In this document: piece by piece, positions 1 to 45,795 of the stretch
Numbering within the stretch: position 1 is the first letter of the stretch
How the letters are laid out: every line of letters begins with the position of its first letter
Assembly (NCBI GenBank): GCA_038046365.1
Contig: JBBSWF010000063.1
Span: forward strand, 1-45,795
Length of the DNA stretch: 45,795 nt
Direction of reading: 5' to 3'
DNA from: Nanobdellota archaeon
GTDB lineage: Archaea; Nanobdellota; Nanobdellia; Woesearchaeales; JAGWAF01
Position numbers and translations under genes: made by a program
Notes under the pieces: model-generated
What the model saw: only the letters and a program-made list of their open reading frames with translations
What the model was told of the DNA's origin: nothing
Databases searched by the model: none

Positions 1-48
1 TTTCTGTCCGAGAAAATATATATTCAAGAAGCTAGATCGACTTTATAG

Positions 49-1137
49 TTACAATTTTTCTCGGTTGACTCCGTTTTTTGTCGTGGTCAGACCGTCGCGA
101 AGTGCCTGATTGCAGCTACACTCCGAATCGGCGTTGTAAGCTGGGACATTGTTGCGGTTTGAGTTGGTGTCCTGACAAATCTGGGCGATGTTCACGTTGT
201 TCGTGATACGCTCGGGAAGAGAGAGGATCAGCTCCGCAGTGGTGTATAGCCAGGCGACGCCTGTGTGTTCGCCATGGGCTAGACCCCTTCTTGTGAGCTC
301 TTCTGAATCTCTAAGGTGCTCGTAAATGAATCCTTGGATGGTGTGTTTCTTCCTGTTCAAAGGTAGGATAGTATAATGATCTGGCTTTAATGAATCAAGC
401 CATTCGATTGTCGAAGAGAACAATTGCTTTGATTGGGTTTCTGTAAGGCCGGGCATGCCTATGATGACGTCAGGGTCGGATCGAAGGCCGTTTTCGCGCA
501 GCAGTTTGATGGCCCGCTCTATGTGATGGTTGGTGACGCCTTTGTTCAGCCAGTGATTTCGTATCCATTCATCTCCAACTTCAACGCCAAACTCGATGGT
601 TCCCTGGGCTTTTCTGAAATAGGTGCGGAATTCCTTTAATTTTTCGGCAGTTATCTCGGGGGCTCGTCCTTCAACGACATAGACAACCGGATCATCGCTT
701 AATATTCTGCTGTTGTATACAGCCTGTCTTGCGCGCTTTGGCATCGTGACTTCATCAAAAGTGTCAAGTGCCGTGATTAGTTCGACAGGGTTAGGATTTG
801 CGCGTTCTCCTCGCGCGTTGGTGACAGTGCGTCGCAAGGCTTGAGCATACGCATCAGGTGCCTTGGTGCGGATAGTTTCCATGATGGCTTCGCCACGCGC
901 TTGTGTTTCTGAATAGTCGCAAAACCCGCAGCCGCCGGTCTTTTGCCGATAACGGCATGGTACTGGGAGAATAGTCAAGCCTATGTTCCCGCTTTCGTAT
1001 CGGTAATATGCCGCCGTGACATCGCTCGCCTCTTGGATTAGGGTTTCTATTGGCATTGCGCCATACTTCTTGGCAAGAGATGCAAATTGACTTGATTGAT
1101 CTTTTCTCATTTCCTTCAAAAATTGAGTGATGAACAT
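49..1137 (-). CDS. Radical SAM protein, TIGR01210/RaSEA-like (Elp3/MiaB-type), atypical CX8CX2C motif
   Basis: CRYRQKTGGCGFC cluster motif. The segment ITAEKLKEF..IEFGVEVGDEWIRNHWLNKG..IERAIKLLRENG..IIGMPGLTE resembles the archaeal TIGR01210/RaSEA core. Starts 1 nt after the nitroreductase stop. Confidence 0.85.
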   Translation of the reverse strand: MFITQFLKEMRKDQSSQFASLAKKYGAMPIETLIQEASDVTAAYYRYESGNIGLTILPVPCRYRQKTGGCGFCDYSETQARGEAIMETIRTKAPDAYAQALRRTVTNARGERANPNPVELITALDTFDEVTMPKRARQAVYNSRILSDDPVVYVVEGRAPEITAEKLKEFRTYFRKAQGTIEFGVEVGDEWIRNHWLNKGVTNHHIERAIKLLRENGLRSDPDVIIGMPGLTETQSKQLFSSTIEWLDSLKPDHYTILPLNRKKHTIQGFIYEHLRDSEELTRRGLAHGEHTGVAWLYTTAELILSLPERITNNVNIAQICQDTNSNRNNVPAYNADSECSCNQALRDGLTTTKNGVNREKL

Positions 1138-1138
1138 T

Positions 1139-1786
1139 TTACTCGAACCTCACTTTTTCGTCGATGGGTTCCCTGATTTTTCGCGGCCAGCCGATCTTCA
1201 AACCGCACATGAGGTCGTACTTTTCTCTGTCGACATTAAGCCACGAATAGATCTCTGGATTGATGCCTGGGAGCAGCACATCGCCGCAAATGCAGCTTCC
1301 AAGGCCGAGGCTGTGTGCAGCCAGGCTCATGTTCTGTAAAGAACACCCTATGCTCATGATGTCTGTCAGGGAATAATTGCTGACTTGTGGGATTTCTTCA
1401 CTATTGGCAGCGTGGTAGCGTTTATCGGCTAGGACTGATTTGGTTTTTTCAAAGAACACTACGATGAAGGCTTTCGGGATCCAGGCTTCGATGTCTTCAC
1501 CACGATAGTTCTTGAGGCTGTCTCCCTCGGGTCTTGTTAGCAGCTTTGCGCTCATGACCTTGTCGATCATGGCAGGGTTGGTGATTACGACAAAATGCCA
1601 TGGTTGAAGGTTCTTGGCGCTGGGTGCAAAATGGCCTGCTTCTATTACTTTTAATAGCAAGTCCTTGGGGATCTCCTTGTTTTGATCATAGAAACGTACC
1701 GTCCGCCGTTCTTTTATGGCGGTGAGTACCTCGTTGGCTACAGGGCTAGATTCTTGAAACGCTTCTTTTGTTTCGGTTGTTGCCAT
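1139..1786 (-). CDS. Nitroreductase-family flavoprotein
   Basis: IKERRTVRFY, APSAKNLQPWHFVVI and QNMSLAAHSLGLGSC motifs; GGTGA SD upstream. Confidence 0.93.
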   Translation of the reverse strand: MATTETKEAFQESSPVANEVLTAIKERRTVRFYDQNKEIPKDLLLKVIEAGHFAPSAKNLQPWHFVVITNPAMIDKVMSAKLLTRPEGDSLKNYRGEDIEAWIPKAFIVVFFEKTKSVLADKRYHAANSEEIPQVSNYSLTDIMSIGCSLQNMSLAAHSLGLGSCICGDVLLPGINPEIYSWLNVDREKYDLMCGLKIGWPRKIREPIDEKVRFE

Positions 1787-1812
1787 GTTATTTCACCGCG
1801 TTTATTACTAAC

Positions 1813-1935
1813 TTAGTAGATTCCTCCTTGCGACTCTCCAGCTCGTATGAGGTCAGATCGTGCGTTCCCGCATGATACAAGGAATGTCTTTCCGGTCACG
1901 GCGTCTGTCGCTTCGATGGTTGTGGTTTGGTTCAT
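1813..1935 (-). CDS. 40-aa peptide MNQTTTIEATDAVTGKTFLVSCGNARSDLIRAGESQGGIY, candidate RiPP precursor (not in ORF track)
   Basis: Translated by hand. Strong GAGGTGA SD 6 nt upstream of the ATG; first gene of the peptide-nitroreductase-rSAM unit. Confidence 0.75.
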   Translation of the reverse strand: MNQTTTIEATDAVTGKTFLVSCGNARSDLIRAGESQGGIY

Positions 1936-2061
1936 TCTCAATCACCTCATTATTGATTAACTATAACTACTACCTAGTGGTATCTTAGCTTATTATATCT
2001 TTATACAAATTTACTCGATATTTTCGAAATATTTATAATAAAACTCGAGATATTAGAATAA

Positions 2062-2544
2062 ATGAAGCCCGCAAAGGAGTACCTCGACGCAAAGGACAGG
2101 CAGATCCTGCTGGAGCTTCAAAAAGACGGCCGTGAGAGCCTGACAAACATAGCCAAGAAGATCAACGTCGCAATCGACACTGTGAAAGCCCGCATCGAGC
2201 GCCTCGAGAAAGAGAAGATCATCGTTGAGATCAAGCCCTGGGTCGACCCAAGGAACCTGGGATATCCCTTGGTCGCTGACGTCAAGATAAAGCTTCACAA
2301 CAACGATGCCAAGCAGACCGATGATATGATCGCCTACCTAGTGAAGCACCCAAGGGTCATCGAGGTCATCACTATAATGGGAGATTACGATCTTACAGCG
2401 ATCATCATCGCCAAAGACACCGACGACCTAGGACGGGTGTCGCAAGAGATCAGGCACAAATTCAACCACATAATCGCGGACTGGAGCTCCTTCCTGACAC
2501 TCAAGATCCATAAATTCGAGCAGTATGATTACGCTATGCTGTGA
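2062..2544 (+). CDS. Lrp/AsnC family transcriptional regulator
   Basis: LDAKDRQILLELQKDGRESLTNIAKKI HTH and C-terminal RAM domain (IMGDYDL); divergent from the peptide operon. Confidence 0.95.
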   Translation: MKPAKEYLDAKDRQILLELQKDGRESLTNIAKKINVAIDTVKARIERLEKEKIIVEIKPWVDPRNLGYPLVADVKIKLHNNDAKQTDDMIAYLVKHPRVIEVITIMGDYDLTAIIIAKDTDDLGRVSQEIRHKFNHIIADWSSFLTLKIHKFEQYDYAML

Positions 2545-2734
2545 TCGAGGATTGCTGATTCAAGCCCAGTTTAGGCATGGGTCGTGTTCTGTTATTGCCG
2601 GATAGGCGCACAATAGGCAGGGACGGCAAAAGCGCTTACTTTTTCATATTCCAAACAAGTATAAGAATCACATTCGAAGAATCTGTGGTAATAATAAAAA
2701 ACAAATCGTTCCAATTGTTTCTTAGGTATGATCC

Positions 2735-2893
2735 TTAGAAGCGCTTGGGCTTGTGCTTCGGGAAGCACTCACGGCAGTACACTGGCCTATCGCCTGATGG
2801 CTTAAAAGGCACTTCGCACTCTTTGCCGCAGTCTGAACATGTGGCCTTGCTCATTTCGCGTGGGCCGCCGAAACTTCTGTCTTGGAATCCCAT
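2735..2893 (-). CDS. CxxC-x17-CxxC domain small Zn-binding protein, 52 aa (not in ORF track)
   Basis: MGFQDRSFGGPREMSKATCSDCGKECEVPFKPSGDRPVYCRECFPKHKPKRF; GAGGTGA SD upstream. Confidence 0.93.
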   Translation of the reverse strand: MGFQDRSFGGPREMSKATCSDCGKECEVPFKPSGDRPVYCRECFPKHKPKRF

Positions 2894-3067
2894 GGGGGAT
2901 TCACCTCGTTGTGTTTTGTTCTATTCTGGGACTTTCCTTTGTTTAGAAGGATGTCTGGAATGGATAGAATCCCCTCCTATTTATAAAGGGGATGGAATAA
3001 TGGTCTGGATTTGGAAATTATGCGATCCCCGACACCCAACTCTTACTAATCGATCGGTATAATATTG

Positions 3068-3083
3068 ACCACTGAAGAGTGGT
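3068..3083. promoter_or_regulatory. Palindromic box ACCACT-N4-AGTGGT upstream of the kinase promoter
   Basis: Perfect 6+6 palindrome; related boxes at 3904-3919, 5141-5156 and 1966-1981. Confidence 0.55.
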
Positions 3084-3125
3084 TAAAATCGATAGTCTTA
3101 ATAACAAGGTTGACATATTGAGGGG

Positions 3126-3842
3126 ATGGTGCTCCCTTTATCCGAAGAGGCTACGAAGAGACATATCCAGCTCATCCAAGAGTATTCCCGCCTTAGGGTG
3201 AACAATCCGGACCCTAAGATCGAGTTCATCAAGAATGGAGTGGCAAAGGGAGTCTATCGCGTTGGATTTGGCGACGAATCTATCCTTGCGGCCGCTGCTT
3301 CAAGGGATAGGTCGAAGCGTCTTCTTCCAGAGTATAACATCCTCAACACGCTTTATGCGGGAGCCCCGGGATTCTTCCCCCAGCCATACGCTCATTATTC
3401 ATCCGTCGACATGGAGTTGGGCGAGCTCATCATTATGGAGTGTCTCGAGCACAAGGATATAGAGACATTCAGCCAGTTCAAGAGCGCGGTCCCGGATTAC
3501 TTCCGGAAGCTGGCTTATGAGATAGGCAAGGCGGTCTCCATCGTCAATTTCCTCACAGGGAAGTATTCTTCAGAACCTCACGATGGCAATATCCTAGTGA
3601 AGCCAAGAGGGGATTCGGTCGAGGTAAAGTTCTGCGATGCTGCTCAGTTCAAGATAGGCGACATGTCGATGGCGATCGAGGCCATACTCCACGACAAAGA
3701 TATGCGTCCAGAATGCTTCAGATTTATTCCCCATTTCAGGAGGGGCATTCTGGAGGGCATGTGCGAGTCCTCCGCCTTGCTTCAGTCAGATATCCAGCCT
3801 GGCCTTGATAGGGAGCTGTGCAAGTATAACCCGATATTCTGA
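3126..3842 (+). CDS. Atypical protein-kinase-like (APH/RIO-like fold) phosphotransferase
   Basis: NGVAKGVYRV loop, EYNIL helix, LIIMECL hinge, EPHDGNILV catalytic loop, FCD metal-binding Asp. Confidence 0.65.
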   Translation: MVLPLSEEATKRHIQLIQEYSRLRVNNPDPKIEFIKNGVAKGVYRVGFGDESILAAAASRDRSKRLLPEYNILNTLYAGAPGFFPQPYAHYSSVDMELGELIIMECLEHKDIETFSQFKSAVPDYFRKLAYEIGKAVSIVNFLTGKYSSEPHDGNILVKPRGDSVEVKFCDAAQFKIGDMSMAIEAILHDKDMRPECFRFIPHFRRGILEGMCESSALLQSDIQPGLDRELCKYNPIF

Positions 3843-3898
3843 CGCATGCCTGTTGACCATCTATTGAGAGTATTATAGATAAAGAGCGAACACACCAA

Positions 3899-3942
3899 TT
3901 ATAGTCATTAATTAGTAGTAACAAATCAAAAGGATTATATAT
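3899..3942 (+). promoter_or_regulatory. Palindromic box plus BRE/TATA, near-duplicate of 5136-5179
   Basis: ttatagtcattaattagtagtaacaaatcaaaaggattatatat versus ttatagtcactcattagtggtaacaaatcgaaaagtttatatat; TATA about 25-30 nt before ATG 3966. Confidence 0.65.
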
Positions 3943-3965
3943 CTGGGAATGATATAGGTATCTCT

Positions 3966-4988
3966 ATGACTCTCGTTGATCTCGTCAAAAAAGAGGGCGG
4001 CCATGGCGCCCATTGTCTCTGTTGTGGTGATCCGCTCTCGTCAGATGTTCATGTCTGTCCGGATTGTGGCGCCCCATCCCATGGAGACTGTTGGGATTAC
4101 ATCGGTGGTTGTGGCGTGATGGGTTGTTCAGCTCGTGGCGCTAAGCTCGACGAGAAGGTCCGGGGGCGGGATGGCGAATTGGCAGTCATTGGTGATGTCT
4201 CTCTTCCTGCGGTGCCTAAGCCGGATCCTGCCAGGAATTACGATGGGTTCTTGGCTAGATTGAGGTCTTGGTTTTCCAGAGGGGGTAAGGATGCCTGGAT
4301 TGATTCGTATCTGGATGAGGTTCGATCTTCTTTAAAGGGCGTTCGTTTCGTTGAGCTTTCCGATTATGTTGATCCTCGTAAGGCTGTTGAGTTTTGTGAG
4401 AAGAACGGTGCGGTTTTGGCAAGTGCGCAGGAGTGCGCATTTTTCTCTATAGTAAATGACTTGAAGGATCATAAACTTAGAATGTATACTAGCACTTTTT
4501 CCTTCGGATTTAAAGAGGGTGGTGATTCGGTTGTTGCTTATGCTGAGGTTCCGCATAAGGACTGGCTGTACCTAATAGGTAAGATGCCTGGTTTGTTGAG
4601 TAGGGAAGATCCTGTTGTTTCATCAGCTATTGCTCGAGCGGTTGATGAGGGTCGTGTTGTTTCTGCAAAAAATGGTTGGAGAAGTGAGTGTTCTTGTGTT
4701 CCAAATGATGATCGATCTTCTGATTTTGATCAGGACGTTCATAATCGCGCGATTTTCCAGCGTGCTGCCAATCCATGGGGATTGCTGAGGTACCGCAAGG
4801 GATTGAATGCCATTGAGTATCTCATCCCATCTGGGGAGATCAAGGTTTTGTCGAATCGGCAGGTTATGTTCCTGCCTTCTGGCCTTGGCGACGTCGACTA
4901 CTACGACGACGTCGACGACGTCGGTGCCGTCGGCTTCGACGACGACGGCTGGGCCCGTGCGGGTAGCGTCGTCGCAAAAATTTCATGA
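3966..4988 (+). CDS. Prokaryotic RING finger (Prok-RING_1-like) protein with C-terminal DGR-type variable region
   Basis: N-terminal CLCC..VCPDCGAPSHGDCWDYIGGCGVMGC. C-terminal GLGDVDYYDDVDDVGAVGFDDDGWARA is encoded almost entirely by NNC codons. Confidence 0.75.
   Translation: MTLVDLVKKEGGHGAHCLCCGDPLSSDVHVCPDCGAPSHGDCWDYIGGCGVMGCSARGAKLDEKVRGRDGELAVIGDVSLPAVPKPDPARNYDGFLARLRSWFSRGGKDAWIDSYLDEVRSSLKGVRFVELSDYVDPRKAVEFCEKNGAVLASAQECAFFSIVNDLKDHKLRMYTSTFSFGFKEGGDSVVAYAEVPHKDWLYLIGKMPGLLSREDPVVSSAIARAVDEGRVVSAKNGWRSECSCVPNDDRSSDFDQDVHNRAIFQRAANPWGLLRYRKGLNAIEYLIPSGEIKVLSNRQVMFLPSGLGDVDYYDDVDDVGAVGFDDDGWARAGSVVAKIS
4881..4988 (+). other. Putative DGR variable region (VR); no TR or RT in the window
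   Basis: Eleven consecutive NNC codons at 4890-4922 (GAC GTC GAC TAC TAC GAC GAC GTC GAC GAC GTC), then GTC GGC TTC GAC GAC GAC GGC. Abrupt change from the T-rich codon usage upstream. Confidence 0.7.
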
Positions 4989-4989
4989 T

Positions 4990-5127
4990 CCGATAGGGGC
5001 GGACACAAATAATAGGTAGCCTCAGATATCGATAACTGCGCATAGGCGGGCTATAACCTGCGCAGTAGTCTATACGGCAAACCCACTATTCACCGCCTAT
5101 TAGGTAGGTGGCGGTTGTCCCCATCGG
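4990..5127. repeat. Structured intergenic element with nested inverted repeats; shares blocks with 41574-41601 and 44697-44712
   Basis: Outer CCGAT(A)GGGG/CCCCATCGG; inner ACTGCGCA/TGCGCAGT and ACCGCC/GGCGGT stems; GGCGGACACAAATAAT at 4998-5013. Confidence 0.6.
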
Positions 5128-5135
5128 CCCTTATT

Positions 5136-5179
5136 TTATAGTCACTCATTAGTGGTAACAAATCGAAAAGTTTATATAT
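5136..5179 (+). promoter_or_regulatory. Palindromic box GTCACT-N4-AGTGGT plus BRE/TATA (TTTATATA 5171-5178)
   Basis: Near-duplicate of 3899-3942. Confidence 0.65.
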
Positions 5180-5257
5180 TCAATCGTCTGATAGGATTAG
5201 TATTCTGGACCTTCTATCTGATACATTCATCCAAAGGTCCGGACTGGAGAAACGACC

Positions 5258-6211
5258 ATGGAACAAAACGTCAGGCAGGTTTGGTGGGGCCTTGCGGCCA
5301 TCGCTGCTGTCATAGCGGTCCTGTTGGTTGCGCCCATCCTTTCGCCTTCGCAGGCAGTCAGTATCGATTCAATATCTATGCCTGAGGCAGTCGTGCTTCA
5401 AGCAGTCACATTGGAGTCTACAGTCGACACGCAGGTCGCGTCAAGTGTCGCGGCCGATGTGTTTCCAAAAACGCCTCAGAAAGTAGTGTACGAGATCCCG
5501 GCATCAGTCCCGGCTCAGACCAAGACTCTGGACATCGAAGCCCTGATCGGAGCCTTTCCGTATGGTAAGGGAGAGAGTCCCCCCGTATTCCCTCACTGGC
5601 AGATAAGCTATGAGCGGAAGTCTATCGAGCTTTATGGTAACAAGAAGTTCGTATCAGCTGCTGTCTTCGATCTCGCGAAGTATGTTGGTGATATCGACAG
5701 AAAGACAAAGAAGCAGGACATCACAAAGCTTGGCCTTATCAAGGGGTTTGTTTATCCTCAGAACCAGGTCATTGACTGGCTCAACAAGGATTACAAAAGC
5801 CTTGACAAGGATGAGAAGAGAATGGCTGATGAGCTCATCGCGCTCAAGGTCGTCCAGAAGGACGGGGACTACTTCAAGTGGAACAAGCAGTTTGACGGCT
5901 GGCCGATCAATGCCTACTCGTCTGCTGGTGTGTTCCGCCATGAGCGTGTCCACGTCGTATGGCTAACCAACCAGGACTTCGCCGATTACTTCATGGAGGA
6001 TTGGAAGGTCGACACAAGTGGCATGTCAAAGGACAAGAAGGTCGATTATATCGTCAACTCTTTCAAGGGAGTAATTGGCAACCCTCCGCCTTCAAGGCAG
6101 TGGTGGACCGCAGTCTACGACCAGGTCGGTGAGGAGAACCTAGTCAACGAGTTCACTGCTCACAGCATCGAGAAGATCGATAGCTGGAGAGGCAAGACGA
6201 TAGCGCTTTGA
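5258..6211 (+). CDS. Membrane-anchored or secreted putative zinc metallopeptidase (gluzincin-like)
   Basis: N-terminal hydrophobic helix; HERVH (HExxH) and downstream NEFTA as candidate third ligand. Confidence 0.55.
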   Translation: MEQNVRQVWWGLAAIAAVIAVLLVAPILSPSQAVSIDSISMPEAVVLQAVTLESTVDTQVASSVAADVFPKTPQKVVYEIPASVPAQTKTLDIEALIGAFPYGKGESPPVFPHWQISYERKSIELYGNKKFVSAAVFDLAKYVGDIDRKTKKQDITKLGLIKGFVYPQNQVIDWLNKDYKSLDKDEKRMADELIALKVVQKDGDYFKWNKQFDGWPINAYSSAGVFRHERVHVVWLTNQDFADYFMEDWKVDTSGMSKDKKVDYIVNSFKGVIGNPPPSRQWWTAVYDQVGEENLVNEFTAHSIEKIDSWRGKTIAL

Positions 6212-6219
6212 GGTGGATG

Positions 6220-7041
6220 ATGTCGAACGGCTTGATCAGTGATGAGGACCAGAGAAGCAGCCAGTCGCATGAGGGGCCATCCTCCCCTCCAGGGGCCAAC
6301 CGCATCTCCAGGGGCCTTATCGCAGGCCTTGGTGGCCTTGCTCTGGTCATCGCTGTCGAGTCGGATTTTCTTGATTCCAAGAGAGACCATATACATCGCC
6401 CGATGGAGACCGCGAGTCATGTCGAAGGAATAAGCCATAGCACGGGAAGTATCGACAGTGTTCTATCAGACAAGCGCAATGCAGTGCAGACTTTCAAAGC
6501 TTGGGGAAGGGAGACAGCGCATGCGCTCAACGCGTCTACCAAAGAATCGATGGTCTACCAGGTCCCTGCTGAAGTATTATCCGGATTCAAGGCTAAGGCC
6601 CGGAAGTTTCCTTTGATATACTTTAGCGACCTGATCTCCAGGGGAAAAGGTCTTGAGAGGAAGATCCGCAGGGCCGCCACACCTCAAGATAGAGCCTTGA
6701 TTGATCAGGCAAGGAAGAAATATCCAGGGATTGCTTACGCGCTTGCGTATCTGGCCGGGGTCTCTGAAGGGCCTTCGGTCGGGTGGTATTTGGTCGGTCT
6801 GCCGTCGCGATTGAAGGACGCTGGACTGGTGTTCTATATAGGACATTCTCCTAAGGCAGGTAAGATTGTTTTGGCGCTCGATGCGTCATATAAGACTGCC
6901 GGAAAACCGGTCGCTAAAGCCTCTGATGCTGTGGCAGTTTTCGACGACGGCCCTGCAGAGAGGTACTTCACATCGGTTGTCCTTTCCACTATCTGTAAGG
7001 AGATCTCGCAGAGATATAAAAATAATCCATATGTGAGGTGA
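6220..7041 (+). CDS. Hypothetical single-TM protein
   Basis: Long ORF with GAGGTG SD before ATG 6217/6220; TM RGLIAGLGGLALVIAVES is shared with the next gene. Confidence 0.65.
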   Translation: MSNGLISDEDQRSSQSHEGPSSPPGANRISRGLIAGLGGLALVIAVESDFLDSKRDHIHRPMETASHVEGISHSTGSIDSVLSDKRNAVQTFKAWGRETAHALNASTKESMVYQVPAEVLSGFKAKARKFPLIYFSDLISRGKGLERKIRRAATPQDRALIDQARKKYPGIAYALAYLAGVSEGPSVGWYLVGLPSRLKDAGLVFYIGHSPKAGKIVLALDASYKTAGKPVAKASDAVAVFDDGPAERYFTSVVLSTICKEISQRYKNNPYVR

Positions 7042-7313
7042 ACATTATGTACTACACTAAGAACAATGCGTATCAGCGGCCTTACCTCTCTCGCCAAGGC
7101 GCTTCATCTGAGCCTTGCGGTTACGGCAAGATCAAGAGAGGTCTCATTGCAGGCGTCGGGGGTATTGCCCTCATTCTTGCAGTTGAGTCTGGCGCGCTTA
7201 AGTTCAGGAGTGAACAGGCCGAGACCACTGCCGTAGGCATAGGAGTCGTAGCCATCCTTGGTTGTGGCATCGGGATTGTAGCTGGCGGACTTGAAAGGGT
7301 CATGAAGGAGTAG
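7038..7313 (+). CDS. Small two-TM glycine-rich membrane protein
   Basis: RGLIAGVGGIALILAVES and VGIGVVAILGCGIGIVAGG; GTGA overlap with the upstream stop (alternative start 7047). Confidence 0.6.
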   Translation: MNIMYYTKNNAYQRPYLSRQGASSEPCGYGKIKRGLIAGVGGIALILAVESGALKFRSEQAETTAVGIGVVAILGCGIGIVAGGLERVMKE

Positions 7314-7317
7314 GATC

Positions 7318-7956
7318 ATGATAGGAGACGCTCGATTGTTTGATTCAAGGCGAGGCAGGCTCTCTTTCAGGGAGCTGATGGTTCTTGATGAGCATCCTGT
7401 TACTGGGTATTATGGCGCGCTTGTCGGTCAGAAGAAGGAGATTGCAAGCCATGGCATTGAGCCTCCGTTCTTTGCCCAGTACAGGAAGCTCCGCGAGAGG
7501 TTTGGTTCTGAAGGGGAATTCAAGAAGGCTTTTCCGGGTATGTCTATGGAGAAGAAGGCTTATGAGGTAGCCTCTAACTTTTTTCCTCTGTACAAGTATT
7601 CGGGTCTTGAGCGTGATCCTGCTTATTTGAACGAGTTGAATTTCTTGGTGTTTGGGGTTCCGATCTCTTTGGATCTTGACTGCGCCGCAAGGCACGCTTG
7701 CGCTGCTGAGGGTATGGGTGGCATGGTAATCGCAGTAGAGGTGGATAAGCCATATAGCCGCATCGAGTCTGTCAGGTCCGGGTGTGATGACACTGTCCTG
7801 TTGGTGCAGGGTGTCATCGGTCTTGAGGGCAAGCTTCGGGGTGTATACTATTCTGAAGGTGCTAAGAAGTACAAGGATGAGCTTGATGCTGCTTTCAGTC
7901 GTTTCAATACCGACATCTCCCCTCTCTCTGAAGTGTCTCCAAGACAGGGGGTGTGA
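7318..7956 (+). CDS. Degenerate ADP-ribosyltransferase-like protein, paralog of the next gene
   Basis: YYGA / ISLDLDCAARHA / GGMVIAVEV / LRGVYYSEGA align by eye with YHGT / VSAELGTARVYA / GGIVLGVRV / LEEVYWSRGA. Confidence 0.45.
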   Translation: MIGDARLFDSRRGRLSFRELMVLDEHPVTGYYGALVGQKKEIASHGIEPPFFAQYRKLRERFGSEGEFKKAFPGMSMEKKAYEVASNFFPLYKYSGLERDPAYLNELNFLVFGVPISLDLDCAARHACAAEGMGGMVIAVEVDKPYSRIESVRSGCDDTVLLVQGVIGLEGKLRGVYYSEGAKKYKDELDAAFSRFNTDISPLSEVSPRQGV

Positions 7957-7962
7957 TATATC

Positions 7963-8493
7963 ATGACTAAGAAGATGGACAGCGGATTTATAGTCTATCA
8001 TGGCACCAGCCTGAACATCGCTTTTGCTATCGCTTCTTGCGGAGCTATCCTTTCTCCTTTCGAGAGTGTGTTGATGAAGTTGATGGAGGCCAAGCGATTA
8101 TTGGGTGTTGATGTTTCAGCTATCAATCATGGCCGTTCGATCGAGGAGCTCGCTTCGCTCGTCATAAAAGGCAGTTATGGCCCTCATGAGCGGTTCCGTG
8201 AGAGGACAGTGTGTGTGTCAGCTGAGCTGGGCACTGCGAGAGTATACGCAATCCAGTACGATAGGGTGGGTGGAGGGATCGTTTTGGGTGTCCGGGTATC
8301 AGAGAAGGAGCTGAGTTCCTGCGCTCAGGGCTGTGGGAGAGGGATATATTTCGTGCCGTCTCGTCTCGACTTGCCAGGCCGCCTGGAGGAGGTCTATTGG
8401 TCTCGAGGGGCTGCCGAGGCAAAGGGGGTTGTCATTGAGAAGTTCTCGAAGTATTCACCTAGGTTTTCTAGTTTAAGGGCGATAGGTTGGTGA
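7963..8493 (+). CDS. Putative ADP-ribosyltransferase-fold protein (H-Y type)
   Basis: IVYHGTS near the N-terminus and VCVS-x5-A-x2-YA, typical of ART NAD-binding strands. Confidence 0.55.
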   Translation: MTKKMDSGFIVYHGTSLNIAFAIASCGAILSPFESVLMKLMEAKRLLGVDVSAINHGRSIEELASLVIKGSYGPHERFRERTVCVSAELGTARVYAIQYDRVGGGIVLGVRVSEKELSSCAQGCGRGIYFVPSRLDLPGRLEEVYWSRGAAEAKGVVIEKFSKYSPRFSSLRAIGW

Positions 8494-8510
8494 TTTGATG
8501 GAAAGGAGGT

Positions 8511-8942
8511 TTACCTTCCTGTTCCGCACACGATATGGACTTCACGTGTGGTGTCTCCTAGTGTCGCGCGCACTGAGTTGGATGCTTGTAAGAAGAGTAG
8601 TTCTGCTCCGGTCTTGATGCGCACGCCGACATCAGTCTGGCTGTTTCCTGGCCTTCGGCACTTGACGACTTCTTTTGGCGCGAGTGTTTGTCTTCCGCAA
8701 TAGCTTGCGACGCCAGTCATTTCCACGCCGTTGACTTCTATTGCCAGGTGGTCCATTCCTTCAATGGGTTTGTCTATGGAGAATGGGTTGTTTCCGTTGT
8801 TTGTGATAGTGAACGCGATGTCCTTTGTGTCTACTCCGCACTTTGCGTCTGATAAGAAGTCGGGTGGCGCGGTCTCGGTTGTTGTGCAAGAAAGAAGGGA
8901 GATCGCAAGTATTGCTGCCAATACGATGAGTGCGTTTTTCAT
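8511..8942 (-). CDS. Putative lipoprotein, Ig-like
   Basis: MKNALIVLAAILAISLLSC lipobox-like N-terminus; last gene of the pilin-like operon. Confidence 0.65.
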   Translation of the reverse strand: MKNALIVLAAILAISLLSCTTTETAPPDFLSDAKCGVDTKDIAFTITNNGNNPFSIDKPIEGMDHLAIEVNGVEMTGVASYCGRQTLAPKEVVKCRRPGNSQTDVGVRIKTGAELLFLQASNSVRATLGDTTREVHIVCGTGR

Positions 8943-8963
8943 GTGTTGATGGTATCTTGCCCA

Positions 8964-10265
8964 TTATTTAAGGCTTTCTTGGTTGGGTGTCATGAGAATT
9001 GGCGTTATCGGCACGATGTCGATTCCGGCTGTAATGTCTTTTTGTTCTTTTCTCTCGGCAGTGAGTGTCAGCGTGAATGGGGGGTTTACTGTGGGTTGCC
9101 ACGCGCCTGATACAGTTAGCTGCTGTGTCGCTGGATATGTCTCTACGTCCCATTGAGCGGGAGGTACCTGGTAGCAGGTCTTCTTGTTGCCCGCAGTCTC
9201 GGTCTGGCACAGCGACACGGTCAGCCCGTCAAGTCCTGGCGATGACAGTCTTCCGTGGTATGATAGCGGCTGTCCGGTCAGGAGTCCCATCCCTCCTTTG
9301 TCATTGGGCTTTCCGCTTGTGGGCACTCCGTTGGCTTGGAAGTTTATTATCTTGACTGGTGATTTCTTCACTACGGTGAGGGCGAATTTGTAGAGTGTGG
9401 GAGAATATGCCCATGTGGTGGATCCTGTTCCTGTCTTTCGTGTGAGCATTCTGCGGTCTGATTGCGCGCAGAATTGCACTATCCTTGTGTCTGGTGGCGC
9501 TAAATCTCCAGGGCATGGTCCGGTTTTCCATTTTATTGTCGCTCCGGGGGCGGTGTTTAGTATATAGACCTGCTCTGTTGCGCAATCGTAGGGTGTGCTT
9601 GTCTCTGCGCACTTCTCAAGTATCGTCTTTGCGCCTTCCCTGATAGTCGATAGTTCGTCTGCCACATCAGGGATTTTGGTGGTCGCAGAAAGGTATATTG
9701 TGGGTGTGGCCAGGGTTTCTCCTTTTTTGTTTTTGATAGGTATGGCAAGGGGCTGTGCTGATGTCGCTGTGAGTATCATTTCTTCATTGTGTTTTAGGAG
9801 TCCGATGTCGAATTGTCTTCGTGCGTCGATCCAGTCTCCTGATGGCGAGGCGTATGTGGCTAGTATCTCGTTGAATGATTTGACAAAGTGTGTCTTAAAT
9901 GAGGCAAAGGGATCGGGGTAGCATTCGGATAGCGTCTTGTCTGGGGTGTTCCATAGGCTGTATCCATTCACGATCCCGCAGTTGTCTTTCTCCCCCATGC
10001 CTCCGCGTCGTGCAAGCTCTAAGAGCGCTTGCTCTGCCGCTAGCGCGGCGGCTGATTCAGAGAACAGCTGCGCCTGGTCTGTGATGCTGTTCATCGACAT
10101 GAGGACTGCTGCGCTGTCTCCCACCTGGCCTTGTTTTGTCGTTGCTGTTTGCCGTCCTGCTAGGGCCACATAGGCCCAGACTAGGAAGAATATCACTGCT
10201 AGATTGAGTCCGATGCTAAACATCTGCCCTTTCTTCGACCGAATTATCTGGTGTCCAGCAGTCAT
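8964..10265 (-). CDS. Class III signal peptide (type IV pilin-like) protein, about 433 aa
   Basis: MTAGHQIIRSKKG|QMFSIGLNLAVIFFLVWAY; ATG 10265 overlaps the upstream TGA (ATGA). Confidence 0.75.
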   Translation of the reverse strand: MTAGHQIIRSKKGQMFSIGLNLAVIFFLVWAYVALAGRQTATTKQGQVGDSAAVLMSMNSITDQAQLFSESAAALAAEQALLELARRGGMGEKDNCGIVNGYSLWNTPDKTLSECYPDPFASFKTHFVKSFNEILATYASPSGDWIDARRQFDIGLLKHNEEMILTATSAQPLAIPIKNKKGETLATPTIYLSATTKIPDVADELSTIREGAKTILEKCAETSTPYDCATEQVYILNTAPGATIKWKTGPCPGDLAPPDTRIVQFCAQSDRRMLTRKTGTGSTTWAYSPTLYKFALTVVKKSPVKIINFQANGVPTSGKPNDKGGMGLLTGQPLSYHGRLSSPGLDGLTVSLCQTETAGNKKTCYQVPPAQWDVETYPATQQLTVSGAWQPTVNPPFTLTLTAERKEQKDITAGIDIVPITPILMTPNQESLK

Positions 10266-10927
10266 TTGGTCACCATCGTCTCTTTGGGGATGTAGAGGCT
10301 GATTTTGGCCTTGCCTTGCCAAAGGATTGGCACTGGCGCGCTTGCTGTTCTTTCTTCTTCAGGCTGAAGCAGTCCTTCTGATCCGATGTCAACTGATACG
10401 ACTTTGCTTGCTGGGTCGCTAAGGTCGTATTCGAATAGTAACGTTTTCTGGTTTGGCGGCGCTCTCGCGAATGTTGCTTCGCTGACTTCTTTAAATGTGA
10501 GCGCTAGTCGTGCGTTGTCTAAATATTGTGTCGTCGCAAGCAGCGATAGGAATTCTCCGTATGTCCTTCCTTTCCATATTTCTGGATTATCAGATAGGAA
10601 CTTCCAGGTGTCAGCGCTGACTTTTGTCGATGCTGCAAAGTCACCGTTATCTTTCACTCGATCGTCTTCGCCGGCTGCTCGCTGCTCGAACTGGTCGGGC
10701 AGAGGCGTTCTCATGTAGACTGATAATGTCGTGCCTATGTATGGGTTGGCGGCTGCTCCATCGATTATAGATGTCGTTCTTCCGCGGACCTCGACTATGT
10801 CCACTGCGCTAATCGCGTAGATGCCGTACATTGTCAGGTTGATTAGTAGGAGGTTGATTATCGATATTGTGTCTACTCCAAGGTCTGCCAGTTGTCCTTT
10901 CTTGTTCGTTCGCAGTGGTTGCCTCAT
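10262..10927 (-). CDS. Class III signal peptide (pilin-like) protein
   Basis: RTNKKG|QLADLGVDTISIINLLLINL. Confidence 0.75.
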   Translation of the reverse strand: MRQPLRTNKKGQLADLGVDTISIINLLLINLTMYGIYAISAVDIVEVRGRTTSIIDGAAANPYIGTTLSVYMRTPLPDQFEQRAAGEDDRVKDNGDFAASTKVSADTWKFLSDNPEIWKGRTYGEFLSLLATTQYLDNARLALTFKEVSEATFARAPPNQKTLLFEYDLSDPASKVVSVDIGSEGLLQPEEERTASAPVPILWQGKAKISLYIPKETMVTK

Positions 10928-11601
10928 CTTGGCGTCACCACTTCTGTTTTTGCAGTCGTCATGCGGTCCTTGTTCCCATCGCGTACAAGCACTGCGAGCG
11001 TCCTCTCGACTAAGTCAGCGCCTCCCTTTCCTTTGAGGCGGGTCTTTGCTATAGCAGAATAATCGTCATAGACTGCCTTGTTGTAGTACGCAGTCGAGTC
11101 TCCGATTGTTATCTTCGCTCCAATCGGAGAATCAGTGTACATGATGCGTCCGTCTAGGTATTTCGGGTCTTTTGAAGCGAGTGCCAGTTTCTGCGAGTCT
11201 ATCACTCCAGTTGGCGCCGCCTGCGTCGCAGTGTCGAAATATCCTAGCCCTTCTGGCGAGAACAGCGCCTTTGTTACCATCAAGTCTGATTGTATCTCTA
11301 CAGTGTTGATGCTGTCCGCTAAAAACACGCCCACGAGCGCCGGGGGGATTACTAGTGCTAGCGCGATGAGTATCACGCGCAGGAACACTGCGGTGGTCTG
11401 CACGCTGATCAGCCCTCTTTTCGTATTTGTATAGCGCCCTAAGGTCGAAATCCGCTTGTCTATAGACGCTGGCGCGTTGCGGGGGTTGCCCCATACGGGG
11501 CGCAGCGCCCGCGATGTTCCCGTCAAGGATTTCGAAGGCGCTATACAAATACCTCTTTTCGAATCGAGGATGGTGCCCGGCCGCTGTTTTGGAGGTCTCA
11601 T
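10924..11601 (-). CDS. Class III signal peptide (pilin-like) protein with a long basic leader
   Basis: TNTKRG|LISVQTTAVFLRVILIALALVI after about 60 basic residues; ATGA coupling on both sides. Confidence 0.7.
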   Translation of the reverse strand: MRPPKQRPGTILDSKRGICIAPSKSLTGTSRALRPVWGNPRNAPASIDKRISTLGRYTNTKRGLISVQTTAVFLRVILIALALVIPPALVGVFLADSINTVEIQSDLMVTKALFSPEGLGYFDTATQAAPTGVIDSQKLALASKDPKYLDGRIMYTDSPIGAKITIGDSTAYYNKAVYDDYSAIAKTRLKGKGGADLVERTLAVLVRDGNKDRMTTAKTEVVTPR

Positions 11602-12728
11602 TTTCCAGTCATCGCGTTCGCGATCTGCCTCCCGATCTCTTGTTCGTGTCCGGTTATTGGGTTCTTCTCGCTTGGCAAGTCTATGCCGTTTAGTTCCAGT
11701 TTGACTCCGACAGCGGGCCTATCAAGCATTTGGTCTTCCTCAAGTGTGTTGTCTAGTGTAGTGTCGATAGATACTATGTTCCCCCCGATGAAGACTGCTT
11801 CGCCGCTTTTCTTGTATTCTAGTATCGCGCTAATTAGAGTGCATGCTAGCTTCTCGCTCTCGGTTCGTGTCTTCTCGTCATTTTTGATGTATGCTGTGAT
11901 GCTGGCTTGTCCGGGGATCTTTGATTTGTGCGCGTGCACGCTCACTAGCGCTGCGTTCTGGCTCACTCGCTCAAGCCGTGCCTTCATCTCAAGTGCGGTG
12001 TTGTCCGGTCTTGTCAGCGCTGCTGTGCTTCCAGATCCTTTCATGTTCGCCGCGGCAGAAAGCGCGATCTTTGTCGTTATCTCGGATTCTATGGTTTTCC
12101 CGATCGTTGTCTCTGCTTGCGCCCCTGTGTCTCCTGCTCCTGCCACTCCTCCGTGTCCAGGGTCGATTATCACTTGTAGCGACGAGATGTCTGGGTTGGA
12201 TGGGCATCGCAGCCGATTGAGCAAAACAAGCCCTTGCGCGGGGTTTGTGGGATCTTGTTTGTCTCTCACTGTGATGAAGTTGTCATCTTTGATGATTAAT
12301 ATTGGGCTATTGATTGGGATTTCTTTGGCTGTAAATGGCAGTCTTGTGTCGATTGCGTAGGTCGCTTTCTCTTCCACTATAGTCTCGGCTCCTATTCCAG
12401 GTTCTTTCGGTTTCTCGTTTGATGCTGCAATGGCTTGTCCGTTCTCGAGCCGCTGCCGGAAGGCTGAATAAGGGAGTGTCATCATGTAGCTTGATCCAGG
12501 TATAGTGGCTGCAGTGGCGGTCAGTGACAGGTCTATCGCTGATTTCATCCTGTCGAATCGCGTATCGCTTGCGATCCTGGCTGCGTACTGCAAGAGGGCG
12601 ACCCATATCACTACAAGGACTATGGTCCATATGAGGTAGTAGGTCATTAGTTCTACGTCTCCTTTCTTGGATTTAAGAAGCCTGGATGGTAGCGATGACG
12701 CCATTGATGTTTTATTCCGATTCTTCAT
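11598..12728 (-). CDS. Pilin-like protein with N-acetylmuramoyl-L-alanine amidase (Amidase_3) domain
   Basis: KSKKG|DVELMTYYLIWTIVLVVIW; VIIDPGHGG, IESEIT, ALVSVHAH and VKLEL give the H-E-H Zn ligands plus the catalytic Glu. Confidence 0.85.
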   Translation of the reverse strand: MKNRNKTSMASSLPSRLLKSKKGDVELMTYYLIWTIVLVVIWVALLQYAARIASDTRFDRMKSAIDLSLTATAATIPGSSYMMTLPYSAFRQRLENGQAIAASNEKPKEPGIGAETIVEEKATYAIDTRLPFTAKEIPINSPILIIKDDNFITVRDKQDPTNPAQGLVLLNRLRCPSNPDISSLQVIIDPGHGGVAGAGDTGAQAETTIGKTIESEITTKIALSAAANMKGSGSTAALTRPDNTALEMKARLERVSQNAALVSVHAHKSKIPGQASITAYIKNDEKTRTESEKLACTLISAILEYKKSGEAVFIGGNIVSIDTTLDNTLEEDQMLDRPAVGVKLELNGIDLPSEKNPITGHEQEIGRQIANAMTGK

Positions 12729-12764
12729 GTTTCAGCCTGTTTCAATCGAGTTTTAGCGAGTGAG

Positions 12765-14831
12765 TCAAGGCGCGCTGCATGCAGTCGGGTATTCTGCTCT
12801 GTGCTCGCTCGCGCGCTTGCTTCCGATTTCGTAATGCCAGTATTCTTCTGTCCATCTGACAAAGCCTGCTTGACACATGACTGCTTCGAGTTGTTTGCGG
12901 TTTGTGTTTCCCATGTCTGATAGTCCTTCCCGCCCCATGTCTTCGCCTCTGAAGCGGACGTCGAGCGCCCGTCCGGTCACATGCGGCGCTGCGCAGCTTG
13001 GCGCTGCTGCTGGCGGTCCCATTCCGTTCTTGTGCGCGTCAAATAGCGCTTGCTGCCGCTCGATCGTGCGGTACGCGCTCGTTATCTCTAAGGTCTTCCC
13101 GGACCTCATGGCGATCTCTTGCGCTTTTTGGAATGCGAACACGACGTCCGGGTCTGCCACGCATCTTTTCTCGTCGAGCAGGTTCTGGGTGCAGGCTTCT
13201 TTTGGCAGCACTGCAAGTGTTGGTGTCGGACAGGTCGTCCCTGGCTTGACTTGGCTGCAAATGTCGAAGATGTCTGCTTCTGCGAGTTTGTCTGTGCATA
13301 TTCTGTTGATCTCGTCGTCTGCAGTCAGTCTTCTTCCGTCGCTCATAGTCTGCTCTGCTGGCGTGAACCTCAATTTGGCCTGCTGATATGTTGATAGCGC
13401 GTCCCTGACCAGCCCTTTCTTCTCTTGCAGTCCAGCTAGGATGAATCTTGCTTCGCGACTTTGGTCGTTGTCCGGGCTGCCTTGTGCGAATTCTGTGAGG
13501 AGTTTGATCGCTTCAGGGTCGTTCTTTTCTGCCGCTTGTTTCGCTCGAAGGAACGCGGCTGGAAGTGATGCTCCTTTAACGCTCTCCGCTTCTTTCAAAA
13601 AGTATGGCAGTAGGTTGTCTTTGATCTCCGGGAAGTAGTTCTGGAGTTTCTGGCTAAGGTCAAGTCCGCCTAGCACGGCGCGAGACTGCAAGTCTTGCAT
13701 TGAGACAGTTGTGTCTGCGCTTCGTTTGACGTATTCGTTTGTCGCTTTGTAGGATTTGACTGCGTAGAGTCCGGCGGTCTTGTCAGCTTGGTCGGGGTTA
13801 GGGGTGGTTATTGCTAGTTTCTCAAGTAAGATGCCTGCATCGCGGTATCCTATCTCACTCATCTTCTGGAATGCCTTTGATTGAAGGATGAGCATCGTGG
13901 CAGTCTCTATTGGTTTCGTGTTTGTCCCTGCTCTTTTCTCAAGCCATGTCTTGGAGTCGATTATCGTTCCGGTGAGATCTCCGCTGTCAAGCTTTGCCTG
14001 GACAGTGGGTATGGTGATGCCAAGCAGTGCCCGTAGCTCTTTCATTCTTTTGCTGCTTGCCTCTGATGCTGGGGAGACAGTGATATGGCTAGCTCCGTTG
14101 ATGGTGATTCTTTCCAGGTATAGCGGCCCGTTTTTGTACAGGGAAGATACTGACTGTTGGTAGAGCAGTGATTCCCCGCAGTTTGTGAGGTCTCCGTGCA
14201 TCATAAACAGGTAGTCGGTTGCTTGTAGCTCTGCAGCCAGGCCTTTTATTTCATGGATATTCTCCCGGATAGCTCCGAGGTTGTTGCCATATGTTGTCTC
14301 GGTCCTGCCGCTGATGTCGCTTCCGCCTTGCCTTGCTTCCTTAATCGAGCTGATCGTAGATACCCCGCCTATCTTCTTGCAAAGTTTCAGGCCTTTTGCT
14401 TGTTCTTCTGCAGACTCTCCAGGTGTTGGGTTCATCGATGAGTCGTATATGCATATGCAGGCCTTGCTTGCGCACTCAACCGGTTTCTTTCGCGCACCTA
14501 GGCATCCTGCGCCTTTTGTCTTGATTCCCTGCCCTCCTGTGTCAAATCCGATTAGGTAGTATTTCCCGTCGCTCATGGTGTATGGGAATTTCTCGACAGT
14601 CGCATATGGCTCGCTCTTCGCCGCCAGCCGGGCGAGTTCAGCTCCTAGCGAGTTGAAGCTGTCTGTGGCTGTCTGTTCAGTCCCCCCGCCGAACAAAAAC
14701 GGCCCAAAGTTGTAGATCACTGTGCTTGCTGTGACTAGCGCTATGGCTGCAAGTATCAAGCCTACTAGTTCCTGTGGCACCATCGCCTTGATCCCTTTAG
14801 CTCCTGCAAGAGCGACTCTCCGTCGTGGCAT
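12765..14831 (-). CDS. Pilin-like protein with TPR-like region and C-terminal M15 (VanY/VanX-like) peptidase domain
   Basis: KGIKA|MVPQELVGLILAAIAL (Glu at +5); ITSAYRTIERQQALF, HVTGRALD and EEYWHY. Confidence 0.85.
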   Translation of the reverse strand: MPRRRVALAGAKGIKAMVPQELVGLILAAIALVTASTVIYNFGPFLFGGGTEQTATDSFNSLGAELARLAAKSEPYATVEKFPYTMSDGKYYLIGFDTGGQGIKTKGAGCLGARKKPVECASKACICIYDSSMNPTPGESAEEQAKGLKLCKKIGGVSTISSIKEARQGGSDISGRTETTYGNNLGAIRENIHEIKGLAAELQATDYLFMMHGDLTNCGESLLYQQSVSSLYKNGPLYLERITINGASHITVSPASEASSKRMKELRALLGITIPTVQAKLDSGDLTGTIIDSKTWLEKRAGTNTKPIETATMLILQSKAFQKMSEIGYRDAGILLEKLAITTPNPDQADKTAGLYAVKSYKATNEYVKRSADTTVSMQDLQSRAVLGGLDLSQKLQNYFPEIKDNLLPYFLKEAESVKGASLPAAFLRAKQAAEKNDPEAIKLLTEFAQGSPDNDQSREARFILAGLQEKKGLVRDALSTYQQAKLRFTPAEQTMSDGRRLTADDEINRICTDKLAEADIFDICSQVKPGTTCPTPTLAVLPKEACTQNLLDEKRCVADPDVVFAFQKAQEIAMRSGKTLEITSAYRTIERQQALFDAHKNGMGPPAAAPSCAAPHVTGRALDVRFRGEDMGREGLSDMGNTNRKQLEAVMCQAGFVRWTEEYWHYEIGSKRASEHRAEYPTACSAP

Positions 14832-14951
14832 GCCTCTATTCCCCGACGATACGCTATTTAAAAGTTGTGACGATTACGTATTGTTCAACCGGTAGATGTT
14901 AACCGTCGGCTGTTAAGAATCGGCTGTTTTAGTCCTTTTTAAAGGAGAAAC

Positions 14952-15518
14952 CTATTTATTCAGTCGTTCCTGAACCAAGAACCAATATAAAAACAACTCT
15001 TTTTCCATATTTTGATGATCTTTGTACTTTTCTTTGATAATCTTCCAGAATAGTTCATTGTGCTTTCTTTCTTTTAGATGAGCAATTTCATGATAAACCA
15101 CATAATCAATCAAATGCACAGGCAAGTATCTTAACAAACTATTAACCATCAAATTTTTGCTAGAACTACAGCTTGCCCATTTAGATTTCATTTCCTTGAA
15201 ATAGACTTTGTTTACTTTTAAATGCAAGATGTGAAGATTTTCCTCAATTATGGAATGAACAAGCGCTTTGAACTCTTCTTGAGTTCTATTGATGTTTAAC
15301 TTTTTATTTTTGCTTGCTTTGAGAGAATTAAGTATCTCTTTGTGTTTCTTGTAAATCCATTCTTTATGAGTTTCAATAATTTTCTTTTCTGATTCATAGT
15401 TTTTTGGAAGAATGAGCATGAGATTGCCTGTTTTAAACTCTAAACGAGGATAATGAACTGGTCGATAGTTCACTGCATATTCAACATCCAGGTCGTAGAT
15501 TTTAATCTTCTTTTGCAT
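14952..15518 (-). CDS. YgjP/DUF45 (M48-like) metallopeptidase associated with type I RM
   Basis: MKSKWASCS and DYVVYHEIAHLKERKHNELFW; directly after hsdR. Confidence 0.92.
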   Translation of the reverse strand: MQKKIKIYDLDVEYAVNYRPVHYPRLEFKTGNLMLILPKNYESEKKIIETHKEWIYKKHKEILNSLKASKNKKLNINRTQEEFKALVHSIIEENLHILHLKVNKVYFKEMKSKWASCSSSKNLMVNSLLRYLPVHLIDYVVYHEIAHLKERKHNELFWKIIKEKYKDHQNMEKELFLYWFLVQERLNK

Positions 15519-18500
15519 AGGCTTTCACCCTATCCATGAGTTTATCGAATAAAACATTAAGGTCGTCAATCCTTAAACTGTGACGTTTAAGATATCGCCT
15601 TATGAATATCCTTACCGTCTTTTCGACTTCTTTTTGTGCTGTTGGCTGAGATATCCATCCCGCAAAGAGTAATTCATTCAATGAAATTGACAGTTCTCTT
15701 ATATCCTCAATTAATTCTACATCCTCCCCAAACTTATCTTCAAGAACAAGTAGCAACGAATAATCCAATTTACTTAATTTTAGCTCTTTTTGCCTTTGCG
15801 AGAGTTGCATGAATTCTTTGATTACTTTAACTCCTTCTTGGTATATTTTCTCATAGTCTTTTGTTTTTTCTTTCCACAAATAAAGAAGCCTCTGAACTTT
15901 CTCGCTAAGACTTTCCGAGACGGGGTTTTTAAATTTGTCAACGAGAACGAATCGGTTTAAAGTAAAGACTATGTTTGCTGCTTTTTCTTCTTTGTTCTTT
16001 ACATGCTGCTCAAGTTTTCTGAAATAGTCTTCATCAAATTCAATTATGGGAAGAGACTTCTGGATTTCTTCAAGCTCAGTTGTTTTGTGAATGTACTTTA
16101 TGGTTTTCTTGAAATATTGTTCTAAGTATCTATTGTCTTTTGGTTGACTTCTCAGAACAAGTCGCGTATAGTAGGTATAAATTGCGCTTATCCACTGATA
16201 TTCTGAGAAGAGTTCTGCTTTTATTGTGTCAGGACCAAGCAACTCAAATATTTTTGTCATGTGCTTGTAGTCTTCTATGAATGCCCTGCTTTTTTCTTCA
16301 TTTGAAGTGAGTATCTCCATAGCTTTTAGCAGAGTTTTACGATCATATTGGCTTTTTGGAACCTCTTTGAAGATGTCTAAGATTTGGTTCATCAATTTTA
16401 CAAAGTCCTTCCTGATTTCCTCAATGCTAAAGAGTGCACCGTTTATCTCTTCTTTGCTATAAATTTCAAACGCTCTCCTGAATTCTTTTAAAATTCCGAT
16501 ATAGTCCAGAATCAATCCTGCTTCTTTGACATCTTTATATGGTCTGTTTGTTCTGGCTATTGCTTGCAACAGCTTGTGCTCTTTCAATGGTTTGTCTAAG
16601 TACATTGTTTGAAGTACTGGAGCGTCAAAACCAGTCAAGAGCATATCAGTCACAATAATAATCTTTGGCGAGTCTTCTTCCTTGAATTTTTCAATAACAT
16701 CTTTTCGAATATCTTCATACTCCTTGCCATATTGAGCAGTTTCTTCTTTGACATACATAGCAATCCTGTCGGGCTCATCCCGTGCGCCATAACTAAACAC
16801 AATATCAGAATATTCTTCAGGAAGATACTTGTCAAGCTCTTTTTTGTACAGAACACAAGATTCCCTGTTTACCGCAACAACCATTGCCTTGAATTTACCA
16901 TCAACATTTTCTTTGAAATGCTCAGCGATATCCTTTGCTACTTTTGCAATTCTTTGAGGATTCTCAAGATACGCCTTTAGCAAGCTAATTTTCTTCTTAA
17001 CATCCTCTTTAACAACTTCTCTTGCGTCTTCTGGAATTTCTTCATACTCAACTTCCAAAAATGTATCAAGCATCTCTTTATTCAAATGAACTTCTCTTTC
17101 AAGTCGCGGTTGATATGCTATTTTTACAGTAAATCCATCGTTAATGGAGTCTGTAATGAAATACTTGTCAAGGTACTTCTCTTCTGGAGGATAACTGAAC
17201 ACATCATATGTGTCAACACCTTTCTTAGGCTTTGAAATGGGTGTGCCTGTAAATGCAAAAAAGAATGTGTTCTTGAGTATGGCCCTCATTTGAGCTGCTA
17301 ACGTGCCATATTGTGTCCTGTGGCCTTCATCTACGAATGCGACAACATTCTTCCTCGTAAGAATTGTTTCTTTATCTGTTGAGATTTTCTCAAGCTCTTT
17401 TTGAAGCACATGAAGTTCTTCAGCTCGAAATTTGTGAATGAGCGTGATGAAAATACCTCTCTTACCTCTCCCTTGATCGTGCTGAAGAACTTTCCTCATG
17501 CCGCTAACCGAACCAATAAGTTCTGGAAGAGTCATATCCAGAGCATTAAACTCATCATAAAGCTGTTCCTCTAAATCCTGCCTATCGATAATGAGGAATA
17601 TTGTTGGGTTAGCCATTGCCTCAGAGCGGTATAGCTTGTTTGCTGCAAAAATCATTTCTAAAGTCTTTCCAGAACCTTGCCAGTGCCAGACCAGACCTTT
17701 ATTTTTTTCTTCTTTGCCTTCAATATTATTGATGACTCTCTGAACGACTTTGCCTACTGCCCGATATTGCATGTATCTGGGAAGAACCTTTGTGGCTTCT
17801 CCAAACTGAACCCTGACATAAACAAAGTTATTGATGACATCAAGCAGTGTTTCTGGAATAAACAACTGAATAACTGAGTCTATGGAGTCAAGTTTTTCTG
17901 ATTTCCATTCATCTATCTTCACGTTTTCATTCCAGGAAACAATTGGGAAATACTTGGCTATTTGTTCTGCAGCAACACCTATCTGTACATATTTGTAGAG
18001 CTCAGGAATATCTTGTTCGTAACTTTTGATTTGTTTGAATGCGTCATACCAGTTTTCTGAGAAACTCGCTGGATTCTTGCACTCAATATCTACTAACGGA
18101 ATGCCATTAACATACAGAAAGATATCCGTTCGTATTTGCTTGTTGCCTCTCGTGTAAACGGCCTGTCTTGTGACAATAAACTCGTTATTTTGGACATTGT
18201 CATAATCAAAAAGCCTGATTCTCTTGAGCGTTTTATCCTTTTCAATCTTGATGGAGATGCCTTCTTTTAAGTAAAGAAGTATCTGTTTTATACCCTCCTG
18301 AGTGCTTGGCTTAAACCTGAGTTCATTGAGTAAATTTTTAATATCCTCGTCGCTCAGATCAATAGGATTGATAGCTTTTACTTGCCTGATTAAATTCCTA
18401 ATTAAAAGTGGTTCTTCAAAATTGTCTCTGTCTAATGCATTTCCTGGGATGAAAGTCCATCCTTTACTTTGAAGTTGTTCAGTAATATAGTCTTCCACAA

Positions 18501-18525
18501 CTGATTTTTTGTTAAAGCGAGGCAT
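15502..18525 (-). CDS. hsdR: Type I restriction endonuclease subunit R
   Basis: DIFLYVNGIPLVDIECK nuclease motif, WHWQGSGKT, DEGHR, FTGTP, DMLLTGFDAP and QAIARTNR. Confidence 0.97.
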   Translation of the reverse strand: MPRFNKKSVVEDYITEQLQSKGWTFIPGNALDRDNFEEPLLIRNLIRQVKAINPIDLSDEDIKNLLNELRFKPSTQEGIKQILLYLKEGISIKIEKDKTLKRIRLFDYDNVQNNEFIVTRQAVYTRGNKQIRTDIFLYVNGIPLVDIECKNPASFSENWYDAFKQIKSYEQDIPELYKYVQIGVAAEQIAKYFPIVSWNENVKIDEWKSEKLDSIDSVIQLFIPETLLDVINNFVYVRVQFGEATKVLPRYMQYRAVGKVVQRVINNIEGKEEKNKGLVWHWQGSGKTLEMIFAANKLYRSEAMANPTIFLIIDRQDLEEQLYDEFNALDMTLPELIGSVSGMRKVLQHDQGRGKRGIFITLIHKFRAEELHVLQKELEKISTDKETILTRKNVVAFVDEGHRTQYGTLAAQMRAILKNTFFFAFTGTPISKPKKGVDTYDVFSYPPEEKYLDKYFITDSINDGFTVKIAYQPRLEREVHLNKEMLDTFLEVEYEEIPEDAREVVKEDVKKKISLLKAYLENPQRIAKVAKDIAEHFKENVDGKFKAMVVAVNRESCVLYKKELDKYLPEEYSDIVFSYGARDEPDRIAMYVKEETAQYGKEYEDIRKDVIEKFKEEDSPKIIIVTDMLLTGFDAPVLQTMYLDKPLKEHKLLQAIARTNRPYKDVKEAGLILDYIGILKEFRRAFEIYSKEEINGALFSIEEIRKDFVKLMNQILDIFKEVPKSQYDRKTLLKAMEILTSNEEKSRAFIEDYKHMTKIFELLGPDTIKAELFSEYQWISAIYTYYTRLVLRSQPKDNRYLEQYFKKTIKYIHKTTELEEIQKSLPIIEFDEDYFRKLEQHVKNKEEKAANIVFTLNRFVLVDKFKNPVSESLSEKVQRLLYLWKEKTKDYEKIYQEGVKVIKEFMQLSQRQKELKLSKLDYSLLLVLEDKFGEDVELIEDIRELSISLNELLFAGWISQPTAQKEVEKTVRIFIRRYLKRHSLRIDDLNVLFDKLMDRVKAYAKED

Positions 18526-19054
18526 TTTTTATCATCCTTTGTTTTTTATGATATTCTAGCCAGTGATTGTACATATCACCATGTTCTTTGCTTTTCCTTG
18601 ATGTTACAAAACCGAATACATGTTCTAGATAATCCCTGTCCATTTTGAAATTCGCTTTGTCTTTTAATCCTAAATGTTCTATTATCTCTTTATCTGATGA
18701 ACCACCATCTCTCAGTTCTCTCGCTATCTTCATAATATCGTTTTGATTATATTTTGAATGTTTGTATAGATCAACCACTCCAGTTATCTCACAGCCCATA
18801 CCTGAGTGTTTTATCAGATTGCACATTTGGCAAATTACTTGAAAGTTCTCATCGCTGTTATTCTCTGGGTCGCCATCAATGTGATCGACAATTTGGTATT
18901 TTTCTAAGCGAAATTCACAGTAAGCGCAAGTGTAGTTATCTCTATTAAGGAATTTTAATCTCATTTTCTGCCATGCTTCTCCTTTAAGGTTCAGAGCTTG
19001 CAGGGGGTTTCTCCATTTTGCAGATGGAGCGAAGGATAAAATGAGTGGTTTCAT
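18512..19054 (-). CDS. HNH endonuclease
   Basis: RDNYTCAYC..VDHIDGDPENNSDENFQVICQMCN. Confidence 0.88.
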   Translation of the reverse strand: MKPLILSFAPSAKWRNPLQALNLKGEAWQKMRLKFLNRDNYTCAYCEFRLEKYQIVDHIDGDPENNSDENFQVICQMCNLIKHSGMGCEITGVVDLYKHSKYNQNDIMKIARELRDGGSSDKEIIEHLGLKDKANFKMDRDYLEHVFGFVTSRKSKEHGDMYNHWLEYHKKQRMIKNASL

Positions 19055-19548
19055 TGTTTTCCTCCGGTTCTCAGTTCCTCATATATATCTTCCAAAGTGT
19101 CCTTATGACCCCACCCTTCACAACTTCGCTCAATAATGGAGTCAAGTCTTGATTTAAACTCAGGTATCAATTTCTCATTATCATTCAGGATTTTAACAAT
19201 CTGTTCAAACATGGATTCCATACTTGAATAAAACGATTCATACATGTCGCCGTATTTTTCTCCAATTTTAACTCCAATCTCAACATAGAATGTCATCAAC
19301 TCCAAAAGGTGCTCTGGCTGTTTTGATATTCTCTTAAAATCAGAAATGACTTTTCTTGCCTCACGAAGATTTATTCTTTCGTTCCAAAGGATATTTCTTA
19401 ATTTTTTCTTATAATACGCGATTGCATCTTCTGGGTTTTTCTCAAGTTTAAGCCTCAAAAAGTCTGCGTTTTCTTTGTTTAGGCTGGATAGCTCAAGCAG
19501 AAGTGAATACAATTCTTCTTTTCCGAGTTTTTTGAGCGTTTGGTTCAT
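19051..19548 (-). CDS. Conserved helical hypothetical protein (DUF6155-like)
   Basis: LREARKVISDFKR..LELMTFYVE..YGDMYESFYSSMESMF..GWGH; family recalled from memory. Confidence 0.6.
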   Translation of the reverse strand: MNQTLKKLGKEELYSLLLELSSLNKENADFLRLKLEKNPEDAIAYYKKKLRNILWNERINLREARKVISDFKRISKQPEHLLELMTFYVEIGVKIGEKYGDMYESFYSSMESMFEQIVKILNDNEKLIPEFKSRLDSIIERSCEGWGHKDTLEDIYEELRTGGKQ

Positions 19549-19581
19549 TTTCCTTTTAATCGTGCGATCTTTTCGTACACT

Positions 19582-20424
19582 TCATTCCAGTTTCCTTTTG
19601 GGTTTATCTGCAAGCGTTTTCTCATCCTTTTTTACCTTTCTTTCAAGTTTCTTGAGGTCTTCTTCTGCAGGAAGCTCTTCTGGTTTTATTCCTCTTTGCA
19701 CAAGGAGATTTCGTACATCTGTATTATTTCTTATATGCTCATTTGTGATATTGCTTTCCCCTTGCAAGTCATCTCTTTTTACATTAAAATTAGTTATTTC
19801 AGTGGCAAGATTCTTAGCTGTTATAGTTATTGTTGGTAGGAAGTCTGCCATCGCCCTGTTTTTTGGGATGCTCAGTTTAGTTTTCATTTGCAGGGTTGTT
19901 TTACCACCGAATAGGGCTGCATCTCCCTTACTTCTTATTCTGGCAAATCCGTCATCATCAACACCTCGCTCATAAATAAGTTTAGATAACTCAGTTTCGG
20001 ATGCTGTTAACTTTTTGCGAGCTTCCAATCTTTCTATTAGGGCTATGCGTTCTTCTATTAGTTCTTGCTTTCGTGTCTGGACAGCAAAATAGCTTTGGGC
20101 AAATGCGATTTCCTCTTTTCTTGGGTCTCCATTCTGTGCGATAAGGTAGCAAGCATATCTGGTAAGCATGAAATCCTCAATTTCCCGCTCTGCTCCAGAT
20201 CCTAAATCGACCTTTTTCCCGACCTCGGGAAAATGGTCTGCTACCGAATATCCTGAGTTTTTACAGGCTTCTTTTGCTCTTTGGATAACCTTAACAAAGT
20301 TCTCCCATTTAGAATAACCTAGTAAACCTTGTAAATCCCTTGCAAGCCAGAACTCAATACCTTCTTTTTCATAGGCATAATCTTCAAAAGACTTCCTCAA
20401 TATGGATATGATTTCTTTTTTCAT
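19582..20424 (-). CDS. dinD: DNA damage-inducible protein D
   Basis: FWLARDLQGLLGYSKWENF, LTRYACYLIAQNGDPRKEEIAFAQSYFAVQTRKQE and IRSKGDAALFGG. Confidence 0.92.
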   Translation of the reverse strand: MKKEIISILRKSFEDYAYEKEGIEFWLARDLQGLLGYSKWENFVKVIQRAKEACKNSGYSVADHFPEVGKKVDLGSGAEREIEDFMLTRYACYLIAQNGDPRKEEIAFAQSYFAVQTRKQELIEERIALIERLEARKKLTASETELSKLIYERGVDDDGFARIRSKGDAALFGGKTTLQMKTKLSIPKNRAMADFLPTITITAKNLATEITNFNVKRDDLQGESNITNEHIRNNTDVRNLLVQRGIKPEELPAEEDLKKLERKVKKDEKTLADKPKRKLE

Positions 20425-20768
20425 GTAAGTGCCCCCATAACATTATGTAAACACTTACATAGGCCATTTATCTGCACAAGCATTTTCAAACCGTGACGAT
20501 TTGTAACGGTTTCAGATTGAACCTTTTTGTTGATGCCAGCAAAATGGTCAGGGAGCTCAGCAGACACTGCCAACTGTACGATTTTATCGTACAGTTCAAA
20601 TCCTTCTGCTGAAAGCTTAGTTTTCAGATCAGACCAGTACCTTTTAGGGATTGTACTGGTTTCTAAGGCATTGATTACATCGACAACAGAGAAATACCAC
20701 TCATTTTCGTGCCAAACTCTCCTTATTTTCTTGTCTTGGAAGACAACCAAAGCATTGTGATCAGTCAT
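20421..20768 (-). pseudogene. Truncated or mosaic Bro-N domain gene
   Basis: IRRVWHENEWYFSVVDVI..YWSDLK Bro-N start, followed by a scrambled C-terminus containing DinD-like DHFAGINKKV and Bro-like ETVTNRHGLKM. Confidence 0.65.
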
Positions 20769-21259
20769 TTTGTTTCCTCCGCCTGTAATTGATAGCCTTT
20801 AATTTTGAATAAATTATTCTTTTTTAACCATGAGATGACTGTATTTAATGGATTATTCCAATGATTTTCAAAATAGGGATGTGCCACAGAGGTTTCTTTA
20901 TTATTCATAAGAATGCTATTATTTGGTTTATTTTTCTGCGTTCTTTTTTTGTAGAACAGAAGACCGTGCGCCCAAGAGTTTCTATCAGGGTTCAATTGAT
21001 TTAGCGCTTGAACGAACTCATAGAAGTTTTTAGTGTCATTAAGCCTGTTTTCTGTTAATTTTTGTATAAACAAATCCTTCATTTGTCCGTATGTTTTTCT
21101 GCTTTTTGTTTCACCACAATATTGTTTCATGATGAGCTCTATAATCGACATACAATGGATAATTCTGCCCCTTAACTCATGAACTTTCTTTAAGTCTAGG
21201 ACATCTTTTTCTGACTCTCTGCCAGATTTCCCCTTAAGTATTAAGATTTCAGTTACCAT
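20765..21259 (-). CDS. Putative HEPN-domain protein
   Basis: Helical protein with RNSWAH (Rx4H) and an N-terminal IIE helix. Confidence 0.5.
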   Translation of the reverse strand: MVTEILILKGKSGRESEKDVLDLKKVHELRGRIIHCMSIIELIMKQYCGETKSRKTYGQMKDLFIQKLTENRLNDTKNFYEFVQALNQLNPDRNSWAHGLLFYKKRTQKNKPNNSILMNNKETSVAHPYFENHWNNPLNTVISWLKKNNLFKIKGYQLQAEETK

Positions 21260-21263
21260 TTAT

Positions 21264-22478
21264 TTATGTCACCTTCACTCTTTTCTTGCCTGTCAAAAGA
21301 TCATTCATCAGGCTTTTCTTTATTTTTTCAAGTTTTGATTTTTTGGATTGTTGGAGTGAGAGTTTTTTGTCTACTGTTGAAAGGATATCTGCGACCCGTC
21401 TTTGCTCAGAGAGAGGCGGGAGGGCTATTTCATAATCTTCTATAAACTTTATCGGAACTCTTTTTTGACCAGCACTCCCAACCATGCTTTGCTCTCCTTT
21501 TTTTCTAAATCTTGAAGAACTAATCACATAGAATATCCATTCTGGGAGAACCTTTTCTCCTGATCGTAGAACATGGAATTCTGTTGTTCCGAATCCTATT
21601 TGATGCTTAAGCTCCTTAGCTAATGCTCTTTTTCCATTCTCAAAGCATGGTGTAATTTTAGCTATGAGAACATCTCCTTCTCTGAAGTAAGTAAATCCTT
21701 TATTGGCATTCTTCAACAACTTTGCTTGTTTAGATATAATAATTCCATCTTCCGAAATAGAAGCCATGGGGAGAAAAGAAACTTCTGAATTTTCATCTAA
21801 ATGAGATATTTCTTTCTTAGATGGATTGATAATACAAACATCTTTCATTCTCACAAGAGGCCACTTCTTCCCATCGAACAGCTCCTTCATGAGGGCCACC
21901 TTGAGCCGTTCGACTCGCTGACTCTCTCTCTCTACGATGTCAAGACGGGCGTCGACTGTTGAGAGGACTTCTGCTATTGAGGTTTGTTCATTGATAGGGG
22001 GAAGTTGAATCTCTAAATTGTCAACAAGAAATTTGCTTAAATTCGGTTGTCCTGTTCCTTGAGTAGAGTTTACGAGTTTATTTGTTTTTGACGATAACAA
22101 ATAATACATGAATCTATAATTGAATTTACCTTTATTGTTAGGTATAGCGAGAACAGCTTGATTTGCAGTTCCTTTTACTCTGAGGATGCCGACTTTACCA
22201 GCAGTTGCTCCATACATTGCAACTAATACCGTATTTTCTGGGATCTGTTTTGCACTGCTATTTTTTAGTCCAGACTCAGTTATTTTCTCTTCCGTATCAA
22301 ATATTTCCCCCAAATTCACTTCACCAGATTTAACCCATCGAATATTGCCTCCATAATACTCTTTATTTGATCTTAAAGGAGTACCTCCAGCATAAGTGTC
22401 TGAAACTTCTCCTAACTTGATAACATCCCATTCTTTAGGAATCAATCCTATTTCAGTTTGTTTTAGTTTTTGCTTCAT
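21264..22478 (-). CDS. hsdS: Type I restriction-modification specificity subunit S
   Basis: Two TRDs (GGTP..WVKSGE; AKITPCFENGK) with LPPINEQ/LPPLSEQ conserved regions and LMNDLLTGK end. Confidence 0.96.
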   Translation of the reverse strand: MKQKLKQTEIGLIPKEWDVIKLGEVSDTYAGGTPLRSNKEYYGGNIRWVKSGEVNLGEIFDTEEKITESGLKNSSAKQIPENTVLVAMYGATAGKVGILRVKGTANQAVLAIPNNKGKFNYRFMYYLLSSKTNKLVNSTQGTGQPNLSKFLVDNLEIQLPPINEQTSIAEVLSTVDARLDIVERESQRVERLKVALMKELFDGKKWPLVRMKDVCIINPSKKEISHLDENSEVSFLPMASISEDGIIISKQAKLLKNANKGFTYFREGDVLIAKITPCFENGKRALAKELKHQIGFGTTEFHVLRSGEKVLPEWIFYVISSSRFRKKGEQSMVGSAGQKRVPIKFIEDYEIALPPLSEQRRVADILSTVDKKLSLQQSKKSKLEKIKKSLMNDLLTGKKRVKVT

Positions 22479-23323
22479 TTTACACTCGGTAAACGTAAAA
22501 TTTTGAGATTATCAGAGAAAATCATTAGTTCATTGCCTTGTTTCTGTTTTCCTGCACTATATGGCAATGGATAACGGCGTTTTTTACTGTTATCGTATAA
22601 CTTTCTAATTAAGTTCGCATCATCATAAGTAATTATCCATTTTTGTTTCTTATTTTTAATAATCTCTTTAGCTATATTTTGGTGGTCTACATCCCTATAA
22701 TAGTTCATATACAATTCCTTTCCTTTGTTATAGTATGGGGGATCAAGATAAATCAGTGTATTTTTAGGCAATCGTACTCTAAGTTTTCTTATTAACTCTA
22801 CAGCATCCACATTGAATAATTCTATTTTGTCTTTGTATTGAGAAATTTTCTTAATACGTTCAATTAATTCTTCTTTCTTATATCTTGCACTAATAGTCCA
22901 CTTTCCTTGTTGTTTTTTTCCCCCTATCACTCCAGCATTTATTATTCCAGATCGGTTTGTCCTATTTAAGAAAAATGTAGAAAATCCTAATTCTAAAAGA
23001 GGGACGTCTTCTTTTTTTCTTTGTATCTTCTTTTGCTCTTCCCAAACATTCAAATTAACCGGAGTTATTTCAATTAACCGACATAGTTCATCAGCATGAT
23101 TTAATACAGTATACCAAAAAGCATAGATGGATCTGTCTTTATCATTAATGATTACTTTTGACGCATATCCTTCAAGTAGAAGTGATAATGCAATTGAAGC
23201 CCCTCCAACATAAGGCTCAACATATATTGCTCCCTGAAGAGAGTTTTTTTTAAACAATTCCTTGAAGTAATTGGCCAGTTTCCCTTTTCCACCAGGATAT
23301 CTTAAAGGAGAGTAGAACGTCAT
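22475..23323 (-). CDS. DNA adenine methyltransferase (Dam/D12 class)
   Basis: SPLRYPGGK, YVEPYVGGAS and YLDPPYY. Confidence 0.95.
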   Translation of the reverse strand: MTFYSPLRYPGGKGKLANYFKELFKKNSLQGAIYVEPYVGGASIALSLLLEGYASKVIINDKDRSIYAFWYTVLNHADELCRLIEITPVNLNVWEEQKKIQRKKEDVPLLELGFSTFFLNRTNRSGIINAGVIGGKKQQGKWTISARYKKEELIERIKKISQYKDKIELFNVDAVELIRKLRVRLPKNTLIYLDPPYYNKGKELYMNYYRDVDHQNIAKEIIKNKKQKWIITYDDANLIRKLYDNSKKRRYPLPYSAGKQKQGNELMIFSDNLKILRLPSVK

Positions 23324-24600
23324 TTGTTTTTCCTTCCATGAGTTATTTCTAACATTTTTCCTACAATAACAGACATTGCAAGTGTCTGCTCGATATTGGA
23401 AGATGAAGAGTAACTATGGCCGCCTGTATGCAGCAAACTGAGAAGTTTAGTATCAGTATTGATCTCTTGTGTACTTAGATTTGTTTTCTGATCTTGACTT
23501 AATTTATTTTTGGCGTTTAAAAAATTTGATTTGATATAATTGTCAATCGACTCTTTGTTTTTCCCATCGGTTGCAGATTCCACCAATAATCTTAATGCCA
23601 TTCTGATTAGGTTCGGAAAGGTATTGGAGAGTTTCTCTTTGTTCCTTTCAAAGTACTGATGTAGATCTCCGACATCTCTATATAGATCATTAGTTACTCC
23701 ATCTTTCAAAGATAGTGCCCCTCCAAAAAGCAATTCTTTCATCTTATTTTGGCGTTGTGTTCTTTTAATTTGAGAGGCAGAACTTTCTTTTACGTAAGTT
23801 ACTCTTCTGGAATTATCGTCTTTGTATGGTTTTATCTTATCTTTAAGTTCAGAGATGCTTGTTAAAGGAGTTTTAATATCATACTTGTTGTCTCCTCTAG
23901 AACTAATTGTCCCCTTTACTTTTAAATTGGCTAAATTATCTAAAATACTCTTTGCTGTATTTTCATCGTAAACTGACAAGAAATTACCATTTTTGTCAAA
24001 TAAGAATCCGATTTCTTTTAGCTTATTCTCAGTTAAAATGTTATTTTTCATTATGTTCTCATTTAGCTCAGGATGTTGACTAATCAATCCTGTTGCTTCT
24101 TCAAATTTCAAGAACAAGCTCTTTTCTTTTCCTCTGAAATTATGTTCGAAATAGTCTCTTTCAAGTTGTTTCCAAGTTCCATTACTCACATGCTTTCTCT
24201 CTATGTTTATCAAAGCAGTACTTTTGTCACAAATATTGCAAGGTATTTTTGATAATCCTTTCAAGTGAGGGGGCTCCTTAGAGGGAAATAACTTCCCTTC
24301 AATTTGGTGTGCCCAGTCTTGGTTTTGTAAGTATTTCAGAATGGCAATTCTTCTGTTTCCATCGTAAACAATGTATTTATTGTTTTCAAGAACCACAGTG
24401 GGTAATTCACTAAAATCATAATGAGTTCCCATTGTCTCTATAAACTTAGAAATGTTCCATTTTTTTGAGTCGTCCTTAATAGCTCGTTTTATTATTTCCA
24501 AATCTCCAATATCTGACTCAATGGGATCTCTTGGATTTTCACTCCATAAATGAAGTTCAGAAACTTCAATTTCTTTAATTTCTTGTTTTGGTTCTTTCAT
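23320..24600 (-). CDS. ParB/Srx-like N-terminal domain protein coupled to the Dam methylase
   Basis: LWSENPR and YIVYDGNRRIAILK ParB-like motifs; helical C-terminus (RMALRLLVE..LHTGGH); ATGA overlaps with hsdM and the MTase. Confidence 0.7.
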   Translation of the reverse strand: MKEPKQEIKEIEVSELHLWSENPRDPIESDIGDLEIIKRAIKDDSKKWNISKFIETMGTHYDFSELPTVVLENNKYIVYDGNRRIAILKYLQNQDWAHQIEGKLFPSKEPPHLKGLSKIPCNICDKSTALINIERKHVSNGTWKQLERDYFEHNFRGKEKSLFLKFEEATGLISQHPELNENIMKNNILTENKLKEIGFLFDKNGNFLSVYDENTAKSILDNLANLKVKGTISSRGDNKYDIKTPLTSISELKDKIKPYKDDNSRRVTYVKESSASQIKRTQRQNKMKELLFGGALSLKDGVTNDLYRDVGDLHQYFERNKEKLSNTFPNLIRMALRLLVESATDGKNKESIDNYIKSNFLNAKNKLSQDQKTNLSTQEINTDTKLLSLLHTGGHSYSSSSNIEQTLAMSVIVGKMLEITHGRKNK

Positions 24601-26363
24601 TTTATCTCCTTCAAGTATCCTTCAATCTTCTTGTCGACTTCAATTTCCTCTTTCTCGATCGCTTTCAAATCAGCCCATTCTTTCATCACATCGATTACTT
24701 CTGTTTTCTCTTCAGGGTAAACATAAAGAGAAACGTTTAGGTTGTAGTCGTTCTTGCGTATCTCATCAAGAGGAACCATGCGAGAAAAGCCCTCTTTCTC
24801 CTTCCAGCCTTTGTATGTATCAACTAATTTCTTAATATTAGACGTAGAAAGCCAGTTTAGCTTTCGTACGTCAGGATGCTGTTCGTATTCTGAGGAAGCA
24901 TTAATGAAGAGAACGCCATTCTTATGCTTCTTGTTCTTATTGAAAATGATAATTGCTCCGGGAGCCCCTGTGTTGTAAAACAGTTTCTCAGGCAGCAATA
25001 TCACAGACTCAATTAAATCTCCTTTAAGGCGAGCATCTCCATCAATAGCCAGCATTCTGATGGCGCGTTCCTTGCCGCCTCTAAACAAGCAACCGTTGTC
25101 AATGACAATGCCTACTTTTCCTTTGGAAGAGGCAAGCATGTGCTGTATCCATGCCCAGTCTGCGGATTGCTTTGGCACAAAACCGTAATTGAAGCGTTGC
25201 TTCCAGAAATCTCCTTTCTTCAAGACAACCTCATCGTAGCCATCCTGATTCCAAGGCGGGTTTGCAATAACATTATCGAACTGCTTAACTCCATCAGATT
25301 CCTTAAATTTAGGATAAAGAAGTGTATCTCCGAAGGCAAGTTTGGCGTTCTTAATATCATGAATGTAGAGATTCATTCGGCCAAATGCCAATGTCTTGTG
25401 GTTGGCTTCCTGTCCGAATAAAAACAATTTGTCAGCTTCTTTTTTTCCTTTCATCTGCTCAACATGTTTATACGAAATAATGAGCATCCCATTTGAAGCC
25501 GAAGCAGGATCATATACACTCTGGCCTGGCTGAGGGTCTAAAACTTCAACAAGCAACTGGATAACTTCTCGTGGAGTGTAAACCTCGCCTTCCTTAGCTT
25601 TGTCTGGTGCGAAGTAGCGCAAGACCCATTCGTATGCGTCGCCTAAGACATCTGCTGAGACATGATGAAGCTTTCTTTCACTAAAAAGCTCAACAAGCTG
25701 CCTGAGCATTTCTGCATTTTCTCTATTAGTTGTGAACTGGATAAAATCCATATTATCAAGAACATCTTTGAGTTCCTGATTCTTATCCGCCAAGACCTTG
25801 AGCGCTTCAGAGAATTTTTCTGGTAGCTTACTTACTTCCTTTCTGATGTTTTCCCACAGAAAGTCTTCTGGAATAACAAAATCGTGATAGGTCGCATTCT
25901 TTGCCTCTTGCTTTGCCTCTTTTTCATTGAAGCCATCTTTTAATGCTTGCTCGTAAGCGTGCTGATACTCAAGCTCCCACTTATCACTTATTCTCTTGTA
26001 AAATAACAGAACAAGAATAAATTTGTAATCAACACGGGTTCTAATAAGGTCTGCCGCTTTTTTGAGAATGCCTTCAATATCAGAACGTGAGAGGGTTTCA
26101 GCGCTAAAAATACTCTTGATGATGTCATCCTTGCTCTTTAGATGGTAAATGCTTTTACGAGCATCTTTAGGATCAGGAACAACAACTATCCACCCTGCTT
26201 TTCTAAGTTCTGACAGAACAACAGCAACGCCTTGAACCTTGTCTACATCGCCTCGCTGGAGTATTTTTTCAGCATCTTTCATCCTAAATGTTGCTCCCTT
26301 AAACTTGTCCCAGAGGACAGCGTATTTGTTTTCAAGCCAATTTGGGAGCTTTGATTGCGTCAT
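24597..26363 (-). CDS. hsdM: Type I RM methyltransferase subunit M with N-terminal winged-helix extension
   Basis: GEVYTPREV, VYDPASASNG and ANPPWN; first ~80 aa LSELRKAGWI..DPKDARKSIY are MarR-like wHTH. Confidence 0.96.
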   Translation of the reverse strand: MTQSKLPNWLENKYAVLWDKFKGATFRMKDAEKILQRGDVDKVQGVAVVLSELRKAGWIVVVPDPKDARKSIYHLKSKDDIIKSIFSAETLSRSDIEGILKKAADLIRTRVDYKFILVLLFYKRISDKWELEYQHAYEQALKDGFNEKEAKQEAKNATYHDFVIPEDFLWENIRKEVSKLPEKFSEALKVLADKNQELKDVLDNMDFIQFTTNRENAEMLRQLVELFSERKLHHVSADVLGDAYEWVLRYFAPDKAKEGEVYTPREVIQLLVEVLDPQPGQSVYDPASASNGMLIISYKHVEQMKGKKEADKLFLFGQEANHKTLAFGRMNLYIHDIKNAKLAFGDTLLYPKFKESDGVKQFDNVIANPPWNQDGYDEVVLKKGDFWKQRFNYGFVPKQSADWAWIQHMLASSKGKVGIVIDNGCLFRGGKERAIRMLAIDGDARLKGDLIESVILLPEKLFYNTGAPGAIIIFNKNKKHKNGVLFINASSEYEQHPDVRKLNWLSTSNIKKLVDTYKGWKEKEGFSRMVPLDEIRKNDYNLNVSLYVYPEEKTEVIDVMKEWADLKAIEKEEIEVDKKIEGYLKEIK

Positions 26364-26406
26364 AGCATTTAGGAGATTTAATCATACTTATAAAGTTATC
26401 GCTTAT

Positions 26407-26438
26407 TAGATAAGTTACAATGAGGGTTAACTTGTCTA
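26407..26438. promoter_or_regulatory. Inverted repeat upstream of the hsdM TATA box, candidate operator
   Basis: TAGATAAGTTA-N10-TAACTTGTCTA (1 mismatch); minus-strand TTTATAAG at about 26387-26394. Confidence 0.5.
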
Positions 26439-26510
26439 TTATCCTTTGCACTTGACAAGAAAGTCAGCTTTGCTGACGAATTTTTAGAGAGTTGTGACTA
26501 ATCCAGGGGG

Positions 26511-27107
26511 TCAGTTCTTTCTGTGATAGGGGGTGTTTGAGGGGGTGGAGTTTTTTACTATGCCTCCGGGGACAGAGACGAATCCCTTAGGTAGAGTGAT
26601 ATTTACCGCGCTGGTCACATTGAATGTCGCTTGTGGTGTGAGGCCGGGCGTGTTGGGTTCGCCGATCCGCAATATCGTAGTGAGCTGGCCTGCGAAGGAT
26701 GTGCTTCGCGTAGCTTGTATAAAAGTTAGATTGACGATGAGTGGATTGTTTTGGTCTCCGATGTCGCTCAGTGGGATGGATATTGTTATGTATCCCTTTC
26801 CAAGCCCTTCTATGGAGTACCGGTTTGACTTGCTTGTTGTGTATGTTCCTCTCACGCGATTGTCTGCCACATCCCCTCCGTTTGATGTGAGCGACGCTGT
26901 GATGAGCAAGTCGCTTCGGTCTGGTGTAGACAGGTTATCGATCTGGTATACTTCAAATATCACCGAATTGTCGTCTCCTTTGAGCAGGGCCGGTTTGTTC
27001 TCTTTTAGTGTCAACCCATAATTGAATGGGAATTGTGAAGATGAGGCCGCCTCTGAGAGGGTTATGAGAAGAAGTAAGAGCATCAACCATCTGTTCGCGA
27101 GGGTCAT
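26511..27107 (-). CDS. Secreted hypothetical protein, beta-rich
   Basis: Class I signal peptide MTLANRWLMLLLLLITLSEAA; TATA-like TTTATA about 25 nt upstream. Confidence 0.65.
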   Translation of the reverse strand: MTLANRWLMLLLLLITLSEAASSSQFPFNYGLTLKENKPALLKGDDNSVIFEVYQIDNLSTPDRSDLLITASLTSNGGDVADNRVRGTYTTSKSNRYSIEGLGKGYITISIPLSDIGDQNNPLIVNLTFIQATRSTSFAGQLTTILRIGEPNTPGLTPQATFNVTSAVNITLPKGFVSVPGGIVKNSTPSNTPYHRKN

Positions 27108-27190
27108 GTCTACGGTTCAGTGCCTAAGGATATAAATGTTGAGGGATGGCGGATTCTCTTGTGAAGTTAGGTTGATCAGTGAAAATGTTC

Positions 27191-27766
27191 TCATGCGATC
27201 AGCAAGTCGTCTATTGTCTCTTTCTTGGTGCCTAGGCTCGCTATCTGTATCACGGTCTTGCCGTCATTTTTGTAATGCTTTGTGGCTATCATGCATTTTC
27301 CATCTGGCGATTTCTCGCATTTGGATACCGCGGCGTTGTCCGGCTGTATGTCGCATGCGTCAGGCATGCCGTCATTATCTTTGTCGAACAGGTTTGATCC
27401 AATCGCCTGCTGCTGCGTGTCGTCCTTGGCAGGGGCCTTGGTGTTTGGGTCCATGCAGAAGTCGCAGCTGTCTGCTAGGCAATCTCCATCTTTGTCTTTG
27501 TCAGACGGGACGCAGGATTTGGGAAGTCGCTGTTCTAGGTAGCATATGCTGTCTTTTGTCTTTGCTTCTGTGGGGCTTAGCACTTGGTCCACAGGACCGT
27601 AGCTTCGCATGAATACGACTACAAGGACCACCATCACGACAAGCCCGATTATTGCTGCGATTACGACTCCCCAGCTGAAGTCGCCTCGTTCGCCCATTCC
27701 TAATTGCGGTGGCGTTCTTTGTTGTGGAACTTTTCTTGGTTTCATGGGAGGGGTCTTCCTTGCCAT
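27191..27766 (-). CDS. Pilin-like protein with thrombospondin type 3-like Ca-binding motifs
   Basis: ERG|DFSWGVVIAAIIGLVVMVVL; DKDKDGDCLADSCD and DKDNDGMPDACD. Confidence 0.75.
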   Translation of the reverse strand: MARKTPPMKPRKVPQQRTPPQLGMGERGDFSWGVVIAAIIGLVVMVVLVVVFMRSYGPVDQVLSPTEAKTKDSICYLEQRLPKSCVPSDKDKDGDCLADSCDFCMDPNTKAPAKDDTQQQAIGSNLFDKDNDGMPDACDIQPDNAAVSKCEKSPDGKCMIATKHYKNDGKTVIQIASLGTKKETIDDLLIA

Positions 27767-27770
27767 CGTC

Positions 27771-28025
27771 TCATCTCGCCATGCAGCAGGTTGTGTCTTT
27801 CTCTGCGCAGGTGTTAAATGGCGCGGGCACTGCGCATGGTTGGTCTGTTGGTATGCAAGTGCCGCCTTTTGTGGTGCATGAGGAAGTCTCTTTTGTGAAT
27901 TGTCCGGTCTTTCCTGTGAAAATTATGACTACGACGACAAGCACTATCAGCGCCAGCACCGCGATTATTATAGTATTCAGGCTCAGGCTCTGTGCTTTCT
28001 TTGCTTGTCTCTTCGCGAGCTTCAT
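27771..28025 (-). CDS. Small Cys-rich pilin (paralog of 34733 and 35189)
   Basis: KKA|QSLSLNTIIIAVLALIVLVVVVIIFTG..C..GG.C..CC. Confidence 0.85.
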   Translation of the reverse strand: MKLAKRQAKKAQSLSLNTIIIAVLALIVLVVVVIIFTGKTGQFTKETSSCTTKGGTCIPTDQPCAVPAPFNTCAEKDTTCCMAR

Positions 28026-28056
28026 TGTATTGTGGCTCTTGTTTTGGTGTTTTTAA

Positions 28057-28215
28057 TCATTTGTATGCTGATGTCGGCAGGATACGGATTCGGGGAGATT
28101 CTGTTTGGCGGCCTTCTTCGATTACTTTCTTCATCAAGGCGATCTCCTCTGCAGGTATGTCTTTCCATACGCCCTCCAGCGCCATGAGTCCGCGCTTTTT
28201 TGCGGCCAGCAGCCC
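28057..28215 (-). pseudogene. Probable C-terminal remnant of an archaeal VapB-type antitoxin
   Basis: Frame reads LLAAKKRGLMALEGVWKDIPAEEIALMKKVIEEGR; no N-terminal DNA-binding part and no adjacent toxin. Confidence 0.35.
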
Positions 28216-28244
28216 ACAGGCGTCTTGGATTGAATCGTGTGCGA

Positions 28245-29684
28245 TCAGGCCCCACCTGATTTAGGCAGATCCGGCAGTGTCTTGAAGTTCACGTCGTAGT
28301 ATGCGTCAAAGACCTGTCTTGAGAGCAGGCATCTAAATAGTTCTCCGCTCATGTCTCGGTTGATTGGTGGCGCCGGCTTGTATTTGGGGCATAGAGTGAG
28401 TAGTGTCGCTCGTGTGAGTGCGTTGGCTTTCTCTTCTCCGACATCGGATTTCCCGCTTGATTTGCTAAAGTCTGCGGTCTGCCAGTTGATGTATGATTTT
28501 GATGTGGGGTAGCTCTCGACTTGGATGGTCATCGTGTATTTCTGGCCTTGTGATTCAGCGTCGAACTGCGCGTATTTGTCTATGAGCTCAAGCTTTGGCA
28601 GGGCAGGGGTCTTTGCGAATGTTATTCCATTCCCGCTCGCTTCCCCTGTAATCGTCGGCGCCGGGAGGTAGCTCCAGTCAAGCAGCGCGATGTGGCTGCT
28701 GATCACTCGTGCTGGCTCGCATTTTATCGGTCCGCCGGTGTCAGGGCATGCTTGCACGATCAGGCTGTCGATGAGTGCAGTCGCTGTCACCGTGTTGGCT
28801 TGCATGTCAAGCGGGCTTGTCGGGGGTTTCGCGCTTATCTCTTGCCCGTCGCTTCTTAGCCTGACTAGGATCGGTTTTGTGGGTTCTTCTACGCTCCTTG
28901 ATTCTGTGCTAAGTTCTATGGTGTAGACAGGCAGCGGCTTTCCAGGTCTTGGTCCTAGTCGGATGTCGTATTTGACGTTCCCGCTTGCTGTGTCGATCCT
29001 CGCGTCGTTTGCTGTGAACGTAATGTCTACTCCTGCGATCTGCTCTGCTTCGATCTTGACGTATCGTTGTGTGGCCTGGTCTTTCTCTTTCGCAAAGTGT
29101 GTCTGGTAGTCTGCGGGCTTTGCCGCGAGTGTCGTCAGCAATTGCTTGTATCCTTGTTTCGCTGCCTGCCAGTCGCGAACAGCAAGCTGCGCTAGTTCTC
29201 CTAGTTTTGTCCGGGGACTCTCCTTGAGTTCTCGTTCGGCGTTGGCTATCATCTGTTCCGCTTGAGCCTTATGCGCCCCAGGCGGGATTCTCTTCACGTA
29301 ATCCCTCAGTATTCGCGGCGCTTTCTCGAAGTCGTATTGCTTCATGCGGTGGTCGTATGATGCTTTCGCAGTCGAGAAGTGGGTCTCGTCGTCTAGTTGC
29401 TTCTCGAACTTGCATCCGGTCCATTCATCGTACAATCTTTCCGCTTCGTTTGGCTTCTCTTCCTGGACTGCTGACATCATCGCTTTCTGGATGGAGTCTG
29501 TCGTCCTCTGTCCTGACCCGCAGGTCTCTGGTAGGAGAGAGAATATGGTTTTTGAGCCTCCATAAAGTTTAGGTGAGAAAACCAGAACGAACAAGACCAC
29601 CGTAATCATTAGTATCCATCCGATCAAATGGCCCCACATGAATGATTGACCCTGTTTTTTTCGGTTTGTCTTTGATAGTTTCAT
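28245..29684 (-). CDS. Class III signal peptide protein with helical/TPR-like region
   Basis: RKKQG|QSFMWGHLIGWILMITVVLFVL. Confidence 0.75.
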   Translation of the reverse strand: MKLSKTNRKKQGQSFMWGHLIGWILMITVVLFVLVFSPKLYGGSKTIFSLLPETCGSGQRTTDSIQKAMMSAVQEEKPNEAERLYDEWTGCKFEKQLDDETHFSTAKASYDHRMKQYDFEKAPRILRDYVKRIPPGAHKAQAEQMIANAERELKESPRTKLGELAQLAVRDWQAAKQGYKQLLTTLAAKPADYQTHFAKEKDQATQRYVKIEAEQIAGVDITFTANDARIDTASGNVKYDIRLGPRPGKPLPVYTIELSTESRSVEEPTKPILVRLRSDGQEISAKPPTSPLDMQANTVTATALIDSLIVQACPDTGGPIKCEPARVISSHIALLDWSYLPAPTITGEASGNGITFAKTPALPKLELIDKYAQFDAESQGQKYTMTIQVESYPTSKSYINWQTADFSKSSGKSDVGEEKANALTRATLLTLCPKYKPAPPINRDMSGELFRCLLSRQVFDAYYDVNFKTLPDLPKSGGA

Positions 29685-29704
29685 TTCACAAGTACCTCAT
29701 GATA

Positions 29705-29875
29705 TCAGGTCAACCATTGCATGCCTGCTCCACCCTTGGATAGTGCCCCCGAGAATAGAAGTAAGATGAGTATCATGACAACCAGAAAAATTGCAAGGAT
29801 TATCATCTTGCCAGTATATTCCTGGATCTGCCCTCTCTTGCCTAGTGGTTTGCTTCTCTTTGTGTTCTTTGCCAT
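29705..29875 (-). CDS. 56-aa minimal pilin (not in ORF track)
   Basis: MAKNTKRSKPLGKRG|QIQEYTGKMIILAIFLVVMILILLLFSGALSKGGAGMQWLT, translated by hand. Confidence 0.75.
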   Translation of the reverse strand: MAKNTKRSKPLGKRGQIQEYTGKMIILAIFLVVMILILLLFSGALSKGGAGMQWLT

Positions 29876-29922
29876 GTCCTCTCACGTCGGTTGTTTGGTT
29901 AATAATCTTTGTCCTTTCAAGC

Positions 29923-30885
29923 TCACCTGCTTTCTACCGGCAGTTCCTGGCATCCGAGTTTCTTAAATGATTCTGGTTCGTAGGGGACTATCCTTGTGAA
30001 TGCCATCCATTGGGGCTTGTCTGAGAATGCGCTAAATGTGTACATCGATAATCCTCCTGCCGTGATTGTCGACAGCCCTGCGGTGATCCATCCGACAGGT
30101 CCTGCTCCGAACATTATGAATGGCGCTGCTGCTCCTGCCGCTCCTCCGATGACCCCGACTGACACTTGTCCGATCTCTCGTCCTCCGCTTCCGGGAACGT
30201 TTGGTGATAGGAAGTCTTTGATGCGGTTCATCGAGTCCTCTCCTCGTGCGTAGACTATCACTGCCGCGTATCTCTTTGATGTGTCTTCAATCTCGACTGC
30301 GGCTCCTCCTTCTTTGGAGTTGTACAAGGCGGTGTTCTCAAGATAATCTCGGAAGTGTGGAGTCTCATATCCGGCTAGATAGTCAAGGAAAGATATCTTC
30401 TTGTTCGGCACGCTTGTCCTCCCTAGATAGTCTGTCAAGCCGGTTATTTTGCCTTTCTTGTCTCCAAAGTCTATCCACCCGCACATGCCGCAGTACACGT
30501 TCTGCCGCGCGAACAGGTCTAGTTTTCCTTGTCCGTAGTCGTCCCAGCAGTTGTACACCGCCTTGGCCAACCGCGCTTTTGCCGCCTCTTGCCCTTTCTC
30601 CGACGACAAAGATTCATCGATGGTGATGTGCTCAGGCACGCATTTTATGCTTCCGCGGAATGCCTCAAGAGGTTTTCCCGCGTGCAGGTACACGCTTTGT
30701 TTGCACATCTCGTGCAATCCTGCGGGGCTGATCGCTGGCCATATTTTTCCGCCGAACACAAGAAGCAGTATCAGCATGCTTACTGCAAAGAGCACAAGCG
30801 TCCCTACCGCTTCGGTGGTTAGTCCTTTCTTTGCGCAGGGTCTGCATTTTGTCGATGCGGATCGTTTGTTCTTTGGTCTGCTCAT
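29923..30885 (-). CDS. Pilin-like protein with Cys-rich domain and late glycine-zipper segment
   Basis: AKKG|LTTEAVGTLVLFAV; CKQS/IKC/NCW/CGMC; GVIGGAAGAAAPFIMFGAGPVGWITAGL. Confidence 0.78.
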   Translation of the reverse strand: MSRPKNKRSASTKCRPCAKKGLTTEAVGTLVLFAVSMLILLLVFGGKIWPAISPAGLHEMCKQSVYLHAGKPLEAFRGSIKCVPEHITIDESLSSEKGQEAAKARLAKAVYNCWDDYGQGKLDLFARQNVYCGMCGWIDFGDKKGKITGLTDYLGRTSVPNKKISFLDYLAGYETPHFRDYLENTALYNSKEGGAAVEIEDTSKRYAAVIVYARGEDSMNRIKDFLSPNVPGSGGREIGQVSVGVIGGAAGAAAPFIMFGAGPVGWITAGLSTITAGGLSMYTFSAFSDKPQWMAFTRIVPYEPESFKKLGCQELPVESR

Positions 30886-30894
30886 CGTCTGCCT

Positions 30895-31668
30895 TCACGC
30901 GGTATTTATGCCCGGGAGTTTGGTTCCGGGATCTCTTTGTTGCAAGAATCGGTCGCATGCCAGGTTTCCTGCGTCTGATTGGCTCACTACTGCCATGGTG
31001 TTTCCATTGCCTTTGCCAAAGCTTACCATGTAATGCGCTGATCCTGCGTCGATTGTCTTTGATTCCGTCGCGCCGTCGAGCATCCCCAATGGCGCTGGCA
31101 GCGGCACGATGCCAGGTTTTGTGAGCGTGTAGAAGAGGTTGTCAAGGGGATCCGCTCCTGCGCTCTGCCAGCTTGTGTCGATGAACTCCTTGTATGTCTT
31201 GCCTGGCGCGTTTATCATTGTTTGTCCAGACATGAATTCTTTCAAGTCGGCGACTATCACGGTCTTGTCTGTTGTGAAGCTCGAGCATAGTATGCAAAAT
31301 GAGTCTCCTGTCTCAAGTCCGAGTTTCTCTCGTACGTAGCCTTCTTCTGTCCTGGCAAGTCCGTTGTTCCGACCGTTTGTCTTTGCCCAGCATGTGCGGA
31401 CAAGTTCAGCGACCTGTCTCTTGTCCGAATCTATGTTTCCGCTAAGGTCAAAGTGCGGCGCAGGGCATCTTATTTGGGGTTTGATCACGTCATATGTGGC
31501 TTTTGTGGCGGTGGTGAAGACCGATATGCTGTATTGGCATGCCTTGATCTCGCCTTCGCTCTGTATCCATTCCGACCATCTCCCGACGAACAAGAGTAGT
31601 GTTATGGCTGCTATCGCGATTATGATCGTCTCTGCTGTCGTCCCGAGTATCTGTGCTTGTCGTGCCAT
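30895..31668 (-). CDS. Pilin-like protein, paralog of 29923-30885
   Basis: MARQA|QILGTTAETIIIAIAAI; same Cys spacing (CQYS/IRC/TCW/CILC). Confidence 0.75.
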   Translation of the reverse strand: MARQAQILGTTAETIIIAIAAITLLLFVGRWSEWIQSEGEIKACQYSISVFTTATKATYDVIKPQIRCPAPHFDLSGNIDSDKRQVAELVRTCWAKTNGRNNGLARTEEGYVREKLGLETGDSFCILCSSFTTDKTVIVADLKEFMSGQTMINAPGKTYKEFIDTSWQSAGADPLDNLFYTLTKPGIVPLPAPLGMLDGATESKTIDAGSAHYMVSFGKGNGNTMAVVSQSDAGNLACDRFLQQRDPGTKLPGINTA

Positions 31669-31671
31669 GGT

Positions 31672-31788
31672 TCACCCAAGACCGATGCCCAGCATCTTGG
31701 ATAATAGGAATAGGATGATGATCGCTATTATCGCTGTAAGGATTATCTTTCCAAGGGTTTCTGTGGGCATCTCAAGCAGCGTGGCCAT
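31672..31788 (-). CDS. 38-aa pilin-like single-helix peptide (not in ORF track)
   Basis: MATLLEMPTETLGKIILTAIIAIIILFLLSKMLGIGLG; TTTAAATA box about 25 nt upstream; stop lies just before the next ATG. Confidence 0.65.
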   Translation of the reverse strand: MATLLEMPTETLGKIILTAIIAIIILFLLSKMLGIGLG

Positions 31789-31882
31789 ATCGTCTATTCT
31801 CGATATTGGTTATTTAAAATGTTCGGGCGTGTCAACTGCTCTGCCTGCGCGGGGATTATAGGTCCGGCTCAAACGTCTGGTC

Positions 31883-32167
31883 TTATGCGTAGAATCTGCA
31901 ATTTGGGTCAGCGTATGGTCCTGATGCGTACAGCCATACTCCAGGATATCTGCATTGCACCTTCGCCCATTGGTCGGTTGTTTCCGGGATAGGTATGCAT
32001 CTTGTGTTGCTTGTGATTCCCATTGAGTTGAAGTAGCACGACATGCCGACTGCGGCGGTCTGTGTGGCCATTCCAGTCGGCGTCGCTTGCTGGAGAAAGA
32101 CAAGTCCCGCGACTGCGACTACGCCTACTAATGCCATGACGATGAGATGGTTATGGTGGGTTGCCAT
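31883..32167 (-). CDS. Small secreted or membrane Cys-containing protein
   Basis: TM LIVMALVGVVAVAGLVFL followed by TPTGMAT, a motif common after TMs in DPANN surface proteins; 4 Cys. Confidence 0.65.
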   Translation of the reverse strand: MATHHNHLIVMALVGVVAVAGLVFLQQATPTGMATQTAAVGMSCYFNSMGITSNTRCIPIPETTDQWAKVQCRYPGVWLYASGPYADPNCRFYA

Positions 32168-32247
32168 TTGGTTTCGCCTCGATTGTTTTTCTGGGTGTTG
32201 GAGTTTATTCCCAGGATTTGGGTATAATAATGTTTCGTGGTCTTGGA

Positions 32248-32616
32248 TTACTTGATGAATTCTACGCCGCGCATCCCGTTGAATGCTCGGTCTCCGGTTA
32301 AGAACTGCATGTTTCGGCTGCGGGCTACCATGTACCCGAGGCAGTCTGCGTATGAGAGGTCTTTCTTTTTGTTCTCTTGGCGAAATATCATGGCTTGTCG
32401 GGTCTCTTCTTTTGTCGGTGAAGTCACAATGGGGTACAATGTGTCGAGGATTTTGTCCGCGGTTTCCCGGCCGGCTTCGTTTAAGATTGAGTAGTAGACT
32501 TCAAGAAGGTTCAGTGGGGTCATGATGCCGCTGTGTGTCTCGAAGTATTCTCTAAAGGATGGATTGTCACGCACATATTCTATTATTGCGTAGCTGTCAT
32601 AGAAGTATGTGGTCAT
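32248..32616 (-). CDS. vapC: PIN-domain toxin (VapC family)
   Basis: YFYDSYAIIE, NLLEVY, LSYADC and FLTGD. Confidence 0.92.
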   Translation of the reverse strand: MTTYFYDSYAIIEYVRDNPSFREYFETHSGIMTPLNLLEVYYSILNEAGRETADKILDTLYPIVTSPTKEETRQAMIFRQENKKKDLSYADCLGYMVARSRNMQFLTGDRAFNGMRGVEFIK

Positions 32617-32822
32617 TTCCAGCCCTTCCTCATCTCATCTTTGAGCTGCTGGGTTGGCTTCTTGAGGTGCACAAGGCCCCGGATGGATTTTAGGTCAGCT
32701 GATTTTCGTATTTCCACAATGACGTGCTGGTTCTCTTCGAGTCCTTCCTCGTCCACTACTTCTTTTGGTATCGTGATTCCAAGGGAATTGCCCCATTTGC
32801 GCGTCATGGTTTCTATGGCCAT
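32613..32822 (-). CDS. vapB: AbrB/MazE-type antitoxin, 69 aa
   Basis: RKWGNSLGITIPKEVV; start reassigned to ATG 32822; ATGA overlap with the toxin. Confidence 0.9.
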   Translation of the reverse strand: MAIETMTRKWGNSLGITIPKEVVDEEGLEENQHVIVEIRKSADLKSIRGLVHLKKPTQQLKDEMRKGWK

Positions 32823-32903
32823 GAAGATAATTAGGAGATAATTATATTTAAGTCTTTCGTTCCCGACGTCGTGTTTTAATAGTGGCGTGTCTTCCGAATC
32901 AAT

Positions 32904-33833
32904 ATGGCAGGGAACGATCGCATCCTCATCTTCGGCGCAGGTTACGTCGCTGGGAAATTCGCTGATCACTTTAGTGGCAGCGCTCTAAAAGACAAGCCTG
33001 CCTGTCTCATCACGAAAGCTGACATCGCCGATCCTGTCCAGGTCGACAAGTCTATCTCAGAGTTCAAGCCGTCTATTGCTATCAACTGTGCTGGCAAGAC
33101 CGGCCGTCCGAACATCGATTGGTGCGAGGATGGCTCGTTCGACCGCTCAAAGGGCCAGTCTTGGCTTGACTCGAACCGGGGCCAGACTTGGCGGTCCAAC
33201 GTGCTTGGCCCACAGATATTAGCAGAGCGCTGCCAGAAAGCTGGAGTATTCCTTGCCCACGTCGGTTCCGGCTGCGTCTACGAGGGAGACAACAAAGGAA
33301 AAGGTTTCGCTGAGGATGATGAGCCTAACTTCTTTGGCAGTTTCTATTCTAGGACCAAGATTCTCTCCGAAAAGTCTCTTTCGATGATGTCTGAGAAAGA
33401 CGGCGCGAAAGTCCTCCAGCTTCGTCTGCGCATGCCTCTTGATTCGATGCCAGGTCCAAGGAACTTCATCACCAAGATCGCGAGCTACAAGCAGGTTATC
33501 TCGATCCCGAATAGCATCAGCGTGATGGATGATTTCGTCAATGCCTCGTCCGCGCTCATCGCCATGCGTGCCACCGGTATCTATAATGTGGTCAACCCAA
33601 ACCCCATCACTCACGCTCAGATCCTCGATCTCTACAAGGAGATTGTCGACAAGGATTTCAAGTATGAGATCATCTCTCTCGACAAGCTTCACTCTATGAC
33701 CGCCGCGAAGCGCTCTAACTGTGTCCTTTCGACGAGAAAACTGGAAATCAAACTAAGAGAAGCGGGTATCGTGATGCCTCCTGTAATAGAAGCGGTCAGG
33801 GGCGCCTTGCTCAAGTATGCTGGATTTTCTTAG
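32904..33833 (+). CDS. NDP-4-keto-6-deoxyglucose epimerase/reductase (RmlD / NRS-ER-like SDR)
   Basis: ILIFGAGYVA, NCAGKTGRPNIDWCE, YSRTK (YxxxK) and LRLRMP. Confidence 0.9.
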   Translation: MAGNDRILIFGAGYVAGKFADHFSGSALKDKPACLITKADIADPVQVDKSISEFKPSIAINCAGKTGRPNIDWCEDGSFDRSKGQSWLDSNRGQTWRSNVLGPQILAERCQKAGVFLAHVGSGCVYEGDNKGKGFAEDDEPNFFGSFYSRTKILSEKSLSMMSEKDGAKVLQLRLRMPLDSMPGPRNFITKIASYKQVISIPNSISVMDDFVNASSALIAMRATGIYNVVNPNPITHAQILDLYKEIVDKDFKYEIISLDKLHSMTAAKRSNCVLSTRKLEIKLREAGIVMPPVIEAVRGALLKYAGFS

Positions 33834-34653
33834 CGCGTCGCCTTGGCGCTCTCATCCGTTCGAGTTTTTCGTATCGTTGGATGGCTTCATCGAGGGGGAT
33901 TCGTCTTTCCCAATGGCCTGCCTTGCCACCGTACTCATCGATTAATACCAGGGCCGGTGTGTGCTCGATGCCGTAATGGTCTGCTTCTCGGAATTTTTTT
34001 CCCAGCACATTCATCGATTCTACGCTATAAGACTGCCGCTCCAGCTCTTTCTGGATCTCTTTGTGATTCTTTCCGGTCCCATCGTGGAACAGAAGGAATC
34101 GGTAGTGTCTTGCGTTCTTATGCGCCTTCTTTCCTGATACCGACTCACGATATCCGACGACGGTTTTCTTGAGCGTCTCTGTGAGATGATTATATGCCTT
34201 CCTGTCGCCGATTAGCGCGAGTGCGATGGTTCGGGCATCGCCTTCAAGCCCGTTGGCGATCGTTGTGGCGTCTTTGGATTTCGGATGTCTGGCAATATAG
34301 GCGAGGATGGACGCTTCTGTGCCGTCCTGGATATACCGGTCCCTTGCGTCCAGGATGATGTGCAAATCAATGCTTAGATCGGCCCGCATTCGGAGCAGTC
34401 CACTGATGAATGACTCCTCGGTTCCGGGCTGTAGGCGGGCTTCGTATATTGCGCAATCCCCGATCCATTGCGGCAGGTCATTACCGAGATCGCGTGCAGC
34501 TTGGCTCCTGTTTTGAGATGATTCATAATGCCATACTGACCGGATAGTGCCGGATGATTGGGTTTCTTGGATATACTGGTCAAGGGTGCGCTCGACCTTC
34601 TTGCTGTATGGATGGACATAGAATCTGATGTCTGCTGCCCGGTGTTTTTCCAT
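33811..34653 (-). CDS. Hypothetical protein with C-terminal thioredoxin-like remnant
   Basis: EADHYGIEHTPALVLIDEYG cis-Pro segment; no CxxC. Confidence 0.5.
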   Translation of the reverse strand: MEKHRAADIRFYVHPYSKKVERTLDQYIQETQSSGTIRSVWHYESSQNRSQAARDLGNDLPQWIGDCAIYEARLQPGTEESFISGLLRMRADLSIDLHIILDARDRYIQDGTEASILAYIARHPKSKDATTIANGLEGDARTIALALIGDRKAYNHLTETLKKTVVGYRESVSGKKAHKNARHYRFLLFHDGTGKNHKEIQKELERQSYSVESMNVLGKKFREADHYGIEHTPALVLIDEYGGKAGHWERRIPLDEAIQRYEKLERMRAPRRRAKKIQHT

Positions 34654-34732
34654 GAGTCATGGGATGCTGAGGATGTATTAATCAATTTCGATGGGATTAG
34701 CGGCAGAGCCAGATGGTAGGCGATGAATCCGC

Positions 34733-35158
34733 TCACGCAACATTCCCAGGTATTCTCGGCGCGTCAGATGGTATTCTTGCTCCGATGCAGCAGCTCATTC
34801 CACCGTGGCTTGCGACGTCGGCTGGATAGGTTGGGTTCGCTGCTGTCTGTCCTGCTGCGCACGGCTCGTTCTGCCATCGTCCTCCAAGTGAGCTCACTCC
34901 GGTGGGATAGATGAGCGAGTTCTCGCACACTGTTCCTCCTTGCACGTCTGTCGTGCCTTTGGTGAACTTTCCGGTCTGCCCTGTGAATATCACAATCAAT
35001 ACCACAAGGACGATCAGTCCTAGCACTGCTATGATTATCGTGTTGATGCTCATGCCCTGGCCTTTGCGGTCATGTGAGCAGGACTCTTCGCACGAAGAGC
35101 AAGAAGATTTAGATGATCTGCCGGCCCGCTTGGCCTTTGTTGAGGATTTTTTTGCCAT
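34733..35158 (-). CDS. Cys-rich pilin
   Basis: RKG|QGMSINTIIIAVLGLIVLVVLIVIFTGQTGKFT..LGGRWQ.EPC..CC. Confidence 0.85.
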   Translation of the reverse strand: MAKKSSTKAKRAGRSSKSSCSSCEESCSHDRKGQGMSINTIIIAVLGLIVLVVLIVIFTGQTGKFTKGTTDVQGGTVCENSLIYPTGVSSLGGRWQNEPCAAGQTAANPTYPADVASHGGMSCCIGARIPSDAPRIPGNVA

Positions 35159-35188
35159 TTTGATGGATCCATGTTATTCTTTAAAAAA

Positions 35189-35518
35189 TCATTTAGCGCA
35201 GCAGTTCTGTCCAGCGTGTGTCCTGACGTCGTCTGGGTTGGAGACTCCAAGCAATTGCTTTCCTAGCGGGCAGGGGTCTGCTTGCCAGCTTCCGCCAAGC
35301 CCTTTGGGTGAGGCGTCGATGCAGGTGAGTCCTGTTTTCTCTTTCTCGACTCCGCTTGTCCATTTGCCCATTTGTCCGGTGAAGATGGCGACTAGCACCA
35401 CCAGGACTATGAGTCCAATCGCCGCGACGATTATGGTCGATATTGACATGCCTTGTCCGGTCTCTGTCCTGCCTCGTCTTGGCGCGACTGAGCGTCGTGA
35501 TGATGATTTCTTTGCCAT
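35189..35518 (-). CDS. Cys-rich pilin, tandem paralog
   Basis: TG|QGMSISTIIVAAIGLIVLVVLVAIFTGQMGKWT..LGGSWQADPC..CC. Confidence 0.85.
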   Translation of the reverse strand: MAKKSSSRRSVAPRRGRTETGQGMSISTIIVAAIGLIVLVVLVAIFTGQMGKWTSGVEKEKTGLTCIDASPKGLGGSWQADPCPLGKQLLGVSNPDDVRTHAGQNCCAK

Positions 35519-35633
35519 ATTGGTTCACCCCGTATGGAATACGATGTTGTCCTCGATTGGTCGGGAATCGGGTATAAAAGGTTTTCTGAGTGCGATCGGA
35601 CTCCTTTATAAACCGATGATGATTGTTGAATTG

Positions 35634-36200
35634 ATGGATTTTATCTGCTCCGCGGCGAGGACAATTATTATCCAGTCTTCCGAGGGCAAGCGAAGGAACT
35701 CTTTGGTCTGTTTGATGGACGATCCTTATTGTTTGATGATCGAGACGGCTGGCTGGCTCGATCCGGCGAAGTGCCAGCACGAGTATATGCTTCGTAATTA
35801 TTATGGAGTAGCGATGGATGCTGATCCTTATTATTTCGTCCCCCTTGTCCGGTTGGACACGTTGGATTCGCGTCCGAGTGTGGGGAGCTGTTTCTATGGT
35901 CGGGTATCATTCGTTGAGGTAGCGTGCCCTTCTGATTATATCAAGCACCCGGAGATGTTTCCCAAGGCGGTATCAGGTGATTCAGCCGTCGTTTCCGGGA
36001 GGGATATTATCGCGCGGGAGATATATTATATGTCGCATCCGATAGTCTCTATCGAAAGTTTGGACATCTCGGATCTGAGGTCAGGACTGATTTTCTCGCC
36101 GGAATCGAGGGGGCCTCATTTGTATAAGGCATTAAGCGATGCGATCGACTCTCGCAAGAAGGAGATTCTCAGGGGAGTCGACCGGTCTCGGATAAACTGA
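35634..36200 (+). CDS. Hypothetical protein
   Basis: 3' part of ORF 34911-36200; TTTATAAA at about 35606-35613 precedes ATG 35634; start uncertain. Confidence 0.5.
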   Translation: MDFICSAARTIIIQSSEGKRRNSLVCLMDDPYCLMIETAGWLDPAKCQHEYMLRNYYGVAMDADPYYFVPLVRLDTLDSRPSVGSCFYGRVSFVEVACPSDYIKHPEMFPKAVSGDSAVVSGRDIIAREIYYMSHPIVSIESLDISDLRSGLIFSPESRGPHLYKALSDAIDSRKKEILRGVDRSRIN

Positions 36201-36215
36201 AAAATCCGGAAGAAT

Positions 36216-39044
36216 TTACGTTGTCGTCGGCTCAGGCTTGTTGGGTTCGTAGTGAAATGGCACGCCTTGTCCTGTCTCGTCTTTGCATGTGAATGTGAAT
36301 TTAGGCGAGTTTAGTGTCAATTGCGATCCTGCACATTCGTAGCTTCCGGGTGGCATGTATATTCCGAATTTCTGGTCTGGCTCTGTCGTGCCTGGGCAGG
36401 ATAGTTTGATCTCTGTGAGCCCTTGAGGCTTCACTGAGCATTCTTTGAATGGTCGGTCGACGAATAGGGTGATCGGCCGAGGGCTTCCGTCAGGCTCAGG
36501 TAGCTCGTGTTGTTTCGGGTGTATCTCGATGATCTTTGGCGGTGCGTTGCCTCCGCCGGGTTGGATGTCGATTGGGAATTCGACTTGGTCGCTGACTATG
36601 CCTCTCTCGCTTGTGCATGTGAGGTATAATTTGAATCCGTTGCGCAGGTAAGTTTGGATCACTCCTTTGTGGGCGGTTAGGCCGTTTTCATCCATGAATG
36701 TGTATACATTGTTCAGGAGGTTGTGTAGGGTCGGGAATCTGATCTCTGTCTTGTGGCTTGTTTCGAATTTCCCGTCAGATAGGTGTATTGTTGGTGGGTT
36801 GATGCATACCGTATCTAGTAGTGAGCGGTACATCGCAGGCACCATGCTATAGAGGTTAGGTGGCATGATCTGTGGCAGGCATACTCCCCATGTGGCGCTG
36901 GCGAATCCGGAATAGCGTCTTGAGACTACTCTTATTGCGCATCTCGCATTCTGGTCGATGGAGAGCTCGATCGGCCATGGTTCATGAGGTTTCACGTTCG
37001 GCCCTCCTTGTTTCACTACTGTGATCTTGGGTTTTGTGGCGCCTTCAGTTGATGGCCCGCTGCATGTCCCTATGCCTGCTAATTCGCTCCATTGGCAGTT
37101 GGCTCCTATGTTCTTGCATCTGTATTCTGTGCATGGCTGCCAGTAGGGGTTGCTGTCGCATAGTGTGCAGTCGCCTCCTCCTGGCGTTTGCCAAAGCGAG
37201 CAGGTTGCGTCTGATCCTGCGCTGCTTGGGTTGACAAGGAGGTCTGGCCTGGCGATTACTACAGGTGATATCTTTGTTGCTCGTGTGGCGATGGCAAGGC
37301 CGGGGTATTGCTGTCTTGTGCTGCCTGCTGGCAATAGCTTGCTTGCGTCGACGACTCCATCTGGATTAAAGTACCCGCCAAGTGTGAGCACGTCTGCGAT
37401 GTTCTGTTTGGGTCCGCAGTCGCCTACTCGTTGGCATGCCCAGCAGGCTTGGTGTCCGAATGTGCGTTTCTTTTTTGGCGCTGCGGTGTTTTCGTTGTTT
37501 GCTTCTTTGCATATGCCTTGTCCTGTGCCGTCCCAAAATGGGAGTCCGGGTGCTACTGTCGGGATGCATAGAGCATATCGTGTGTAGGTTGGTGTCGATC
37601 CATAGACTCCGGGCATCCATTCGCAGTCTCTCACGTTTGTGTCAAGGCAGTTGCCTGCGTCTTGCTGTCTTGTGCAGTCTGCGAACCTGTTGATCCTGCA
37701 CGTCGCGTGGGCTATCACTGCTCCGCCGGGTGTGCTTCTTCGCTCTTCTGCACATAATTCTTCTCTGAAGTCCCGGCATGGCTCGACATATTCCCGTCCT
37801 CGCACGCAGGAGTGAAGGTAATGCCTTGATCCTACAAGGTCGTTTCCGTTGCCTACGCGTCCGTCGTAGATGCACCACGATTCGCCGTTCTTGCGCGGCC
37901 CGAACGTCACTGTTCGAGTGGGCATGTTGTATGTCTGGTGGCAGTCAAGCGATGTGCATCCGGGTGCCTGACTGCATAGCCTGTCGTTTTCATAGAAGGT
38001 GTTTCCTTGTCCGCATTCTTTTGATGTTGTGACGCTGCATTGGTTTGCGCTTAGCACGCAGCATCCTTCGACTATTGGCGCTGCGTTGGCAGGCATGCCG
38101 CATCCCGGTCCTTCATATTTTCCGATCCGGTCACATTCTGTGGGGTTTGGGTTGTAATGGTAGGTGTTGTCGTTTGCGTAGCAGCAGCCGTATTTTGGGT
38201 CAAGGTATAGCGGTTCTGATCCGGCGGTCTTCTTGCCTTGCAGTGCGAATTGAAATAAGAAGTCTTGTCCCTGTCGAGGGTCATATCTTCGCAGCTGGTA
38301 TACTATGTGCGGGTAGGGTTTGTGGGTTTCGATGAGTATGCTAGAGTCATGGTTTGCCATGTATTCTTCTTTGTCAAAGATTCCGCCTCGCGCTGCCTGG
38401 TTTGTTATGTCTAGCGCCATCCCGAAAAGCCGGCCAAGCGGCGTTTCAAGTGATGTCGAGAATGTGTCAAGTTCGCGCTGGTTGGGTCCGAGCGTTACCT
38501 TTACCGGATAGGCAAGTATTAGATGTATTGAATCGATGGTAATTGATACGTTCAGGCTGGGGTTTCCAGTCGTGATTTTTGCTCCTGTTGATCCGAATTG
38601 GGGTTGTAGTGTTGTGCACTCGCTAAGCGATGCCATCATCGCGGTTTTGAGTTCTTGTTCTAGCGAGGATTTGGTGGTGAGCGTGCTCACGCATCCTTCA
38701 AAGTTGTTCCTGTTGATGCATAAAGCGTGTATTTTTGTTCCGTTGAGGTATATCTCTTCAGGGGGTTCCATGCGCCCTCCGTGCTCTGCGAGTGCTACGA
38801 CTAGTGGTGCGGCTTCTTTGGCCAGGCATGCCTCGACATAGTTGGTGATATCTCCAATTACTGAATCAAAGCTTCCTGCGCGCTGTATCGGCTGGCTTGT
38901 CTGGCTCTGCGCCTGCCAGATGCTAAGGATTATCAGGCTTGTGATGACAAAAAGAGTTATTAGTGCGAGTATTATGAACACGGTCACTTGTCCGCGCATT
39001 CCTGCGGGTTTTCGTTTCGTTGGCCTGTTGTTGTTTTTTGTCAT
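36216..39044 (-). CDS. Large Cys-rich class III signal peptide protein (possible tip adhesin)
   Basis: MRG|QVTVFIILALITLFVI; dozens of Cys, including GESWCIYDG..GSRHY..C..G..VEPCRDFREELC. Confidence 0.85.
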   Translation of the reverse strand: MTKNNNRPTKRKPAGMRGQVTVFIILALITLFVITSLIILSIWQAQSQTSQPIQRAGSFDSVIGDITNYVEACLAKEAAPLVVALAEHGGRMEPPEEIYLNGTKIHALCINRNNFEGCVSTLTTKSSLEQELKTAMMASLSECTTLQPQFGSTGAKITTGNPSLNVSITIDSIHLILAYPVKVTLGPNQRELDTFSTSLETPLGRLFGMALDITNQAARGGIFDKEEYMANHDSSILIETHKPYPHIVYQLRRYDPRQGQDFLFQFALQGKKTAGSEPLYLDPKYGCCYANDNTYHYNPNPTECDRIGKYEGPGCGMPANAAPIVEGCCVLSANQCSVTTSKECGQGNTFYENDRLCSQAPGCTSLDCHQTYNMPTRTVTFGPRKNGESWCIYDGRVGNGNDLVGSRHYLHSCVRGREYVEPCRDFREELCAEERRSTPGGAVIAHATCRINRFADCTRQQDAGNCLDTNVRDCEWMPGVYGSTPTYTRYALCIPTVAPGLPFWDGTGQGICKEANNENTAAPKKKRTFGHQACWACQRVGDCGPKQNIADVLTLGGYFNPDGVVDASKLLPAGSTRQQYPGLAIATRATKISPVVIARPDLLVNPSSAGSDATCSLWQTPGGGDCTLCDSNPYWQPCTEYRCKNIGANCQWSELAGIGTCSGPSTEGATKPKITVVKQGGPNVKPHEPWPIELSIDQNARCAIRVVSRRYSGFASATWGVCLPQIMPPNLYSMVPAMYRSLLDTVCINPPTIHLSDGKFETSHKTEIRFPTLHNLLNNVYTFMDENGLTAHKGVIQTYLRNGFKLYLTCTSERGIVSDQVEFPIDIQPGGGNAPPKIIEIHPKQHELPEPDGSPRPITLFVDRPFKECSVKPQGLTEIKLSCPGTTEPDQKFGIYMPPGSYECAGSQLTLNSPKFTFTCKDETGQGVPFHYEPNKPEPTTT

Positions 39045-39063
39045 TTCAATCGTTGCAGTATTC

Positions 39064-39942
39064 TCATTTTCCGCTGAGTGCGTTGCATGAGTTCTTTATG
39101 TCGGTGTTGGTGATCATGTTGCAGACTGTGAAGTCTCCTGCTAGTGCGAGGTTTGCAAGGCACGCGTCGCGTGTGGGAATGTCGCCTATCCTTTGGCATA
39201 TGCTTCCTGCCTGGGATGATCCTGATCCGGACTTGGCTGCAAGCGCAGTCTCGGAGAGGCAGGAGTCTAGGTCTTGCGACTTGAGGGTCTTGCAGCTGTC
39301 TGCGGCTCCGTTCGGGTCTGTCGCTGCAAGGGTCTTGGCGTTTTGGATTATCTCGTCAGGCGATAGTGGCATTGGTCCAGGGGACAGGCTAGATGATGGT
39401 GGAGGTGTTTGTGGAGGTGATGGGGGTGTGACATTTTGTTCCGTTGGCTGTGTTGGCTGTATGAGATCCACCGGTGGTTTGGGTGGCGTTTTTGTCTCGC
39501 TCGTTGCGTTGGTGATGTTTTTTTGAGGAATTGGTTTGGGTTTGACTGATTGTTGCACTATAGCGATGGATGATAGTGCAATCGTGTATGTCTGCCCGCT
39601 TTGAGCTCTAGCGCGCAGCCAGTACGGCCCGGTCGGCGACCCGAGCGGTATGCGCATCTGCACCGATCTTTCAGTCACTCCTTCTGCGAGAAATGATTGC
39701 CTGTCGTTCACGATCACTCTTCCTTGCCGTGAGACAAGGGTGTAGTTTAGGTCAACTGGCGCTTTCTTGTTTGTTGTGACGATGAGCCTCACATTGACGC
39801 TCTGCCCTGGCACGGCGCTCTTTTGCTCGACGCTTACGTTAAATGAGAGTGTCAATGGTTCTTCATGTGTCAGGTATAGGTATGCGCCGACGCCAAGCAG
39901 TATGATCACTACTGCAGATATTCCAGCGACCGCCAGGTTCAT
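39064..39942 (-). CDS. Membrane-anchored surface protein: Ig-like domain, Pro-rich linker, Cys-rich helical repeats
   Basis: N-terminal TM; PTGPYWLRARA; PPSPPQTPPPS; repeated C..I....RD.C pattern. Confidence 0.75.
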   Translation of the reverse strand: MNLAVAGISAVVIILLGVGAYLYLTHEEPLTLSFNVSVEQKSAVPGQSVNVRLIVTTNKKAPVDLNYTLVSRQGRVIVNDRQSFLAEGVTERSVQMRIPLGSPTGPYWLRARAQSGQTYTIALSSIAIVQQSVKPKPIPQKNITNATSETKTPPKPPVDLIQPTQPTEQNVTPPSPPQTPPPSSSLSPGPMPLSPDEIIQNAKTLAATDPNGAADSCKTLKSQDLDSCLSETALAAKSGSGSSQAGSICQRIGDIPTRDACLANLALAGDFTVCNMITNTDIKNSCNALSGK

Positions 39943-40015
39943 GGCGGTTTTCCCGGCATTTAGGTTATTTAAACCTTGATGCCGTTTATGGTCGATGACT
40001 CAAGGAAGCCAGGTG

Positions 40016-40489
40016 TCATCCCATCCTTCCTTGCGCGACTGCGCGCGCGCTGGCTGGGTCAGTCATGAATCCTTCGCGTTTCATCTCTTCAAGCAGGTAG
40101 TGGACTTCCTTGGTCCGAAGGGTGTATCTCTCTTCGATGTCTTCGATGAATTGCTCGATGTGCCCCAGGTCTTTGAACACCCCTTCGAGGAGGTAGTCCA
40201 TTCCATTGTTGATCTTGTGAAGGCTGTTGACGTAGGGATGGTGGAGGAGGTGCTGCCCAAGCTCTCTCTTCTTGTCCTTTGTTGTGCGCAGCAGCACTAT
40301 CGCCCTGCATCCGAATCCTATCTCGCGAAAGTCGAGCAGCGCGCTGTACCGTGTTATTGCGCTGCATCCTTTGATGCGGTCAAATATCGTGCTGACTGGC
40401 AGTCCGGTCTTCTTGCTGATTGCAGTCAATGCTGTCCTTCCATCCCGTCGCATATGAGCGATTATCTGCGCGTCTTTCTCGATGTCCAT
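40016..40489 (-). CDS. Lrp/AsnC family regulator
   Basis: KDAQIIAHMRRDGRTALTAISKKTGLPVSTIFDRIK and VNSLHKINNGMDYLLE. Confidence 0.92.
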   Translation of the reverse strand: MDIEKDAQIIAHMRRDGRTALTAISKKTGLPVSTIFDRIKGCSAITRYSALLDFREIGFGCRAIVLLRTTKDKKRELGQHLLHHPYVNSLHKINNGMDYLLEGVFKDLGHIEQFIEDIEERYTLRTKEVHYLLEEMKREGFMTDPASARAVAQGRMG

Positions 40490-40600
40490 GTGGTCTCCGT
40501 TCCGGCCGTCGGTCTTTCGCCGTCGGTCTTCGGAATGTTTCCGGATTGTGCCGGCGCGCGAGGATTATCTTTGGGGATATAATATATAAGATACCTTATA

Positions 40601-40629
40601 ACTATATAATAGAAACTTTATTATATAGT
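40601..40629. promoter_or_regulatory. Perfect 11-bp inverted repeat between the divergent Lrp and PhoU genes
   Basis: ACTATATAATA-gaaactt-TATTATATAGT. Confidence 0.55.
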
Positions 40630-40687
40630 GGTTGCAATGCCGAATCAGGGGCGGGTGTTTCTAGCCCCGGATATGGAGGTATATGAT

Positions 40688-41563
40688 ATGAGGCGTAAGA
40701 TAATACAGCTCGCGGGGAAAACTCTGGTTGTCAGCTTGCCGTCTGATTGGGTAAAGGAACTCGGTCTCAAGAAGGGACAGGAGGTTGAGGTGTCCAGGGT
40801 CGGCAGGTCCATGGTCATAGAGCAGCCGAGTGTCGAGCGCGGCCACATGGTAAAAGTCGACCTCTCCGGCCTCAACGCATCTTTGGTGTGGCATTCTATC
40901 ATTTCTCACTATGTTGCTGGCGCAGGCGAGATCCAGGCAGGGTTTAGCAAGGAGCGCGTGATGGATCCTCGCACTGGCTTAGACGTCCATTGTGCGGATG
41001 CTATCGAGAAGGTCGTGGAGAATCTAATTGGTATGGAGATCGTCCGTCAATCAAAATCGATGATCACTATCCGCGAGATCTCATCTGTCGCGCCCGAGGA
41101 GTATGATAATGTGATGCGCCGTGTCTGGCTTACCTGCCTGGGCATGGTCGAGGATGGCTCTGACGCGCTTGCCAAAGGAGACTCGGAAGGCTTCAAGGCA
41201 GCGGTCCGAGTCGAGAAGAATGTCAATCGTCTTGTCCTTTATGCTCTTCGGATGCTCAATCGCGGTGTGGCCTCAAACGTCTCTGCCGCGTTAGTCGACG
41301 CTCGTGTTCTTCACTCGCTTGAGGGTTTTGCAGACGTCATCGCGTCTTGTGCCAAGTCTTCTGACAAGGATTGCCTGTCTGGGTCGGCGAAGGTCTTAAG
41401 GTCTGCCTATGATTACTGGTTCAAGCCGTCGAATGAGTCAGCGGATGCGATGTATAATGCATTGATGGTTCTCCGAAAGAAAAAAGGTTCCTCCCAGTCG
41501 CTTGTAGCAGCTGCTGAATCAGTTGTCGAGGCTGTGGCCCCTGCGCATGTGCTTGGTAGATGA
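40688..41563 (+). CDS. phoU: AbrB-PhoU phosphate uptake regulator (archaeal type)
   Basis: MRRKIIQLAGKTLVVSLPSDWVK AbrB domain; LIGMEIV; EKNVNRL..ALRMLN; GGAGGT SD before ATG 40688. Confidence 0.85.
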   Translation: MRRKIIQLAGKTLVVSLPSDWVKELGLKKGQEVEVSRVGRSMVIEQPSVERGHMVKVDLSGLNASLVWHSIISHYVAGAGEIQAGFSKERVMDPRTGLDVHCADAIEKVVENLIGMEIVRQSKSMITIREISSVAPEEYDNVMRRVWLTCLGMVEDGSDALAKGDSEGFKAAVRVEKNVNRLVLYALRMLNRGVASNVSAALVDARVLHSLEGFADVIASCAKSSDKDCLSGSAKVLRSAYDYWFKPSNESADAMYNALMVLRKKKGSSQSLVAAAESVVEAVAPAHVLGR

Positions 41564-41573
41564 ATCAGGGCAT

Positions 41574-41601
41574 GATATCGATAACTGCGCAGTTGTCTAT
41601 A
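41574..41601. repeat. Palindromic repeat GATATCGATAACTGCGCAGTTGTCTATA between convergent genes
   Basis: Core AACTGCGCAGTT is a perfect palindrome; the first 18 nt are identical to 5025-5042. Confidence 0.65.
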
Positions 41602-41610
41602 TAATAGGGT

Positions 41611-44373
41611 TTACCCGGCCATCTTTCTGGCGACGGCCTCTATTGGCCGAAGGCAGGCTCTGTCTATCCCCGGTATTCCCATCTCTGCGAGTGCGAGCGT
41701 GCTCCACAGCAGAGCCATCGCGTGGGGACGCAGCTCTTCAGGACGGTTGTATGCCACGTCCCTACCGACGAGGTGGCACAGCCGGTGTACTGTCCCTGCC
41801 GCATCTTGTGCTCGGTAGGACTGGGTGTCGTGCCCTCTGAGTCGCCTATAGTGATCAAAGAGTATCACCGCGCTGCTTGGGTCTTGGCGAAGAGATGGGT
41901 CGTGGAGCAGGTGCGAGATGTCAAGCGAATCGTGAGCGTACGAAGCATCAGCAGGATCGATGAGTATCATCTTGGGGGTGATTATGTTTCCAGTGTGCAG
42001 GTCTCCGTGTATCGGCGACCGTCCGAGGCTTGAGAGGTGCGAGTTTAGCGGCTGCCCTGCGATCATTAGCTCTTCTTGCTCTTTAGGGTCGTCAGTCACG
42101 CGTCGAGCGAACTTGCTGTTGAATATGGAATCATAATCCATCCTGTTCAGCGTCGTGCCGCCTGCTTCGATGTTTTTCTGAAGGAGTGCGTGGTACCTCG
42201 CGATCATTGGCAGCGCCTCGTCGCGCATGTATCTCTCTGTCTCTTTCTTGCTCATTGTCCGGGCGCATTCTTGCAGTGTCGGCCCATCGATAAATAACAT
42301 GGCGAGGTATGAATATCCTCTTGCATGCTGCGCTCCGCGGTTAGATTCCGGGTCTATGAATGTGAGAGGCAGGCTGCTCATGCCGTTGATCCCGCCGACA
42401 GCGTGGCTTATTTCTGATGTGATCAGGTATTCCTTATATAGGGACTTATGGTCCCTGCTTCGTTTGAGGATCACGGCCTTCTCTGCGTAGGGGTTGCGCT
42501 CTCTGCTCACCTTGACTACTTCGCTTGTGCCTCCCTGCACCTGGGTGAATGATTCAGGGCTTGTCGTTGCTATGATCCGCTCAAGCGGCGATCTCCACAA
42601 TTCCTTTGCGCGCTCCGATCCGATTGCTGTGTGCACCCTCGCCTGATGTAGTCGCGCGCCGTCGTTTCCCTCTCCTGCAAGGGATAGTATCTCGTCAGTC
42701 ATCCCTTCTGCCTCTTGGATGAGGCCTTTGGAGAGACGGTATGCCTGCCGGCATTCCAGTATCGCCGATCTCTTTTGGGGATTCGCTCCTTGAGAGTCTA
42801 GGCGTGCTTGCGCTTCATCAATGGATTCATTGATTTTCGAGATCAGTGCATGGAAGAATGAGTATTCAGGCAGAATGGATGCCATTCCGCATCGCTCTAC
42901 TGCGTTGTATGAATGTATTCGTGCGCTCTCGTAGTTTCCGTTCAGGATGTCTTCCTTTGAAAGCATGATCTCGTTTTCGATTGGTCCGACTTCCAGGTAT
43001 GTCGAATTGTATGACTCGGTCTGGCTCTTCCAGTCAGCTGGCTTTCCGTGGCGCATATAGTTGATGAGTCTCAGGAACGAGCCTATTTTTGGGGCCTTGA
43101 GCCTGTTGCTTAGCGAGTATAGGCTGTTCGCGATAATCGTCATCGCCAGCAGGGTTCCTGCCTGCATCGCTCTGGTCTGGATGGTGGGGGGCAGGCCGGT
43201 GTTATATGTCGTCATGAACTGTTCGGCGTAGATCGCGGCCGTGAAGAGCCCAGTGGTCTGCGCTCCGATCATGGCTGCGCATGTTGCCGCGGCCTTAGGT
43301 GGCAGCGCCGTGTCTAATGGGTTTGTCTCGCGCCGGTGTCTTTCAATCGCCACTCCATAAATGCCCATCATGGATATCGTCCATAGGAGAAGCGCCAGGC
43401 TTGCTTGCCGCCGATTATGCTGGTGGTATGGCTCGCCTGGCAGCGCGATTGTCCTTCTTTGCATGCTTGGGAATTCCATCTCTTCAAGAGTGGATGGTAT
43501 TCTTGATGTCTTGTCTTTGTATTGCAGGAATGCGAGCCTCCCTCTCTCGGTCATCGTGAAGTAAGAAGCGTCTTTGATTATCATTTCAAGCTGGTAATTT
43601 GGTGGCCTGAACAGGTATATCCCTTGTCTTTCTATGACTGGATTTGGCCCCATTCCTTTGCGGATGTCTGCGGACATCGCGTCGATGATGATCGTCCCGT
43701 CTGGGCTTGCTGCGGATTGTATCAGGGTCGCGGGGATGACTGTGGAATTGATCGTCTTTCCTTCAAGGTCCTGGAATGTGACCGTCCATGATACTTTGAC
43801 TTCCGGCGTCATTTTCGATTCTATCCTGTTGAGTTGCCGCGTCAGGTAGGCCTTGCCGTTTGGTGCCGCGCTCACCATCTCTTCTTCTGGTTGCAGCCGT
43901 CGTATTGGTTTTTGCCAGTCTGTGCTGGCGAGGATGAGCTCAGAGAGGTCTCCTTCCCGCGCGTGTATCAGGATGTCATGGGAGTTGATCCATCTCGCGC
44001 GTATCGGATCCTTTGGCGCGAGCATTATCCTGTTCTGTTTTTTTGGGGTTCCTGTTCTTGACAGGATCAGCTGTCTTCGGTCGTCTGGATCGCGATTTAA
44101 CGATACGCGGCGGTCGGGGGAGATGATCCCGGTGTTAGGGATATCTCTTAAGGAGATCCGGTTTTCATTGGTCTGGGAGTTTTCGCTGTGATACCAGTTT
44201 TCCGGCCTCAAGTCGACAGGCATCGGCCCGTCGGTCAGCCCAAGATATAGCGCTCCTGCGCAGCATCCGGCTATCAGGTAGTTGCTTATAGTAGTGAGCG
44301 ATTTTCTTGCTCTGTCTGCTGGTCTTCTAGAGTCACTGCCATTATAGATAGTGTCGCAGGGGTTATCGCTCAT
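41611..44373 (-). CDS. Membrane protein: TolB-like beta-propeller, 4 TM, C-terminal APH/protein-kinase-like domain
   Basis: SPDRR/APNGK/SPDGT repeats; hydrophobic helices; QGGTSEV, VILK, KEY, HGDLHTGN and LIDP; start moved to ATG 44373. Confidence 0.75.
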   Translation of the reverse strand: MSDNPCDTIYNGSDSRRPADRARKSLTTISNYLIAGCCAGALYLGLTDGPMPVDLRPENWYHSENSQTNENRISLRDIPNTGIISPDRRVSLNRDPDDRRQLILSRTGTPKKQNRIMLAPKDPIRARWINSHDILIHAREGDLSELILASTDWQKPIRRLQPEEEMVSAAPNGKAYLTRQLNRIESKMTPEVKVSWTVTFQDLEGKTINSTVIPATLIQSAASPDGTIIIDAMSADIRKGMGPNPVIERQGIYLFRPPNYQLEMIIKDASYFTMTERGRLAFLQYKDKTSRIPSTLEEMEFPSMQRRTIALPGEPYHQHNRRQASLALLLWTISMMGIYGVAIERHRRETNPLDTALPPKAAATCAAMIGAQTTGLFTAAIYAEQFMTTYNTGLPPTIQTRAMQAGTLLAMTIIANSLYSLSNRLKAPKIGSFLRLINYMRHGKPADWKSQTESYNSTYLEVGPIENEIMLSKEDILNGNYESARIHSYNAVERCGMASILPEYSFFHALISKINESIDEAQARLDSQGANPQKRSAILECRQAYRLSKGLIQEAEGMTDEILSLAGEGNDGARLHQARVHTAIGSERAKELWRSPLERIIATTSPESFTQVQGGTSEVVKVSRERNPYAEKAVILKRSRDHKSLYKEYLITSEISHAVGGINGMSSLPLTFIDPESNRGAQHARGYSYLAMLFIDGPTLQECARTMSKKETERYMRDEALPMIARYHALLQKNIEAGGTTLNRMDYDSIFNSKFARRVTDDPKEQEELMIAGQPLNSHLSSLGRSPIHGDLHTGNIITPKMILIDPADASYAHDSLDISHLLHDPSLRQDPSSAVILFDHYRRLRGHDTQSYRAQDAAGTVHRLCHLVGRDVAYNRPEELRPHAMALLWSTLALAEMGIPGIDRACLRPIEAVARKMAG

Positions 44374-44396
44374 TAGGTGGTGGTCCTGCCAGTTGC

Positions 44397-45218
44397 TTAA
44401 AAAGATTGGACAGGATCGTATCTCCACCTGTCGAGTCGGGTCAGCATCACCGACAGCGCGGTGTTCGCATAGAGGTCTTCATGGGTCAAGTAGCATACTT
44501 CCTCATGTCGTATAGCGCTTGCGAAGTTTTCCATTGTCCGCCGTCCGCGATCTTCGTAGTTGGTAGGTTGGATGTCTATCTTTCTTGTTGTGCTGCCGAT
44601 CTGTATCTTAGCTATCCCTAAATGGGCGTCAATGATCAGGTCTCCTCGCTCGAACCTGACCCCTGTCCATTCCAGATATTGGTGGGATTCTATAGTGGCG
44701 GACACAAATAATTGGTGATTCATTTCCGCCACTATATATAAAGGACACAACTATTCAGATCAATTATTTGTGTCCTTTAGTATAGTCTGCGTGAGCCGAA
44801 GAATTTGAAATTCAGGCCGTCATCGCGTGTCCCCTCGACTCGATAATTGGTCGGGCTGTCTGCGAATTTTGTCGCGATGAAGCGATTCTCTTAGCGCGTC
44901 GACATCGTTTGTCGTTACAGCAAGCGGTTTTTCTGCGAACGTGTGCAGTCCGTGGTCTATCGCGTCAGTCAGGTCTTGGAAGTGGAACTGGTCTGGAGTC
45001 GCGATTAGCACGGCGTCTATTCCGCTTTTGAAGAATTGTTCCCGGTCTGTCGACTTGTTGAGTTTCATTCCAATCGCTTGCTCAAATTCGATCATTCGCT
45101 CGTCAGACAGGTCGCAGAGCGCGTAAAGCTCAAGCAGAGATGATGACTTAGATGGTATCGCGTGCGATTGCAGCGCGTGCTTCCCGCATCCGAGTATCCC
45201 GTATTTGATCTTGTTCAT
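44397..45218 (-). pseudogene. Gfo/Idh/MocA oxidoreductase, split, with the middle missing
   Basis: N-terminal YGILGCGKHA..DAVLIATP..H..EKPLA at 44820-45218; C-terminal-like NFASAI..THEDL at about 44397-44695; hairpin block between them. Confidence 0.75.
44691..44880. repeat. Cluster of three inverted repeats with GGACAC/GTGTCC cores
   Basis: TATAGTGGCGGA/TCCGCCACTATA (44691-44736), TAAAGGACACAA/TTGTGTCCTTTA (44739-44779) and TCATCGCG/CGCGATGA (44820-44880). Confidence 0.8.
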
Positions 45219-45306
45219 CGCATGGCGATTCTGATGTGGGATTTATGTGTTTTGTTTCGGTGCACAGCTGACTCTATGGAGGCAAATGGATTGTGGGGGA
45301 TATTGT

Positions 45307-45795: not shown

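Follow-up and report, generated by a model that had tools for sequence, protein, structure and literature searches.

Does a short peptide encoded beside a flavoprotein and a radical SAM (rSAM) enzyme in an archaeon serve as the substrate of these two enzymes? This question is raised by one end of the window studied here, a stretch of 45,795 nucleotides from a Woesearchaeota-like DPANN archaeon of groundwater (genome G000, 86% complete), where a cassette on the minus strand runs in the order 40-aa peptide, nitroreductase-fold flavoprotein and rSAM. To our knowledge, very few natural-product pathways are known in DPANN archaea. In the mycofactocin (MftA/MftC) and PQQ (PqqA/PqqE) systems, MftC and PqqE are SPASM enzymes with an RRE/PqqD partner. 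A short peptide ending in G-x-Y is encoded first in such operons, which also contain genes for an rSAM and for a redox enzyme, and in this respect they resemble the cassette described here.

Results

Organization of the cassette

The genes that the initial annotation had named, a 40-aa ORF, a nitroreductase-fold protein, an rSAM with a CX8CX2C motif and a divergent Lrp/AsnC regulator, are all present, and the motif and the regulator are both borne out by the sequence (Table 1). The nitroreductase ORF carries GGTGA 6 nt ahead of its ATG, and the rSAM ORF, with GAGGT 9 nt upstream, starts at 1137, only 1 nt past the nitroreductase stop. From an alternative TTG start at 1941, the peptide would have 42 aa. 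The sequence supports the view that the small ORF is a real gene at the head of a tightly coupled three-gene operon. The divergent intergenic region may act as the promoter region for both transcription units, and the Lrp/AsnC regulator, by its position, may be tied to the operon. As a separate observation, bases 2016-2054 are repeated with 7 mismatches on other contigs (runs X9 and X10). The GC content across the operon shows no anomaly, and PADLOC defence-system models gave no match to any of the three proteins.

Table 1. Features at the cassette end of the window.
Feature	Position	Strand	Evidence or remark
Insertion-sequence (IS) end, terminal 52 bases, multi-copy	1..52	.	recurs in own genome
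Terminal inverted repeat GTAACTATAAAGTC	52..39	-	within IS end
Target-site duplication GAAAAATT, 8 bp, minus-strand reading	53..60	-	repeated at other IS end
rSAM gene, 5' part, 362 codons	49..1137	-	PF04055, 27 bits; stop codon from IS
Nitroreductase-superfamily flavoprotein, 215 aa	1139..1786	-	PF00881
Peptide gene, 40 aa from ATG	1813..1935	-	ORF MNQTTT...SCGNARSDLIRAGESQGGIY
Shine-Dalgarno-like GAGGTGAT, 6 nt before peptide ATG	1941..1948	-	sequence inspection
Divergent intergenic region, A+T-rich, TATA-like stretches toward both transcription units	1949..2061	.	sequence inspection
Lrp/AsnC-family regulator	2062..2544	+	PF13404, E 2.6e-13; PF01037, E 1.4e-8

The 40-aa peptide gene

The peptide was first described as uncalled; however, protein records already include a predicted 40-aa product from a 45,795-base contig (P0134, NCBI and ENA). 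Two peptide sequences are known, its own and P0013, which is the sole relative and the only one returned by a word-index search. P0013 has the same length and is identical at 37 of the 40 positions, with the conservative changes V20I, L29I and I39L, and the enzymes that accompany it are 89% and 82% identical to those of the window. The conservation of the peptide is therefore at least equal to that of the cassette enzymes. P0013, the flavoprotein P0015 and the rSAM P0002 are each on record from a 6561-base contig. For divergences of 13%, 16% and 20%, neutral simulation gave probabilities of 0.0017, 1e-4 and 2e-5, respectively, that an ORF stays intact with no more than three changes. This comparison indicates that the peptide is a gene under selection. 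The initial annotation had also credited it with a strong Shine-Dalgarno sequence. GAGGTGAT is indeed well placed before a conserved ORF, but this 8-mer is found twice in the window against 1.8 expected, which is not above chance as a motif alone, so its weight derives from its position and not from its frequency.

Searches for further relatives of the peptide returned little. A profile run against 1.84 billion representatives retrieved its own cluster and one 779-aa repeat protein, nothing else; an Atlas search gave no usable match; and neither Pfam nor NCBIfam, including the NCBIfam precursor models such as MftA, gave a family match. An Rfam scan of 1700-2100 also returned nothing. Four public sequencing runs of the same strain (X6, X9, X10 and X11) showed neither a variant form of the peptide nor an allele free of the IS.

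The flavoprotein

The flavoprotein scores 96.3 bits against PF00881 (gathering threshold 23.5), which places it in the nitroreductase superfamily, and its predicted fold matches FMN nitroreductases in Foldseek at E 1e-12, the nearest being small generic ones. Its close kin are only P0015 (89%), P0016 (85%), P0017 (48%) and P0018 (53%), and a scan of genome contigs with this clade returned generic kin only, which were 24-36% identical along the greater part of the protein. The initial annotation had pointed to nitroreductase-fold proteins that act as peptide dehydrogenases; the flavoprotein is not of the SagB/McbC type of such enzymes, as it reaches 17.5 bits against the 78.4-bit cut-off of TIGR03605.

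The radical SAM enzyme

The cluster motif of the rSAM is C61-X8-C70-X2-C73, and these three Cys are invariant across the family. Its score against PF04055 (E 4.8e-6, 27.3 bits) is slightly under the 29.5-bit cut-off; the AF2 model (pLDDT 92) matches rSAM enzymes, and its C-terminal part is predicted to be helical. The three-Cys motif and the predicted barrel place the protein in the radical SAM superfamily. As the initial annotation had noted, SPASM and RRE domains appear to be absent: Pfam gives PF04055 only, no SPASM enzyme is among the Foldseek matches listed, and no SPASM, twitch or RRE domain was detected by either route, so that the protein lacks the SPASM/twitch and RRE features of a maturase. 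No mycofactocin model is among its matches. When the rSAM (P0002, alignment A5) and the peptide were modelled together, the predicted complex scored 0.01, a value that counts neither for nor against an interaction.

Relatives of the rSAM have 424-447 aa. Of 28 family members, 18 have His291, Cys340, Cys342 and Cys374 together and 8 lack all three Cys, which suggests that this His/Cys3 set is a co-varying site. The rSAM is a member of a rare clade whose core resembles those of Elp3, RaSEA and queuine lyase and whose other members are from Bacillota; we know of no characterised member of this clade. The closest solved sequence is queuine lyase (PDB 6p78; profile E 0.018), which has the GxCSxCDY cluster motif in common with it, and the rSAM domain of Elp3 is among the closest folds to the predicted one. 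However, identity to these two enzymes is very low (12-18%); they have nucleoside or tRNA substrates and no peptide or flavoprotein partner. The curated or solved kin of the core, RaSEA, MnmL/YtqA (TIGR01212), queuine lyase and Elp3, all act on nucleosides or tRNA.

Gene neighbourhoods of rSAM homologues

The homologues of the rSAM lie in NRPS-type clusters of Bacillota (L004-L014 and L028-L048), adjoining carrier proteins. They are of the same family as the archaeal enzyme, with 26-40% identity and the same invariant residues. In these clusters a small phosphopantetheine carrier protein is encoded directly upstream of the rSAM, together with A, C and TE domains, BtrH_N, a PPTase, a PLP decarboxylase and a B12-rSAM. 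Unlike the archaeal cassette, they are without the 40-aa peptide and without a close nitroreductase, whereas the archaeal locus has no carrier protein or NRPS gene. The initial annotation had made its case depend on the peptide recurring at homologous loci; however, none of 34 rSAM-homologue loci (300 kb) matched it, and the nitroreductase found one weak match there. A search of 60 related genomes gave no rSAM orthologue, and the trio is restricted to one narrow lineage. Since the other members of the rSAM clade are bacterial and stand beside carrier proteins, the archaeon probably acquired the gene through transfer.

Interruption of the rSAM gene by an insertion sequence

It had been suggested that the operon may continue to the left of the window. 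It does not, and window bases 1-52 are the end of an IS. These bases occur at 14 places in the same genome at 100% or 98% identity, and 13 of the 14 copies lie within 3 bases of a contig start or at the highest matched coordinates of their contig. In runs X6, X9 and X10 they form one end of a 1667-base record with a depth of 77-136 against about 5 in the flank, and in run X11 they lie inside a 2739-base record with a depth of 37.8. The opposite end of the IS, which bears this inverted repeat as well, lies at the end of another contig of the genome (G000:C170) and is flanked by the same 8 bases, GAAAAATT. In the uninterrupted relative L027 these 8 bases occur once only, as ...CGAGAAAAATTAGCC..., and homology of the rSAM to this intact gene stops at window base 53. 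Inverted repeats, target duplication, many copies and an intact target in a relative together identify an IS insertion.

The stop codon of the rSAM ORF, at 49-51, is thus supplied by the IS and is not the gene's own, and the missing C-terminal codons, about 77, lie on the other contig (G000:C170:7444-7632). Cys374 is beyond the break. The break thus removes about 77 residues, this ligand of the His/Cys3 site among them, and probably leaves the pathway without activity in this strain. The dN/dS of 0.15 between the window rSAM and L027 (pS 0.34 at synonymous sites) indicates selection on the rSAM and a gene that was functional until recently.

TIGR01210-like genes and archaeosine synthesis

The initial annotation had likened the rSAM to RaSEA and asked whether a separate true RaSEA exists in the genome together with ArcS. 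The likeness is only weak, at 56 bits against the TIGR01210 cut-off of 212 (212.15). In a genome-wide search, the values were 55.6 bits for this locus and 97.6 bits for the best locus of the same genome, both below the cut-off. The genome does contain another TIGR01210-like gene, but neither a gene above the cut-off nor ArcS was found. For ArcS (DUF5591) and ArcTGT, there was no PF17884 or TIGR00432 match in the genome, which is 86% complete. A literature search joining TIGR01210 with radical SAM gave no match.

Discussion

In this study, we describe a 40-aa peptide gene at the head of an archaeal cassette that also encodes a flavoprotein and an rSAM. We consider a RiPP-like role of this cassette plausible, if unproven, and rate it the most likely function, at a little short of an even chance. 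In such a pathway, the 40-aa peptide would serve as substrate or as ribosomal carrier, the rSAM would abstract a hydrogen from the C-terminal part of the peptide, either at its G-G-I/L-Y end or at Cys22, and the flavoprotein would carry out a redox step. The coupling of the genes with their Shine-Dalgarno-like sequences, the conservation of the peptide and the position of the carrier protein upstream of the rSAM in bacteria all count in favour of this role. Against it count the lack of RRE, SPASM and twitch domains, the generic nitroreductase, the NRPS-linked bacterial kin, the nucleoside- or tRNA-acting relatives of the rSAM, the small number of peptide sequences (two) and the break of the cassette in this genome. 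Despite its likeness to mycofactocin and PQQ operons, the cassette differs from them in that it has no SPASM or RRE and in that its flavoprotein is of the nitroreductase fold. The SagB/McbC dehydrogenases of TOMM pathways share this fold and an adjoining short peptide gene, but the cassette has no YcaO or cyclodehydratase and its flavoprotein falls far below the score of that family. In the part of the literature available to us on RiPPs with a nitroreductase in archaea, nothing was found about this system.

The main alternative, for which we see a serious but still tentative case, is that the flavoprotein and the rSAM act on a small molecule or on a nucleoside or RNA, and that the 40-aa product is an accessory protein, such as a subunit, a regulator or a chaperone, and not a substrate. 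The nearest curated or solved kin of the rSAM core (TIGR01210, TIGR01212, 6p78 and Elp3) point in this direction, as do the small-molecule clusters of the bacterial members, with their NRPS genes, carrier protein and PLP decarboxylase, and the absence of a peptide-recognition domain. However, the peptide is conserved at least as well as the enzymes and comes first in the operon, the archaeal locus has no carrier protein or NRPS gene, and archaeosine genes were not found in the genome. A further reading, conceivable but in our judgement unlikely, gives the 40-aa peptide the part of a carrier or scaffold made by the ribosome, in place of the phosphopantetheinyl carrier protein of the bacterial clusters; the rSAM and the flavoprotein would then assemble a small product at the C-terminal residue of the peptide. 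If true, this would represent a new class of scaffold peptides or RiPPs, with no earlier example in DPANN archaea.

Two further explanations carry much less weight. The first is that the 40-aa ORF is no gene and arose by chance within the 5' leader that precedes the nitroreductase and rSAM genes, which would fit its shortness, the lack of a family match and the single relative. This is very improbable, because a relative of equal length with three conservative changes would seldom arise under drift; GAGGTGAT is also at ideal spacing from the ATG, a gene of 40 aa was predicted on each of two independent contigs, and no Rfam RNA lies in the region. RaSEA (TIGR01210) is the rSAM protein that works with ArcS to make archaeosine (PMC11298593). 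That the rSAM is the archaeon's RaSEA or its direct functional equivalent is close to refuted: TIGR01210 is its best NCBIfam match (E 3.6e-15), and the two enzymes are alike in their rSAM core and in the lengthened Cys spacing ahead of CX2C, but the score is far below the cut-off, the missing ArcS and ArcTGT count this identity out as far as a genome of 86% completeness allows, no orthologue occurs among the 60 related genomes, its relatives are bacterial and belong to NRPS-type clusters, it does not group with the other TIGR01210-like gene of the genome, and it differs from RaSEA in its gene context and in about 120 extra residues with the His/Cys3 site.

Since the case for a RiPP-like role is based on one lineage and on a copy that is broken here, its value is that of a lead for the enzymology of intact relatives. 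If the peptide is the substrate, the cassette would encode a peptide-modifying rSAM of an uncharacterised clade that works without RRE and SPASM in a DPANN archaeon, and the bacterial relatives would allow carrier-protein-bound and peptide-bound chemistry to be compared directly.

Results

A conserved peptide gene heads a three-gene cassette

Three tightly packed ORFs were read from the sequence on the minus strand within positions 1-2000 of the window (see table). The first encodes a 40-aa peptide that has no match in Pfam or NCBIfam, and Rfam assigns no family to its region. Among 5.8 billion clustered proteins its sole relative is P0013, also 40 aa long and identical at 37 of 40 residues (V20I, L29I and I39L), and no additional peptide came up when 1.84 billion representatives were searched by profile. 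P0013, a nitroreductase (P0015, 89% identical) and an intact radical SAM (rSAM) relative (P0002, 82% identical) are each recorded on a contig of 6561 bases, and from this equal size we infer that all three share one contig. In a neutral simulation of the 123 bases, in which the divergence of the P0013 lineage is an estimate, the fraction of trials that preserved the frame with three or fewer residue changes was 0.0017 for 13% divergence, falling to 1e-4 for 16% and 2e-5 for 20%. We conclude that the 40-aa ORF is a selected gene. The initial annotation was wrong to describe it as uncalled, as it is on record as the predicted protein P0134. An alternative TTG at 1941 is unlikely to be its start because this codon sits within the GAGGTGAT motif.

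The peptide core (residues 6-31, TDAVTGKTFLVSCGNARSDLIR) resembles the last strands in each of three repeats of P0135, an unannotated 779-aa protein that matches no Pfam family; the closest of these repeats shares 13 of 22 residues with the core (E 8e-5, whole library). This likeness could reflect a common beta-hairpin motif, or chance. The peptide operon is separated from the Lrp/AsnC gene by an A+T-rich spacer of 113 bases, and a near-palindromic stretch in this divergent promoter region, of which other contigs in two groundwater runs (X9 and X10) carry a copy with 7 mismatches, may be a shared promoter or regulator-binding module. PADLOC models matched none of the three cassette proteins.

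Coordinates of the cassette and associated features (window positions unless a contig or locus is named)
Feature	Position	Strand	Remarks
40-aa peptide ORF	1935..1813	minus	GAGGTGAT 6 nt 5' of ATG
215-aa nitroreductase ORF	1786..1139	minus	GGTGA 6 nt 5' of ATG
362-aa rSAM ORF	starts 1137	minus	1 base past nitroreductase stop; GAGGT 9 nt upstream
Near-palindromic stretch	2016-2054		39 bases
Lrp/AsnC regulator	2062..2544	plus	divergent from cassette; AsnC-type HTH and ligand domains (Pfam/NCBIfam)
52-aa treble-clef zinc-finger protein	2735-2893	minus	just past Lrp gene; PF23477, E 2.5e-20
Peptidoglycan hydrolase-like genes with adjoining restriction-modification, DUF6155 and Bro-N genes	11598-14831, 15502-26363		hydrolases: Amidase_3; VanY/Peptidase_M15
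rSAM C-terminal part	G000:C170:7444-7632		own genome, second contig; E 4.4e-25
66-aa ORF and VapB/PIN pair (C170 insert)	L050 1265-1465, 862-1101, 473-865	minus	by comparison with L027
TIGR01210-like gene	G000:C118:14282-15022 (L001 1501-2352)	minus	own genome; 283 aa; CX3CX2C; adjoins ABC transporter ATPase

An insertion sequence interrupts the rSAM gene

The rSAM ORF of 362 aa is shorter than its relatives (424-447 aa), and its DNA match to L027, the closest uninterrupted metagenome relative (629/720 identical), ends sharply at base 53. Bases 1-52 recur, identically or nearly, at 14 places in the same genome, all but one of them no more than 3 bases from a contig start or at the contig's highest matched coordinates. 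In three of four public runs (X6, X9 and X10) these bases make up one end of a 1667-base record sequenced to a depth of 77-136, compared with about 5 in the flank, and in X11 they are internal to a 2739-base record (depth 37.8). The lost C-terminal part of the rSAM lies at the end of a second contig, C170, preceded by the opposite end of the insertion sequence (IS) with an identical 14-base terminal inverted repeat. The octamer GAAAAATT adjoins the IS on C170 and in the window alike and is single in L027. The arrangement is that of a classical IS insertion, complete with a target duplication of 8 bp, and the stop codon at 49-51 is IS sequence, not the rSAM's own. The element, about 1.67 kb long, is present in many copies (depth 15-25x that of single-copy flanks) and interrupts the assembly at at least 14 places; no transposase was seen in the sequences examined.

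No IS-free allele was found among the contigs of the four runs, from four groundwater studies; since contigs lose rare variants, this is not proof that the IS is fixed. Comparison of the rSAM in the window with that of L027 gives a dN/dS of 0.15 (dS 0.46, synonymous difference 0.34, 239 codons); the gene was therefore under purifying selection earlier and was broken recently. An AlphaFold2 model of intact P0002 (28-sequence alignment, mean pLDDT 92.3) has three confident helices from residues 359 to 429. In the alignment His291, Cys340, Cys342 and Cys374 occur together in 18 of 28 family sequences, all three cysteines are missing in 8, and 2 sequences retain a single Cys, a pattern that would fit a four-ligand metal site. 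Because Cys374 of this putative site falls past the break, the truncated product is probably inactive.

The initial annotation had allowed that the operon might continue leftward, which is not the case. In L027, 50 bases separate the rSAM stop from a convergent replication-factor-A-like gene, and on C170 this gene also lies 3' of the rSAM, with an additional ORF of 66 aa and a VapB/PIN pair in between; the cassette therefore consists of three genes. The 66-aa ORF, absent in L027, has a GGTGA overlapping the rSAM stop and matches no family; the toxin-antitoxin pair is inserted relative to L027.

The rSAM family is mainly bacterial and distinct from RaSEA

The rSAM motif (C61-X8-C70-X2-C73) is invariant across all relatives, and Pfam Radical_SAM matches the window protein weakly (27 bits). 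Only 12 proteins in a large collection match it. Its 11 loci in 185,579 species genomes are all in Bacillota, and of 23 metagenome loci those examined are in bacterial-type contexts save L027; 60 genomes related to that of the window hold no orthologue (best match 27 bits). In a quick maximum-likelihood tree the window protein groups with L027 and P0002 (support 100), joined by the distant relative P0003 (support 100), within Bacillota rows, although the outgroup branch is very long and the root unsure. The simplest reading is that the archaeal rSAM was acquired by transfer from bacteria.

In the bacterial loci a small phosphopantetheine carrier protein precedes the rSAM (Pfam-confirmed in L004 and L006, by sequence likeness only in L005, L033 and L035), and companions include condensation, adenylation and thioesterase domains, BtrH_N, PPTase, PLP decarboxylase, glyoxalase and B12-rSAM genes. 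Several loci (L010, L014, L038 and L043) carry two tandem rSAM paralogues. The whole His/Cys3 site is missing from a paralogue in L010, L038 and L043, in L043 from both, and one L014 paralogue has a single Cys, with His291 unaligned. When the nitroreductase, peptide and Lrp were compared by tblastn with 34 bacterial-type rSAM loci (300 kb), one weak 46-residue nitroreductase match was obtained and none for the peptide; these homologous loci lack the peptide.

The closest solved sequence to the rSAM is the queuine lyase 6p78 (profile E 0.018), with which it has a GxCSxCDY motif in common; the closest folds are Elp3, MgmA, TsrM, lysine 2,3-aminomutase and 6p78. Neither a SPASM nor a twitch nor an RRE element was detected, in agreement with the initial annotation as to SPASM and RRE. 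Its noted resemblance to TIGR01210 holds in that this RaSEA family is the best curated match, but the score of 56 bits is far under the cut-off of 212. According to PMC11298593, RaSEA acts in complex with ArcS on tRNA preQ0-Lys15. Neither DUF5591 (ArcS) nor ArcTGT was matched in the window's own genome (86% complete), where controls were matched, and on these grounds we reject the rSAM as RaSEA. Nor does a separate true RaSEA with ArcS appear there; the best other TIGR01210-like gene, on contig C118, reaches 97.6 bits, below the cut-off.

The 215-aa protein belongs to the nitroreductase family (PF00881, 96 bits). Its close kin are only P0015, P0016, P0017 and P0018, with next relatives at 37% or less and no close kin in species genomes. 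Its model (pLDDT 75) resembles small FMN nitroreductases from anaerobes and, scoring slightly lower, a cyclodipeptide oxidase. NCBIfam comparison ruled out a SagB type.

Woesearchaeota and Nanoarchaeota MAGs supply the best matches (48-55%) to the replication-factor-A-like neighbour; related genomes span 0.6-2.7 Mb, and the runs holding the sequence are groundwater metagenomes. The remaining window is an accessory region with PIN/MazE pairs, murein hydrolases and numerous ORFs that match no family. The peptidoglycan hydrolase-like genes, here in an archaeal genome, adjoin a complete type I restriction-modification system, an extra D12 methylase, DUF6155 and Bro-N genes.

Discussion

We tentatively favour a RiPP-like reading, in which the peptide is most likely the substrate or carrier because it is first in the operon and conserved. 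Nearly as likely is a small-molecule pathway with the peptide as an accessory small protein: the cassette has no peptide-recognition domain, all bacterial rSAM kin are in a small-molecule context, and the nearest characterised enzymes perform nucleoside/tRNA chemistry. The C-terminal G-x-Y is the one ground for comparing the cassette with mycofactocin and PQQ systems; none of their defining domains is present here. Under either reading, the IS has probably inactivated this genome's copy. The findings fit a scenario in which an rSAM acquired by transfer was joined, in one archaeal lineage, with a flavoprotein and a conserved small peptide.

Follow-up and report, generated by a model that had tools for sequence, protein, structure and literature searches.

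The solved structure closest to the protein described here is that of AvpA, the variable protein of a Nanoarchaeota DGR (PDB 5IOO; Handa et al. 2016, PMC5006420). The variable region (VR) of AvpA is reported to lie directly ahead of an invariant last strand, which is itself encoded by the IMH (Handa et al. 2016, PMC5006420), and three of the 22 groundwater AvpA homologues described there are situated away from the RT or the template (TR), in which respect they resemble the gene discussed below (PMC5006420). Further likenesses are the C-type-lectin fold and its AvpA-type inserts, a VR which at ~20-27 residues is short and directly precedes the invariant last strand, and the archaeal groundwater origin of both. 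The differences are equally clear: AvpA and the domain in question have an identity of 14%, the VR described here is placed at the extreme C-terminus whereas AvpA has a 46-residue tail, and the present protein carries an N-terminal RING finger which is absent from AvpA. According to the same source, Mtd and TvpA also bear a C-terminal VR on a C-type-lectin scaffold, with AAY template codons and a 3' IMH, as would be the case here, but they form an FGE-type subclass of phage and bacteria with VRs about twice as long, and AvpA itself is reported to match them with a Z of only 2.5-2.6 (PMC5006420). Neither Mtd nor TvpA is among the 50 structural matches listed for the domain of the present protein.

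Fusion of a variable binder to an N-terminal intracellular module, the arrangement seen here, has been described for DGR lectin-type proteins of multicellular bacteria, joined to signalling or conflict proteins (PMC7159879; 10.1101/2023.09.22.558884), whose TR is reported to lie nearby or elsewhere in the genome (PMC7159879). As described in those sources, however, the bacterial fusions are of the FGE/TvpA type and carry vWA or NTPase modules, whereas the present protein is archaeal, of the AvpA type, and carries a RING finger. In the small symbiotic archaea, DGR variable proteins are mostly credited with mediating symbiosis or contact with a host (PMC5006420; PMC8867640). The RING fusion is new, while the kind of DGR variable protein to which it belongs is already known.

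The window, by which we mean the whole stretch of 45,795 nucleotides that was analysed, is contig C63 of a Nanobdellota genome assembled to 86% completeness in 184 contigs. The gene of interest and its surroundings contain the following features.

3899..3942, + strand: 44-nt upstream element with a TATA-like run at its end, ~25 nt 5' of the ATG (direct repeat)
3966-4988, + strand: ORF of 340 aa plus stop, encoding a RING finger, a linker and an AvpA-like C-type-lectin domain (from the ORF list)
4005..4127, + strand: Prok-RING_1 binuclear zinc finger, aa 14-54 (Pfam match and invariant ligands)
4128..4286, + strand: linker, aa 55-107 (variable or gapped alignment columns, low pLDDT)
4287..4985, + strand: predicted AvpA-like C-type-lectin fold domain, aa 108-340 (AlphaFold2, Foldseek, VIA-align)
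4872..4976, + strand: VR homologue (aligns with the TR/VR pairs of relatives)
4887-4952, + strand: hypervariable core of the VR, codons 308-329 (20/22 NNC)
4959..4976, + strand: 3' end of the VR, IMH-like, encoding the last strand A-G-S-V-V-A (DNA conservation, GGGTAGCG)
4987-5017: partial copy of a ~90-nt MITE-like element (dispersed repeat)
5025-5075: ~50-nt repeat with seven other copies in the genome

The 44-nt upstream element recurs with 86% identity at 5136-5179, ahead of the following gene, and may be a putative archaeal promoter common to both genes. No Pfam match was found in the five neighbouring ORFs or in the C-terminal 240 aa of the protein. Nor does the protein contain any hydrophobic segment resembling a signal peptide or a membrane helix, the maximum Kyte-Doolittle mean over a 19-residue window being 1.04, and the binder would therefore act inside the cell. 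Between the two modules, the linker has a pLDDT below 50 in the model of the whole protein and is poorly conserved in two alignments.

An earlier note on this DNA, made from the sequence alone, had read the N-terminal Cys/His pattern as Prok-RING_1, and this assignment holds. The PF14446 profile matches aa 14-49 with an E of 2.1e-7 and 31.2 bits, above the curated cut-off of 29.1, and a six-frame search gives 35.5 bits at 4005-4112. All eight predicted zinc ligands of the binuclear finger (C17, C20, C31, C34, H39, C42, C49 and C54) are invariant in a four-sequence alignment which reaches down to 40% identity. The finger occurs in six ORFs of this genome, the window gene and five others; in three of the six (C63, C138 and C135) a lectin domain is attached to it, and in the remaining three the C-terminal parts are unrelated. 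The founding paper of the Prok-RING_1 family is reportedly that of Burroughs et al. in 2011. In the literature searched, no paper linking Prok-RING_1 to DGRs was found.

Whether such a finger makes the protein a ubiquitin ligase is a separate matter. The earlier note had proposed a substrate-diversifying, E3-like adaptor. In such a protein the variable lectin loop would choose the substrates, and an E2-like enzyme brought in by the RING finger would modify them. Such a role would be in keeping with a profile match above its cut-off and with an intracellular binder, free of signal peptide and membrane segment; moreover, prokaryotic RING-type E3s are described within Ubl-conjugation operons (Kaur et al. 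2020, PMC7159879), and bacterial intracellular conflict-system proteins with fused DGR-diversified lectin-type domains are described as well (PMC7159879). In the genome as assembled, however, no partners for it were found. At 86% completeness, the search for an E2, made with the UQ_con profile, gave no match at E up to 1, the best ThiF match for an E1 reached 18.1 bits against a cut-off of 28.1, and the best ubiquitin match 11.8 bits against 25.4. No E1, E2 or Ubl gene lies beside the ORF either, its neighbours being the five ORFs devoid of Pfam matches, and in most members of the lectin-domain family the N-terminus is a coiled-coil rather than a RING. The proposal found no support and we regard it as very unlikely; the RING finger may instead be a zinc-dependent docking or dimerisation module.

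For the C-terminal part, the earlier expectation of a CLec fold was borne out when the domain was modelled. Prediction of the whole protein from seven sequences yielded a pLDDT of only 40.3, and was superseded by an AlphaFold2 model of residues 108-340 from a 19-sequence alignment, with pLDDT 87.2 and pTM 0.86. The top Foldseek match of this model is AvpA (5ioo_A, E 5.9e-4, probability 1.00), and VIA-align superposes the two with a Z of 15.2 and an rmsd of 3.0 Å over 188/209 residues, as against a Z of 5.8 for the runner-up, the lower-ranked matches being mostly C-type lectins. On this model, the domain is a DGR-type C-type-lectin fold with AvpA-type inserts. At the level of sequence the kinship with AvpA does not appear: the family profile found only chance matches among PDB sequences, with E 0.1 or worse, and the single window protein likewise. 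As a separate observation, leads in the ESM Atlas included archaeal clusters scoring 0.90 and an Lcl_C-carrying cluster scoring 0.78. Model residues 204-220, which correspond to protein residues 311-327, have a pLDDT below 50 and sit at the tip of the fold; these are encoded within the NNC stretch, which is accordingly placed by the model as the variable loop of the lectin fold.

The codons of this stretch are highly unusual. Codons 308-319 (nt 4887-4922) are 12 consecutive NNC codons and, after a single GGT, codons 321-328 (nt 4926-4949) are eight more; the NNC-codon 3' end noticed earlier is thus real, although its runs had been counted as 11 and 7. Codons ending in C make up 20/22 of the stretch compared with 52/302 of the gene body (Fisher p 1.4e-12). 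Indeed, only 4/7599 stop-to-stop ORFs of at least 80 aa in the genome reach 20/21 C-ending codons in their best 21-codon window, and the other three are a paralogue of the window gene and two short, probably non-coding frames. The stretch is at the same time dominated by GAC and GTC, which account for 14/22 codons, and shows short internal repetition. Its 3' flank is conserved as DNA, in that 4959..4976 is identical between the window and the L025 orthologue (see below) and one base off in the C138 paralogue, the proteins themselves being 68-81% identical. A GGGTAG end is common to the window VR, the VRs of the C83 DGR targets (also below) and the VR of genome G100, the TRs there reading GAATAG, and GGGTAGCG is found in the VR ends of the window and of the C83 targets alike. 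Such a GC-rich, conserved 3' end would act as an IMH.

Hairpins following the NNC stretch had also been noted. Inverted repeats do exist there, yet they show no folding advantage over shuffled sequence (z 0.08 for 4955-5025 and z -0.43 for 5015-5135), and they belong to dispersed repeats. Downstream of the VR, the stem kept between the window and L025 amounts to only 3 bp.

A profile of the domain picked up members of its family in 13 of the 400 other genomes sampled from the phylum, and every member has the order (I/L)VRPVGLG, some 20 variable codons, and GRARG. Behind the G100 member stand a TR and, ~330 nt past it, an RT; VR and TR disagree at 15/95 positions, and at 14 of these the TR has an adenine. 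For G333, comparison with the TR gives 15/100 differing positions in the cis VR (13 at TR adenines), and 20 (16 at adenines) and 18 (16 at adenines) in two remote VRs. Because members in two genomes adjoin an RT and an adenine-specific TR, the lectin-domain family can be taken as a real DGR target family. The G100 and G333 members resemble the window gene in their C-terminal motif and scaffold codons, in an NNC-rich loop and in a VR end of the GGGTAG type; they differ in having a cognate TR and RT within ~1 kb and no RING, whereas the window protein has the RING and no detectable TR. When the window VR is aligned to the G100 TR, non-adenine positions are kept at 50/62 and adenine positions at only 9/32. 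G333 contains two RTs, such that two DGRs per genome would be normal in this order. An RVT_1 match is present in six of the 13 member genomes and missing from seven, among them G176, which at 99% completeness has a pristine NNC stretch without any RVT_1 match; the footprint alone is therefore no proof of current activity. In two genomes, G082 and G003, the RT matches are at contig starts.

In the window genome, the sole RVT_1 match is on contig C83, in agreement with the earlier statement that the window holds neither RT nor TR. The C83 DGR, which looks functional, comprises an RT, its own TR, one adjacent target and two remote ones. Its TR has 19 mismatches to the cis VR (18 at adenines), 16 to the remote VR on C136 (14 at adenines) and 21 to that on C5 (15 at adenines). 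That DGRs with remote targets occur in DPANN, as stated earlier, is exemplified by these two targets, and proteins related to the DGR target of this genome bear DPANN-type source names. The C83 target matches AvpA by sequence (E 0.01), and the C83 TR serves a separate, classical AvpA family and not the window VR.

A copy of the window VR differing only at adenines, as would be expected of a TR, was sought and is not present in the 184 contigs. The best site in an adenine-tolerant scan of these contigs is A-rich low-complexity DNA (82/100 positions allowed, 38 exact), and a GGAATAG end of the TR type follows an AAC-rich site at one place only in the genome, namely in the C83 TR, with which the window VR has no match. 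Searches with TR-compatible patterns of two public collections, of viral contigs and of genome contigs, both of which exclude the organism's own genome, returned nothing real: a match of the first IUPAC pattern to viral contig L052 was rejected because it falls in a poly-(AAC) stretch of a contig binned as a giant virus, and a longer pattern matched nothing in either collection. Extra contig depth over 4881-4974 in four runs was also considered as a TR and discarded, the contigs concerned matching only ~4910-4947 and diverging on both sides. The earlier designation of the gene as a remote DGR target stands, then, as regards its fold, its NNC footprint and its membership of a DGR target family; what this assembly does not provide is the cognate TR.

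Close relatives of the gene give some indication of how its VR has changed. The paralogue on C138 is full length with 81% protein identity, another on C135 (the fourth) runs off the contig end, and phmmer and profile searches over all ORFs of the genome found none beyond the four known. Between the window and C138 the gene bodies are identical at 834/926 positions (90%) and the VRs at only 39/75 (52%). A syntenic orthologue lies on L025, a 17.4-kb metagenome contig, with 68% protein identity and a body DNA identity of 76%; this is the one RING-fused relative in the metagenome contig collection, and the public genome contig collection has none. The same local stretch is rich in NNC in both relatives (20/23 in C138 and 22/25 in L025), and its retention in L025 despite 76% body identity argues that rewriting postdates the split of the lineages. 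As cut, the VRs are 22 (window), 23 (C138) and 25 (L025) codons long, with gaps on alignment, and hence a single TR would be insufficient for the two paralogues and the orthologue unless indels came later or each had a TR of its own. The 17.4 kb of the L025 contig contain no TR. The second ORF of C130 was rejected as a TR, since it is coding, shares only its last ~40 residues, and differs from the L025 VR about as often at non-adenines as at adenines.

The VR shows no variation among the available sequences. All four runs, from four studies, contain a contig that covers 4779-5200 without a single difference, a comparison made on contigs only. The same holds for protein records: in all ten which reach the VR, forming three 90% clusters, the VR is identical within its cluster, the control targets being equally static. 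Given that the genome's true DGR targets are as static in the same collection, VR invariance is uninformative on activity, and it was set aside as evidence of inactivity.

Taken jointly, these observations are probably best explained by a RING finger joined to an AvpA-like domain whose VR was written by DGR retrohoming from a TR of the family's own type. The protein would be a cytoplasmic one of two modules, a Prok-RING_1 finger and, beyond a linker of ~50 residues, an AvpA-like lectin domain of the sort which archaeal DGRs diversify, and its ligand-binding loop would be formed by the last ~22 codons ahead of the final beta-strand. The loop sequence appears to have been written by mutagenic retrohoming, in which an AAC-rich TR would be turned into cDNA with random bases opposite the template adenines, and the cDNA would replace the VR stretch, the GC-rich, IMH-like 3' end serving as the homing anchor. 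The writing template would be of the type found with the same domain in G100 and G333, and not the C83 TR; the cognate TR may sit in sequence missing from the assembly or may have been lost recently. That the C83 DGR itself rewrites the window VR, with its own RT and by way of the similar GGGTAG-type end, might be argued from the occurrence of GGGTAGCG in the VR ends of the C83 targets as well as of the window, and from the two remote targets already served. We consider it extremely improbable, however, since the C83 TR cannot be aligned with the window VR beyond the shared motif. Furthermore, at the 68 non-adenine positions of that TR the true targets agree at 57-64 and the next best match anywhere at 40, the window not being among the best matches, and the two target proteins, that of C83 and that of the window, are without sequence similarity (best E 0.49).

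It could also be supposed that no DGR was ever involved and that the stretch is a GAC/GTC-rich, low-complexity tail, shaped by slippage or by ordinary positive selection, with the NNC periodicity as a by-product. The dominance of GAC and GTC, the short internal repetition, the difference in length between paralogues and the failure to find a TR are all compatible with this. Nevertheless, the stretch falls precisely where proven VRs lie in its own family, it retains the scaffold codons fixed in that family together with the TR-type 3' end, its divergence from a relative's TR is focused on adenines, and the fold around it is that of a DGR variable protein, all of which makes such an origin very improbable. 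A nearer question is whether retrohoming, having written the VR, is still at work on it, and here the balance is close to even, leaning slightly towards a VR that is orphaned and now static over one that is still being rewritten. As a live remote target, the VR would still be rewritten over 4887-4952 from a further TR, which may or may not have an RT of its own and would lie in the ~14% of the genome left unassembled or unbinned, a tentative reading to which we give somewhat less than an even chance. It gains from the completeness and fragmentation of the assembly given above, from the tendency of DGR loci to break assemblies (as the contig-start RT matches of G082 and G003 illustrate), from the truncation of the C135 paralogue by a contig end, from the two RTs of G333, and from the NNC codons themselves, which at 20/22 are at the pristine end of the family range, as in VRs with a proven TR, and which the L025 orthologue retains against a diverged body. 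It is weakened by the failure of every search to find a TR and by the differing VR lengths of the two paralogues; the VR is also identical in the contigs of the four runs and in 4/4 records of its own cluster, although the control is static as well.

As to what the finding means, it shows that a DGR target may be recognised without its template, from the fold, a local excess of NNC codons and adenine-specific divergence from the TR of a related genome. In this regard, targets without a detectable template or RT are common in the lectin-domain family, given that 7/13 genomes with members are without an RVT_1 match. For the protein itself, the lack of an export signal together with a RING-type zinc finger points to intracellular use. 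If that is so, then the diversification that retroelements drive in archaea would be tied to recognition inside the cell, a connection proposed until now for multicellular bacteria alone. It is a long shot that the protein is an intracellular, DGR-programmable recognition device, in which changing targets would be caught by the lectin loop and their capture coupled by the RING finger to an effector step. Were it true, the targets of the loop could be, for example, viral or host-cell proteins and the effector step tagging, sequestration or degradation, and the protein would be an archaeal counterpart of the immune proteins that pair a RING with a variable binder, with a retroelement, rather than germline diversity, keeping it up to date.

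The window gene carries a zinc finger at one end and runs of NNC codons at the other, as follows:

3966-4988, + strand: RING-lectin open reading frame, 340 residues (ORF listing)
residues 14-49 of this frame: Prok-RING_1 finger (Pfam E 2.1e-7, 31.2 bits against a curated cut-off of 29.1)
4887-4922, + strand: 12 consecutive NNC codons, followed by GGT and by eight more at 4926-4949 (codon table)

Both ends had been recognised in the earlier note, and both are borne out. The finger scores 35.5 bits in a six-frame search, and its eight ligands (C17, C20, C31, C34, H39, C42, C49 and C54) do not vary across an alignment reaching down to 40% identity. At the 3′ end, C-ending codons make up 20 of 22 in the variable region (VR) stretch against 52 of 302 in the remainder of the gene (Fisher p 1.4e-12). 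Indeed, 20 C-ending codons in 21 are attained by just 4 of the 7599 ORFs of the genome (2.02 Mb, 184 contigs, completeness 86%), these being the window gene, its paralogue and two short, probably non-coding frames. The protein has a maximum 19-residue hydropathy of 1.04, with no candidate segment for a signal peptide or membrane helix.

A model of the whole protein built from seven sequences was unusable (pLDDT 40.3). For residues 108-340, an alignment of 19 sequences that includes family members of other genomes gave a pLDDT of 87.2 and a pTM of 0.86, and the sole long stretch of low confidence (model residues 204-220, protein residues 311-327) is the NNC stretch itself. The only Foldseek match at E <0.001 is AvpA, the solved Nanoarchaeota variable protein of a diversity-generating retroelement (DGR) (5ioo_A; E 5.9e-4, probability 1.00). 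VIA-align places the two together at Z 15.2 (rmsd 3.0 Å, 188/209 residues, 14% identity), against Z 5.8 for the next row, the lower rows being mostly ordinary C-type lectins. The model therewith points to the DGR-type lectin fold that had been proposed for the C-terminus. At the sequence level, family-profile and single-protein searches of PDB sequences did not connect the window protein with AvpA. As described by Handa et al. (PMC5006420), the AvpA VR is short and directly precedes an invariant final strand that the IMH (the homing-anchor site at the VR 3′ end) encodes; the same source places 3 of 22 groundwater AvpA homologues outside any DGR.

The family to which the lectin domain belongs is small, since a HMMER pass with residues 95-340 through 1.84 billion representatives returned eight proteins at E <=0.001, and a word-indexed search three clusters. 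Of 400 other genomes sampled from the phylum, 13 hold members by the domain profile, ten of these from one taxonomic family. Common to all members is a C-terminal module of an (I/L)VRPVGLG-type strand, about 20 mostly NNC codons and GRARG. This is a DGR target family. In genome G100 a family member, a template repeat (TR) and a reverse transcriptase (RT; Pfam RVT_1) gene follow one another, with 15 mismatches between VR and TR over 95 positions, 14 at TR adenines. In G333 the adjacent VR has 15 mismatches in 100 with its TR (13 at adenines), and paralogues on other contigs have 20 and 18 (16 at adenines in each case). An RVT_1 match is present in 6 of the 13 member genomes and absent from the other seven, with completeness of 92-100%; where there is no RT, the NNC loops are pristine in some genomes and decayed in others. 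One such genome, G176 (99% complete, no RVT_1 match), carries three tandem members at G176:C2:137278-144250 (L045, L027, L041); the NNC loops of two are pristine and equally long and that of the third is decayed, which suggests that the DGR was lost recently or that the element is supplied from outside the binned genome. In two other genomes RT matches lie at the very start of contigs (G082:C20:47-325, G082:C15:47-325 and G003:C10:57-482); DGR loci seem to be breakpoints in these assemblies, which bears on the rate of missing TRs.

Against the G100 TR the window VR keeps 50 of 62 non-adenine positions and only 9 of 32 adenine positions; it retains the fixed scaffold codons of the family, and its 3′ end holds GGGTAGCG, resembling the VR ends of proven targets, whose TRs read GAATAG. 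DNA identity with the full-length paralogue on contig C138 is 834/926 in the body of the gene and 39/75 in the VR, and with the syntenic orthologue on metagenome contig L025 it is 692/915 and 50/75. At 4959-4976, the VR 3′ end, the DNA of the orthologue is identical and that of the paralogue differs by one base, although the proteins are only 68-81% identical. Hypervariability is local to the VR. The NNC excess is nonetheless retained, at 20 of 23 codons in the paralogue and 22 of 25 in the orthologue. Because the pattern is intact in both the window gene and its orthologue despite 24% divergence of body DNA, the comparison argues for rewriting of the VR after the two split, although selection could also have kept the shared pattern intact.

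The genome possesses one RVT_1 gene, preceded by an AAC-rich TR, in a complete-looking DGR:

contig C83, 7096-9760 (L010): AvpA-family target with VR, TR at 8161-8250, RT with a C-terminal HTH_40 domain

The TR differs from the VR of the adjacent gene at 19 positions (18 at adenines), from a VR on contig C136 (minus strand, around oriented position 45545) at 16 (14 at adenines), and from a VR at C5:732 at 21, of which 15 are at adenines; given the six at non-adenine positions, the C5 VR may be updated less often. Since the TR matches VRs on C136 and C5, the element acts on remote targets. The window VR is not among them: of the 68 non-adenine positions, true targets keep 57-64, whereas no other site keeps more than 40. 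Moreover, the C83 targets match AvpA at the sequence level (E 0.01) and have no sequence similarity to the window protein (best E 0.49), and by this comparison they belong to a different family.

The earlier note had read the window gene as a remote DGR target, and no TR for its VR was found in the 184 contigs of the 86%-complete assembly. Adenine-tolerant scans of every contig for both the window VR and the C138 VR, entire or cut into pieces of 40-60 nt, returned only A-rich low-complexity DNA. The C83 TR, which does not match, is the sole AAC-rich site followed by a TR-type end. No TR is present on the 17.4-kb L025 contig. TR-compatible patterns found nothing in viral and genome contig collections except one false positive, a poly-(AAC) tract on a viral contig of a giant-virus bin. 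VR lengths differ among the window gene, paralogue and orthologue, such that one TR cannot have written all as they now stand.

Variation at the VR was assessed in assembled contigs and protein records only. Each of four groundwater runs (from four studies; record years 2019-2025) has a contig covering 4779-5200 without a single difference; the 40 of 46 differences that are listed all fall at 4085-4772 and, on our reading, stem from contigs of the paralogue. In a 15-billion-protein collection all ten VR-reaching records are identical within their cluster (four of window type, three of C138 type, three of L025 type). As controls, both VR-reaching records of the target adjacent to the C83 DGR are identical, as are four of five of the C5 type, the fifth, which diverges shortly ahead of the VR and is cut short, being probably an assembly artefact. 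Since these control targets are equally static, such data do not discriminate between a VR that is still rewritten and one that is not.

Downstream of the gene lie two repeats:

4987-5017: partial MITE-like element, holding one inverted repeat
5025-5075: dispersed repeat of about 50 nt with an 8-bp stem; seven other copies in the genome, 84-92% identity

The 3′ hairpins previously described are present as inverted repeats, but shuffled sequence folds just as well (z 0.08 and -0.43), and they are parts of these dispersed elements. Contig depth over the ~50-nt repeat is 3- to 5-fold extra in all four runs. The MITE-like element (~90 nt, two internal hairpin arms) is mostly intergenic, directly 3′ of stop codons; it also lies at 44686-44780, out of ~26 sites genome-wide (26 on a 16-nt core with <=2 mismatches, two of them without the remaining element). 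A 44-nt direct repeat (3899-3942 and 5136-5179, 86% identical), with a TATA-like run at its end, lies upstream of two neighbouring genes and may be a shared promoter. The four to five ORFs at 5258-8493, some with N-terminal hydrophobic stretches and none with a Pfam match, recur beside the orthologue (L025:9712-12988) in the same order and similar sizes, and so form a conserved block of unassigned function.

Six Prok-RING_1 ORFs occur in the genome, three with the lectin domain (the window gene and those on C138 and C135) and three with unrelated C-terminal parts (C94, C141 and C67). The C135 copy (minus strand, contig end) has TGA at the others' Trp200, with the contig stopping ~30 nt later; it represents a pseudogene or else an artefact of the contig end. 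A fourth copy of the lectin domain, on C130, begins at the contig edge, its N-terminus not covered. Some 900 nt downstream of a RING-family paralogue fragment, C130 also has a ~500-aa ORF (minus strand, oriented 1399-2898) that is unrelated to the RING proteins except in its last ~40 residues, which are the same VR-type module with several AAC/AAT codons; this genome therefore has the module in two or more protein architectures. P0005 and P0007 are distant relatives with a RING fusion (24-39% identity), but the majority of family members from other genomes begin with a coiled coil and lack a RING.

The E3-like ubiquitin-ligase role once suggested for the finger is unsupported. Profile searches of the 86%-complete genome gave no match to UQ_con and none above cut-off to ThiF or ubiquitin, and the five ORFs neighbouring the gene have no Pfam match; the finger is accordingly read as a putative zinc-dependent docking or dimerisation module, a ubiquitin ligase being of low probability.

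AvpA-type DGR targets are already reported in small groundwater archaea (PMC5006420), as are remote DGR targets, which large surveys miss (Roux et al. 2021, PMC8144416), and for bacteria there are descriptions of intracellular modules joined to DGR-diversified lectin-type domains (PMC7159879). Among the papers listed in our literature search, none connects a RING finger with a DGR target; a prior listing, for example in survey supplements, is possible. Present-day rewriting of the window gene is unproven. Its anatomy is confirmed by the Pfam finger, the AvpA-like fold and the NNC excess, namely a RING finger and a DGR-type lectin variable region in one protein.

What the first reader, a model, noticed from the sequence alone, without database searches (positions are those of the whole stretch)
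8511..14831. Type IV pilin-like proteins carrying peptidoglycan hydrolases in an apparent archaeon
Seen: five tightly packed minus-strand genes (four joined by ATGA overlaps) begin with class III signal peptides (KKG|Q, KKG|Q, KRG|L, KKG|D, KA|MVPQE). One carries an intact Amidase_3 site (DPGHGG, E, SVH, E) and another an M15 peptidase (SAYR, HxxGxAxD, ExWH) behind TPR-like helices. Known: these families cut bacterial murein stem peptides, and archaea of this type make no murein. Inference: a pilus or pseudopilus displaying two complementary wall-cutting enzymes, i.e. a contact apparatus for attacking or parasitising bacteria rather than archaeal hosts.
Basis: partly seen in the sequence, partly recalled or inferred. 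Interest (0 to 1): 0.9.

Follow-up and report, generated by a model that had tools for sequence, protein, structure and literature searches.

The report
Wall-cutting enzymes on archaeal pilin-like proteins
A tiny groundwater archaeon that builds no bacterial-type cell wall carries, in its pilus-subunit gene cluster, two subunit-like proteins fused to enzymes that cut bacterial cell wall, which suggests that it works on bacteria from the outside.

Summary
Five minus-strand genes at 8964-14831 start with a basic leader, a K/R-G/A motif and a hydrophobic helix. One carries an intact Amidase_3 domain. Another carries a VanY/LdcB-like M15 peptidase behind helical repeats.

The genome is archaeal, and 36 related loci carry mostly Candidatus Woesearchaeota titles. 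A prepilin peptidase and a T2SSE ATPase lie on other contigs. I found no murein transpeptidase, SEDS polymerase or alanine racemase.

The five genes are half of a conserved, colinear pilin-like cluster. In this genome an 11.4-kb low-GC restriction-modification island splits it. The amidase protein's N-terminal carrier domain occurs in 169 of 201 sampled genomes of the order. It has 2052 representatives in a 1.84-billion-protein library.

Among the best 150 representatives, the only Pfam families found were five murein hydrolase families, in at most 32 proteins. The neighbouring carrier family adds M15, SLT and glucosaminidase modules.

Best reading (0.6): these are modular, pilin-like surface proteins that present murein hydrolases to foreign bacterial wall. 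Assembly into a filament, processing by the peptidase and attack on living bacteria are inferred, not shown. No pilin HMM matched.

I rate it a new variant of known kinds: bacterial modular pilins and archaeal peptidoglycan hydrolases.

The parts
12765..14831 (-). 688-aa modular pilin-like protein. It has a leader and hydrophobic helix, a Cys-containing beta head (about residues 76-254), TPR-like helical repeats (about 257-530) and a C-terminal M15 (VanY/LdcB-like) zinc peptidase (about 549-676).
   Evidence: Pfam Peptidase_M15 and VanY score over their cut-offs. The motifs SAYR, HVTGRALD and EYWH are present. The AF2 model has pLDDT 73.3. Foldseek finds VanXYc, LdcB, VanY and Ply500. Orthologues are colinear in relatives.
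11598..12728 (-). 376-aa modular pilin-like protein. It has a leader ending KKG, a helix at residues 21-73, a beta-sheet at 80-156 and a C-terminal Amidase_3 domain (185-374).
   Evidence: Pfam Amidase_3 scores 49.7 bits. D189, H192, G193, E214, S263, H265 and E345 are invariant in 6 of 6 sequences. The AF2 model has pLDDT 83.3. Foldseek finds LytH, AmiC2 and CwlV with TM up to 0.78. The N-domain occurs in 169 of 201 genomes of the order.
10924..11601 (-). 225-aa pilin-like protein (family p225). It follows the amidase-carrier gene in nearly all related loci that hold both, and its leader is interrupted in frame by a MITE.
   Evidence: The family HMM finds it in 29 of 43 distinct related loci. 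It shares an ATGA overlap with the upstream gene.
11423..11552 (.). 130-bp MITE inside the leader-coding part of the 225-aa gene. It has perfect 16-nt terminal inverted repeats and an 8-bp target duplication, and it lies in frame (138 nt added).
   Evidence: Twelve other contigs of the genome hold copies or parts at 92-100% identity.
10262..10927 (-). 221-aa pilin-like protein (family p221).
   Evidence: ATGA overlaps on both sides. Homologues were found in 8 related loci.
8964..10265 (-). 433-aa pilin-like protein (family p433), the last conserved gene of the cluster.
   Evidence: ATGA overlap at 10262-10265. There are 23 family members in related loci. The nearest Atlas clusters are hypothetical proteins from Woesearchaeota.
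8511..8942 (-). 143-aa protein with a lipoprotein-like signal. It lies downstream in the same direction and is not conserved in the related loci.
   Evidence: There is a weak NCBIfam lipoprotein N-terminus hit. Its HMM found nothing in the related loci.
14855..14863 (-). TATA-like TTTTAAATA box 23 nt upstream of the ATG of the 688-aa gene.
   Evidence: This is read from the sequence only; its function is inferred.
14952..26363 (-). Low-GC (0.33-0.41) island that splits the pilin cluster. It encodes a YgjP-like peptidase, HsdR, HNH, DUF6155, Bro-N, HsdS, a D12 methyltransferase and HsdM.
   Evidence: The two flanks are adjacent in relatives. The island is present in all 4 runs laid.
27191..31668 (-). 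Other half of the cluster: pilin-like proteins q191, q479, q320 and q257.
   Evidence: They are colinear with relatives.
34733..35518 (-). Two tandem small proteins (141 and 109 aa) with a GQG-M/L-S leader end, a strongly conserved hydrophobic helix and C-terminal cysteines. They are the candidate major pilins.
   Evidence: Thirty-six related loci were found through this family.
36216..39942 (-). 942-aa Cys-rich protein and 292-aa protein with the same kind of N-terminus, at the upstream end of the cluster.
   Evidence: N-terminal paralogues of the 942-aa protein lie on C4, C184 and C143.

Best explanation
The region is one half of the conserved type-IV-filament pilin gene cluster of a Woesearchaeota (DPANN) archaeon.

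Two of its minor-pilin-like subunits are modular. An N-terminal pilin-like carrier (leader, K/R-G/A, hydrophobic alpha-helix, small beta head) is fused to a murein hydrolase. One carrier bears a MurNAc-L-Ala amidase (Amidase_3). The other bears a VanY/LdcB-like M15 zinc peptidase behind TPR-like repeats.

Shown:
- the domains, their intact catalytic residues and their predicted folds;
- the conserved carriers and the conserved synteny;
- recurrent fusion of several unrelated murein hydrolase families to the same two carriers;
- an archaeal genome in which no murein synthesis genes were found;
- a prepilin peptidase and an ATPase elsewhere in the genome.

Inferred:
- The Peptidase_A24 homologue removes the leaders.
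- The hydrophobic helix holds the enzymes either in the filament (probably with the other minor subunits at its tip) or at its base on the cell surface.
- The enzymes cut the wall of bacteria that the cell touches. This would be to anchor to them, to breach them or to release material from them.
For: Domains and residues:
- Pfam hits score over their cut-offs.
- The amidase Zn-ligand and catalytic positions are invariant in 6 of 6 orthologues at 20-25% identity.
- The M15 motifs are intact in the window protein and in 3 of 6 aligned relatives.
- AF2 models give pLDDT 83.3 and 73.3. Each has an N-terminal helix of about 53 residues, then a beta-sheet, then the enzyme domain.
- Foldseek finds LytH, AmiC2 and CwlV for the amidase, and VanXYc, LdcB, VanY and Ply500 for the peptidase.

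Cluster:
- Gene order is colinear in relatives.
- 36 loci were found through the small pilin-like protein. Their titles are mostly Candidatus Woesearchaeota and include the complete AR15 chromosome.
- The amidase carrier N-domain occurs in 169 of 201 sampled genomes of the order, and in 129 of 152 high-quality ones.
- It has 2052 library representatives at E<=0.001. In the best 150 the match is always N-terminal. Their lengths are bimodal: 53 under 200 aa and 91 of 260-400 aa.

Modules:
- Pfam on those 150 found only Amidase_3 (28), Amidase_2 (1), NLPC_P60 (1), Peptidase_M15_4 (1) and SLT (1), and nothing else.
- My own amidase HMM hits 49 of the 150.
- The second carrier family (25 members) holds Peptidase_M15 (4), VanY (3), SLT (1) and Glucosaminidase (1).
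- Amidase_3 scores over its cut-off in 36 of 201 genomes of the order. In 20 of the 38 genomes with a hit at E<=0.001, the hit lies directly behind the carrier match on the same strand (compared by eye; a lower bound).

Genome:
- TBP is present.
- Peptidase_A24 lies on C75.
- The T2SSE ATPase lies on C154, next to a 733-aa ORF that holds the genome's only T2SSF-like match, which is weak.
- Transpeptidase, FtsW/RodA and alanine racemase each gave 0 hits, and Mur_ligase_M gave 1, as in the archaeal controls.

Literature (passages read):
- In DPANN the ATPase and platform genes are adjacent while the pilins are scattered (PMC13705601).
- Modular pilins are widespread in bacteria (PMC8179133).
Against: - No curated pilin or class III signal HMM matched any protein of the cluster, not even the small candidate major pilins, at permissive thresholds.
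- The Foldseek lists show only the enzyme and TPR parts, so the pilin fold rests on secondary structure and not on a structural match.
- The platform protein is supported only by a 14-bit T2SSF match at E 0.055.
- The ATPase, platform and peptidase are not linked to the cluster in this genome. No homologue lies within 10 kb of it in the 45 related loci.
- The M15 module is degenerate in two orthologues and missing in one.
- Many family members carry no recognised module: 53 of 150 are short, and about 60 long ones have no Pfam hit.
- The M15 fold relatives include trimming carboxypeptidases and dipeptidases, which do not lyse walls on their own.
- No host is known.
- The genome is 86% complete, so the missing pathway genes are 'not found', not 'absent'.
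Confidence: 0.6

Rival explanations
1. Bindosome-like surface enzymes for scavenging. The class III signal only anchors the enzymes at the cell surface, with no filament. They trim and release fragments from free wall debris in groundwater rather than attacking living cells.
For: - Class III signals on non-filament proteins are known in Sulfolobus (bindosome; PMC3047682, abstract seen in the listing).
- The closest M15 folds include VanXY, VanY and LdcB carboxypeptidases and dipeptidases, which trim stem peptides.
- NCBIfam's best, sub-threshold hit is a D-Ala-D-Ala dipeptidase.
- The reduced genomes of relatives, 0.6-2.1 Mb, fit a lifestyle that depends on outside supply.
Against: - No alanine racemase and no glucosamine-6-phosphate isomerase family member was found in the 86%-complete genome, so no route to use D-Ala or amino sugars is visible. 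This is weak evidence.
- The genes sit inside a conserved cluster with small pilin-like genes, and their carriers are near-universal in the order.
- Lytic families (SLT, Amidase_2, NlpC/P60, glucosaminidase) occur on the same carriers.
Confidence: 0.2
2. Plain signal-anchored membrane proteins. The N-terminal helix is an uncleaved transmembrane anchor, and the likeness to pilins is superficial.
For: - No pilin or class III HMM matched.
- Two of the five helices contain charged residues and fail my strict rule.
- The 688-aa protein has no clean K/R-G motif directly before its helix.
Against: - The basic-G/A motif directly before the helix is conserved in 28 of 29 orthologues at 12-24% identity and in 141 of 150 representatives. 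A plain anchor would have no need of it.
- The modelled helix of about 53 residues packed on a beta-sheet is the pilin layout.
- Small proteins of 79-141 aa with the same N-terminus lie in the cluster.
- A Peptidase_A24 is encoded in the genome.
Confidence: 0.1
3. The substrate is not bacterial murein. The enzymes would act on the archaeon's own envelope, on an archaeal host's wall (for example pseudomurein), or only to let the filament pass.
For: - All cultured DPANN hosts known to me are archaea (recalled).
- Wall hydrolases that serve their own secretion or pilus machines are known in bacteria (recalled).
Against: - No murein synthesis markers were found in the genome.
- At least seven Pfam families are fused to the two carriers: Amidase_3, Amidase_2, NlpC/P60, SLT, glucosaminidase, M15/VanY and M15_4. 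They cut different bonds of murein, and murein is their only common substrate.
- From general knowledge, pseudomurein lacks MurNAc and D-amino acids.
Confidence: 0.07
4. Artefact: a bacterial contig was wrongly binned into an archaeal genome.
For: - The window has no rRNA, tRNA or universal marker genes.
- One related locus bears a bacterial title (L041, Dehalococcoidales).
Against: - The same colinear cluster lies in dozens of Woesearchaeota records, including a 1.56-Mb scaffold and the complete AR15 chromosome.
- The carrier occurs in 169 of 201 genomes of the order.
- The contig's GC content outside the island matches the genome.
- There is an archaeal-type TATA box upstream.
Confidence: 0.02

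Closest known systems
Bacterial modular type IV pilins (Streptococcus sanguinis PilB and PilC; PMC8179133, passages read)
   Same: A small N-terminal pilin module carries a grafted functional module. Family members with and without the module coexist. A tip location is proposed for the bulky subunits.
   Different: This case is archaeal, and the leader is not the bacterial IPR012902 type. The grafted modules are murein hydrolases. The main text of that paper names lectin, vWA and peptidase S74-type modules, and the terms 'peptidoglycan' and 'hydrolase' occur 0 times in it. Its Dataset S1 could not be seen.
Secreted archaeal peptidoglycan hydrolases (Woldo and Danwoldo of Halogranum salarium; PMC12352652, passages read)
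   Same: These are archaeal proteins with bacterial-type wall hydrolase domains, interpreted as acting on bacteria. For those proteins killing of a bacterium was shown.
   Different: Those are soluble Tat- or Sec-secreted enzymes with peptidoglycan-binding domains. That survey defined its hydrolases as a catalytic domain plus a binding domain and reports only Sec and Tat signals; the word 'pilin' occurs 0 times in its text. Here there is no binding domain, and a pilin-like carrier sits inside a pilin gene cluster.
Lytic murein transglycosylases (GH23) reported in Woesearchaeota MAGs (PMC9723730, passages read; the AR20 genome is cited there)
   Same: The lineage is the same, and so is the inference that some Woesearchaeota degrade bacterial wall.
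   Different: That paper reports large GH23 genes found by a CAZy scan. The terms 'pili', 'pilin', 'amidase' and 'type IV' occur 0 times in its text. Here the modules are an amidase and an M15 peptidase, on conserved pilin-like carriers. SLT was not found in this genome.
Archaeal type IV filament systems of DPANN (PMC13705601, passages read; Epd-like 'system 1')
   Same: The ATPase and platform genes are adjacent while the pilin genes lie elsewhere, as described there for Nanobdellati.
   Different: In that text 'hydrolase', 'peptidoglycan' and 'enzym' occur 0 times. I did not test whether this cluster belongs to system 1.
Sulfolobus bindosome (PMC3047682; only the abstract in the listing was seen)
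   Same: Class III signal peptides on functional, non-filament proteins that stay at the cell surface.
   Different: The cargo there is sugar-binding proteins assembled by a dedicated Bas system. Here the cargo is enzymes, set within a cluster that has small pilin-like genes.
Endolysins and cell-wall amidases or peptidases (LytH, CwlV, AmiC2; VanY, LdcB, Ply500)
   Same: The predicted folds and metal-binding motifs of the two C-terminal domains match.
   Different: The proteins sit in a host organism without murein, and the N-terminal architecture is different.

Membership tests
Amidase_3 (PF01520, MurNAc-L-Ala amidase) | Profile score over the curated cut-off | tested here: met
   49.7 bits against a cut-off of 27, residues 186-308. 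The match covers profile positions 1-118 of 174. The rest of the domain is supported by the model.
Amidase_3 (PF01520, MurNAc-L-Ala amidase) | Zn ligands (His, Glu, His) and catalytic Glu present | tested here: met
   H192, E214, H265 and E345 are invariant in 6 of 6 orthologues. H192, E214 and H265 align with solved amidases; that alignment stops before E345. The assignment of roles to these positions is by analogy and recalled.
Amidase_3 (PF01520, MurNAc-L-Ala amidase) | Fold | tested here: met
   Foldseek finds LytH (E 1e-9, TM 0.77-0.78 on the target), AmiC2, CwlV and others. In all, 32 matches have E<=0.001.
Amidase_3 (PF01520, MurNAc-L-Ala amidase) | Hydrolysis of the MurNAc-L-Ala bond | not testable with these tools
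   This needs an enzyme assay on sacculi or muropeptides.
Peptidase M15 / VanY (PF01427, PF02557; LAS zinc peptidases) | Profile score over the curated cut-off | tested here: met
   36.6 bits against 27, and 29.7 against 25. All NCBIfam equivalogs (DdpX, VanX, VanY, VanXY) score far below their cut-offs, so it is not a member of any of those named subfamilies.
Peptidase M15 / VanY (PF01427, PF02557; LAS zinc peptidases) | SxxR, HxxGxAxD and ExxH motifs | tested here: met
   All three motifs are present in the window protein, P0002, L016 and L017. They are degenerate in L015 and L018, and the module is absent in L019. They align to LdcB and VanX at these motifs, weakly (E 0.016 and 0.046).
Peptidase M15 / VanY (PF01427, PF02557; LAS zinc peptidases) | Bond specificity (D,D- or L,D-carboxypeptidase, dipeptidase, or L-Ala-D-Glu endopeptidase) | tested here: inconclusive
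   The fold relatives span all of these specificities.
Type IV pilin / class III signal peptide proteins | Short basic leader, G/A at -1, about 20 hydrophobic residues at the mature N-terminus | tested here: met
   The motif is present in 28 of 29 orthologues and 141 of 150 representatives. The rule I applied was recalled from FlaFind-type rules and written by me.
Type IV pilin / class III signal peptide proteins | Match to a curated pilin or class III HMM | tested here: not met
   There were no such hits for the five proteins at E<=0.1 in Pfam or E<=1 in NCBIfam. There were none for the small pilin-like proteins at E<=10, apart from one sub-threshold Flp1_like hit at E 0.012 in a relative.
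Type IV pilin / class III signal peptide proteins | Pilin fold: long N-terminal helix packed on a beta-sheet | tested here: inconclusive
   The AF2 secondary structure fits: helices 21-73 and 19-71, then strands. No structural match to a solved pilin was seen, because the enzyme domains dominate the lists.
Type IV pilin / class III signal peptide proteins | Prepilin peptidase, assembly ATPase and platform protein in the genome | tested here: met
   Peptidase_A24 on C75 and T2SSE on C154 score over their cut-offs. The platform is supported only weakly (T2SSF E 0.055, in the ORF next to the ATPase).
Type IV pilin / class III signal peptide proteins | Leader cleavage and incorporation into a filament | not testable with these tools
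   This needs proteomics, or heterologous processing and imaging.
Modular pilins (as defined in PMC8179133) | A pilin module plus a module not specific to pilus biology, with module-less relatives | tested here: met
   The carrier family has a bimodal length distribution (53 short, 95 long, of 150). Pfam modules are found only in the C-terminal part. This depends on the carrier being a true pilin module (see the rows above).

The most novel reading that the evidence does not exclude
Woesearchaeota, one of the most widespread DPANN lineages and one whose partners are unknown, would use a type IV filament whose minor subunits are armed with interchangeable murein hydrolases. The modules seen are amidases, M15 peptidases, NlpC/P60, lytic transglycosylases and glucosaminidases. 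The filament would act as a contact-dependent tool to open the wall of living bacteria. In that case bacteria, not archaea, are hosts or prey of part of this lineage, and enzyme-tipped pili are a new functional class of type IV filaments.
Probability: 0.3. Interest if true: 0.9.

Novelty: new variant of a known kind. Interest (0 to 1): 0.75.

Why it matters
The partners and lifestyle of Woesearchaeota are an open question. Earlier hints that they deal with bacteria rested on scattered hydrolase genes.

Here the hydrolases are tied to a specific, near-universal surface apparatus of the lineage. At least seven different murein-cutting Pfam families have been grafted onto the same two carriers.

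This gives three things that can be tested directly:
- defined domains to assay on sacculi;
- a defined peptidase-substrate pair;
- a marker architecture for finding which Woesearchaeota are likely to interact with bacteria.

It would also extend the modular-pilin concept to archaea and to enzymatic cargo. It may help explain why a survey that reported only Sec and Tat signals found no recognised signal peptide on most archaeal wall hydrolases.

Tried and rejected
- The search for homologous proteins with the two full proteins found only the proteins themselves and one relative each, at 73-76% identity.
- The search for homologous proteins with the N-domain profile A8 and 'longer' lengths again found only those two. 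The word filter was saturated, so this says nothing about rarity.
A 3-row alignment worked.
- Complex prediction on the amidase carrier head (residues 45-172) with the head of the 225-aa protein gave no verdict: score 0.04 against a mark of 0.32, and the controls were not run. This is neither for nor against binding.
- The look-up of sequencing runs listed no RNA holder, so I have no evidence on expression.
- Read laying found no contig that joins across the low-GC island or across the MITE. Contigs break at the MITE.
- No flanking direct repeats of the island were found.
- The protein-atlas search on the 433-aa protein returned only hypothetical Woesearchaeota clusters at scores of 0.82 or less.
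- The archaeal SSU rRNA model found nothing in the genome, and the window has no tRNA.
- tblastn of the ATPase, the 733-aa ORF, the peptidase and a dockerin protein against the 45 related loci found nothing at 1e-5.
- The listing of cluster members gave a name for only 1 of 10 clusters, 'N-acetylmuramoyl-L-alanine amidase'.
- I considered and dropped the idea that the organism is a pseudomurein methanogen. The relatives' titles and genome sizes point to Woesearchaeota.

Literature. Six searches found no paper that links pilins or class III signals to wall hydrolases in archaea. Supplements were closed. Dataset S1 of PMC8179133, Table S2 of PMC12352652 and Tables S4 and S5 of PMC13705601 may list such proteins, and I could not see them.

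Full report
**What is in the region**

The region 8511-14831 holds six minus-strand genes:
- 12765-14831, 688 aa
- 11598-12728, 376 aa
- 10924-11601, 225 aa
- 10262-10927, 221 aa
- 8964-10265, 433 aa, counted from the ATG that overlaps the upstream stop
- 8511-8942, 143 aa, with a lipoprotein-like signal

Three ATGA overlaps join the middle four genes. The first two genes are 36 nt apart. A TATA-like TTTTAAATA lies 23 nt upstream of the first ATG.

**The two enzyme domains**

Pfam places Amidase_3 in the 376-aa protein at 49.7 bits against a cut-off of 27. It places Peptidase_M15 and VanY in the C-terminus of the 688-aa protein, at 36.6 against 27 and 29.7 against 25. NCBIfam gives only sub-threshold hits to named amidases and to D-Ala-D-Ala peptidases.

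The other three proteins and the small neighbours match no family.

**N-termini**

All five proteins begin with a basic leader, a K/R-G/A motif and a hydrophobic helix.
- My own strict rule passes 56 of 2279 non-overlapping ORFs genome-wide. It passes 3 of these 5 genes. The other two have a charged residue in the helix.
- Conservation is the stronger evidence. In orthologues at 12-24% identity the motif sits at the aligned position in 28 of 29 rows. It lies in the first 35 residues of 141 of 150 library representatives.

**The organism**

The window is contig C63 of a 2.02-Mb, 184-contig genome that is 86% complete and has GC 0.50.
- TBP is present.
- Relatives have 0.6-2.1 Mb.
- 36 loci were found through the small pilin-like protein. 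Their titles are mostly 'Candidatus Woesearchaeota archaeon'. Some read 'Nanoarchaeota', some are TPA records titled 'uncultured Methanosarcinales', and one is the complete Archaeon GW2011_AR15 chromosome.
- NCBI taxonomy places the phylum in Nanobdellati, that is DPANN.
- In the own genome I found no Transpeptidase, no FtsW/RodA/SpoVE, no alanine racemase and no SLT. There was one Mur_ligase_M hit, as in the archaeal control genomes. At 86% completeness these are 'not found', not 'absent'.

**Context**

A second set of minus-strand genes with the same kind of N-terminus lies at 27191-39942. It includes two tandem small proteins of 141 and 109 aa with a strongly conserved helix.

Between the two sets lies an 11.4-kb stretch of GC 0.33-0.41. 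It encodes HsdR, HsdS, HsdM, a D12 methyltransferase, an HNH protein, Bro-N, DUF6155 and a YgjP-like peptidase.

In relatives the two sets are contiguous and colinear. The order is:
1. small pilin-like genes
2. q320 (one or two copies)
3. q257 (in some)
4. a small pilin-like gene or q191
5. the family of the 688-aa protein
6. the family of the 376-aa protein
7. p225
8. p221 (in some)
9. p433

. So the island is an insertion into a conserved cluster. It is present in all four metagenome runs that I laid.

Selection caveat: loci L015-L023 were brought in by likeness to the 688-aa protein. L024-L059 were brought in by the small pilin-like protein. L030 and L038 duplicate L018 and L019 and were dropped from the counts.

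**Are the enzymes real?**

Amidase:
- D189, H192, G193, E214, S263, H265 and E345 are invariant in 6 of 6 sequences at 20-25% identity.
- The region up to residue 318 aligns with solved amidases.
- The AlphaFold model has pLDDT 83.3 and pTM 0.76. It shows a helix at 21-73, strands at 80-156 and an alpha/beta domain at 185-374.
- That domain matches LytH, AmiC2, CwlV, AmiP and others, with TM on the target up to 0.78.

M15 domain:
- The SxYR, HxxGxAxD and ExWH motifs are intact in the window protein, its 73% relative and two distant orthologues. They are degenerate in two others, and the module is missing in one.
- Weak sequence alignments to LdcB and VanX fall on these motifs.
- The model has pLDDT 73.3. 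It shows a helix at 19-71, a beta head to about 254, helical repeats at 257-530 and the peptidase at 549-676.
- Foldseek finds VanXYc, LdcB, VanY, the Ply500 and LysB4 endolysin domains and VanX, plus TPR proteins at E near 0.01.
- The bond it cuts cannot be told from this.

**How general is it?**

The N-terminal 159 residues of the amidase protein define a carrier family.
- A profile of 29 orthologues found it in 169 of 201 genomes sampled from the order, and in 129 of 152 high-quality ones. It is mostly present once per genome.
- The same profile found 2052 representatives at E<=0.001 in 1.84 billion proteins, and 1189 at E<=1e-10.
- In the best 150 the match is always at the N-terminus. Lengths are bimodal: 53 under 200 aa, 2 of 200-259, 91 of 260-400 and 4 longer.
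- Pfam on these 150 found five families and nothing else: Amidase_3 (28), Amidase_2 (1), NLPC_P60 (1), Peptidase_M15_4 (1) and SLT (1).
- My own amidase HMM hits 49 of the 150.
- Among 29 orthologues from the loci, 6 have Amidase_3 and 1 has Peptidase_M15_4.
- Among 25 members of the family of the 688-aa protein, 4 have Peptidase_M15, 3 VanY, 1 SLT, 1 Glucosaminidase and 1 TPR repeats.
- Amidase_3 scores over its cut-off in 36 of 201 genomes of the order, and at E<=0.001 in 38.
- I compared the place tables by eye. In 20 of those 38 genomes the amidase match lies directly behind the carrier match on the same strand, and one more is adjacent but in a separate frame. This is a lower bound, because 29 matches were not listed.
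- These tallies include genomes flagged unpublished (G122; also G131 and G192).

**Machinery**
- A Peptidase_A24 gene lies on C75.
- A 769-aa T2SSE ATPase lies on C154. Beside it is a 733-aa ORF that holds the genome's only T2SSF-like match, which is below threshold at E 0.055.
- Neither has a homologue within 10 kb of the cluster in the 45 related loci.
- This layout, with ATPase and platform adjacent and pilins elsewhere, is what a 2026 survey describes for Nanobdellati (PMC13705601, passages read).

**Interpretation**

The most economical reading is that the two proteins are modular pilin-like subunits. A conserved carrier of the lineage's type IV filament cluster has repeatedly been fused to murein hydrolases.

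Several unrelated families that cut different bonds of murein sit on the same two carriers, and they are the only recognisable cargo. So the common substrate is very probably murein. The genome shows no murein pathway, so the murein would be foreign.

The following steps are inference:
- that the leader is cleaved;
- that the proteins enter a filament, possibly as a tip complex with the three overlapping downstream genes;
- that the target is a living bacterium.

The main rivals are a bindosome-like surface display for scavenging wall debris and an uncleaved membrane anchor. Evidence against my reading:
- No curated pilin HMM matched.
- No structural match to a solved pilin was obtained.
- The platform evidence is weak.
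- The M15 module is variable.

**Comparison with the literature**
- Bacterial modular pilins are established (PMC8179133, passages read). Its main text names no wall hydrolase module, and its dataset could not be seen.
- Archaeal secreted wall hydrolases that kill bacteria are established (PMC12352652, passages read). That survey reports only Sec and Tat signals, finding a recognised signal on 67 of 210 archaeal homologues, and it never mentions pilins.
- Lytic transglycosylases in Woesearchaeota MAGs were reported as a sign of predation (PMC9723730, passages read), with no mention of pili or amidases.
- A term search of the 2016 census of archaeal type IV pili found none of my terms bearing on this (PMC4858521).
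- Six full-text searches found no paper that joins the two themes.

I therefore rate this a new variant of known kinds, with high interest for DPANN biology.

**Verdict**
- Best explanation: confidence 0.6.
- Most novel reading, an enzyme-armed pilus against living bacteria: about 0.3.

Noticed in passing
window 11423-11552: A 130-bp MITE with perfect 16-nt terminal inverted repeats and an 8-bp target duplication sits in frame in the leader-coding part of the 225-aa gene. It adds 46 codons without a stop and duplicates the SKRG motif, so the predicted cleavage site survives. Copies or parts at 92-100% identity lie on 12 other contigs of the genome, and metagenome contigs break at it.
   Followed up: yes
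window 14952-26363: An 11.4-kb low-GC island splits a pilin cluster that is contiguous in relatives. It holds a type I restriction-modification system, a D12 methyltransferase, HNH, Bro-N, DUF6155 and a YgjP-like peptidase. It is present in all four groundwater runs laid. No flanking direct repeats were found.
   Followed up: partly
window 27191-39942: This is the second half of the cluster. It includes two tandem candidate major pilins (34733-35158 and 35189-35518, the second hidden under a spurious 429-aa plus-strand ORF). It also holds a 942-aa Cys-rich pilin-like protein whose N-terminal 220 residues have paralogues on contigs C4, C184 and C143.
   Followed up: partly
window 32248-32969: A PIN and MazE-type toxin-antitoxin pair lies inside the pilin cluster. 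An RmlD-like epimerase gene follows on the other strand.
   Followed up: no
window 20481-20514 and 26455-26527: Short stretches with raised contig depth and loose ends in several runs. They are probably further small repeats, and one lies at the right edge of the island.
   Followed up: no
L041 (titled Dehalococcoidales bacterium) and many TPA records titled 'uncultured Methanosarcinales archaeon': These records carry the same Woesearchaeota-type pilin cluster. The titles are probably placeholder or wrong taxonomy, or the contigs were misbinned.
   Followed up: no
G000 C154:21387-23567: A 726-aa secreted protein with a dockerin type I domain lies directly downstream of the ATPase and the putative platform gene.
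   Followed up: no
L016:2553-4412 and L017:3715-5772: In these two relatives the middle part of the orthologue of the 688-aa protein looks like a glycan-cutting domain instead of TPR repeats. Pfam found one SLT and one Glucosaminidase among the 25 family members, but the tally does not say which member. If they are these two proteins, each carries two wall hydrolase modules.
   Followed up: partly
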